Shown here: in pieces, positions 1-64,000 of the stretch
Numbering within the stretch: the stretch's first letter is position 1
How the letters are laid out: each line of letters opens with the position of its first letter
Source: Geosiphon pyriformis uo1
Taxonomy: Eukaryota > Fungi > Glomeromycota
Direction of reading: 5' to 3'
DNA: 64,000 nucleotides
Assembly (NCBI GenBank): GCA_016748015.1
Contig: JAAOMT010000134.1
Location: forward strand, 1,494,757-1,558,756
The notes under the pieces: generated by a model
The model's database searches: none
What the model saw: only the letters and a program-made list of their open reading frames with translations
What the model was told of the DNA's origin: nothing
Program-made: the position numbers and the translations under genes

Positions 1-654
1 AGAATAAAAGAAATGTAAAAAAAAAAGTAAAACTGATGATTTATGGAAGTCATTTCAGATCCAGGCCTGAAAGTGCTTTAACAGTCTAGTGAAATTGGTA
101 GCTAATCAATTTCAACTGTTAGTAAGGTTTGGTTAATTTCAAGGGAAATAATTAAGAATTTGATTTTTCGAATTATTTGATATTTATTTTGTTTTTGTAT
201 GTAAAGGATGATTCTAATTATTAAATCTAAAGTAAGATACATTTTCTCGAAGAGAAAAGCTCTTCTTTTATACAACTTGTCATAACACTATTCTATAAAC
301 TTGAACTTTGCTATTTTCTATAATTTTACTGAACTAAAGATACATTTCGGCAAACTACAAGTTATTTCTGTAAACTATTAGATATTTCAGCGAACTATCA
401 ATTATTTCGGCAAATTTTTTACAAATTTTGGCAAACTTTTTGAATGTTACATAGTTTGGGGTATTGCATAATTGATCATCACAATTAGGTTACATTTGTG
501 TTATGTACAAATTGGGTTATTAATTAAATAATAATTTCAGATATTTTGCTAATGTAATATGTGATAATTTGAAACGATGATATATGCTAATTGATAATAA
601 GATTTATAAGGGTAATTTCATGCTAAACAATATCTCTAATTTTGTCTGATAACA
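1..654 (-). repeat. LTR of a family-B Ty3/Gypsy element (LTR 5' end at 654; remainder runs off the window), inserted in gag of element A1
   Basis: Reverse complement begins TGTTATCAG...TAGCATGAAATTACCCTTATAA and matches the family-B LTR at 21451-22447, including the ACAAGTTGTATAAAAGAAGAGCTTTTC block and decayed TTCGCCGAAA repeats. Gag codons resume at 655. Confidence 0.88.
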
Positions 655-1990
655 ATGTACACATATTGTATCTCAACACCCTTCAAGACACAGTTACACA
701 CACCAGAGATTTCGAGTCAGCAGAGTTAGAGGCCAATCATACTCAAGCCATAAACCTAGTAATGAACAGATTATCTGAATTGAATTCTAAGTTGAAACAA
801 TTTAGTAATTCCATCAACCAAAAATTAAAGGGATACTTAGGTAACAATTAGGCAATCTATCAACCTCTACAATGATGCAATAATCAAGGAAATGTAAATC
901 ATTTCCAGAATCAGTCGTGCCCATCATCCTCAACCAATCAGCAGTGGCAGTAGGAAATGCATGTTTGTCACTACTGTGGTAAACAAGGGCATTTAAGGGT
1001 TAACTGTAGGTTAAGAATAGATAACCAACAATTGGAAAATCAATATTGAAACTCCAATCACCAGTTCTTAACTCTGAATTACCAATTCAACCCAACACCA
1101 TATCAACTGACTTATTTGCTGATGACACAACAGCCAATATATTAACCACCCATATATTAATCTTCAGTCTATTAACCACAGCCACCAGTAATGTATCAAT
1201 CATTGCAGCCACAAATAATTTATCAGGCACCCACAATTCAAACACCACCATTTAACCCAGCTCAAATAACATTAGGAAATCTCAGATCCAGAGTAATCCA
1301 AAACTGGAGATCGGCAATGGTGATTCACCAACCAATTTCTATTTCATCAAATCAACCATCAAGATCACACCAGCAGAGTTTAGGAACCGGGTATAACCAA
1401 AATCCGAGTTCTCAAAACTACTTAAGTCTTCTGGTTAGCCCAGAAGATGCTGCACCCAGCATACAGGAAACCAACCAAAGGACACTTACCAACAACATTC
1501 TACCCACAACTATCTTCCACAACAAATCATTAGCCGTGATCTTTCCATTTAAACTTAAAGAACCATCAGTAACCCCTCTATTTAATGAAGCTGTCCTCGA
1601 AGAGAAACTCATCACTGCCATGTACACAGATGTCAAAGTTGATGATCAGTTCATCAAATTGATATTAAATAGTAGATCAGTTGGCAGTATCATTACAAAA
1701 CAACTCATGGACCAATTAGATCATCGAGTTGATCGAACTGCCAGCACATGTATTATCACAGCTGATGAAGCAACTAAAATTCCAATTGGCGAAATTGACA
1801 ATTTACCAATTGAAATCAATGGCATTATCATGTCCATTAAAGTTTTTGTGATAAAAGCAACACAATATCAAGCACTCATTGGCAATGACTGGTTGTCCAA
1901 AACCAATGTTGTACTGGACTGAACAACTCAAGAACTGGCACTCAGTTAGAACAGTTGACACACGTAAGTACCAGCCACATGTGACCACTT
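655..1990 (+). pseudogene. gag: Gag C-terminus (CCHC knuckle, Q/P/Y-rich linker) in frame with aspartic protease, decayed
   Basis: ARDFESAELEANH helix; CHYCGKQGHLRVNC at 966-1007; protease ILNSRSVG (ILDSG.AG in other copies) and ALIGNDWL; stops from CAA>TAA, CGA>TGA and TGG>TGA. Confidence 0.9.
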
Positions 1991-2329
1991 CAAGATGACC
2001 AACCCAACAACACTCCTAGTTGAGTTCAAAAAGGAGAAAAAAAAACCTATCTGAGAAGCCTACTAAGTCTTATGGGCTGATAAAAACCACAACAAACTGC
2101 TGCCAATACTATCATAAGACAACCAAAGAAAAGGGAAACAAAAAGAAATCAAACTTACTTGAGACATCAACAACAACTGGAAAACCAATAAAGACCAAGA
2201 GGAAGTGATAAATTAAGAGTAGGAAGAGAATAAAAATGAGAAAGAGAAGGGAAAGGCAAAAGAAGAAGAATCAACATCCACAGACACCTACACCATTTAT
2301 ACTCATCTATTACCACAACCAATCAACTA

Positions 2330-3000
2330 TCATTGACCAAAGCTTATATGTGTCAATTGTGGCAAGAAACTGTCATCAATGGGCACATGCTGTGGCAATG
2401 ACAAGGAATACCCAATCATGACTAAATTTTATTGTCACCCATGCGTTGTAGAACGTTTTGGATGACCAAAATGACAAGAAAAATGGGACAACCAATCATG
2501 TTTTGCATGTGGAATAATCTTGTTTGACGAGAAAATATGGAATAACATTCCTGGACAAAGAGAAACATGTGACAAGACATGTTAGTACACTATCTTAATA
2601 AATAACTGGGTATGCAAGAGAACACCAATCGACAATACATGGAAAAGAGTGTTATGACAATTGGAAGGATATCCTCATGATGAACATGAACTTTGGAGAA
2701 TGGCATATGCAAAAGCAGAAGACATGACAACCAGTAAATTACTGGAAATAAAAAACAATTCTTTATCTCTTCCTGAACCTGAATACATCCAAACTTTTGA
2801 CATCTTTGGCAACATCAAGAATAACCTGGAAGAATTCCATGAACACTACTAGTGATTAATGCCCACAATAGAAAAGCAGAAACAATGCTTAGAAGAAATC
2901 AACACTCAACTATATGACCACTGTTTGATTCCATGTGACTTCCAGTATTGTAATGAGTATGACCTTATTTACAATCTACCACCATGCATGATCTACACAA
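2330..3000 (+). pseudogene. Cys-rich putative Zn-binding domain between protease and dUTPase (function unknown)
   Basis: CVNC...CC...CHPC...CFAC...CDKTC followed by (C)DHCLIPCDFQYCNE; conserved in A3, A5, A6 and B. Confidence 0.75.
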
Positions 3001-3235
3001 TCCCAGAAGAAGAAGAACCAATCAGTAGCTGTGCATCAAAATTGGAATCAGTTTTTGATCTCAATTCAAACTCCAACAACAATGACGATGAAAACACTGG
3101 TTTTAGCTCTATTCAAAACAGCAATGAAAACAACAGCAATTGGGACTTCAATTCAAACCCAGAAATATATATTGCACTCCCTAATCTTACCAAGAAGCAG
3201 ACCTTGAAATAGTTTAGCAATAATGGGAAGGGATT

Positions 3236-3630
3236 ATGCCAAAACGTGTGCATGATACTAATGTCAGGTTTGATCTGAGATATCTGAGAAAAGAAGTCAT
3301 CAAATTGGAACCAAATTTGCACACATGTATTGATTTCAAAATAGCTCTAGAAATTTCAGCAACAACAATGATTCAGTTAGCATCTAGAAGTAGCCTAGCC
3401 AAAAAGGAAATCAACATCAGAGAAGAAATAATTGATGCAAGATACATAGAAAATATCATTGCTATGCTACAAAATGACTCTAAAAAGGCCTATATTATAG
3501 AGCTAAATAAAAAAATAGCACAAGCAATATTCCTACCTCTGGTAAAAATAACTCAATTAGTGTTAGTAGAAAACAGGGAAGAATTAAGGATTACTGCTAA
3601 AGGGATACAGAGATTCGGATCAATGTGTAG
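3236..3630 (+). pseudogene. dut: dUTPase domain within pol
   Basis: Decayed motifs 1-5: NVRFDL (DAGFDL in A3), ASRSSLA, IIDARY, KIAQAI, KGIQRFGS. Confidence 0.9.
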
Positions 3631-4189
3631 AATAGACATATCAATTAATATGGTAAAGAAAGAGATTATTGACAAAGGAGAAATTATCTCAACTTGTCAA
3701 TCAATTTCCATTCCACCATATGACCAGTATATGTTACATATAAAAAGAAAAGTAAAGAATCAGGCTCAGTTGTTTGAAACAGAAGCCACCATTTGCAAAT
3801 CAGAAGAGATTGGACTCACTAATCTCTACATATCAGCCAAAAGCCCTAAAAACATCAAAATTCCTATCTACAATACAACTGAAAGTGTTATTAAAATACC
3901 AAAAAGAACTATTATTGGATATTTGACCACTGAAGTTGAGGATCAACCACCAAATCACATTCCAGATTTTTCATAGCTTTGTGGATATGTAGATATTATA
4001 TCACAAACCATTTACAGACAAAGTGAATGTTATCTGCTCCAACCAGAACAATTGAAACATATGAACATAGAGAATCTAGATTCACTTCAATGGATGCAAC
4101 TCAAGATGTTATTTAACAATTTCAACAACATCTTTGCTAGCGAAAATGAATTTGGCCAAACCAACATCATTTAGCATCAGATCAAGACT

Positions 4190-5460
4190 GGAGATATAAT
4201 GCCAATTAAACAAAAAGCATACAGAGTACCATCAGCTAGCCATGAGATCATTCATCAAGAAATCAACCAGATGCTTGACAACGGGCTAATTCAGCCATCA
4301 ATGAGTCCATAGTTATTACCAATAGTACTAGTCCATAAGAAGAATGGAAAAATCCGTTTTTGTGTAGATTATCAGAAACTAAATGGAGTAACAAAAGATG
4401 ATAACTATCCAATGCCAAAGATCCAAAAACTATTCAATGCTTTTGGAGGAAATAAATGATTCTCAACATTGGACTTAGATAGTGATTACTGGCAAGTAGC
4501 CATAGATTCAGCTGACAAAAAAAAAACAGCATTCACTACAAAAGAAAAAAATTTTGAGTTTGAAGTCATGTCATTTGACTTGATGAATGCTCCAGCAACA
4601 TTCCAATGGCTCATGAAAATTGTCTATATAGAACTACTATAGAAATCAGTAGTTGTATACTTGGATGACACCAATGTGTTCTCAAAAACATTTGATGATC
4701 ATCTGCATTATTTCCAACAAATGTTTAAAAGGTTGAGGAGAGCAGGATTGAAACTAAATGCAACCAAATATTTCTTTGGAAAAACTAAACTCAAGTTTTT
4801 GGGACATATAGTGAGCAAAGATAAAATCAAAACAGATCCAGACAAGATTAAATTAGTTAAAAACTTTCCAGTACCAACCAACTTAACAGAACTAAGAGCA
4901 TTTTTAGGTTTTGTAGGCTATTATTGCCATTTTATCAAAGACTTTTCAAAACTAGCTCAGCCACTTTACCATCTACAAACCAAGAATGTGAAGTATAAAT
5001 AGACCAAAGCTCAACAAGAAACATTTGACACATTAAGAAGAAAGCTTATTCAAGCTCTAGTATTGATGTATCCAAATTACAACAAACTATTTATCATTAC
5101 TACTGATGCATCAGGTCAAGCATTGGGAGTAGTACTATCACAGAAAAGACCTGATGAAAGAAAGTATCCAGTAGCTTATGTCAATAGAAGTTTAAGCCCA
5201 GTAGAAAAGAACTATAGAACTCCAGCACTGGAACACTTAGCAATTTATTAGGCTGTTATCAAATAGAAAAAATACTTAAGCCAAAAGTTTGAAATATATA
5301 CAGATCACAAAGGATTAACTTTAATCCAAAAACAAAAATTTGCAGACGATTGCCATGCCAGATAGAAAATAGAACTTTTACCATTCAATTATACAGTACA
5401 TTATAAAAAGAAAAAGACAATGGAAATGCTAACAAATTATCGCGAATAAGACAAATCTAA
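4190..5460 (+). pseudogene. pol: Reverse transcriptase and RNase H, ending at a stop after LSRIRQI
   Basis: [18 protein letters not shown] (TACTTGGATGAC at ~4658), FLGH, LRAFLG, TDASG, YTDH; TAA at 5458-5460. Confidence 0.95.
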
Positions 5461-5490
5461 AAACATTTCAACCCAAAAATATAACAAAAG

Positions 5491-6867
5491 ATAAACACAC
5501 AAAAATATTAACAACTCCAGTATTATATAAATACTCAATTGTTCAAGGAGAAATTATCTCAAAAAGAACAAAACAACATAAAACAGCAATCAAAATATTT
5601 TATTAATCATCAAAATATATTTTACCGGAAAAACAGAAGAAATCCAGACCAACCAACCAGAGTAATTACAGAATTAGAAAAAAAAACAATATTGTTTAAC
5701 ATGCACTCAGATTCAACAACAAGACATTTTCATAAAGAAGCAACCATAGAAAGAACCAAAAAAAGATACTATTGGCCATCAATGTATCCAGATATCATCC
5801 AATATGTTCAAAATTGTGATGTTTGTCAAAAAAGAGGAGGAACAAAACCCAGTAAGCCATTAAGACCAATCAAAGTGGAACAACTATTTGATTGTATTGG
5901 AATTGATTTAGTCGGACCATTAACAATTACCAGCAGAAAAAATAGATATATTGCAGTAGTCATAGACTATCACACTAAATGGCCAAAAGCAAAAGCAATT
6001 CAAAGAGTGGATGTAGAATCTGTTGCCAAATTTGTTTATTAAGACTTGATTTGTCGACATGAATGTCCAAAAGAATTATTATCAGACCAAGAAACTCACT
6101 TTGTGAACAGAACACTAGCAGAATTGAGCCAAAGATTTGGAATTAAAAGACCACTATTATCACTATATCATTCACAAACAAATGGTTCAGTTGAAAAATT
6201 TAATAAAACATTGTGTGAAGCAATCACCAAACTCAGCCAAGAAAACCAGAATGAATGGGATTTGTTTATACCATCAGTACTATTTGCTTATCGAACAATA
6301 AAGCAAAATACTACACAAACAACACCATTTGAATTAGTATATGATAGAAAAGCAACAATACCAGTTGAAATAGAAGTCAACACATATCCAATTGAACCAA
6401 TAACAGAAGAGAATTTCCAGGAAACATTGTTGAGAAGGACATATGACTTAATGGAAACATTAGAAAACAAATAAAGAAGAACAGCTGATAATATTCAAAA
6501 GTCACAAGAGAAACAGAAAGAAAGACATGATAGTCAACTACCAGACAAACCAGTTGAGTTCAAGATTGGAGACAAAGTACTATTACACCATATCAAAACA
6601 GAAAAACAATGGAGTGGAAAATTTGATCCCAAATGAGATGGACCATTTTACATAGAAGAAATTCTTGGAAATAGAGCTTATAAATTAAGATAGGACAACA
6701 AAATTTTAACCAAAACAGCACATAGTGATTAACTGAAACCATATCACCAAATAGCATTATCATCTACCAATAACATTCTACAATTAGGAGTACAATGAAT
6801 ACTAGTTTAACTAGATGAGATTCTACAAGATCTGGAATCAATCATAATCATTAGACCAAACACATAA
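5491..6867 (+). pseudogene. int: Integrase (HHCC, DDE core, GPF/Y module; no chromodomain) as a separate ORF
   Basis: HSD..HF..YYWP..CDVCQ, GIDLVGPL, LSDQ, QTNGSVEKFN, DGPFYI; ends DLESIIIIRPNT*. The ATA at 5491 corresponds to ATG in A5. Confidence 0.92.
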
Positions 6868-6926
6868 AATCAAACAATAAAAGAGTATATAAAAACACAG
6901 TATATGTGACAAAGCAACCAAAAAAA

Positions 6927-7533
6927 ATGGAAATACCAGATCATATTTACACCATAGCTCAATAATTATTCCAGGCCTTAAATTAACAACCAAACAATTT
7001 GCTATTAAAACACCAAAAGAAAAACAAAGAATACACCATATTAGCAGTTATCAAAGAATGATAAAAACTGGTCAGATAACATAATAGAAAAAGTAAAGAA
7101 CACTTTTGGAAAAATACTTATTATGGCACTAACAGAAGAACTTACAAAAAAAAATTGGAAGCAATAGACAGAACAACTTCCAATATCATACTGTTACTAC
7201 CAGTTAAGTCGAAAGTTGAATATTCAGGAGTTGTATATCGACAAATCCAAGAGAATATTTAACCAAAACATAATACAGCAAATTGAAAAATTTATTGGAA
7301 AGAAAACAAACTTGACACTACATGTGAGAACAATTTATCAACTGCACAACATATTTCAGAACTATCCAGAAATACTGTTACACTCTGACATAGAAACCAT
7401 AACCATTAATCAATGGGAAAGAATGAACAATACACAAGTAGAAGATGTGAGGAATAGAGTCAAACAAACAATATTTGAAAAAAAAGTATTAGAATTAATT
7501 CAAAATGAAGATTTCAACAGAGCTCAATATTAA
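6927..7533 (+). pseudogene. ORF3: accessory ORF in the env position, unknown function
   Basis: MEIPDHI...YYQL...RTIYQLHNIF...EDFNRAQY*; small frameshifting deletion relative to the A3 copy; no hydrophobic TM stretch seen. Confidence 0.8.
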
Positions 7534-7546
7534 AAGAAGGAGATAA

Positions 7547-8376
7547 TGTTACTCATAAAAAAAGAAGACAGATATAGAAAATAACAGACTAATAAGAGAA
7601 TAGTATTTAACATGTGAGCATATTGCTCAGCAATGTGGAGCAATGTTAGAAAATTAGAGCACATTACTCAGCAATGTGAGCATTGCTCAAGAAATTATAG
7701 CACATCACTCGGAAATGTGAGCAATCTCATAAAACATCAATTATATATATATAGCAGTAGCATTAGAAATAGAAAAAAAAAGAATTTTTAGTTAGAAGAT
7801 CTTTCTATTTAGATTTTATCTAAAGCAACTTTCCAAATCACAAATATCAATAAATAATTATTCATTATCTTAATCCACTCTCTACTATCAACATGAAGTG
7901 TTGATAGTAATTGATACTTAACCACACTGGAACAATAGCTCTTGATCATGGCTATTGACAGGATACTAACTTGTAATTGCTTTTGTTATTTTCTTTATTT
8001 TCTTTTATTTTCTTTTATTTCTTTTGTTATTTCTTTGGTATTACTAAAAGTGATTAAGGATTAAGCACTGAGATACAGATGTCATAAGGACTGGTAAAAG
8101 ACCTGTGAAACAAGGGTAGAACACTCATAGATTTGAGGATAGCTTACCAGAAGGATTACCAGCCACCACACTGAAAAAGAAATTTGATGAAACTGCAGTT
8201 TTGGGAAGCTATGAATAAAACTATTAATTAAAATCTCTGTCCATTATACAAAGAACTCAACTTTAAAAACCTTCAGATATAACTAACATACTAGTGTCAC
8301 CAGCCTTGTCAAGATATTGAGCACCAAGTTACAGATTTGTTATTTGATTTGAGACCCCAAATAATCATCTGTAACA
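7547..8376 (+). repeat. 3' LTR of A1 (U3 type alpha: CACATTGCTnAGCAATGTG palindromes), preceded by a PPT at 7532-7546
   Basis: AAAAGAAGGAGATAA|TGTTACTCAT...ATCATCTGTAACA; TATATATA box at ~7742; R-U5 nearly identical to the LTR at 59763-60637. Confidence 0.93.
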
Positions 8377-9812
8377 GCATTTGTGGGGTTGATGTAGATA
8401 ATAATGCAGCTTCTAATGGGAGTTGGATTTTATTATCTGGGGAAAAATAGTAAGATCTTTCTTTTAACAAATAAAAGCATTGTTTTTTTACTAATTGTGT
8501 GGCATTTTTCTTGGGTGTTTGGGCAGGTGTTCCTAATTTTTGCTGATTTTCTTCGTGATTAATTTCTGGATTGTGGATGTGTTCTCTGGTGTTTTTTGTG
8601 AATATTGGGTAATTTTCATTGGCATATTGCTCAATTTTGCAATAAATTTAAACAATAGTCACAGCTAATGCTGTTTTTTCTTTTGTAGTAAATTGAGATA
8701 ATTTCCTATATAATTGATGTTTTGTGTCATTTGGTTTTTCTTCCCTTCCTATGTAATAATTTATTCTGGCATTAATGTAATAGGTGAAAGTGTTTTCAGC
8801 TGAACAACACTCTTCTGGTAATCCAAAATCACTTTGATGTTGTAAATAAAGAGCATGGCAGAATTTAACAACAGTGAGGTTAAGAGTTTTTGTTGCCACT
8901 TTTGTTTCTTCCTTTTTAGCAATGAATTATTGCTAATTATTATTTTCTTTTTGATTTTCTTTCCTTATAGGGTTCACCAAATGTTACGGAAATGTTTTCT
9001 TGGTATATTTTAATTGTTGATCTCCTATTTTAATTGTAATCAGTCTCTTTATTTTATGTGTTAGATATTAATGATGATGTACTAAAGATTTTTTCTTAAT
9101 GTTGTGATATAAGTCTTCTCTTTAATACTAATTGTCTTTGTATGTTATGTACTCCTTTCCAGAGGCTAATCTAAAATCTACCTGCTGTCTGGGGTCTTTT
9201 CTGAAGCTATCCTTGCAATTGCCTGATGTGTTTTTCTAATCTAGAAACATAGAATGTTAATGGCTTTTTCGCAATTTCCCTAAGTATATAATAAAGCTTT
9301 TTCAATTTAATTAGTAATCACATGAATAATCTTGATCAGGAATTATTTTTTCAAAGGGTTCAGAGATGAAATGATAGTTTTATTCATTAGAGAGGGTATG
9401 TGAATTCTATTGTTAATCTCATAATTGTGATGTTTATTCAATTTATTATTTTTTTTTATTAATTTTTTTTAAATAAGATTTATTTAGATATTTGTTGCTT
9501 CTAGTTGAAGCTGTTTTATTTTTTATTATTAAAAACTATTGTATATATATATAATTATTGTTTTACAAAATAACGTCTTATAATACTCTATTTCTATTAT
9601 TTCTAAATAATGCTTGCTGCTATTGTAAAATAGTGCTTGCTGCTTTTGTATGATAGTGCTTGCTGCTATTGCATGATAATACTTGCTGCTATTGTAAAAT
9701 AGTACTTGCTGTTATTTGTAAATTATTTTTTTTTATAAATTGTTGCTGTGCTATTTCATAATTGGCTAATTTATATTATTTATAATTCCTATTAAATTCT
9801 TGAACTGTAACA
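8377..9812 (-). mobile_element. 5' end of a family-C Gypsy element: 5' LTR 8982-9812, PBS TGGTGAACCC (~8964-8981), gag N-terminus 8377-8899
   Basis: Minus strand reads TGTTACAGTT...CCGTAACA|TTTGGTGAACCC. Gag N-terminus (SAENTFTYYINARI) is homologous to A-family AESAFNFYVNKKI. About 23-bp TGCTTGCTGCTATTG repeats at 9610-9720. Confidence 0.82.
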
Positions 9813-11832
<2,020 letters not shown>

Positions 11833-12639
11833 TATTACTTATAAAAATTAAGAGTATTATATAATTAGAGAAATAGCCAATCAGAAGTAAGTATAGTAAC
11901 AGAAAAATTCCAGAATTTTTCTGAATTGCAAGATTTCAGAATTTCAGAATCCCAAGAATCTTGTATAATACAAACTATATATATATAGCAGTAGTATTAA
12001 AAATAAGAAAAGTATTCAATTCCATTATCATTCAGTTTAAATATTAAGCATTCTTTTTTTTATCTATTAATTAACTTTTATTTCATAAATAATTACTGTT
12101 AACCAAAGTAAATTTATTAACAATATCAAATAAAACATACTTATTATTATCCAATTTATGTTATTATTGTTTAATTAAGAATCTTTATTACTCTTTTATT
12201 ATTAATACTCTATGTTGATAACATCCAATACTTAATTATGCTAGAACAATAGTTTTTGATCATGACTATTAACAGAATACTAATCTTTTATTTTATTTTT
12301 ATTTTTATTTTTATTTATTTTTTTCTTGTTTGTTTCTTTGTTGTTTACTAAGTAATTAAAGAATTAATGCACAGAGTATTAATGTCAAGAAGAATTGGTA
12401 AAAGATCTGTAAAACCAGAGTAGGAACTCAAAAATTGAGGATAGCTTATTAAGAACTAATCATTAAGCTAAGAAAGAAATTGACAGAATACATATTCTGG
12501 AAGACTATGAAAACAATTATTGAATCTCTGTTTATTATACAAAAACTTCAACCAAAATCTTTAGATATTACCAATACCACCCAACTATTAAGCACCAAGT
12601 TACAGATTTGTTATTTGTCTCCATATCCCAAATAAGCAC
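11833..12639 (+). repeat. Solo LTR of family A (U3 type beta), inserted in the RNase H of D; last 12 bp displaced to 22448-22459 by element B
   Basis: TATTACTTATAAAA start, GCACCAAGTTACAGATTTGTTATTTG...CAAATAAGCA|...GCATCTGTAATA end. Removing it restores QYRKKANHQNTDVFSR in D (decayed TSD TTGT/CTGC). Confidence 0.85.
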
Positions 12640-12842
12640 TGTTACCAGTGGAATTTTAGCTATTAATTAGCATGAAATTACCCTTATAATTCCTATAATT
12701 AATTAGTATATTAATATTATTTCAAATTATTATTTATTATTTAATCAATTATCACATATCACGATTCAATTAAATAATCCAATTAGTATAACAAAAAGTA
12801 GGATGATCAAATTACACAATACTCTGAACTTTGTAACATTCT

Positions 12843-12922
12843 AAAATTCGCCGAAATTTACAGAAATTCGCCGAAATTTATATGAAATTCGCCGAAATTT
12901 ATAGAAATTCGCCGAAATTATG
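12843..12922 (+). repeat. U3 tandem array of AAATTCGCCGAAATTT quasi-palindromes (also at 21653-21732)
   Basis: Four 20-21 bp units in each LTR; the 5' LTR array abuts an N gap, the 3' LTR array is followed by decayed units and then a gap. Confidence 0.9.
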
Positions 12923-13525
12923 NNNNNNNNNNNNNNNNNNNNNNNNNNNNNNNNNNNNNNNNNNNNNNNNNNNNNNNNNNNNNNNNNNNNNNNNNNNNNN
13001 NNNNNNNNNNNNNNNNNNNNNNNNNNNNNNNNNNNNNNNNNNNNNNNNNNNNNNNNNNNACCCAACTAACATTTTGAAATTGATTAGCTACCAATTTCAG
13101 TAAACTGTTAGTGACTCCAGGCCTGGATAGAAAACGTTTCCCTTGATAAAATCCTATTTTTTTTACATTTCTTTTATTTTTCTTTTTTTTTCTTATTACA
13201 ATCATTAAGGTAGCCTACAAATGAGATTCCTGTAGAAGAGTTGACTTTCACAGCAAAGTAACTACACATTTTTAGTGAACTTCCAAATGAGCAATTTCTG
13301 GGAAAGAGTTAACATTTACTACAATGTAACTACATAAAGTAACTGGCAAGGAATTGGCCATTCCACTTATAAGTCCAGCAGTTCAAATTATAGAAGATAA
13401 TTTGAAGATAAATTCAGTTATTGGAGGTTCAACTACTTCTAGAAAACGTGAATTTGCAACCAACAGACAGTTACAACATTCAAAAAAAGAGACCAAAAAC
13501 CTCCGGTAACATTTGGTGCTCTTCC

Positions 13526-15990
13526 ATGGAAATAACACAGCAAACAACAAACTTCAAAGTGGTAACCACACCAGACACAACAACTCTAGAGTATTATCAG
13601 TCAATTTACACCCATTGCAAGCAGAGATTCAACATCCCAGACGGAATTGAAATTGTTAAAAAAACACTCTACCAATACATTAAAACCATATCAACAATTA
13701 TCTTCTTGGAAATTACAACATTTCAGAAGTAAGAAGCAATCTCTATAATAATCTAGTACACTATTCACGATTGAGAACTGAAGACCTTAACAGTGAAACA
13801 CTTGCCACCTATTTTCAAGAACTCAATTACAACATTATCAAGTATTGTGAAGAAAAATACCCAGTACAGTCTAAATACTCTTTTGACTTTGAATCAGAAA
13901 CAGAAACAGGCAACAAAGGCAAACAAAAAGTGAAACAACACTCAAAAACCACTCCAAACACTCCAATACTATCAAAGACAACTGCCAAACACTTGCAAAC
14001 ACCTGAACAAGAAACCAGTATCAAATTACCACTTTCTATTACACCATTTCTAATTTCACTTGCTTAATTACAAACATCAAATTCACTACTTAACTGTTTT
14101 TCCAGACCAGAAGATTTTCAGTCACCTAAAAATCTTACTCAACAGCAAGAACTTATATCAACAAGCACCAATATTATTGAATACTTGCAGGAAAACAAAA
14201 GTGATCATTCAGAAAATTTGGAAAGTAAAGAAACTGAATCAAAACAAGGAGAATCCACAGAAAATGAAGAGAAAATGGCAACTGTTTACATTGCAAAGAT
14301 TCCAGAATTTACAGGTGAAGATAATGATACCAGTCCTCAAGAATGGCTTGACAAAGTTCAAAAAGCAGGAGATGCAAATGGTTGGATTGTAGCAAGAATG
14401 CTTAAAGCAATTCCCTACTTTCTCCAAGGAACAGCAGAAGAATGATTTGAAAATTTAGAAGAACTATTTGAAAACTGGCAAGCATTCAAAAATGCTTTTC
14501 TACAACAATTTACCAACAACAATACCTCTATTGCTCTCAGAAACTGCTTTTGCAATATCAAACAAGAAACATCTGAAATTGTTATGACCTATCTTGGAAG
14601 ATTTAACAAACTTCTCAGACAAATCTGATAATTAGAAACCAATGACTACTATTCTGATGCTCAAATTCTGGATTAGTTTATAACAGGGTTAAAAAACAAA
14701 CTGATTAAAAAAGTCCATCCACATGCTTCAGCAGATTTACCAACTGCTATTAGACATACAAAGAACTATAAAATGGCAATGGAAGAAGCAAATCACACCA
14801 AGCTTGTAAACCTTGCAATTAGAGAAACCAGCTCAACAGCTGAAGAGAAAATAGACCAACTTACAAAAAAGGTTAAAAGCTATTTCACAAACCAACAACA
14901 ACAGCAACAACAACCACAAAGATATCAACCCCCACAATAACACAACTAAAACAATTTTGGATCACCATCCAACAACCAACTTCAAAATTGTTATTATTGT
15001 GGAATTCCAGAACACTGGAAACGAGATTGTAGGAAATTACAAAGAGACCAACAAAACAGGAGTAATCAATGTTACTCTTCATTACAACAATCTTATTACC
15101 AATCTCCATTACCAACCTATTATTTACCAAAACCACAAAATCAAAACAGTTACTATTCACCAGCTCCACAACCAATGCAGCAATAATATCAGCAACCTTT
15201 ACCAATTCAGCCATATCAGACACCACCCACTCAACAATATCAAGTACCAGCAAGAAAATTGGTTCAACATAACCAATTCACATTCCAAAATCAATTGCAG
15301 AATAACAACAACAGAATCAATTCAAATAACCAGTTGGTTTCCCAAAATTCTGGTCAGCAAAGACCCAATCACTATCACACTCAACCCAGTTATCTTACAA
15401 TACCAGAGGAATCGGATTTTCAACAAACTGCACTTTTTGAAGGTGAAGTTGCAGCACCAAGATCAAATTCTTTCAACCACACCATTCCACCAGCTCAAAT
15501 TGCCCAAAATGCCAATCTGTCAGATATATTTCCATTTGAATTTGAAGCAAATGAATCACCATTTCTGCTTAGTAATGCAGCAGTTAATGAACAGAAAGCA
15601 ATTACTGCTATGTACACAGAAGCTACAGTGGAAGGAAAACCCATTCACTTAATCTTAGATAGTGGATTGGCTGGAAGTATCATCACTTACCAGCTGATGC
15701 AACAACTCAAACAAAATGTAAACAGACCAGCTCAAACAGTTATTGTCACAGCTGATGGTATAAAGAAGACTTTAGTAAGAAAAATTGATGATTTCCCCTT
15801 TACAATTGATGAAATCACCATTCCAGTTAAAGTTCTTGTTATGGATACACTCCAATACCAAGCTCTAATCAGAAATGATTGGCTTTTCAAGGCCAATGCA
15901 AACCTGAACTGAGAAACTCAAAAACTTAAAATCTCATACCAAGGACAATATATTATAGTACCTGCAACCTGTGGTACCTTTAACAAACAA
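13526..15990 (+). pseudogene. gag: Element B gag (capsid-like region, CCHC knuckle) and protease
   Basis: AKIPEFTGEDNDTSPQEWLDKVQKAGDANGW; CYYCGIPEHWKRDC at ~14989-15030; ILDSGLAG; ALIRNDWL. Confidence 0.92.
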
Positions 15991-16032
15991 TCAGAAAAAG
16001 CTCCAGTATTTGAATTTAAAGAAAAAAAGGAA

Positions 16033-17340
16033 ATGCCACTCACTGAAACCTATATGGCTCTTGGATCACCATCCAACTGGGCTGAGGAAACAGAACAAAA
16101 GATTTTTGAAGAATCAAGAAAATGGAAAAAAGTTAAATATTCCACACTAGAACCACGAAAAGAACCACCATACATTCCACTAAAATGCAAAGATTGCAAA
16201 AAGAAGCTTTTATTTATGGAAGTCTGTATTTCCCCAGAAGAAGAATACAAAACTTGCACTTGTTACTTTTGCAAGGCATGCCATAGAGAACGATTTGGAT
16301 CCCCAAAAAGAAGTAAAAAATGGGACAAAACTTCTTGCCTTACTTGTAGAGAAATGCTATCAGAAGAATGCAATTGGATTGATGTAGCAATGAGAAGAGG
16401 AGTATGTGATCAGACCTGTCAATATGCTCTATCAATTTCGGAAAAAGTCAGAAGAGGAACACCATTTGATGCAGTATACAACAGTGCTCTCAATAAACTT
16501 TACCACTATCTTTATGATGCTGAAATGATTTTTGATCTAGCAATGACATTGATTAATAGAGCCACCCAAGAAGATGTCCGCCAAATGAAAGAAGTTGAAT
16601 ACATTGAGTATACCATAGAATTAGCTGGATTTGATTATAAAGATGAAGTAGAAACCTACCACCAAATTGCAAGCCACACATATCTAACCAAAAAAGCTCA
16701 AATTCAATGATTAGAGCAAATGAACATTCAATTGTATAAAGAATGTGTTATGTCTTGTAATGACCAATAGTGTTTAGAATGTTATGCTTTTAGCATTCCT
16801 TTGCCAGATGAGAATGATAAAAATGAAATCGAATTTGGAGTATCTGAACTAGTAGAAGAACTACCAACCACTCCATCTATTTTCTTGAAAAGCAATCATC
16901 TCTACAACTTAAATATTTTGACAACTATGGCCAAGAAATCAGACCAGAAAAAGCACACGAAATTGATGCTGGATATGACTTAAAATATCCAGAAAAAGAT
17001 ACTTTGGTTCTCCAACCAAAGTTCTTGACAAAAATCAATCTCAAAATTGCTTTTGAAATTCCACCAGAAGCAATGGTTCAAATTGCCTCCAGATCATCAT
17101 TGGCAAGCAAAGGAATCAATATTAGAGGAGAAGTTATAGATGCAGAATACACTGGAGACATTACCATCATGTTACAGAATGAGACAAACAAACCATTCAA
17201 AATTGAACATGCTGAAAAAATTGCTCAAGCAATTTACTTACTCTTAATCAACATTTCGGGTTTAAAATCAGTAAACAACAGAAAACAATTGGGAAAAAGT
17301 GAAAGAGGAACTCAAGGTTTTGGTTCAACTAGACGATTTA
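16033..17340 (+). pseudogene. dut: Element B Cys-rich domain followed by dUTPase
   Basis: CKDC..C..CKAC..CLTC..CDQTC; DAGYD, ASRSSLASKGINIRGEVIDAEYTG, KIAQAI, RGTQGFGS. Confidence 0.9.
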
Positions 17341-17879
17341 CAGTTCCAGTAAACATAGCTCTTAATACACAAAATGAATCTCACCAGATTCTTCAACTTT
17401 CCCAACCAATTACCATTTTACTTTTTGAAGAACATCATGAAATTTACATTTGCTCAAAACCCACTACTACACAACAAATCTTTGAATCCAATGAACAAAT
17501 CTGTTTGAAGCATGAAATCTCAATTCCAAACGTTTATATTTCCAAAGGAATGAAAAAATTTCGAGTTACATTCTACAACCCCAATAATTACCTTATTGTC
17601 TTATTAAACAAACTAGAGATTGGAATCATACACAGCAATATTTTTCAAGATGAAAACTCTCAAATTGTCTCTAATTTCATCGAAATTGTAAGACACACTC
17701 TATTTCCAAATCTAAATATCATTCCCACTACTGAAAACTACCACTTTTTGGAAGAAAAACTCTCTCAAATCAACATGGGTCCCTTAGAACCTTAACAACA
17801 AAGACAATTGAAACAATTAATAGCTGAATTTGCAGATATATTTGCAAAAGTCAACAATGACCTGGGAAAAACGAATATT

Positions 17880-19180
17880 GTTCAACATCAGATCCATACA
17901 GGAGATGCTTTCCCAAAATGTTAGCAAGCTTACAGAGTGCCACCTGCCAGCCACCAATTCATCAGAGAAGAAGTCCAGAGAATGCTCAATAACGGATTGA
18001 TTCAACCATCAAGAAGTCCTTAGGCCTTACCAGTAGTCCTTGTCAAAAAGAAAAATGGAAAAATCAGATTTTGTGTTGACTATCACCAATTGAACAGTGT
18101 GACAATTGAAGATGCCTACCCTTTTCCAAGAATTGATGACATGCTAGATGTTCTAGGAAAAGCCAAGTTCTTCTCAACTTTAGACTTGGAAAGTGGATAC
18201 TGGCAAGTCGAAATGGACCCAAAAAACTGACCCAAAACAGCATTCACCACCCAAGGAGGAAACTATGAGTTCAATATTATGCCTTTTGGACTCTGCAATA
18301 CACCAGCAACATTCTAATGACTCATAGATGTTGTATATAAAGGACTCTTATGGCAATTAGTAGTTGTTTACCTTAATGACACTGATGTGTACTCACCAAG
18401 CTTTGAAGCCCATCTTATTCATCTGTGAGAAGTTTTTCAACGATTACAGAAAGCAGGATTAAATTAAATATTGAGAAATGTCACTTTAGAAAAACAAGCT
18501 TAATCTTTCTTGAACACATTGTAAACAAAGACGAAGTCAAACCAAATCCTAGAACAATCAGTGCTGTCAAAAACTTTCAAACTCCCAGAAATATCATAGA
18601 ACTATGAGAATTTGTAGAATTAGCCTCCTACTATTGGAAATTCATCAAAGGATTCTTAGAAATTGCCAAACCACTCAATTATCTTATCAACAAAAATGTG
18701 CCATACAAATAGACAGAAGAACAACAGAAAGCTTTTGAAACTTTCAAAACAAAATTGACAACAGCCTTAGTTCTTGTATACCCAAACTTCAACAAATGAT
18801 TTCAACTAGCCACTGATGCTTCACACATAGCATTTGGTGCCATCTTATCACAATTAGATGAAAATGGACAAGAACAAGTCATTGCCTATGCTAGTAGAAC
18901 ACTCAAACCAACAAAACTAAAATATGGCTTAACTAAATTAGAAGCTGCCACAGTCATCTGGGCTCTTAAACATTTTCAACAATATTTAAAGAATGGAAAA
19001 AAATTTGACATCATAACTGACAATATTGGTCTCAAATGGCTTAATAAAAAGAAAACTGAACAAAGTGTCAAACAGTCTTGATGGAATGACTTCCTAACAG
19101 ACTACAAATATATTGTACACCACAAACCAGAAAAACTACATACCAATGTTAATAGTCTCTTAAGAATAAGACAAGATTAA
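17880..19180 (+). pseudogene. pol: Element B RT and RNase H, ending RIRQD*
   Basis: [31 protein letters not shown] (from YLDD), TDAS, IAYASR. Confidence 0.93.
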
Positions 19181-19238
19181 TACCAACAACAAATTCCACT
19201 ACAACTTACCAACCTACCAACAAAATAACCAAACAAAA

Positions 19239-20623
19239 ATAGATCCCAGAAATTACAGTAATCTTAAAAATTATTTAAAGACTCTTACCATGCCAAAAAA
19301 CTGGTCTCCAAGTAAAAACATTATTTACAACACCAATCAAAACAATATTTCATACACCAGAACAAAATCTATTATAAAAATCACAGAAACTCAAACCAAT
19401 CACTCAGATTAGTACAAGAGAATGAAAAAAAAACAATTTTATACAACATATACACAGATCCGTCTTCAGCACACTTGGAAAGAGATGGAACAATTCAAAA
19501 AACTCTTGAACATTATTTTTGGTCTCACATGCAAAAAGACATTTGACAATATGTAGAATCTTGTAATAGTTGTCAAAAAAGAAAAGAAACTTGCCCCACA
19601 GAACTTTTAAATCCAATCAAAGTTGAACAACCTTTTGACAGAGTTGGAATTGATTTAGTCGAACCATTATCTATCACAACCCAAGGAAATTGCTATATTG
19701 CAGTAGCAGTAGATTATCTTACCAAATGGTCAAAAACTAAAGCCATCCAAAGAACAGATGCAAAATCAGTAGCAAATTTTATCTATGAAGACATTATTTG
19801 TAGACATGGATGCCCAATTGAACTTTTATCTGATCAAGGAACACATTTTGTAAACAACTTGATACAAGAAATTTGTGAATGGTTCAATGTCAAAAAACCT
19901 CTATCATCACTTTATTACCCTCAAACAAATGAACTTGTAGAATGTATCAACAGAATATTGTGTGAATTTCTAGCCAAAGTCTCAACAGACTTTGAACAGG
20001 AATGGGATATCTTTATTTCATCAGTGTTACTAGCATACAGAACACTAAAACAAGATACTATGAAACACACACCATTTGATCTTACTTATGGAAGGACAGC
20101 AACATTACCAATTAATTTCATAGTAAAAACATACCCAGTGCAACCAATCAATAAAGAAAACTTTCAAAAAACACTCCAAAGAAAGGCTTACACTCTTTTC
20201 AATACACTGGAAGAAAAAAGAAGGATAGCAGCAACTCACATTAAACATTCCCAAGCTCAACAAAAAGAAAGACATGACAACAAATTACCACCTATTACCA
20301 ATGAATTTAAAGTTGGAAATAAAGTTCTTTTACACAGAACTAAGGCGGAAAAACAATAGAATGGGAAATTTGAAAACAAATGGGATGGACCATTTTATAT
20401 TCACAAAATTCTAGACAATAGATCATACAAGTTAAGATTTGATGATAAAATACTAGCAAAAGTTGCACATAGAAACAGATTAAAACACTATCATTTTAAA
20501 AACAATCCTGAAACATTAATTCCACAAATTGGTACACATTCCCCTTTAATTAATCCTAAAGATATTCCCCGAAATTTAGAACCAATAATTATAATAGAAC
20601 AACAACCAAACTTGAACACTTAA
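19239..20623 (+). pseudogene. int: Element B integrase, separate ORF
   Basis: HTD..HL..YFW..CNSCQ, GIDLV, LSDQGTHF, WDGPFYI; ends NLEPIIIIEQQPNLNT*. Confidence 0.92.
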
Positions 20624-20762
20624 ATTTTACAATAATTCTTTAATAAAAACACAAAGACAAAAATAGTAAATAATTACAAAACATCCAAACCCAAAAACAA
20701 ATAAAAATCCCATATCCAAAAAATTTTCTTTATTCTCTCTTTCATAATTAGTCAATTTTATC

Positions 20763-21470
20763 ATGATTATTCCCCGAAATATTCAACAAATATTCCAAAA
20801 GTTAATGTTAGCCTTGAAAACACTTCTTGACTTATCCATAACGATTAATGAAAGTCAAATTAATTACATTCAGAAAGAAACTACAGCCCCAGTAGCAAAT
20901 CATTCACAGAACTATCACCCTTATAGAAGAAAAACAAGAAGTCACTCTGAAAATAGGTTACCAAGATTTATGAAGCAAGCACTGGAAGAAAATCTTTTAA
21001 TTGCCCCTATTGACATTCCACCAAATGCTACAATGTAACTAAAACTTCTACTACTTCTCAATGAACAGAACAATGAACACACCCCTATTTATAAATACTT
21101 TCACATTGAAAAAACACTTTATGAATGAAAACTGGAACTTGAAACAACAAATCTCACTTCTGAAGCTATACAAAAACAAATTTATAATGAATTCAAAACA
21201 GCAGCTGGACCAAAAAACACTCACTACAAACTTAGAGCAGCTTTTAGACTCTATGATTTGTTTAATACTTGTGAAAATGTTCTACAAAATTCAATACTGC
21301 AACCAATGAAAATCCAATATATTGGCAAACTCACAGAACTGAAATTTCAACAATTTTCAGACCAGATTACTTCAATTATTTTGGATCACTATCTCAATAT
21401 CACAGATAGTGCTTGGACTTCGATAGAGCTCAGTTTTGAGAAGGAGATTATGTTATCAGTAGAATTTTAG
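20763..21470 (+). pseudogene. Element B ORF3 (~235 codons, one frame with two internal stops)
   Basis: MIIPRNIQQIFQ...YKYFHIEKTLYE...RAAFRLYDLFNTCENVL...IQYIGKLTELKFQQF. The ORF calls at 20763 and 21258 are in the same frame. Confidence 0.82.
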
Positions 21471-22459
21471 CTATTAATTAGCATGAAATTACTCTTATAA
21501 TTCCTATAATTAATTAGTATATTAATATCATTTCAAATTATCATTTATTATTTAGTCAATTATCACATATCACGATTCAATTAAATAATCCAATTAGTAT
21601 AACAAAAAGTAAGATGATCAAATTACACAATACTCTGAACTTTGTAACATTCTAAAATTCGCCGAAATTTACAGAAATTCGCCGAAATTTATATGAAATT
21701 CGCCGAAATTTATAGAAATTCGCCGAAATTATGAATAGTTCATCCAAATTAATCAATAGTTCAGCGAAATAACTTGTAGTTCATCAAAATGTATCTTTAG
21801 TTTGCCGNNNNNNNNNNNNNNNNNNNNGACTAGTACTACAACAAGTTGTATAAAAGAAGAGCTTTTCTTTTCAAGAAAATGTATCTTACTTTAGATTTAT
21901 CACTTAGAACCATTCCTATACACACAAAAAAAAATAAATATTAAATAATTCAAAAAACCAAATTCTTTAATTATTGCACCTGGAAAATCCCCAAAACCCA
22001 ACTAACATTTTGAAATTGATTAACTACCAATTTCAGTAAACTGTTAGTGACTCCAGGCCTGGATAGAAAACGTTTCCCTTGATAAAATCCTATTTCTTTT
22101 ACATTTCTTTTATTTTTATTTTTTTTTCTTATTACAATCATTAAGGTAGCCTACAGATGAGATTCTTGTAAAAGAGTTGACTTTCACAGCAAAATAACTA
22201 CACATTTTTAGTAAACTTCCAAATGAGCAATTTCTGGAAAAGAGTTGATATTTACTACAATGTAACTACATAAAGTAACTGGCAAAGAATTGGCCATTCT
22301 ACTTATAAGCCCAGCAGTTCAAATTATAGGAGATAATTTGAAGATAAATTCAGTTATTGGAGGTTCAACTACTTCTAAAAAACGTGAATTTGCAACCAAC
22401 AGACAGTTACAACATTCAAGAAAAGAGACCAAAAACCTCTGGTAACAGCATCTGTAATA

Positions 22460-25243
22460 CTGCAAAAAAGCAAATCATCAAAATACTGATGTTTTTTCCA
22501 GACTTATCTCTTAGTAATAGTACAACTTCTCAACCAAATCAACTTAATTATTAGTATCTCTTCCTTTGATAAACACAATAATGGATTTGGATAACTATTC
22601 TGCCTTAATAAAATTTTTGGATAAAGAACAATATCCACCAGATTACACTTAATAACAAAAAAAACATTTGCACAAGCAATTAAATTTTTATTTAATTTGC
22701 CAGAACCAACTTTACAAAAGAAATAAAAAAGATTCTAACCACCTCCAAAGAGTCATTAGATTTGAAAAAAAAATTGTGATCTATAACATATATATTAATC
22801 TATTAGTTGAACACTTTGGAAAAACAAAAACAATTCAAAAAACTTTAGCTCACTATTATTCTATCTTAGAAAAAAACATTGCTAAATACATCAAAACCTG
22901 TAACACCTGCCAAAGAAAAGAAAAACTTAATTGCAAAAAAGATATTTATTTAATCTTTGTTGGTCAATTATTTAACAGAATTGAAATAAATGTTGTTGAA
23001 TCTTTAACAATAATTCTTGATGGCAATAGATACATTATTACAGCTACTGACTATCTTACAAAGTGAGTAGAAGCAAAAGCTATTCCAGACCAAACAGCAG
23101 TTTTAATAGCCAACTTTATTTATGAAAATATTATTTGTTACTATGGCTGCCCTAAAAAACTTTTATCTAATAAAGGAAGAACTTTTCTTAGTACATTGGT
23201 TAAAAAACTTTGTAGAAAAATGGGAATATATTATAAACTTTTTTTTTTTTATTACCCATAAACAAATAGTCTAGTAGAACGTTTTAACAGAATTCTATGT
23301 AAAACATTAGCCAAAACTAGTAAAAAAAACAAACTTATGAAACAAAGTGCTGTTTTTAGTCTTGTTTGTTTATAGAATTGTGAATCATAACATAACAAGT
23401 TATAAATTCTTTTATCTGCTCTATAAATAAATGACAACTCTACCAATAGAAATTAATATTGAGACAATATCTTTTGAAAAGATTACTATAAGAAATTACA
23501 AAGACATTTTGCAAAAAAAACTTGGTATTATTTTTGACTTTTTGGTAAAAGCACAAATAATTGCCTTTAAAAAGATAAAACAGTTTCAAAAAATGCTTAA
23601 AAAAGAGAAAATCTATAAAACACTTTCCTTAAGTGTTGGTAATTTAATTTTAAAATATTGTTCAAATAGAGATAATGTCTATAATAATAAATTTTTTAGC
23701 CAATAGAAAGGATTTTTTTTAGTCAATAAAGTTTTGAACAATAGTTTTTATATTCTATAAAATTAATATAGAACAATTTTCAATAATCACCCTGTTTATA
23801 ATACACAACTCAAGAAATATTACAAATGATTTGATTAATTATTTGTTGTAATAATACTGACTCAAATGACCAGCAAAAATCAGATATAAATAAATGCACC
23901 ATTCCCAAAACAGAGATATTTTCAATCAACATAAACAATTATTTCCTAGATTAAAACATTCAAAATACTTTCTATACTCTTCATAAGTATTGGATTGAAA
24001 ACTATCCAAATACTACTCTGATTATTGAAAAACAGACTACCATAACTGATAACAGTAGAACACACACTGTTATTAGACCAAAAAAAACCATTACCAAAAG
24101 AGAAAGAATTGGTAGCAAAATGAATAAATATCTGCTAAAAAGTATAATAACAGTAATATTTATATCTTCTATCATAATTGAAAAAACAATTAAAAAAATT
24201 TTGTCTATAAACAAAAACTTGTTATATAAAGACAATTAAAACTCTATGGTTATTTTAGTGAAATTATAGAAAATATAAAGCTTATGAAGAAAACAACTTT
24301 AAAGATACAGGTAAAAATTTTGAGCATTATACAGTTAAATATTCCAAGAGTTTTAACTATTGCTAAAAAAGCCAAAATTTTTATACAAAGATTTGGTTTT
24401 TTGGATACAAAACTCATTTTGTCTCAGATATTATATATTTTATCTACAAAGAACTTTAATAAACTAGTTAGTTTTGAGTTAGATAAAATTTTTTAAATAT
24501 ATTATTTCATAAATAGCTTGATTTTGTTAGAGCTTAATCTCTTTGGAAAGAATGATATATGATTGAAACTCATATTTTTTATTAGCTATCACATGTATTA
24601 GTCACTAATATCATATAATTAGCCACCTTATTTTTAGATAGTAATCATTAATCTGATCAATAACCTGATTGTTGACCTAATTATTGATCTAATTATTGAC
24701 CACTTTTAATAGTTATATAAGCAATAAATTTTTTAACTATAAAAAAACATAATCAAACTAATAAAATAAAACCCACTATTAATTAATTCCTTTTATATTG
24801 CTTATTCTCTTTTTTTTATCTTTAAGTATCTAAACATTTTGGAATAAAAAATTACTTGTTGGTATTCACATACATTATCTTTTCTCCTTTTTGATTTGTA
24901 TTGTTAAAATTAACCTGAAAAGTGATTGCTTGTTCTTGTGATTTATTAAATAAAGAAATGATTAAAAAGCACAATAATATTTGTTATTAATTTTAAGAAT
25001 TGCCAAGTTAAAACATAGAATAATAACAGTGGTGTTATCTTGTTGACAATTATGAACTATTTCTCTACTTTCAAATTTCCAAAAAAGATTTGTAACTGTG
25101 ATTTTTATAAGACTGATCATGCACATTGAATTCTTACTCATTCAATTTGCTCTCTTATTGTAATTCTCTTTTTGATTATTTTTATTACCTTACAATCCTA
25201 TTCTCTCTTGCTATCCATTAGCTTGTTATTCCAACTCATAACA
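22460..25243 (+). mobile_element. Family-D element, part 2: RNase H end, separate integrase (ATG 22581), ORF3-like region (~23880-24540), probable 3' LTR (~24558-25243)
   Basis: SRLIS* then MDLDNYSALIKF; HFG..CNTCQ, ATDYLTK, LSNKGR, LVERFNR; pre-PPT AGAGCTTAA motif; ATTGACCTAATT repeats; CATAACA end. LTR limits are uncertain. Confidence 0.75.
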
Positions 25244-26200
25244 ATACTAAGTTGCAGTTATGTTATTTTCAATCCAAATTATGTTATTTATAAAAACTTC
25301 AGTTATTAAAAAAACCATTTTGTTATTCTTGAAATTCTGTTTATTAATCCTAAAAAAAAATTTGAATTTATCTTGTAGTCATAAAAATGTTTATGTTTTT
25401 TAATTTTACAAAACAAAAAATTATAGAAGATTTTCTACAACAGTAATAAAAAAATTTTTCCCTAATTTAGATTATTATAAACAGTATACCTTTTTGTAAG
25501 TCTAAAATTTATTATTACTTAATTGATTTTGCTGTCATAGATATTTTTAAACAATCTAATAAAGCATAAACACATTTTAATTTTAATTAAACTGTTTTAC
25601 AAATAATATTATTCAACAGAGTCATATGCTTTTTACATATTTTAAAAAACTAATTATAACTTTTTGTTTTTCAAAATGTCTTTAACTATAAAACTAATAG
25701 CAAAAATTGAAATTTGTATAAACATGTTTTTTAAAATTGAGAAATTATTATTATGTAGAACATTAAACTTACTATAAGCTAAAAAAATTCTATTAAAAAA
25801 AATTTAGACAAAATTTTCTATGTTGTTTTAATTAAAATTATTGGTTTAATATTAATCAAAGTTTTTTTCCAATTATATAACTTTAGAATTATAGAAACTC
25901 AGGTTTTTTTCTACTACATAAAAATTGCATTTAATATTAAACATAAATTAAAAATGTTCAACAAACCATCCAAAATCTGAATATTATTATGTTTTAAAGC
26001 TTATTAAGAATGCCAAATAAATTAGTTATCTTTTAATCAGATAGCTTTTTAATAATATATAACAACTTATCAAACTTAATATTGTTTATTATATTTGAAA
26101 ATACATTATTATTAACATAATTCAAAGAAATATACTGATAAAACTACTAATTAGACAATATACTAAACACTAAATATTTTTTTGTCCATTTTTTTATAAT
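25244..26200 (-). pseudogene. Very decayed LINE-type reverse transcriptase fragment
   Basis: Minus strand reads VLHNNNFSILKN..IFAISFIVKDIL..KAYDSV and a relic of FVDDTIWIG, collinear with the LINE ORF2 at 58480-58975. Confidence 0.75.
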
Positions 26201-26329
26201 TATATTGACCATAATAATTTTTAATTAAATAATAAGTAATAATTTGAATGATAATAATATATGCTAATTAATGATAAAAATTATAAGATAATTTTATGCT
26301 AATTAATAATTAAAATTCTATTGGTAACA
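26200..26329 (-). repeat. First ~130 bp of a family-B LTR, truncated
   Basis: Reverse complement TGTTACCAATAGAATTTTAATTATTAATTAGCATAAAATTATCTTATAA matches 12640 onward. Confidence 0.8.
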
Positions 26330-29300
26330 CCATAGGTGGTAAGTATTCAAGTATACTAATTATTAAATATTAACTAAAGTTCTTAGGTGTTCTAGTTAAA
26401 TATAACATTGGTTTTAAACAGCCAGTTATTACCAATAAAAGCTTAATACTGTATGGCTTCCATTACCAAAACTTTGATAAGCACAATAATATTATTAACT
26501 TCAAATAAAAAGTTGTTAATTTCGCCAATTGAAGTCTTTATTGCTTTATTAGCAATAATTAATTTGAGCACTAACAGCTCAATCAACTTGGTAATTTAAT
26601 TGGTCTATAAGTTGTTATATAATATGCTGCTTGCTAAACCATTATTAAAGATAAGTTTAATAGATTGGTTATTGATTTTGGCATTGGTATATATTGTGAT
26701 AATTGGTTTAATATTAAAAGCAGCTCTATTAAATAGAGATGTTGTTACTGATTTTTCTAATTTAAAAAAGAATATAGCAGCTAGTAACTTGTTTTTGATA
26801 ATAATTGTTAATAAGATATTATTGGTAAATAGTTGTTTTGGTAATTTTAAGTTATTAAATTAGGTATTTTTTGAAATAACTAAAAAGCTTAAATAGTTCT
26901 GAGAATTCGAATTTTGGGTGTACTCATTTTCTAAATTTCTTTGACATAATCTTTAATAGCTGGTTTAATAAACTAAAAATTGGTTGGTACATAACTATTG
27001 CCAATCTCTAATTTTGTTGAATGTAAGTAATTCTTAGTTTTTGGATTCTATTTAATATTGGCACAGTATTTTGAAGCAATATTTGAATTAATTGAGATTA
27101 ATAGATTATTTGTAATTGTGATTAATATATTACTAGTACTGAAATCTAATAAATAAGAGATAAAAATATCAATTGCTATATTATTAATGCATAATAGAAT
27201 TAGTATTGGAATGGTTTTAATGATAATTGTTGATGTAGTTTGGAGTTTGAAATCTGTAATTGAAATTTTAATATTGATTTTCTGATTATTAATTATTTTT
27301 TTTTGCTTTATAGTCTATTTTTAGGTATTATTATTTACTATAGTAATAGCAAATATGTGTTTTTTGTTGTTATAATTAATTTGTTAATAATAATAATGGA
27401 CATGACTGATTTTGGAACTGATTTGAATTTTTTTAATAATTATAATATTAAGATGATTAATAAATAGCAATATTGTTAGCTAAATATCCTTCCAATTTCT
27501 ATTTAATAGAATTACTAAATTGTCTTAGTTTAGAATTTAATTTAAATAATCTATTTATTACTAAATTTATGGTTTGGATATAGTTGGCTTCAAGTTCAGC
27601 TAATTCAAAATCTTAAATGTGTGTAACTATATTTTGAAAAGTATTTGAATACAATAAGTGTATTTATTATAGCAAACTGTTATATAGGCTGCAAATAAAT
27701 TGATTTAAAATTTGTAATACTATAAAATAGTTAGTATCAACTGCTTAGATTTGATGCAGATTCCTGTAAAAGTGTTTTAAATAATTAGTAACTGCCATAT
27801 TATTACTTTGTTTAATAGTAGTAAAACCAGTTAACAGGTAATTAATGCTGTTATAATTGCTAAAATATTGTAAAAATATGACTTTGAATGTATTAAAATC
27901 TTGTGGTTTGTTTATTAGGCTTTAATATTATAAATTTGCAGTATTTTATAAAAAATATAAAATGGCTTAAAAAACTTTGGCATTGTTTTATCCATTGGCT
28001 GTAATAGCTTTTTTTATATTATTTATCCATGTTTAGATATTGTCTTTTTTATTAATAAATTTTTTAAGTTTGGTAATTAATACATATGCTATTAGTGCAG
28101 ATTATTATTGTATTATTAAAAAATAACAATTGGTGCTATTGGTAGTTGATTAATTGAGATAATTGAGATAATTGAGATAATTAAAGGTAAGTATTATTAA
28201 AAAATAAGAGTGGAATTTGGATTATTTAAGTTTTGCTGAATTTAAACAATTAAAATTTGAATTTTTAGATTATTTAAGATTGAGTTTTAATTATTATTTT
28301 CTTAATTACTGTTTTTTTTTTCTTCTGAATTAGTGTTTGTCCAATTATTAATAAATCTGAAATTTAGTTAAAATAGCAGTAATTAAAGTTTTGATAATAT
28401 TATTGGTCATGATTTAAATTTTTCAAAATAATCACTGTATGTTTCTAATAATTTGGCTTTTTTTTGGTTATTTTGAAACAATACTCATGATAATAATGTT
28501 TTTAACATGAGTATGACTGTTAATATTATCTGAATAATGCTTTTAAACATGTAATGATATAATAGATTAATAAGTAAAATAATTATTGGTTTTTTTTATA
28601 TAAGCAGTTATATTTTTTTTAAGGTTTTTGTTGGGATTTGTAGTTTTTTTTTTCTTTTATCAACAAAAATAATAAAAAATCTTTGTTTGGTATAAGTTTT
28701 AATTTCATAATTTATCTTTGTAATTATTAAAACAAAATTATGTTTTTGTAAGAAACTAATATGTTGTAGTAGCTTACTGTAGAAATTTTTAATGGTGGTT
28801 TCTGGATTTTTTTTAGCTTTTTAAATAGTGTATAATTTTTTTGTTTATGTAAAAGTTGAAGACTAATTTTGTTGGTCAATAATTATTTATTAATCCAAAA
28901 TAAATTTGGTAATATTAGAATAAGGATTTTGCAAATCTTAAATAATTTTCTTTTATGATTTTTTGGTTTGTCACTTTTTTAAATAATCGATATTAATGCT
29001 GGTTTTCTGTTAAATTATACTTTACAAGAAATACCAAATATTATAAATGATTATTTAGAGTGTTAAAACAAATAACAAATCTGTAACTTGGTGCTTAATA
29101 GCTATTAATAATAATAATTTCTGAAGGTTTGAAGTCTAAAAGTTTTGATTAAGTTTTTTGTATAATAAACAAAGATTCAATTGATGATTTTTCTCAATTT
29201 TTGTCTTTAGTATAGTGACCAGTTTAATCTGACAGTTATGCCCTTTTGGTAAGCTATTTTTAAGTTTTTCTATCCTTGTTTTATGAGTCTTTTACCAGAC

Positions 29301-29786
29301 TATTTTTGAAATCAATTAATCAGTACTTAATATCTTAATTAATTAGTAAACAACAAAAAAAAAATAATAATAAAAAATAAAAAAAGAGATAAAAAATTAA
29401 TATCTTGTCAATAGCTGTAATTAAGAATTATTAGTTTAATATAATCAAGTATCAAATTTTATCAACATAGATTTTTGATAGTGTAAAAATAATTAAAATT
29501 TCTTAATCAAATAATAACAATATAATTGGATAATAATAGATATTTTTATTGATATAAATATAATTTTATTTTAAGTTATAGAAAATTTTTTTTTAAAAAA
29601 AAAGATATTAAATAATTACTTATTGTTAACTATTGTTTTGAATGTTTTTTTTCTTTTAATATTCTTGCTATTTATACATAATTTGTATTATATAAGATTC
29701 CTTAAAATCTTTCAATTTTTTTTTATTATATTTCTTTTTTATTAGTTATTTTTCTATCTATTATGATTTTTATTCTATAAGTAACA
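26330..29786 (-). mobile_element. Highly decayed family-A element, 5' half (5' LTR 29039-29786, PBS relic, gag, protease)
   Basis: Collinear with A3/A5 gag-PR; AACAAATCTGTAACTTGGTGCT U5 motif at ~29075; LTR end CTATAAGTAACA. Confidence 0.82.
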
Positions 29787-30875
29787 GTAAAAACCATTTA
29801 TTAATTACAACTAAAATTTTAAGGTTATTCAAAAATATTGCTATATTTAGCAATAAACACAATAATTATTAATTAATTAAAAAAAATAACAAATGCTCAA
29901 TTTAAAAAATTACAAACTAAAACCATAAAGACAATTTTAGAAAAAAAAATAATAGAGTTAATTTAAAATAGAAAATTAAAAAATTTATAAGATTTAAAAG
30001 ATTTTAACAAAGTTTAATATTAAAAGAAAAAAATAATATTACTTATAAAAATAAAAATTATAATAATTAATAATAGTTAATAAAAAATAAACATAGTAAA
30101 AAAAATTACAGAATTTTTTTAAGAAATTGCAGAATTCCAAAATTTTAGAATTTTTCTTAAGAAATTGTAGGATTCCAGAATTTCAGAATTTTTTTTAAAA
30201 AATTTCAGAATTTTAAAAAATTTTGTATAATAAAAATTATATATATATAGTAATAGGATTAGAAATAAGAAAAAACAAATTCTTAAAGACTAATAGTTAG
30301 ATAAGTTAGTTATAAAATACTTCTCTTTTTAAAAAATAGTTTTTTATATTTTGAAATAGAATTATATCTATATTAATAAAATACTTATTTATTATTTTAT
30401 CTATATTATTTTCCTTATTAAATTAAAATTATTATACTTCAACTCTATTAACAATTTATACTAATAATATTTGCTATTTAATTATATTGGATCAATAGTT
30501 TTTAATTATAATTATTAACAAAATACTAATTTTTATTTTTTTTTATTTTTTTTTTGTTATTATTTACTAATTAATTAAGAAATTAAGTACTAATATTAAT
30601 ATTAAGAATAATCTAGTAAAAAATCTGTAAAACAAAGATAAAAACTTAAAAATAGCTTATTAAAAAAGCACAACTGTTAAATTAAACTGGCCTTTATGTT
30701 AAAAAAAAAATTTGAAAAAACAACTATCAAGTAAACTTTTGTTTATTATATAAAAAACTCAACTTAAAAATCTTTAGATTTGAAATTTTTCAGAAATTAA
30801 CATCAAAATTAGCTATTAAATATTAAGTTATAAGTTTGTTATTTATTCTAACATTCCAAATAATTATCTGTAACA
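29787..30875 (+). mobile_element. Decayed family-A 3' end: ORF3 tail (A5-like), PPT and 3' LTR 30037-30875 (U3 type beta)
   Basis: ACAAATGCTCAATTTAAAAAATTACAAACT matches A5 ORF3; GAATTCCAAAATT/GGATTCCAGAATT array; ends TAATTATCTGTAACA. Confidence 0.8.
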
Positions 30876-33800
30876 TTAAAAAAAGATATGTAAAATAAAA
30901 TATTTATTTACAACAATTTTTATACAAAGTATATTATAAAAAAAAAACTAAAAACACTAATATTAATAGCTTATTAAGAATAATTCAAATCTAATCTTGT
31001 ATCAATAGACATAACTACTTATTAATAATTATATTAATATTTGTTAATACTTTAGCTTAAGAAAAAATTATTTCAACAAAAACAAAATACTATACAAAAA
31101 CAAGTTTAAAATTACCTTATTTACAATGAACAATAATATTAATAAGAATACTATAATCACACTACACTATAACAAGTTAAAAAAAAATACCAAAAAAGAA
31201 ATCATTCTGTTCAATATGTATTTTAATCCAACAATAAAACACTTTAACAAAAATGCTATTTTAGAAAAAATAATTAATTTATATTATTAGCTAACAATAT
31301 ATAAAAATATCTTTAAAAATATCTTTAATTATAACTTTTGCCAAAGAAAAAAAACCAAAGTAATAGAATCACTTTAATTTATTTTAATTAAAAATTTATT
31401 TGATAAAATTAAGATTAATTTGATTGGACCTTTTTTTCTTACTTCAAAAAAAAATTAATATATTATAATAGCTATAAACTATTTTATAAAATAGCCAAAA
31501 ATTCAAGCTATTTAAGTTGTTAATACCAAAACAGTAGCTAAATTCATATACTAAGGTCTAATTTGCAAACATAGATGCCCAAAAAAATTATTACTCGATT
31601 AAAAAACTTATTTTGTTAACAATATTCTAACAAAATTAAGCCAATAATTTAAAATAAAATAATCTTTGTTATTTTTATATTATTTTTAGACAAATAAATT
31701 AGTAGAACAATTTAACTAAATATTATATAACACATTGGCAAAAATAAGTTATAAAAATATACAAGAATAAAACTTATTTATATTTTCAGTATTATTTACA
31801 TACCAAACATTAAAGCAAAATACTATTTAATTTATAGTATTTAAATTAAAAAATTTTTCTGCTTAACAAAAACAATTATCAAAGAAAACTTTGAAATTAC
31901 ATTATACTGAAAAACATACCAGCTTATAAAAACACTGAAAACCAATTATAAAACAACAATTGACAATATTAATAACTCTTAAAAATAATAATAAAAAGAC
32001 ATAATAATTATTTATTAGACCAACTAGTTAAATTTAAGATTAAAAATCAAGTATTATTATATTATACCAAAATTAAAAAACAATAATATAAAAAATTTGA
32101 TCTAAAATAGAACAAACTATTTTATATATATAAAGTTCTAAGTAATAGAGCTTATAAACTATAATTAGAAAACAGAATTTTAAAAAAACCATACATAAAA
32201 ATTGTCTAAATTTTATCATACAATACAAAAATTATTATTACTTATATTTTAATTAAGAACACAAATTTTATTAATTAAATTTGAAGATATTTTACAAGAT
32301 CTAAAACCAATTATTATATTTAAATATAGTTTATATACAAAAATCTGAATAATATAAATTAGATAAATAAATACTAAGAAAATAAAAAAAGAAAACTCAA
32401 AACACTCATAGTATAAATCTATTATACAAAATTTTAAAGCTTTCACAACAACTATTTAAAACAATTTAATAATTCACATTATTAATAAAAATCATAATTA
32501 ATAAAAAAAAATATAATACAGAAATATAAGCAAAAAAGAATAAACAAAAGTTTAACTAAAACTGAATGTTTCTATTTTTATAAATAATTAAGAAAAAAAA
32601 ATACATGGTTTTAAACAATAAAAGAAATCAAAAAATTATATACAACTTAGTCATAAAACTAAACATTAGAGAATAGACTTCTGAAATCTTCAAAATATGA
32701 AAAAAAAACTTTTATTAATATACTGGTTTTTTAAAATTGGCAAAAAACTAAATCTACAGATATTATATATAGATAATAACAAATAAATATTTAACAAAAA
32801 AGCTTTTTAAACAAGTTGAAAATTTTGTTATAAGAAACAACTTGACATTATATTATAAAACAATATATTAACTATATTTAATATTTAAATATTGTTCTAT
32901 TATACTATTAAACAATTTATTAAAAACTATTATAATTAATAACATAAGACAAATAACAAATTTTTAATTTAAAAAACTACAAAAAGCAATAATTAATATG
33001 ACAATTAAATATTATATTAAAAGAACAATTTTTAAAAATACTTATAATTTTGCAAAAGCTTAATTCTAAAAAAGAAAGATAATATTATCTGAATAAAAAA
33101 ACTAATCCAAAACTATTAAAAAAATATAATTAACATAAAATAATATAGAAAAAATATAATAATACAAGATAATACAAAATAATATAAAATAATGCAAAAT
33201 AACATAAAATAACTCAAAATAATACAAATAATATACAATAATATAAAATAGTACAAAAAAACTAATAATAACATAAAATAACTAATTATAATATAAAAAA
33301 ATAAAACAATAGCTAAAATAGCAAACAATAAATAAGAATAACAAGTAATTAAAAGCAATTTTATAAAATTAAAAAATATGTATAAAAATAAGTAATTTTA
33401 ACAAATAGAAAAAAACAGTAAAAAAACAAGAATTACTTTTCTTTTAAAAATTTTAATCTTAGCTTAATAAATTTTTATCTTATATATTTTTGAACCAATT
33501 CAATAAAATCTTATAATTTAATTTACAAATACATAATTACAACATTTTAATTGTCAAAATTAAATTAATTGTTTAACTTACTTTTATTTTAAATCAAATA
33601 TTAATAGCATAAAAATGCTTTTAAAATTTTAATAACTTAAACCAATTATTTTTAATTATAGCAATTAATGAAATATTAATTTTTTTATTTTTTTATATTT
33701 ATATTTTTTTTTGTAAAGCAAAAATATTGAAAATTAATTGTTTAAAAATAAACTTTATAATAGTCTAATAAAAAAAAAGCTTTTTTTAAGTTTGAATATT

Positions 33801-33900
33801 AACTTTATTTTATTAGCTTATTAGAAAAACAAAAAAATAATATCAAACTTCAATAATTGTGCTTATTAACTTAAAAAAAAACACAACTAAAACAACATAT
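30876..33900 (+). mobile_element. Extremely decayed Gypsy element E: RNase H tail, integrase, ORF3, probable 3' LTR from ~33083 with 10-bp AATAAYAYAA repeats
   Basis: Relics IKINLIGP, ICKHRCPKKLLLD, LVEQFN, DLKPIII; PPT AAAAAAGAAAGATAA; right LTR end not resolved. Confidence 0.7.
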
Positions 33901-34523
33901 TTAAAAAAATCATATTTTTGTGTTTTATAACAAAAAAATTAATAAACAAAATATTAGACAGAAAAAAATCTTTAAAAACTAATAAGCTTTAATATAATTA
34001 AATACAATTTTATTTGATTTATAAACTGTTTCTAACAGTAAATTATAAGCATTAAATATTATAAATATATTCTACTAAATTTGTTTATAACAACATATAT
34101 AATTAGATTATAATTAATAATATATATTTTTTTATTAATTATATTATTATTAATAAGGTAATATAATATTTGGTGCTTAAAATTCAGTAATAAAAACTTG
34201 TTTAATGAGTTAAAATATTGTTTTAAAAGTTTTTAATAGAAAAACTTTTGTTTTGTATTTATTAATTAGTCTTTAAAAGTTTTTATTATCTGAAGTTTTA
34301 TTTATTAAGTTCTTTGGTTATAAGACACAAAAATGTTATTTTTACAATTATATTAATATAATTGTGTTTTACATTGTATTAGTTAATTACAATTATAAAA
34401 AAAAAACTTCTTTCTCTTTTACCTCCAAATAATCCTCAAAAAGCGCATTTTCTGAAAAAAAAGTTTTTTAGTTTTTTTTGTTAAGTTTATATCAACATTT
34501 CTTTAACTAATAATCTTTTTGTC

Positions 34524-35957
34524 ATGGATTTAAAGACTGCTTCTAGCAGTGATATGTCTAAAAAAAAAGCACTTAAGAGTACTCTCCATGGTCTTGCTGA
34601 TGGGTTTTTCTTCCAAAAAAAAAAAGTGGTTCTTGATAATATTAAGCATTCAGGTGATAAAAAGGATATTTCTCTTGTCAAACTTGGTTCTGGTAGCATG
34701 TACTCAGACATAAATAGTGAATCAAGTTGTGGTGAGGACAATACAGTCATAGAAGGTATCAACAGTGGGTTATTTTTAGGCTTGGCAGCTACTACTTCTA
34801 AAGCAAAAAAAGTGAATTCCAGCATGGTCTTTGGGTCTCCTCTTGGCTCTTTCAATTATAAAATAGAAGAAGAAGTAGAACTCCTCCCACTTCCTCTTGG
34901 TATATCTTTGGAAAAGAAATAGATAGATCTTAAGATTGTGAAAACCTCTGTAGAAGTTTCTGTTAGAAAGTTATTTGCTTTGGATATCAATCTTTTGGCA
35001 GTGGAGGGCAAATTTGCTACAGCAAAAACTCAGTTCATTAAGAAAATTTTTTCACCAGTCAATGGTTTTGGGAGAGCCACTATTCCCTTAAAATTTGAAG
35101 GGATCATCCAATCAATGTTTACCTCTGAAAAAAGCATGAAAATGGCCATATCATTGGCCAGAGAAAAAGGGATCAACATAAACAGTGATCTTAAAAGACA
35201 AGAAATGAGATCAGATCGGACTGTGGTGATTAAAGAAATTTTCATGAATACACCTAAAGATATGATCATTGTCACAGTGTCTGAATTTGGAGAAATTAAG
35301 TCGATCAAAATTCAACTGATCAGAATGTGGCAAAAAGCTGTGGTAGAGTTTGCTGAATTAGACCAAGCTGATTTGTTAGTCTCTAAGTGGTTATTCCTGA
35401 TTGGTAAGAATTCTGTGTGCATAGCCAAAGCAGTAGAAGATCATGAGACTTGGGCATCAAAGGATCAATTCAGAATGCTTTTGTTTACTTTGCCAGTAAA
35501 AACAACAGCACATAATCTTGGAACTCTTCTGGATAAGGCTGGTGAAAAAACTTGTGTCATAAACAGATCTCTGGAAACTGGTAATAGGATTTATTGTGCT
35601 GTAGTTGGTTTTGAATTTGAGAATGATCTGGAGTCTGCCTTTTGCATAGAGCCAATTCTTGGTGGTATTAAACTTTTTTGGGCAAGAATAGATCTGGTTC
35701 AGTGTGAAAAATACAGAAAGTTTGGTCATTCTGCTATGAAATATAATGCATTTATTGCATCTTTATCTAAGCCTTCAAGAACATTTAAAAGAGTTGTGTC
35801 TGATGGACATCATTTTTAGTTGGCTAAGTTGTATGAAAAAAAAAGTGTTCTGATATCTCACCTCACTGCCTTTGGTGGCAAATCTTGGGCCCAGGTGGTC
35901 ATATTTGTTGGTCCTTCTGATGGTCTTTGTTTCAGTTCTGGTTCTGGTTCTAGTCTT
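34524..35957 (+). pseudogene. LINE ORF1, part 1 (RRM-like region, decayed zinc knuckle)
   Basis: DRTVVIKEIFMNTPKDMIIVTVSEFGEIKSIKIQL (RRM-like); CEKYRKFGHSAMKY (from CxxCxxxGHxxxxC); continues at 45908 after the TCTT TSD. Confidence 0.8.
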
Positions 35958-38900
35958 TGTTACAGATAATTATTTGAGGTCTCAAATCAAATAACAAATT
36001 TATAACTTGGTGCTCAGTATTTTAACAATGTTGATGTTACAATTATGTTAGTTGTATCTAAAAGTTTTAGAGTTGAGTCCTTTGTATAATGGACAGAAAT
36101 TCAATGACAATGTAGTTAGTTGGTGAGTTGTGTTCCTAATTTCTGTCTTCAGCTTGGTGGCTGGTTTATTCTGGCATTTATGTTCTTCTAGTAAGCTATC
36201 TGTTAATATATATATAATTTTACCCTTATTTCTGGGTTTTTTACCAGGCTATCTGTGATGTCAATTACTTAGTGCTTTAATTCTTAATTAGTTAGTTTTC
36301 AACAATAAAAATCAAAGAAAGAAATAAAAAAAAATAAAGAAATGAGCCAAGGCAATGTGCATGTTAGTATCTCGTCAATAGTCATGATCAAGAGCTATTG
36401 TTCCAGCATGGTTAAGTATCAATTACTATCAACATAAAGTGTTGATAGTGAAGAGTGGATTTGGATGGTGAATGATTTATTTATTTAATATTTGTGGAGG
36501 GAAGATTTTTCACTAAAAGATTCTAATAAAAAGATTCTGCTCTTTTTACTTCTAATGCTACTACTATATATACATAATTGATGTTCTACGAGATTGCTCA
36601 CATTCCCAAGCAATGTGCTATGATTTCTTGAACAATACTCACATTGCTGAGCAATGTGTTCTCATTTTCTAACATCATTCCACATTGCTAAACAATGTGC
36701 CATGTTTTCTGACATTGCTCTACATTGCTAAGCAATGTACTGTGATTTCTATTATTGCTTTATATTGCTGAGCAATATGCTCATATACTATATACTATTT
36801 GCTTATTGGTCTACTATTTTTCCTATATCTGTTTTCTTTTTATAAGTAACATTATCTCCTCTTTTTTAATATTAAGCTCTGTTAAAATTTTCATTTGGAA
36901 TTAGCTCTAATACTTCTTTTTCTAGTATTGTTTGTTTGACTCTGTTCTTTATGTCTTCTACTTGTGTATTGTTCATTCTTCCTCATTGATTAATGGTTAT
37001 GATTTCTATGTTAGAGTGTAACAGTATTTTTGGATAGTTCTGAAATATGTTGTGCAGTTGGTAAATTGTTCTCACATGTAGTGTTGAGTTCACCTTTTTC
37101 CCAATAAATTTTTCAATTTGCTGTATTATGTTTTGGTTAAATATCCTCTTGGATTTGTCAATATACAACTCCTGAATATTCAACTTTTGACCTAACTGGT
37201 AGTAACAGTATGATATTGGAAGTTGTTCTGTTTATTGCTTCCAATTCTCTTTTGTAAGTTCTTCTGTTAGTGCCATAATAGGTATTTTCTCAAAAGTGTT
37301 CTTTACTTTTTCTATTATGTTATCTGACCAGGTTTTATTATTTTTTGGTAACTGCTGATATAGTGTATTTTTTGTCTTTTTTTTGGTGTTTCAATAGCAA
37401 ATTGTTTGGTTGTTAAAGATAATTTCTATGTCTAAAAGTTGTTGACTTAAGGCCTGAAATAATTGTTGAGCTATGGCATGAATATGATCTGGTATTTCCA
37501 TTTTTTTTGGTTGCCTTTGTTGCATATACTGTGTCTTTATATACTCTTTTATTGTTTGATTTTATGTGTTTGGTCTAATGATTATGATTGGTTTCAGATC
37601 TTGTGGAATCTCATTTAATTAAACTAGTATTTATTGTACTCCCAATTGTGAAATGTTATTGGTAGATGATAATGCTATTTGGTGATATGGTTTCAGTTAA
37701 TCACTATGTGCTGCTTTGGTTAAAATTTTGTTGTCCTATCTTAATTTATAAGCTCTATTTCCAAGAATTTTTTCTATGTAAAATGGTCTATCTCATTTGG
37801 GGTCAAATTTTCCACTCCATTGTTTTTCTGCTTTGGTACAGTGTAATAGTACTTTGTCTCTAATCTGGAATTCAACTGGTTTATTTAGTAGTTGGTTATC
37901 GTGTCATTCTTTTTGCTTTTCTTGTGACTTTTGAATGTTGTCAGTTGCTTTTTGTCATCTGTTTTCTAGTGTTTCCATCAAGTCATATGTTCTTTTTAGC
38001 AATATTTTTTGAAAATTGTCTTCAGTTATTGGTTCTGTTGGATAAGTGTTGACTTTTATCTCAACTGGTAATGTTGCTGTTCTACCATATACTAATTCAA
38101 ATGGTGTTGCTTGTGTTGTGTCTTGCTTCATTGTTCAATAAGCAAATAATACTGATGATATGAACAAATCCCATTCATTTTGATTTTCTTAACTGATTTT
38201 GGCAATTGCTTTACACAATATTCTATTGAATCTTTCAACTAGTCCATTGGTTTATGGATGATATAGTGATGATAATGGTTTTTTTATCTCAAATCTTTGA
38301 CTTAATTCTGTTAATGTTCTATTCACAAAATAAGTTCCTTGATCTGATAGTAGTTCTTTTGGACATCCATGTCGACATATCAAATCATGATAGACAAATT
38401 CAACAACGGATTCTGCCTCTGCTCTTTGAATGGCTTTTGCTTCTGGCCATTTTGTAAGATAGTCCATAGCTACTGTAATATATCTGTTGCCTCTACTGGT
38501 GATTGTTAATAGTCCGACTAAGTCAATTCCAATGTGATCGAATGGTTGTCCCACTTTAATTGGTCTTAATGGTTTATTTGGTCTTGTTCCTCCTTTTTTT
38601 TGACAAGCATTACTATTTTGAACATATTAGATGATATCTGGATATATTGATGGCCAATAATATCTTTTTCTGGTTCTTTTTATGGTTACTTCTTTATGAA
38701 AATGCCCTGCTGTTGAATCTGAGTGCATGTTAAATAATATTGTTCCTTTTTCTGGTTCTGTGATTACTCTGGTTGGTTGATCTGGATTTTTTCTGTTCTT
38801 TTAGTAAAGTATATTTTGATGATTAATAAAATATTTTGATTGTTGTTTTATGTTGTTTTATTCCTTTTGAGATAATTTCTCTTTGAACAATTGGGTATTT

Positions 38901-41900
38901 ATATAATGTTGTAGTTGTTGGTATTTTTGTGTATTTGTAACAGTCCATCAGCATTTCCATTGTTTTTTCCCTTTTTATAATGTACTGTATAATTAAATGG
39001 TGAAAGTTCTATTTTCTATCTGGCATGATGATCATCTGCAAATTCTTGTTTTTGGATTGAAGTTAATTCTTTGTGGTCAGTGTACACTTCAAACTTTTGA
39101 CTCAAGTATTCTTTCCATTTGATGACAGCCCAATAGATAGCTAAGTGTTTTAGTGCTGGAGTTCCATAGTTCTTCTCAGCTGGACTTAAGCTTCTACTAG
39201 CATAAGCTACTGGATGTTCTCTTCTATTTGGTTCTTTCTGTAATAGTACTGCTCCTAATGCTTAATCTAATGCATCAGTAGTAATGATAAATGGTTTGTT
39301 ATGATCTGAATACATCAATACTGGAGCTTGGATAAGCTTTCTTCTCAATGTGTCAAAAGCTTCTTGTTGAGCTTTAGTTCATTCATACTTCTCATTCTTG
39401 GTTTGTAGATAGTGAAGTGGCTGAGCTAGTTTAGAAAAATCCTTGATAAAGTGACAATAGTAGTCTGCGAATCCCAAAAATGCTCTTAGTTCTGTCAAGT
39501 TGGTTGGTACTGGAAAGTTCTTAACTATTTTGATCTTGTCTGGATCCATTTTGATATTATTTTTGCTCACTATATGTACCAAAAACTTGAGTTTAGTTTT
39601 TCCAAAGAAACATTTTGTTGTATTTAGTTTCAATTCAGCTTTTTTTAATCTTTTGAACACTTCTTGAAAATGATGCAGATAATCATCAAATGTTTTTGAG
39701 AACACATTGGTGTCATCCAAGTATATGACTACTGATTTCCATAGTAGTCTGGTATAGACAATTTCCATAAGCCATTGAAATATTGCTGGAGCATTTATTA
39801 AGTCAAATGGCATAACTTCAAATTCAAAATTTTTTTCTTTTGTGGTAAATGCTGTTTTTTCTTTGTCAGCTGGATCCATAGCTACTTGCCAGTAACCACT
39901 ATTTAGATTTAATGTTGAGAATCATTTATTTTCTCCAAAAGCATCAAATAGTTCTTGAATTTTTGGAGTTGGATAGCTATTACCTTTTGTTACTCTATTC
40001 AGTTTCCGGTAGTCTACACAAAAACGGATTTTCCCATTTTTCTTATAGACCAGTACCACTGGTGATGACCATGGACTCATTGATAACTGAATTAGTCTAT
40101 TGTTAAGCATTTGGTTGATTTCTTGACAAATGATTTCATGGCTAGCTGGTGGTACTCTATATGCTCTTTGCTTGATTGGCATTGTATCTTCAGTCTTGAT
40201 CTGATGCTGGATGATGTTGGTTTGGCCAAATTCATCTTTGTTAGCAAAGATGTCATTGAAATTGTTGAGTAACATCTTGAGTTGCATCTGTTGAAGTGGA
40301 TCTAGATTCCCCATGTTCATCTGTTCCAATTGTTCTAATTGGAGCAGATAACATTCACTTCTTCTGTAGATGGTTTGTGATGTAATGTTTACATATCCAC
40401 AAAGCTGTAAAAAATCTGGAATGTGGTTTGGTGGTTAAATATCCAATGATAGTTCCCTTTGGTATTTTGATGATCTTTCCAGTTGTGTTATAGATAGGAA
40501 TTTTGATGTTTTTGGGGTTTTTGGCTGATATGTAGAGATTGGTGAGTCCAATCTCCCCTAATTCACAAATGGTGGCTTCTGCTTCAAACAATTGAGCTTG
40601 ATTCTTTACTTCTCTTTTTATGGCTAACATATACTGGTTATATAATGGAATAAAAATTGTTTGACGAGTTGAGATAATTTCTTCTTTGTCAACAATTTCT
40701 TTTTCTGCCATATTAACTGGTATATTTATTTTATCTATTGATCCAAATCTCTGTATCCCTCTAGCTGTAATTCCTAATTTCTTTCTGTTTTCTACTAACA
40801 CTAACTGAGCTATTTTTACCAGAGGTAAAAATATTGTCTGTGCTATCTTTTCATTTGGCTCTATAATATAGGTCTTTTTTGAGTTATTTTGTAGCATGAT
40901 GATGATATTTTCTATGTATCCTGCATTAATTATTTCTCTTCTGATGTTGATTCCTTTTTTCACTAAACTACTCCTAAATGTTAATTGGACTATAGTTGTT
41001 GCTAGAATTTCCAGAGCTATTTTGAGATCAATATATGTGTACGAATTTGGTTCCAATTTGATGGGTTCTTTTCCCAGATATCTTAGATCAAACCCTGCAT
41101 CAGTATTATGCACATGTTCTGGCATGATACCTTCATTATTATTACTATACTATTTGAGTTCCTGCTCCTTAGAGAGATCAGAAAGTGCAATGTATATTTC
41201 GGAGTTTAAATTAGAGTCTAAATTATTGATATTTTTATTGCCATATTATGCAGAGCTGGAACTGGTGTTTTTGTTGTCATCATTGTCAGAGTTTGAATCA
41301 AGATTGAAAACTGATTCCAATTCCGATGTGCAGCTGCTGATTAGTTCTTTTTTTGGGATTGTGTAGATTATGCATAGTGGTGAATTGTAAATAAGATCAC
41401 ACTTATTACAATATTGAAAGTCACAGAGAATTAAGCAATGTTAACATAACTGGGTATTCAACTGCTCCAAACACTGCTTTAGTTCTTTTCTGGTAGGTGC
41501 TAGCTCTTGGTAATGTTTGTAGAATTGTTCTGGATCTAGGAGATTTATAACTAATTCTGGATTTCAGTCAAGTTCTATAGGTTCAGATGGGTTATTTTTA
41601 ATTGTTTTTATTTCTTCTGGGGTTGCTCCTTTGATTTTGGCAAGTGCCATTTGCCAAATTTTGTCATCGTCATGTGGGCACCCATTCAGGCATTTAACAG
41701 CTTGTTTTCAAGCAGTGTCTATAGGCATTTTTTTTTATCCAGTCACTTATAAAAATCATGTATTGACACAATTCATTGCATATTTTTCCTTGCCCAGAAA
41801 TGTTGTTCTATATTCTTTTGTTCAGAAGAGTTTTTCCACAAGCCAAGCATGATTCATTGTCCCATTTTCCAACCCGTTTTGGCCTTCCAAAGTGTTCAAT

Positions 41901-44900
41901 AATGCATGGGCAGCAGTAGAATTTTGTTGTCAAAGTGTACTCCACATTATCACCACAACAAGCGCCCATTGACAACAATTTCTTATCGCAATTGATGCAT
42001 ACCAGTTTTGGGCAGTGATAAGTACATTGGTGAATATAGTGTAGGAATTATAAGTGGGGTTGCTGTCAATTATTGGTTCTTCTTCCTTCTCTTTTTTTTT
42101 TCCCTTTTTGTCTTTTTTTTATTCTCAGTTTATTTGTTCTTTCTGGTTGTTGTCAGTTTCCCAGACTTGATCAGCTTTCCAAGTAAGTTTTTCACTCTGC
42201 TTTTTTTTGCTGTTGTTGTCTCACAAAGGTATTGGTGGCAGCTTGTTGTGTTTTGTGTTGGCCCAGAAAACTTGGTAGGCTTTCCAGGTAGGTTTTTTCT
42301 CTTCTTCCTTGAATTCGATAAGTAGTGTTGTCAAGTTAGTGGTCTTAAAATGGCCACATGTGGCTGGTACACATGTGTGTTAACTGTTTTGGCTTAGTTG
42401 AAGCTCTTGCATTGTCCAGTCTAGTATGGCATTGGTTTTAGATAACCAGTCATTTTCTACTAATGCCTGATATTAAGTTGCTTCCATTACTAGGACTTTG
42501 ATGAAAATAATGATGCCATTGACTTCAAAAGAGAAGTCATCAATCTCATCAATGGGAGTTTTGGTTGCTCTATTGGCAGTTATAATCCAGGCACTGGCAA
42601 CATGGTCAACTTGGCAACTTAATTGGTCCATGAGTTGTTTTGTAATAATGCTGCCAGCTGATCCATTGTCTAAGATCAGTTTAATGGAATGGCCATCAAC
42701 TTTGGCATCAGTGTACATGGCAGTAATAGATTTTTCTTCTAGAGCAGCTCCACTAAATAATGATATGGTCGACAGTTTTTCAAGTTCAAACAAGAATATG
42801 GTGTTCAGTAATTTATTCTCACTGATGGTAGCTGGAGAAATGTTGCTGGTAAGTGTTGGATGTTGGTTGGTTTCCGGATTATTGGATTGAGTGTCTTCTG
42901 AGGTAACTAGTAGACTTAAATAATTTTGGGAATTTGGGTGTTGGTTGTACCCAGTGTCTGAATTCCATTGTTGAGATCTTGCTAATTGTGTGGAAGAACT
43001 GGAGATTAGTTGGTAGACTACTGTCAACAATCTCCAGCTTTGTTGGGTTAATCTCAGCTTTTGGGTTCCATTTTGAGATAAGTTCTGTAGCAGTGTTTAA
43101 ATTTGTTGGGACTAATAGATTACCTGAGGCTGTGGCTGATAAATGGGTTGTGACTGTAGCTAATACATTACTGGTATTATCGGTTGATAAATTGGCACTT
43201 GATATATTAGTGGTTAATAAGGTGGCTGCTGTATTATAGATAAGTAACTCTGATAATATGACTCTGAATTTGGTAGGTTATTTGGAATGTGAAACCGGCG
43301 ATCAGGGTTTCAATATTGATTTCCTGATTGTTGATTATTTAAGCAATGGCAGCAATTAATTTGTAGGTGTTCTTGTTTACCACAATAGTGGCAAACATGC
43401 ATTTTCTGTTGCCACTGTTGATTGGTTGACAATAATGGACACGACTGATTCTAGAAACAATTCATGTTTCCAGAATTATTGTGTTGTTGTGGTGGTTAAT
43501 AAATTGAGCGATTGTCAGCTAAGTATCCCTCTAATTTCTGATTAATGAAATTACTAAATTGTTTCAATTTGGAATCCAATTCAAATAATCCATTCATTAC
43601 TAGATTAACAGCTTGGACATGGTTGGCTTCTAATTTAGCAGCTTCAAAATCTCTGGCGTTTGTAACAGCTGCTTGCAAATCGACGGGATGCATTGGATGT
43701 ACGCATTGCAGGATGCTATTGTATAATCTGCAAATAAACTGATTTAAGATCTGGGCCACTGTGAAATAATTGGCATCAATGGCTTGGATCTGACACAGAT
43801 TCTTGTGGAAGTGTTCTAAATAAGTAGTGACTGCTTTATTTTTTCCTTGTTTAATGGTAGTGAAGATGTTTGCTAGCCTGTTAATGCTGTTATTGTTGCT
43901 GAAATATCTTAAGAACTCAATTTTAAATGTATTAAAATCTTGGGGTTTGTTGACTAGGCTTTGATATCATGAATTGGCAGTATTCTGGAGAAAATATGGG
44001 ATGGCTTGCATGGCTCTGGCATCATTCCATCCATTAGCTGCTATGGTTTTTTCTATATCATTAAGCCATACTTGGGTGTCATTCTCTTTGCTGGTGGATT
44101 TTTCAAGTTTTACTATTAGAGCATAGGCCATTGGATCCAAGTTTGGTTGTTGGAGTTGTTGTTGTGGCTAAGGAAGCGGCTGCTGTGGTAGTTGAGGTGG
44201 TTAAAGTGGCTGTTGTTGCCGTTTGTTGATTGATGAAGCTGAGAGTGGATTGATCACAATTACTGGAGGTAAGTGTTGTTAATTATTAATGTTGGGGTTT
44301 CGATTGTTCTGATTGTGCTGTGTTTGAAAATTCAGAGTTTCAATTTCCAGGTTTTCTGGAATTGGGTTTTGGTAAGTAAATTCTTGATCTTCAAATTCTT
44401 CTTCTTCTTTCTGTTCCTCTTCTGATTCTGTTAATTTCCAGAGACTTGTGGTTCTGAAATCTGGCTGTGGTGGCAGTGATCAGAATTCTGATGGTATTGG
44501 CAATTGCAATTTAAATCCTTCAAAATAATTGCCATATGGTCCTAATAACTCTGCTTTTCATTGTTTACTTTGGAATGGGAAGCATTCAAAGATTGATGTT
44601 GCATTTAATGTAGACACGTCTGTTGATGAAATGTTAATGGCACTTTCAAGCATATAATGGTATGATAGATTGGTGGGTGATTCAATTTGGGTTTTTTTCC
44701 AATTGGGTGGTTGTATTTGTTTTGGTGTTACTGCTGGGGTTTGCAATTTTTCTTTGCTTTTATCTACATAGGTGATGGGAAATTGTTGTTGTGTAATTGG
44801 TGCGAAACTGTAGTTTTTTGGTAAGCTGGTATGTTGAAATAATTCTGTATAGGAATTTTTTCTTGTGGATTCAATGTTAACTGTTTCTCCTAAGCAGTCT

Positions 44901-45903
44901 GTGATTTTATTGTTGATGTAAAAATTGAAGGCTAATTCCACTGGGAAATAGTTATTGTTCAATTCTAATCATTGACTGTACTGTTGGAATAAGGATTTGG
45001 CAAATTCTAAATGGTTTGTTCCTATGATTTCTGATTCTGCCACTTTTGGATGATTGTTGATGGTGCTGGTTCTCTGTAGAATTATACCTTACAGGAAGCA
45101 CCAAATATTACAGATGATTATTTGGGGTCTCAAATCAAATAACAAATCCATAACTTGGTGCTCAGTATCTTGACAATGTTAATGTTACAGTTATGTTGAT
45201 TGTATCTAAAGGTTTTAGAGTTGAGTTTTTTGTATAATGGACAGAGATTCAATGACAATGTAGTTAGTTGGTGAGTTGTGTTCCCAATTTCTGTCTTCAG
45301 CTTGGTGGCCAGTTTATTCTGGCATTTGTGCTTTTCTGGTAAGCTATCTATTAATATATATATAATTTTACCCTTATTTTTGGGTTTTTTACCAGGCTAT
45401 CTGTGATGTCAATTACTCAATGCTTTAATTCTTAATCAGTTAATTTTCAATAATAAAAATCAAAGAAAGAAAAAAATAAAAAAAAATAAAAAAATGAGCC
45501 AAGATAATGTGCACATTAGTATCTCGTCAATAGTTGTGATTAAGAGCTATTGTTCCAGTGTGATTAAGTATTAATTACTATCAACATAAAATATTGATAG
45601 TAAAGAGTGGATTTGGATGGTGAATGATTTATTTATTTAATATTTGTGGAGGGAAGATTTTTCACTAAAGAATTCTAATAAAAGAATTCTGCTCTTTCTA
45701 TTTCTAATGCTACTACTATATATACATAATTGATGTTCTATGAGATTGCTTATATTTCTGAGTAATGTGCTATGATTTTTTGAGCAATGTGCCATGATTT
45801 CTATTATTGCTCTACATTGCTGAGTAATGTGCTTATATGCTACATACTATTTACTTATTGGTCTACTATTTTCCCTATATCTGTTTTCTTTTTATGAGTA
45901 ATA
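35958..45903 (-). mobile_element. Full-length family-A Gypsy element A3 (3' LTR 35958-36851, 5' LTR 45106-45903; perfect TSD TCTT) inserted in LINE ORF1
   Basis: Two LTRs; PBS TTTGGTGCTTCCTGT at ~45088-45105; PPT at 36852-36866. Gag from GTG at 45043, PR ~42360-42730, Cys-rich ~41380-42020, dUTPase ~40730-41125, RT (YLDD) ~39379-40250, RH, INT ~37562-38935. Confidence 0.97.
36866..37501 (-). pseudogene. A3 ORF3 (~212 codons, single frame with a few transition-derived stops)
   Basis: MEIPDHIHAIAQQLFQAL...SYCYYQLGQKLNIQELY...RTIYQLHNIFQNYP...ENFNRA*Y*. Confidence 0.82.
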
Positions 45904-45907
45904 TCTT

Positions 45908-47315
45908 CCTCTTTCTGGTGTCTTAGATTCAGATAGTGGTTCTTTTTTTACTTTAGCCAACACTTTTTCTTTGAATGCTTGTTTGGCCACTTTGGAATGC
46001 TTCTTAGAGCTTTTGATGAATCAGGTGTCTGGTATATTAAAAAAGTTAAGTAGCATGGAACTGAAATCTACGGCAATCCTCTTTAGCATTCCTTCTCTGT
46101 TCACTCCCACTTCTTTGGTGCTGCATTTGGATGTGGATATAGTTTTGAATAATATAACATTGGCTTCTACTCCTTTTCTCTCAGCTGTGAATGAGATGAT
46201 CCATGATTCTAGCTCGAGTTTTTCTAAGATTCTGACCTCCAAGATGGGTGAATTAGAATCAAAAATGATAGCTTTTGAGGTCTTAATCAGTTTGGTTTTA
46301 GAAAAGTTGAATCATCTGTGTTCTGGTATGAGTTCTTTAGCTCTCCTTCTTTTTCAATAAGTAGTTTGGTATAGAAGGTGGCTTCATGTAATGTCAGGGG
46401 CATGAACAATCCTGCCAAACAGAAGGATATTGTTCAATGGCACAAAAATATGGGCAACATGATTTCTGTGATTACTGAAACAAAGTTGAAAGGCAAAGTT
46501 TGTCCTTAGATTATGAATAAGTTTGATAGCGTTCAAGTATTTATCTCTGGTTTAGAGTTTGGTTATTTGGGTGCAGATGTTGTCATAATTATGGATGCTT
46601 CTCTAGCAAAACATGTGTGCAAAGTTTCTGAGATGTCTGGTCAACTTATCTCTGTAAAATTGCTCTTTAAAAACAAAATTTCATTGACAGTTTTGGGCTT
46701 GTATGTGGATGCCACCTTGGAAAAGAGGCTGGCTCACTCTTATGTCATTAATTCAATAGTGGCTGAAGCTTTAAATGGTAGTACATTCATTGTTCTTGGT
46801 GGTGACTTTAATGAAAATGATTCTGGTCACAGTGCAAGCTTCAAAAAATGTCTGAATCTGGGTTTGTTTGATTCTTTACATGGTTTTTCTTTGCACAGAC
46901 TTCCCACATGGTCTAATTTGAGGGGTGTTCAAAAGTGCATAGATTTTATATTAGTTAGTGATGGTCTTCACAGTTTGTTTTTTAACCAAAAAGTTTACTG
47001 TCTGGCTGAATTTTTTGATTCTGACCACTTGGTAGTATTAGCAGACATTGGTTTGGGGGGCTTTCTCAATTCTCAGTTTAATTCAGTATGCAAACAGGCC
47101 ATGAAAAAAAAATGAAAATACAAAGTTAGTAGTGTCAGTGATAAGGTTTGGAAAAAGTTTAGAGATGTATCATTGGTTGCTTTTTCAAAGTCAGCTGGTG
47201 ATTTTGAATATCACACCACTGAAGGTAATATCAATGGGATGTGGACACTTTTCTGTTAAATAGTGCACTCTGCAGCAGAAGCTACTCTCATGAAAACATG
47301 GTCCAGGGATAGTGG
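45908..47315 (+). pseudogene. LINE part 2: ORF1 tail (to 46360) and ORF2 APE endonuclease
   Basis: KVASCNVRGMN, ITETK, VLGGDFNE, PTW, CIDFIL, DSDHLVV: the APE/EEP motif set. Confidence 0.9.
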
Positions 47316-50300
47316 TGCTACAGGTAATTATTTGGGGTCTTAGGTCAAATATCAAATCTGTAACTTGGTGCTCAAAACTACTTATGTTGTTAATAATATC
47401 TTTAAGTGGTTGGTATCTGAAGGTTTTCCAAATGAGTTCTTTGTATAATAGACAGAGATTCAATAGTTGTTTTATCCATAGCTTTCCAGACTCGCAAGTC
47501 TATCAATTCTTTTCTCGGCTTGGTGGCTGGCAATCCTTTGGTAAGTAATCCATATTTTCTGTACGTGTTCTACCCATTCCCAGAGGTCTTTTACCAGGCA
47601 ATCTTTGACATCAGTAATCAGCACTTTTAATCAATCAGTTAGTGCACAATAACAAAATCACAGAAAATAAAGAAGTAAAAAAATATAAAGAAAGATAAAA
47701 GAGAAAATAAGAAATAAGCCAAGACAATTTGCAAGTTAGTATTCTGTCAATAGCCGTGATCAAGAGCTATTGTTCCAGTATGGTTAAGTATCAATTATTA
47801 TCAACATGAAGTGTTGATAGTGAAGAGTGAATTTGATATGGTGAATAATTATTTATTTAAGGATTGTGGTAACTAAGCTAAGAATTCTTGGTGTTGATTC
47901 TGTCTTTTCTGCTTTTAATGCTACTGCTATATATACATATTTGAAATTTCTCAATTTCTCAATTCCTTGCAACAGGAATCCTGAAATTCTTGGAATCTTG
48001 CAATTCCTGATGAGAGGAATCCTGGAATTCTAGAATTCTGCAATTCCTTGTTGGAGAATTCTGAAATTTCTGGAATCCTGTAATTCCTCTGAAAAAAATT
48101 TTGGAATTCCACATTTATTATGTTTACATCTGATTGGCTAATATCTACTGACTAATAATACTATATTTCTTATATTCTATGAGTAACATTATTCTCTCCT
48201 TTTAATATTGAGCTCCGTTGAAATCTAATTCCTTTAATTCTCTCCCTTAAAGTATTTCCTGAATTTTGTTTTCGAGAATTACTTGTGTTATTTGAGTCTG
48301 TAATTCTTCAAATTGAGCATTGGTGATTTTTCCCAATTGATTACTGGTAACTGTATCCATTGCTTTGTTGAGTAGAATTTCTGGTCAATCCTGAAATGCT
48401 GTATGTATTCAGTATATAGCTCAAGCTTGTGTGGATAAGTTGTTTTTCTCCACAAAATGTTCTAGTTGTTGTAGTATTATTGTGTCAAATAACTGCTTTG
48501 TTTTATCCATATATAAGTTCTGGATATTCATGTATTGTCCCAAGTAAAAATAACTATAATTTTTTGGAAATTGTTGTGTCCATCAGGTCCAAGTTTTTCT
48601 GATAAGTTCTTGGTGTAATCTGACTATTTGTTGTTTTTTTATGGCCAATTTTATTTTGGTCATGATCTTGTCAACAACATTTTCAAGTCTTTTCTGTGCT
48701 TTGTTTTGTAGTATCTTTGGCGTATTTTTGTAACAAATGGTTTATTGTAATTTCTATCTCTTGGTGTTGGATTAATTGAAAAATTTGTTGGGCTAATGAA
48801 TAGATATTGTCCATAATTTTCATTTTTCTGATCTCTTCTGTTACATTGACCATGTTCTTATATATTCTTTTGTTAATCAATTAGACATGTTGTTATCAAT
48901 GATAATGATTGGTTCCAGATCTTGTGGAATCTTATCTGATTGGACTAGTATTCTCTGTACTCTTAATTGTAGAATATTACTGGCGAATGATGATGCTGTA
49001 TGGTGATATGGTTTCAATCAATCTCCATGTGCTGCTTTGGTCAAGATTTTGTTATTCAATCTTAATTTGTAAGCTCTATTTCTTAGAATTTTTTCTATGT
49101 GAAATGGTCTGTCCTATTTGGGGTCAAATTTTTTACTCCATTGTTTTTCTACTTTGGTACAATATAGTAGTACTTTGTCTCCAATCTTGAATTCAACTGG
49201 TTTATCTGGTAGTTGGTTATCATGTCTTTCTTTCTGTTTATCTTGTGACTTTTGTATGTTGTCAGCTGCTCTTCGTCATTTGTTTTCTAATGTTTCCATT
49301 AAGTCATATGTTCTTTTTAACAATGTGTTTTTGAAATTTTTTTCTGTTATTGGTTCGGTTGGGTATGTGCTGACTTTTATTTCCACTGGTAGTATTGCTG
49401 TTTTACTATATACTAATTCAAATGGTGTTGCTTGTGTAGTATTTTGCTTCATTGTCTGATAAGCAAATAGTACTGATAGTATTAACAAATTCCAATCATT
49501 TTAATTTTTTTGGCTCAGTTTGGCTATCACTTTACACAATGTTCTGTTAAACCTTTCAACTAATCCATTGGTTTGTAGATGGTATGGTGATAATAGTGGT
49601 CTCTTAATTCCAAATTTTTGGCTTAATTCTGCTAATGTTTTGTTTACAAAATGAGTTTCTTGGTCTGATAATAATTCCTTTGGACATCCGTGTTGACAAA
49701 TTAAATCTTGATGAACGAATTTGGCAACAGATTCTGCATCCACTCTTTGAATTGCTTTTACCTCTGGTCATTTAGTAAGATAGTTTATGGCTACTGCTAT
49801 GTACCTGTTTCCTCCACTGGTGATTGTTAATGGTCTGACTAAATCAATTCCAATATGGTCGAATGGTTGTCCTACTTTGATTGGTCTTAATGGTTCACTG
49901 GGTCTTGTTCCTTCTCTTCACTAACAAGCATCACAATTTTGAACATATTGGATGATGTTTGGATACATTGATGGTCAATAGTACTTTTTTTTGGTTCTTT
50001 CCATGATTGCTTCTTTGTGAAAATGTCCTGCTGTTGGATTTGAGTGCATGTTGAATCATATTGTCTTTTTTTCTGGCTCTGTAATTACTCTGGTTGGTTG
50101 ATCTAGATTTTTTCTATTTTTCCGATAAAGTATATTTCGGTAAGTAATAAAATATTTTGATTGTTGTTTGATACTCTTTTGTTCCATTTGAAATAAATTC
50201 TTCTTGAACTGTTGAGTGTTTATATAATGTTGAAGTTGTTGATATTTTTGTATGTTCATTTTTTGTTATATTTTTCATTGGTATTGTTCTGGTTTTGTTA

Positions 50301-53300
50301 TATTTTTGGATTAAAATGTTCTTAAATTTGTCTCATTCATGACAAATCATCAGCATTTCCATTGTTTTTTCCTTTTTTATAATGTATAGTATAATTATAT
50401 GGTGCAAGTACCATTTTTTATTTTGACTGTCTTCCATCTCCAAATTCTTGTTTTTGAAGTGATGTTAATCCATTGTGATCTGTGTATACTTTAAACTTCT
50501 GGCTCAAGTATTTTTTCCATTTTATGACTGCCCAGTATATTGCTAAGTGTTTTTTTTCTGGTGTTCTATAGTTCTTTTTGGCTGGTGTTAAATCTCTGCT
50601 GGCATATGCTACTGGATGTTCTCTGCCATCTGGTTCTCTCTGAGATAATACTGCTCCCAATGCTTGGCCAGATGCATCAGTGATGATGATGAATGGTTTG
50701 CTGTAATCTGAATAGATCAGTACTGGAGCTTGAATGAGCTTTCTTTTCAAAATATCAAAAGCTTCTTGTTGACTTTCTGTCCATTTATATTTTGTATTCT
50801 TGGTTTGCAGTTGGTTGAATGGCTGCACTATCTTGAAAAAGTTCTTGATAAAATGCCAATAGTAGCTGACAAATCCCAAGAATGATTTCAGTTCTGTTAT
50901 ATTGGTCGGCACTAGAGAGTTTTTTACTATCTCTATTTTCTCTAAATCCGTTTTGATGCTGTCTTTGCTGACTATGTGTTCCAAAAATTTTAGTTCTGTC
51001 TTGCTAAAGAAGCACTTTGTTGCATTTAACTTTAGTCCTGCTCTTCTTAGTCTTTTGAACATTTGTTGAAGATAATAAAAATGATCATCAAATGTTTTTG
51101 AGAATATATTAGTGTTGTCTAAGTATACAACTACTGATTTCTACAATAAGCCAGTATACACAATTTCTATTAGCTGTTGGAAAGTGGCTGGTGTATTGGT
51201 TAAGCTGAATGGCATAACTTCAAACTCAAAGTTTCCCTCTCTTGTGGTGAATGCTGTTTTTTTTTTGTCAGCTGGATCTATGGCTACTTGCCAGTAACCA
51301 CTGTTTAGGTCTAATGTTGAAAACCATTTGTTTCTACTGAAAGTGTCAAATAATTCTTGAATCTGTGGAGTGGGGTAGCTATCTCCATGAGTTACTCTAT
51401 TGAGTTTTCTATAATCTACACAAAAGCAAATTTTCCCATTTTTTTTCCAGACGAGTACCATGGGTAATGACCATGGGCTCATTGATGACTGAATTAGCTC
51501 GTTGTCAAGCATTCGGTTTATTTCTTGACGGATAATCTCGTGGCTAGCTGGTGGTACTCTGTATGCTCTTTGTTTAATTGGCATTGCATCTTCAGTCTTG
51601 ATCTGATGCTAGATGATATCAGTTTGGCTGAACTCGTTTTTACTGGCAAAGATGTCATTGAAATTGTTGAGCAACATCTTAAGTGGCATATGTTGGAGTG
51701 AATCTAAGTTTCCCATGTTTATTTGTTTCAACTGTTCTGGTTGGAGTAAGTAATATTTGTTTCGTCCATATATTGTTTGTAATGTGATATCAACATATCC
51801 ACAAAGTTGTGAAAAGTCTGGAATAGTGCTTGGTGGTTGATCTTCTATTTCTGTGGTCAAATATCCAATTGTGGTTCCTTCCAGTATATTGACAACATTT
51901 CTGGTGTTGTTGTAAATGGGAATTTTGATGCGGCTATAGTTTTTGGCTGGTATGTGGAGATTGATGAGTCCAATTTCTCCTGATTCACAAAAACTTGTTT
52001 CTGCTTCAAAAAATTGTGCTTGGTCTTTTACTTTTCTTTCTATTGTTACCAGGTACTGGTCATATGGTGGAATGGAAATTGCTTGACCAGTTGAGATAAT
52101 TTCTTTTTGGCCAACAATTTTTTCCTCTGCCATATTAACTGGTACATCTATTTTACCCGTTGACCCAAATCTCTGTATCCCTCTTGCTTTTATTCTTAAC
52201 TCTTCCCTATTTCCCACTAGTACTAACTGAGCTATCTTAACCAATGATAAGAATATTGCCTGTGCTATCTTTTTGTTTGGCTCTATAATATAGATTTTTT
52301 TTGGGTCATTTTGTAGCATGGCAATGATATTTCTTACATATTCCGTGTCAATTATTTCTTCTCTTATATTAATCTCTCTTTTTGCTAAACTACTCCAAAA
52401 TGCTAATTGAATCATTGTTGTTGCTGGAATTTCTAGCACTATTTTCAGATCAATGCAAATGTGCAAATGTGGTTCCAATTTAATGGCATCTTTTCCTGAA
52501 TATCTCAAGTCAAATCCAGCATTAGTATCATGTGTGTGTTCTGGCATAATACCTTTATTATTATTGCTGAACCATTTCAGTTCTTGTTTCTTGGTAAGAT
52601 CAGGAAGCACAATATATTGTTCATAGTTTGAGTCAGAGTTTGAATCTGAGTTGATATTGTTGTTATTGTTATTGCCATTTTAAACAAAACTGAAACCGTT
52701 ATTCTCATCGTCATCATTGTCAGGATTTGAATTGGGATTGAATGGTGATTTCAACTCCAATGTGCAGCTGCTGATTGGTTCTTCCTCTTCAGGGATCATG
52801 TAAATCATGCATGATGGTAGATTGTAAATGAGGTCACAATCATTACAATATTCAAAGTCACTGAGAATTAAACAATGATGACACAGTCTTGTATTTAACT
52901 GTGCTAGCCATTGTTCTTGCTTCTCTCTAGTGAATGCCAAGTTTTGGTAGTGTTCATGGAACTCTTCTGGTTCCAGGAAATTTATGACTGGCTCTGCGTC
53001 CCAGTCAAGCTTGATGGGTTCTGGTGGGTTGTTTTTAATTGTTCTGATTTCTTCTGGCGATGTGCCTTCAATTTTGGCAATTGTCATTCATCATAATTTA
53101 TTGTTGTCATATGGACAACTGTCTAATTGATGTACAGCTCTTTTTCAGGCGGCTTCTATTGGTGTTCTTTTCTCGACCCAGTTACTGATAAGGATTGTGT
53201 ATTGGCAGGAAATGTCGCACATTCCTTCTCTCCCAGGAATGTTGTTCCACATTTCTTCATCAAGGAGAGTTTCTCCACAGGCTAAACATGGTGTATTATC

Positions 53301-56300
53301 TTATTTTTCTACTTGTTTTGGTCTTTCAAAGCATTCAATAAGACATGTGCAACAATAGAACTTGGTTGCTGTCTGATATTCTTCATTATTGCCACAGCAT
53401 GCGCCCATTGATGACAATTTCTTGCCACAATTAATGCATACTAGTTTGGGTTGGCAATAGGTGAATTGTTGTGGTGTTGTGTGTTAATAGGAGATATATG
53501 GGTTTGTTGGCAGTGGCTTTTCTTTTTTCGCTTTTTCTTTCCCTTTGTTGCTTTCTTCTCATTCCCAGCTTGGTGTCAGTTTTCTTTCATTGTTGTCAGT
53601 TCAGGTCAGGTCATCCATTTCCCAGATAAGTTCCTCTCTTTGTTTTTTCTTTGGGTTGTCATCCCACAATAGTATTGGTGATAGCTCGTGGTGGTCTTTG
53701 TTGTCAGTCTAAGCATCGATAGTGGTTCTACAGATAGATTCTTTTCCTTGTTCCTCCTTTCCATTGTTATCATCATCCTAAACGAATATTGGTGACAGTT
53801 TATTGTGGTCGACATTGGCCCACGATGCTTGGTATGCCTCCCAAGTAGGCTTTAATTTTTCCTCTTCGAGGTCGATAAGCGGCACTGATGTTGTGACATA
53901 GTTAGGTTTGAAATGGCCACACATTGCTGGTACTTGCGTGTGTTGGCCATTTTGGCTGAGCTAGAGCTCTTGTGTGGTCCAGTCAAGGATGGCATTGTTT
54001 TTAGACAATTAATCATTGCTCACTAGTGCTTGGTATTGGGTTGCTTCCATCACCAAAACTTTGATGAAAGTAATGATGCCATTAACTTCAATTGGGAAGT
54101 TGTCAATTTCACCAATAGGCATTTTCGTGGCACCATCAACAGTAATAATTCTAGCACTGACAGCTTGATCAACTCAGTGACCTAATTGATCCATGAGTTG
54201 TTGTGTAATAATGCTGCCTGCTAAACCACTGTCAAGGATTAACTTGATGGAATGGCCATCAACTTTTGCATCAGTATACATGACAGTAATGGGTTTTTTT
54301 TTCAGAGCTGCTCTACTGAATAAGGGAACTGATGTAACTTCCTTGAGTTTAAATGGAAAGATGGCTGCTAAAGACTCGTCATTGGTGACAATTGCTGGTA
54401 GGATGTTGTTGGTAAGTATTGTTGGTTGTTGATTGAGTTCTGGGTTGTTGGAAGTAATGTCTTCTGAAATAACCAGGAGACTTAAATAGTTCTGGGAATT
54501 CAGGTTTTGGATGGAACCGATACCTGAATCCTGCTGACGAGATCCTGATCACTGGCCTGATGAACTGGGAATCAGTTGATGAACAACCATCACTGATCTC
54601 CAGTTTTGGGTGATTTTGGATCTTGGGTTTCCTGACGTCATTGTAGCTGAGTTTTGGTGTGGCATTTGAACTTGTTGGGGTTAATAGATTACTGGAGACT
54701 GCGGCTAATAAATGACTTATAGCTATGGTTGATAAATTGTTGGTGGCTGTAACTGATAAATTGGCAGTTGATATATTGTTGGCTGATAAATTAGTTGCTG
54801 CGTCATAGGCAGGTAAGCATTTTGATATTGCTCTTGATTGGATTGGTGATTCGGAGTCTGAAACTGGTGATCGGGGTTTCGATAATGATTTTCTGATCAT
54901 GAGTTGCTATAAATATGGCAGTTTGTCTTAATATGCCCTTGTTTACCACAGTTGTAGCAGACACATGTTTCTGGCTGTTGTGACTGATTAATGGATGATC
55001 CTGAACATGATTGATTCTGGAAATGATTCGCGTTTCCTAAATCATTATGTCATTGGAGTGGCTGATAAATTACACAATTGTCAGCTAAATAGCCCTCTAA
55101 TTTCTGATTGATGTTGTTACTGAATTGTTTTAGCTTGAAATCTAAGTCAGATGATCCATTTATTACTAAATTCACAGCTTGGGCATGGTTAGCTTCTAAC
55201 TCAGCAGCTTCAAAATCTCTGGCATGAGTCATGGCAGTTGGGAGATCAACTAGATGCATTGGACATATTTGCTGGAGGATGCTACTGCACAATCTTTGAA
55301 TAAATTGGTTCAAGATCTGTGGCGCTGTAAAGTAGTTAGCTTGAATTGCCTGAATTTGGTGCAGATTTCTATGAAAGCATCTCAAGTAAGTGGTAACTGC
55401 TTCTGTGTCTTCTTGTTTAATGGTAGTGAAAATACTTGCCAAGCAGTTGATGCTATTGTTATTACTAAAATACCTCAAAAATTCTAATTTGAAAGCATTA
55501 AAGTTTTGAGGTTTCTGGACTAAATTGTGATACCAAGAGTTTGCCGTGTCTTTGAGAAAATAGGAGATGACTTGCATGGTTCTGGCATCATCTCAGTTAT
55601 TGGCGGTGATTGGCAGTGATTGCTTTGGCGACGTTATTGATCCAGGCTTGAGCATTATTCTCTTCACCAGTGAATTTCTCAAGTTTGACTATTGGTGCAT
55701 ATGCCATTGGATCTAAGTTGGGTTGTGGTGGTTGTTGAAGTGGTACTAGTGGTTGTTGAATCTGCTGGTGTGGTTGTTGTGATGGCTGACCAATCAGTTC
55801 AACTAGTGGTGGGTTAATGACAATAATAGGAGGTAAGTTCAATTAATTAATTAGATTGGGTTTCTGATTGTTCTGATTTGGCAGTGGTTAAATATTTGGA
55901 GTTTTGATTTCTGGGTTTTCTAAATTTAAATTTTGCTGGGTTTGAAGATTTGGTGTTTCCACTTTTGGGCTTTCCATGATCGGGTTCTGGTAAGTAAATT
56001 CTTGATCTTCCGATTTTTTTTCCTCTTCTTCTTTAGATAGTTCCTATGGAATAGCAGTTCCGAAGTCCAGTTGAAGTGGCAGTGATCGAATTTCCAATGG
56101 TGTTGGTGATTACAATTTAAATCCTTTGAAGTATTTGCCATATGGTCCTAATAATTCTGTTTTTTTTTGTTTACTTTGGAATAGAAATCATCCAAATGTT
56201 AATGTCACATTTGATGTGGACGTCCCTGTTAATAAAATGTTGATGGCACTTCCAGGTGTATAGTGATAAGATGGATTGATTGGGGATTCAACTCTTGTTT

Positions 56301-57600
56301 TCTTTCAAGTGGGTGGTTGTATCCTTTTAGGTGTTACTGCTGGGGTTTGTAGTTTTCCTTTGTCTTTACTAGCATATGTAATTGGATATCTTTGTTGGGT
56401 GTGATGTTCAATTTCTTTGTTGATTTCAGTGATAATGGATGTAAAGTTATGATTTGTTGGTAGGTTGGTGTTTTGAATTAATTCTTTATAGAAAGTTTCC
56501 CTTGCTGATTTAGTATTCACTGGTGTTCTTAACAAAGAAAAAATCTTTTTGTTAACATAGAAATTAAAGGCTGATTCAGCAAATATATGATTAGGGTTTA
56601 ATCCCAAATGTTGACAATAGTGTTGAAATAAGAATTTTGTGAATCCTAAATGGTTTGCTCTTATATTTTCTGATTCTACTACTTTTAGATAGTGTTTGTT
56701 GGTGCTGGTTCTCTGTAGAATTATACCTCACAGAGAGCACTAAATGTTATAGGTGATTATTTGAAGTCTCAGATCAAATATCAAACCCATAACTTGGTGT
56801 TCAAAACTACTTGTGTTGTTGATAATATCTTTAAGTGGTTGGTATCTGAAGGTTTTCCAAATAAGTCCTTTGTATAATGGACAGAAATTCAATAGTTGTT
56901 TTATCTGTAGCTTCCCAGACTCACAAGTCTGTCAATTTTTTTCTTGGCTTGGTGGCCGGCAATCCTCTAGTAAGTAATCCATATTTTCTGTACATGTTCT
57001 ACCCACTCGCAGGGGTTTTTTACCAGACAATCTTTGATGTCAGTAATCAGTGCTTTTAATCAATTGGTTAGTGCACAATAACAAAATCACAGAAAATAAA
57101 GAAGTAAAAAAATATAAAGAAAGATAAAAGAGAAAATAAGAAATAAGCCAAGGCAATTTGCAAGTTAGTATCCCGTCAATAGCTGTAATCAAGAGCTATT
57201 GTTCCAGTGTGGTTAAGTATCAATTACTATCAACATGAAGTGTTGATAGTAAAGAGTGAATTTGATATGGTAAGTAATTATTTATTTGAGAATTGTGGTA
57301 ACTAAGTTAAGAATTCTTGGTGTTAATTTTGTCTTTTCTGCTTTTAATACTATTGCTATATATACATATTTGAAATTCCTTAATTCCTTAATTCCTTGCA
57401 ACAAGAATCCTAAAATTCCTGATAAAAGGAATCCTGGAATTCTGGAATCCTGTAATTCCTTGTCGGAGAATTCTGAAATTCCTGAAATCCTGCAATTCCT
57501 CTGAGAGAAATCTTGGAATTCTATATTTACTACATCTACATCTGATTGGCTAATATCTACTGACTAATAATACTATATTTCTTATATTCTATGAGTAACA
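47316..57600 (-). mobile_element. Full-length family-A Gypsy element A5 (3' LTR 47316-48188, 5' LTR 56745-57600; perfect TSD GTGG) inserted in LINE ORF2
   Basis: Two LTRs with U3 type beta; PBS relic TTTAGTGCTCTCTGTGAGG. Gag ~54920-56682, PR ILDSGLAG ~54230, Cys-rich ~52800-53450, dUTPase ~52160-52550, RT-RH 50322-51600, INT ~48878-50259. Confidence 0.97.
48202..48823 (-). pseudogene. A5 ORF3 variant
   Basis: MKIMDNIYSLAQQIFQ...YFYLGQYMNIQNLY...AFQD.PEILL...TSNQLGKITNAQFEEL...DFNGAQY*; a diverged homologue of the A1/A3 ORF3. Confidence 0.8.
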
Positions 57601-57604
57601 GTGG

Positions 57605-59762
57605 GTTGGTCAAAACTTCTGTTTCTTCTAGATTTCACAAGTTAGAATTTTTAGTGGCAAAAATTTTGAATGCATACAAATCAGGTAATTTAGAAAGACT
57701 TCAGGCTTTAGTTGATAAATGAGTCGACTTGGACTTTGATCAAGCCGTAGAGTTCAAGAGTTTCTTGGACAATGGTTATAACAGAGTATTGGTTGAACAA
57801 TTACTGGTGTATTTTAGGAAATTATATAGGTCTTGCAAGTTTTTGGAATCTAAGGCTACTGAGGACTCATGGATCCGGGCAGCTATTGATAAGCACATGG
57901 AAGTTTTTGCAAACAATAAAAGTCAAATGATCAGAAGTGTGTTGGAAAAGCCTTTCAGAAAAGTCATGCTGGATTATCTGGTTGATAATAGAGATTTGGT
58001 TTTGGAACCAGATTTGGTCAAGGGAAGAGTGAATTCAATTATAGAAAATTGAACCAGGAAATACACAGTCAAACCTTTAATGCCTTTTTGTTGGCAAGTA
58101 CAATTTTCTTCTCTCTATCATGTCAGTAATAGTGCATTTTCTGGTATGATGAAGCAAATTGATTTTGATGAGTTTTCATTGGTGGTCAAGGATCTTCCTA
58201 ATGACAAAGCTGCTGGTTTGTCTGGTATCTCTAATGAGATGTGGAAGCACTGTGATGAATCTGTTTTGGTCTTTCTTTTGCATTTGCTCAACTTGTGCTT
58301 AGTATATGAATCTGTTCTGGATGTCTGAAGAGAAGCCTGGGTATCCATGATTCCAAAACTTTATGAGTGGGAAGGAGTCCTAATGAACACCAGATCTATT
58401 GCTTTTATTGAGACCTCTAGGAAAATTCTTTCAAAGATTCTATCTGATTGCATTTCAAAAGCCTGCAGCACACACAACATTCTGCGTGGGGACAATTTTT
58501 TAGTGTTGAAAAACACTTCTACTTAGTCCCTTATCTTTGTTGTAGGATCTGTTATGAAAGATGCTTTGGAGAAGGGCAGAGAACTCTGGTTGATGCTTCA
58601 GAACATGTGCAAAGCTTACAATTCAGTAGGCTGGTTGTATCTGAAAGATAGTTTGAAGAGAATCAAAATATATAAGAGGTTTGTCAGGTTTTTTGGTAGT
58701 ATCTACAATAGCCACAAGAATAGAGTTATGACAGATTTTGGTTTGTCTAAGAATTACAAGATACATGATGGTCTGGACCAGGGAGAAGTTTTTTCTCCTC
58801 TTTTGTGGAGAATTTTTTATGATCTTCTGTTGTGTGAAGTGAAAAACATAAGTCATTTTTTAGGTATTGGGTCAATTCCAAATTTGTGACCAGAACAGGT
58901 AGAATTAAGTCAAATGCTAGTTTAACTTCTTATTTGGCTGCTGGTACTTTTGTGGATAACACCATTTGGGTTGGCAATTGTCGTACAGCAACAGAATATT
59001 TTGAACATTGCTAGTGAGTTTTTTGAATTAATGGATATATCAATTAACACGGAAAAGACAGTTGCCATTCCTATTAACTCAAGAACCAGCAACACCTCCT
59101 TGGAAGTGAACAAGTCTCCTATTTCAATCACGAAATCTGGTGAGGCTTATTAGTATCTAGGTATTTTTCTGTCAACTAAAGATCTTTCTGGTCCAAGTTT
59201 AAAAAAGGCAAATTCAGATGTCAAGTTTTTCTCATTCATGGTTTTACACAAAGCTATTATTGACAAGCAGTTCTCTTATTTAGTATTAACTATTTTACAG
59301 CCCATAATGGAATATAAAACTTAATTTAGCTTTGTCAATAGAGGCATATGTGAAAAATAGAACCATATGATTAGAAAAGGGTTGAAGACTAAGGCCAATC
59401 TGCTTAAAGACTTTCCTAATGAGGCAGTACACCATCCTTCTTTTTACAATTTGAAGCCCTTTGAACAAGTTCAGGCAGAAGCAAAAGTCTCATCAGTGTT
59501 ACAGTTTGCTAATAATAGTGGGTTAATGAGTTGACTATTTGGCCACAGATCAATAGACTTACAGGTTTTGGGTTGGGTTCCTCAGAATCCTTTTCAATTT
59601 CCTGTTAAGTTGATGGTTAATTCGATGAACAATTTTCTGGCTGGTATTGCTAAAATTTTTTTACATAATGGCATCTCCTTAGCTAATAGCTTGCCCAATG
59701 CTTTTCATCTTAAGTGAGGTTTTTCTGTTCTGGATGTTTTGGGCCAAACTATGTATCTCCAG
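57605..59762 (+). pseudogene. LINE part 3: ORF2 reverse transcriptase
   Basis: KAAGLSGISNE, MIPK, RSIAFIETSRK, LQNMCKAYNSV, GLDQGEVFSPLLW, FVDNT (from FVDDT), YLGIFL. Confidence 0.9.
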
Positions 59763-62700
59763 TATTACTCATAGAATATAGAAAATATATTAACATATGA
59801 AATAGCCAATCAGAGGTAGCCGTAGTGAATGTGAAATTCTAGGATTCCTTTCAAGAGAAATTGCAGGATTCCAAGAATTTCAGGATTTTCTATGCAAGGA
59901 ATTACAGGATTCCAGAATTCCAGAATTTTTCTCAAAAAGAATTGCAAGATTCCAGGAATCCCAGAATTTCTGAAGTAAAGAATCGAGGAATTAAGAAATC
60001 TCAATTATGTATATATAACAGTAGTGTTAGAAATAAAAAAAACAGAATCCTTAGTTAGAAGACCTCTCTGTTTAGATTTTATCTAAGCAACTTTCCAAAT
60101 CACAAATATCAATAAATAATTATTTACTATCTTAATCTACTCTCTACTATCAACACTTCATGTTAATAGTAATTAATACTTAACTACACTGAAACAATAG
60201 CTCTTAATCATGGCTATTGATGAGATACTAACTTGTAATTGCTTTTTGTTAATTTCTTTATCTTCTTTTATTTTCTTTTATTTCTTTTGTTATTTTTTTG
60301 GTTTTACTAAAATTGATTAAGGATTAAGTACTAAGATACAGATGTCATAGAGACTGATAAAAAACCTGTGAAACAAGAGTAAAACACTCATAGATTTGAA
60401 AATAGCTTATCAAGAGGATTACCGGCCACCATGCTGAGAAAAAAATTTGACGAAACTGCAGTTTTGGGAAGCTATGAATAAAATCATCAATTAAATCTCT
60501 GTCTATTATACAAAGAACTCAACTCTAAAACCTTCAGATACAATCAATGTACCAGTATCACCAGTCTTATCAAGATATTGAGCACCAAGTTACGGATTTG
60601 TTATTTGATTTGAGACCCCAAATAATCATCTGTAACATTTGGTGCTTCCTGTGAGGTATAATCCTATAGAGAACCAGCACCAACAACTAATTAACAGTGG
60701 CAGAATCAAAAAGTATAGGAGCAAATCATTTAAGATTCGCGAAATCCTTATTTCAACACTATTGTTAACACTTGAGATTAAATCACAATCATATATCAGT
60801 GGAATCAGCCTTTAATTTCTACGTCAATAAGAGAATTGCCTATTTGTTAGAGACACCAGTAAACACTGAATCAATGAGAGAAACTTTCTACCACAAATTA
60901 ATACAAAAAACCAGCTTACCAACAAATCATAATTTTGCATCTATCATCACTGAAATTAACAAAGAAATTGAACATCACACACAACAAAGATACCCAATCA
61001 CCTACTCAAGTAAAGGCAAAGAAAAACTACAAACACCAGCAGTAACATCTTAATGGATTTAACTATCCACTTGGAAGAAACACAGAGTTGAATCACCCAC
61101 AAATCCATCATATTATTATACTCCTGGAAGCACCATCCATATCACATCACCAAACATGTCCACATTAAACATGACATCAACATTTGAATGATTTCCATTC
61201 CAAAATAAACAAAGGAAAACAGAATTACTAGGCCCATATGGCAAATATTTTGAAGGATTTCAATCACGAACACTAATGTCATCAGAAATTCAATCACCAC
61301 CACCTCTACCAGATTTCAGAATAGCCAATTTGTGGAAAGCATCAGAATCAGAAGAAGAAAGAGAATCTGAGGATCAAGAATTTACTTACCAGAACCCGAT
61401 TCCAGAAAACCCAGAAGTTGAAACCCCGAACATTCAAACTTCAAAAATTACAAATCAAGAAAATCCAGAAAGCAAGACTCTAAATATTCAAACACCATGG
61501 AATCAGAATATTCTAAACCCCGATTTAATCAATCAACTGAACTTATTTCCAAATATTATTATAAATCAACCACTAATTGAACCGATTATTGAACCAATTC
61601 AACTGCAGCCACTTCAACTGCTTCAACAACCACAACAGCTGCTTTCACCATCACAACAACAACTTCAACTTCAACAACTACCACAACAACACATTGTAGC
61701 ACCAATAACATATGCTCCTATTACCAAAATCAAAAAATTCATCAGTGAAGAGAATGATGTCCAAGTATGACTAAATGATATGGAAAAAGCCATCACAGCC
61801 AATGGATGAAATAACGCCAGAGCCATGCAGGCCATTCCCTATTTTTTTCAGAATACCACTGACTTATAGTATCAAAGCTTAGCTAACAAACTCCAGGATT
61901 TTAATGCATTCAAGCTTGCATTTCCACAATACTTCAGTAATAATAATAGTATTAATTGACTAGCAAACACTTTCACCACTATCAAACAAAGAGAAAATGA
62001 AGCAGTCACTACTTACCTAGGATGCTTCCACAGAAACCTGCGCCAAATTCAAGCAATTCAGGCTGACTATTTCATAGTGCCACAAATCCTAAACCAATTT
62101 ATTAGAGATCTGTACAGTAGCATCCTCCAATACATATGTCCAATGCATCCAGCAAACTTTCAAGCTACAGTTACCAATGCCAAAGATTTTGAAACAGCTA
62201 AACTCAAAGCTAACTACACCCAAGCCATCAATTTAGTAATGAATAAATCATCTGAATTGGATTCTAAGTTGAAACAATTCAGTAAGTTCATTAACCAAAA
62301 ATTAGAGAAATACTTAGCTAACAATCAGGCAATCTATCAACCTCCACAATAATGCAATAATCAAGGAAATATGAATTGTTTCTAGAATCAGTTGCACCTA
62401 TTATCCTCGACCAATTAGCAATGGCAGTAGAAGACACATGTTTGTCACTACTGTGGTAAACAAGAGCATTTAAGAGTTGACTGTAAGTTAAGAATAGATA
62501 ACCAATGATCAGAAAATCAATATCAAAATCTCGATTGCTGGTTTCTAACTCCGAATTACCAATCCAACTTAGCACCATATCAACCAACTTACCTGCTGAT
62601 AACACAACAGCCAATATATCAACCACTCGTATATCAACTTCCAATCTATCAACCACAGCCACCAGTAATGTATCAACCATTACAGTCACAAATAATTTAT

Positions 62701-63899
62701 CAAACACTCACAGTTCAAACACTGCCATCCAACCCAGCTCAAATGACATTAGGAAACCCCAGATCCAGAGTAATTCAAAACTGGAGATTGGCAATAGTGG
62801 TTCACTAACTAATTCCCAGTTCATTAAATCAACCATCAGGATCATGCCAGCAGAGTTCAGGAAACAGATATAACCAAAACCTGAGTTCTTAGAACTACTT
62901 AAGTCTTCTGGTCAGCCCAGAAGATGCTGTACCCAACATACAAAAACCAACTAAAGGACACTTACCAACAACATTCTATCTGCAACTATCTCCCACAACA
63001 AATCATTAGCCACAATCTTCCTATTTAAACTTGAAGAATCATCAGTAACCCTTCTATTTAGTGAAGCTGCCCTCAAAAAAATCCATTACTACCATGTACA
63101 TGGATGCCAAAGTTGATGGTCAGTCTATCAAACTGATATTAAATAGTGGATCAGCTGGCAGTATTATCACAAAACAACTCATGAACCAATTAGGTTGCTG
63201 GGTTGATTGAGCTGCCAGCGCATGCATCATCATAGCTGATAAAACAACCAAAACTCCAATCAGCAAAATTGACAATTTACTGATTGAAATCAACAGCATT
63301 ATTATGCCCATCAAAGTTCTTGTGATAGAAGCAACACAATATTAAGCATTCATTGGCAATGACTGGTTGTCTAAAACCAATGCTGTATTTGACTGGACAA
63401 CTCAAGAACTGGTCCTCAGTCAGAATGGTTGACACACATGGGTACCAGCCACGTGTGACCACTTTAAGATGACCAACTCAATAACACCCCTAATTGAGTT
63501 CAAAGAGGAGAAAAAAAAACCTACCTGGGAAGCCTATCAAGTCTTGTGGGCCAACAAAAACCACAATAAACTACTGCCAATACTATCGTGAGATAACCAA
63601 GGAAAAGGAAAACAAAAGGAAACCAAACTTACCTAGGACATTAACAACAACTGGAAAACCAACAAAAACCAAAAGAAAGTGATAAATTGGGAGTGGGAAG
63701 AGAATAAAAATAAGAAAGGAAAGAAAAAGAATTAACATCCACAGACACTTACACTATTTATACTCACCTACCACCACAACCAACTAATTATCATTAACCA
63801 AAGCTTATATGCATTGATTGCAGCAAGAAACTGTCATCAATAGACGCATACTGTGGTAATAATGAAAAATACCCAACTGTGACTAAATTCTATTGTCAC
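59763..63899 (+). mobile_element. Family-A Gypsy element A6, 5' part (5' LTR 59763-60637, PBS, gag from GTG 60697, protease, start of the Cys-rich domain), inserted in the LINE
   Basis: TATTACTCATAG...TCTGTAACA|TTTGGTGCTTCCTGTGAGG; CHYCGKQEHLRVDC at ~62443; ILNSGSAG; closely similar to A1 over gag-PR. Confidence 0.93.
60638..60657 (+). promoter_or_regulatory. Primer-binding site TGGTGCTTCCTGTGAGG (tRNA 3'-end complement; elongator Met- or Ile(UAU)-like, not initiator Met)
   Basis: Directly after the LTR CA plus TT; reverse complement CCTCACAGGAAGCACCA ends in CCA. tRNA identity is an inference. Confidence 0.8.
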
Positions 63900-64000
63900 T
63901 GTTATCAGAGGTTTTTGGTCTTTTTTCTTGAATGTTGTTGATGTTGATTCGCTGTGAATTCACGTTTCCAGGAAGTAGTTAAACCTCCAGTAACTGAATT
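63900..64000 (-). repeat. 3' terminus of a family-B LTR inserted in the A6 Cys-rich domain
   Basis: Reverse complement matches AATTCAGTTA.TGGAGGTT.AACTACTTC...AGACCAAAAACCTC.G.TAACA at 13411-13511. Confidence 0.88.

Follow-up and report, generated by a model that had tools for sequence, protein, structure and literature searches.

What does a reading frame lodged between the integrase gene and the 3′ LTR of decayed retrotransposons do there, and does its product act on the repeat array that lies just beyond it? The question is raised by a 64,000-nucleotide stretch of Geosiphon pyriformis DNA (the window, to which coordinates refer unless another contig is named), for which a sequence-only reading had proposed that each such frame (ORF3) encodes a dimeric, sequence-specific DNA-binding protein that co-evolves with its adjacent U3 array.

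Carrier elements and their decay

The 64-kb window is a nest of decayed Ty3/Gypsy LTR elements, with a CpG observed/expected ratio of 0.17. Between their LTRs, the carrier elements have the order gag, protease, dUTPase, reverse transcriptase (RT), RNase H and integrase, with a polypurine tract (PPT), i.e. the Ty3/Gypsy arrangement; this assignment is based on Pfam matches (Retrotrans_gag, aspartyl protease, dUTPase, Integrase_H2C2 and rve) and on LTR pairs from self-BLAST, RT and RNase H having been assigned by reading translations. In element A1, the decayed pol region from dUTPase (Pfam dUTPase and Integrase_H2C2 matches) to integrase occupies 3224–6795 (+), the PPT, identified by sequence, lies at 7532–7546 (+) directly 3′ of the ORF3 stop, and the 3′ LTR, delimited by self-BLAST and LTR alignment, begins with TG at 7547 and extends to 8376 (+).

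The two LTRs of an element differ nearly only by transitions (transitions/transversions: 58/0 in A3, 79/1 in A5 and 24/1 in B; LTR pairs 35960–36636/45108–45788, 47316–48188/56745–57600 and 12640–13511/21451–22447, with 161 transitions and 2 transversions in total), and transversions were therefore taken as the clock. The element copies are young yet hypermutated. C-to-T/G-to-A changes hit every dinucleotide context (CpA 0.17, CpC 0.23, CpG 0.31, CpT 0.20), so that classic RIP is not supported as the source; the repeats underwent context-free cytosine hypermutation, unlike classic RIP.

A dUTPase is located between protease and RT at 3224–3976, 16848–17795, 40355–41149 and 51609–52679, with a further unannotated stretch behind it; our literature search yielded no report of dUTPase in LTR elements of Glomeromycotina. 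This enzyme may counteract the uracil load from hypermutation. Between protease and dUTPase (about 2300–3000, 15913–16710 and 52680–53087), each element has a cysteine-rich region with several CxxC pairs, together with an acidic stretch of low complexity; 15913–16707 gave no above-threshold Pfam match. LINE-like fragments at 34485–35819, 46510–47115 and 57723–58889 (RRM-bearing ORF1, endonuclease and RT) form the matrix that hosts the LTR-element insertions. A 148-base poly(A) run (11133–11280) lies within an RT frame, and N gaps at 12923–13059 and 21808–21827 are each directly 3′ of a B-type U3 array; together, these features suggest assembly trouble at these repeats. At 3–654 (−), the 5′ end of A1 is broken by a B-like LTR whose array is a variant (TTTGCCGAAAT, TTCGCTGAAAT); a second B subfamily, with 239-aa ORF3 proteins (~66% identical to B), may go with this LTR.

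An accessory protein family under selection

The sequence-only reading placed an ORF3 between integrase and PPT in every element with a 3′ end. Its coordinates for A1 (6927–7533, +; tblastn, two frames), B (20763–21470, +), A3 (36866–37501, −; reading frame and tblastn) and A5 (48202–48823, −; tblastn and alignment) hold, and each of these frames ends at the PPT. A1 ORF3 is 79% identical to the intact 211-aa protein P0005 and, like A3, is of A type, whereas A5 is a type of its own, with ~42% amino-acid identity to A1. The 235-codon B ORF3 is 84% identical to the intact 235-aa P0014, and its C-terminus overlaps the PPT and the LTR start. The family further includes a heavily decayed ORF3 in element E (about 32413–33069, +; family HMM E 9e-17) and a C-terminal fragment at 29781–30023, with a GGAATTCC-type U3 array behind it (both within 29781–30214, +; HMM E 2e-12). 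Homology links the types A, A5, E and B. However, the 3′ ORF of element D (about 23883–24545, +) has no detectable relation to them: it scores below 0 with the ORF3 HMM, so that the core claimed earlier is not borne out for D, and represents a separate family, of which the tail of gene model P0138 is a less decayed relative. Nor is any window copy an open frame, all being broken by stops and/or a frameshift (stops and one frameshift in A1, 4 internal stops in A3, stops and a frameshift in A5, 2 internal stops in B).

A search with A1 ORF3 returned 9 relatives and a search with B ORF3 returned 199; the former and the best 120 of the latter that were listed are all hypothetical proteins of G. 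pyriformis, 29 of these 120 being full length. When 1.84 billion representatives were searched with a profile, 87 matched, and the 10 examined comprised 6 from G. pyriformis and 4 metagenomic sequences; with divergent ORF3 members as queries, 10 matches were obtained among 3,335 candidates, and the profile gave 2 weak matches in 61 bacterial genomes. In one metagenomic contig, L001, found in a contig scan covering 56 of 64 parts, a pol region (RT, RNase H and integrase) interrupted by a single in-frame stop is followed by a spacer of 317 bp, by an intact ORF3 of 230 aa, the final codons of which extend across the PPT, and by an LTR. L001 has the same layout as the window elements, which is therefore not confined to a single genome. 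Searches of viral contigs with P0057, P0221 and the L001 integrase found no relative. A real accessory family stands behind hundreds of 'hypothetical proteins'. We found no earlier description of this ORF in a literature search that lay outside the Geosiphon genome and most subscription papers; repeat libraries or supplements may already contain the elements.

The broken state of all window copies could mean that ORF3 has no function and is carried as a passenger, or that its frame arose by chance. We consider this hardly credible, given that the pol genes of the same copies are equally broken, that the predicted fold is confident (see below), and that intact members keep the start, the length and the motif at between-clade pairwise identities of ~20 to 37%. 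Furthermore, between A1 and A5, transversions in ORF3 affect 30 of the 118 opportunities for synonymous change and 88 of the 820 for non-synonymous change (pN/pS 0.43 as a raw ratio, uncorrected for multiple hits; p = 4 × 10−5), a value that is not near 1, which the sequence-only reading had named as contrary to its proposal. Among A elements, the corresponding transversion ratio for RT and integrase is 0.10–0.22. ORF3 is therefore under purifying selection that is looser than that on pol.

U3 arrays and the exchange of a 3′ cassette

The arrays are distinct in each lineage and confined to U3. In A1, the A-type array consists of three 19-bp near-palindromes with a 41-bp period (7610–7734, +), behind which a TATA-like run follows at about 7740–7752; in A3, there are five units (36593–36780, −). 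The perfect 9-1-9 palindromes ascribed to both elements were recovered in A3 (36640 and 36721), whereas each of the two best units in A1 departs from the palindrome by one transition. The A palindrome CACATTGCTnAGCAATGTG (up to 3 mismatches) occurs 8 times in the window vs 0.09 expected. B units proved real, TTCGCCGAAAT (up to 1 mismatch) being far above chance (13 vs 0.16 expected); the B-type array comprises four such units at 20–21-bp spacing (21655–21730, +) and is found also in the 5′ LTR at 12844–12919. The GGAATTCC/GCAGGATTCC units reported for A5 and for the copy at 29787 are present in both, with a 40–41-bp period in A5 (47942–48116, −) and as a tandem repeat at 30102–30214 in the latter; they recur at 57428–57521 and 59859–59983. 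Element D, with its different 3′ ORF family in the equivalent position, has a 12-bp U3 unit of its own, as had been described, but only in about 3 copies (24663–24701). Arrays that are unlike in sequence keep a common period, 20–21 or 40–41 bp.

Comparison of A1 and A3 reveals a recently shared 3′ segment on different backbones (6562–7770, +; integrase tail, spacer, ORF3, PPT, U3 array and TATA). Across the integrase tail, spacer and ORF3 (6561–7533), A1 and A3 differ by transversions at 4 of 973 sites, compared to 22 of 761 in the integrase core (p = 3 × 10−5); in the last array unit plus TATA, the count is 1 of 121, and in R/U5, 73 of 571. The A6 5′ LTR (59763–60637, +) is, by transversion distances, a GGAATTCC-type U3 fused to A1-lineage R/U5 and gag: A1 and A6 are separated by 0.007 in gag, 0.013 in R/U5 and 0.27 in U3, where the arrays are unrelated (A6 ORF3 lies outside the window). 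Thus, integrase tail, ORF3 and U3 move between backbones as one cassette, from about 6560 to 7770. The ORF3 genealogy is older than that of the adjoining integrase, given that synonymous transversion distances between A1 and A5 are 0.25 vs 0.03. Cassette exchange therefore explains much of the 'fast divergence' of ORF3; the earlier claim that ORF3 outpaces RT is only in part a rate effect and in part a consequence of this older genealogy. In contigs of run X1 that span the ORF3–U3 junction, several alternative U3 starts follow the PPT; an A5-like start is found in 8 contigs, in which the preceding ORF3 is not readable.

First-strand transfer between two co-packaged RNAs joins the R/U5 of one parent to the U3 of the other. 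The right edge of the cassette lies just behind the TATA box, i.e. at the position where such intermolecular transfer would place it, and ORF3 and U3 are separated by only ~50 bp of shared sequence; co-inheritance of the two is therefore expected without functional coupling, and the caveat to this effect in the sequence-only reading holds. These features speak for the main rival account, under which ORF3 has another job (an RNA or chromatin partner, a host-directed silencing suppressor, or a helper of the particle or of integration) and the arrays are host-factor sites that are co-inherited as 3′ neighbors. This account, which is quite possible though on the doubtful side, is also in keeping with the varied non-Env ORF3s with enzymatic roles in other LTR elements (PMC5408684). 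However, arrays of sister lineages that are wholly unlike in sequence would require different host factors with the same spacing.

Gene models provide a small sample of ORF3–array pairs. In three models, the sequence passes clearly from the end of an ORF3 into U3 array units (a fourth match, weak and on the opposite strand, was left out of this count): two combine B with B, and P0203 joins an A5b-clade ORF3 end to an A-type array. P0203 may be a recombinant or a spliced chimera of two elements, or else array type may not follow the ORF3 tree. ORF3 does travel with U3, but the one-to-one pairing of clade and array that had been claimed is broken by this mismatched model, which fits the account of ORF3 with another job.

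Evidence beyond adjacency comes from U3 motifs near the ORF3 start. Outside arrays, the B U3 unit occurs just twice in the whole window, 198 bases upstream and 7 bases downstream of the B ORF3 start. The first (20561–20580, +), matching 17 of 20 bases inside the integrase tail, is the top internal match of the position weight matrix (22.8 bits), far above every other internal match of any matrix, and is a candidate internal-promoter site; the second, weaker one (20766–20785, +; 11.9 bits) spans the first codons of ORF3, so that both sites are in coding sequence. In L001, U3 has three copies of the LTR motif TTGCCCT and the spacer has two more, which lie 198 and 177 bases upstream of ORF3, and 2.1 kb of pol has none (5 vs 0.35 expected); with a matrix trained on the L001 LTR, the two spacer sites rank first (12.6 and 12.4), at scores that background reaches in other elements. 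A cognate site near the ORF3 start was not found in A1, A3 or A5 by matrix scan, and such a motif is thus present in two of five elements (B and L001). Adjacency does not predict these sites, which argues against ORF3 with another job; a host factor driving both promoters would equally produce them, and this, like the lack of such a site in A1, A3 and A5 and the coding location of both B sites, counts against ORF3–array coupling.

The A1 integrase tail (6810–6835), and likewise those of A3 and A5, carries GATTCCA-N7-TGGAA(C/T)C, an inverted repeat with the A5-type half-site, which occupies the position of the cognate site in B and is not outstanding in the matrix scan. A resemblance between the A palindrome and the codons of the N-terminal IAQQ motif of ORF3 was rejected as no better than background. 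In L001, the 12-base ACTCCCTAATTT is common to the spacer before ORF3 (contig positions 2170–2181) and the LTR start (3148–3159), so that the spacer may derive from U3 sequence.

Predicted fold, candidate function and known systems

In all 7 intact proteins tested, the maximal 19-residue Kyte-Doolittle hydropathy is 0.44–1.29, none exceeding 1.3; in agreement with the earlier argument that ORF3 is not Env, these windows contain no transmembrane stretch. A single-sequence prediction for P0005 gave no usable fold (pLDDT 36). The family fold is confidently predicted as an all-helical domain (core at residues 80–205 of P0177). One face of the model is basic and the C-terminal tail is mildly acidic, the acidic tail being present in 6 of the 7 intact proteins. 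In this model, helices 126–141 and 146–160 of P0177 could form a helix-turn-helix of the ParB/KorB type. The helical DNA-binding fold anticipated by the sequence-only reading is thus borne out as far as a confident all-helical prediction goes, but no fold or profile match to a DNA-binding family was significant, which is compatible with ORF3 having another job. Foldseek against PDB and BFVD, a second VIA pass and sequence searches of solved structures gave nothing significant, and Pfam and PHROGs scans gave sub-threshold matches only; the confident Env or enzyme match that the earlier reading had named as refuting did not appear. In the Atlas, the B ORF3 fragment had no usable match and P0057 had leads under 0.9 only. 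Against HTH_ParB, a 38-sequence ORF3 profile scored 11.2 in hhalign, vs a shuffle mean of 12.4, i.e. no profile homology. DUF1016, for which there were weak Pfam and Atlas leads, scored 22.3 as DUF1016_N (E 0.004, probability 9%), with 1 of 40 shuffles equally high, and was not retrieved in the genome scan; A4 compared to E. coli YhcG alone gave no match. The likeness to ParB/KorB and DUF1016 helix-turn-helix domains is therefore a weak lead, below significance: all scores fall short of it, ORF3 has no ParB nuclease/CTPase or PDDEXK domain, and it differs from ParB/KorB and DUF1016_N (the YhcG N-terminal domain) by an extra N-terminal helix and a beta-hairpin.

Judged from sequence, a regulatory function of ORF3 is plausible. 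A DNA-binding self-regulator, as originally proposed, is partly supported, because B and L001 have cognate sites next to the start of ORF3 and because of the weak ParB/DUF1016 leads. Our tentative reading, almost as apt to be right as wrong, is that ORF3 is a self-recognising activator or anti-silencer that binds its own U3 array and is moved with it as a cassette. ORF3 would be transcribed from an internal promoter; the protein, as a dimer or oligomer, would bind the palindromic units of its own lineage upstream of the TATA box, feed back on its own promoter, and then drive the LTR or shield the LTR promoter from silencing. By a cassette swap, a backbone would gain a new protein–operator pair; lineages would thereby be able to keep from activating their rivals and to evade host silencing that is sequence-specific. 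A fuller version, rather unlikely as a whole, would be a foamy-virus-like loop in which a helix-turn-helix protein of ParB/DUF1016 ancestry recognises lineage-specific palindromes in the LTR and an internal promoter, and in which the orthogonal, exchangeable cassette drives an LTR expansion that ranks among the largest in Glomeromycotina.

KorB is a repressor, and ORF3 could bind its own array to the opposite effect, limiting its own element or conferring immunity in the manner of KorB, so that copy number is capped or related elements are blocked. Such repression would accord with the nearest structural leads being ParB/KorB domains, with arrays that abut the TATA box, and with the B site that overlaps the ORF3 start codons, the usual location of an autorepressor site. 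It is improbable in view of the massive amplification (LTR sequences make up 41.2% of the G. pyriformis genome, PMC11952901, and there are 199 B-type proteins); moreover, upstream arrays at helical spacing and the acidic tail suit an activator at least equally well.

If activation or anti-silencing is the correct reading, a simple retrotransposon would possess a retrovirus-style self-activation loop. Binding as such would imply at least four related protein–operator pairs that differ in specificity and occur in nature, a direct system in which to study how transposons evade silencing and how they avoid being parasitised by relatives; the DNA-binding fold could also be a new one. Should ORF3 not bind, an unannotated accessory family is defined and modular exchange of a 3′ cassette is shown.

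Self-encoded, sequence-specific LTR activators are known in complex retroviruses, and sequence-specific anti-silencers in plant DNA transposons; for fungal Ty3/Gypsy elements, our search, which lay outside most subscription papers, found neither described. Bdelloid rotifers likewise have dUTPase-bearing LTR elements with modular, exchangeable non-Env ORF3s, but those ORF3s are Env-like, GDSL esterases or DEDDy exonucleases (PMC5408684), none of which the present family matches in Pfam. VANC of the Mutator-like VANDAL elements is an element-encoded accessory protein that acts, in a genome under heavy silencing, on short tandem motifs specific to the family (PMC6719617), and ORF3 elements have family-specific short tandem arrays as well. 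However, VANDAL is a DNA transposon whereas the ORF3 carrier is a retrotransposon with arrays in U3 only, and the VANC domain, which is related to MAIN (PMC13547354), is absent from the Pfam matches of ORF3 and from the fold-search matches listed. The gene for the foamy-virus protein Tas (Bel-1) is small and sits 3′ of the replication genes, before the 3′ LTR; the protein binds both U3 and the internal promoter from which it is made (PMC7390438). The same placement recurs in the ORF3 elements, for which target sites in U3 and, in B and L001, near the gene's own start, as well as a lineage-specific pairing of protein and target, are proposed. There is no sequence likeness, with no Tas/Bel-1 family among Pfam matches at E ≤ 1 for P0005, P0014, P0028, P0057 and P0078, and the carrier is a fungal, Env-less Ty3/Gypsy element for which binding and activation are proposed here. 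The two systems differ also in their targets: the U3 and internal sites of the ORF3 elements are alike, whereas those of Tas share little sequence.
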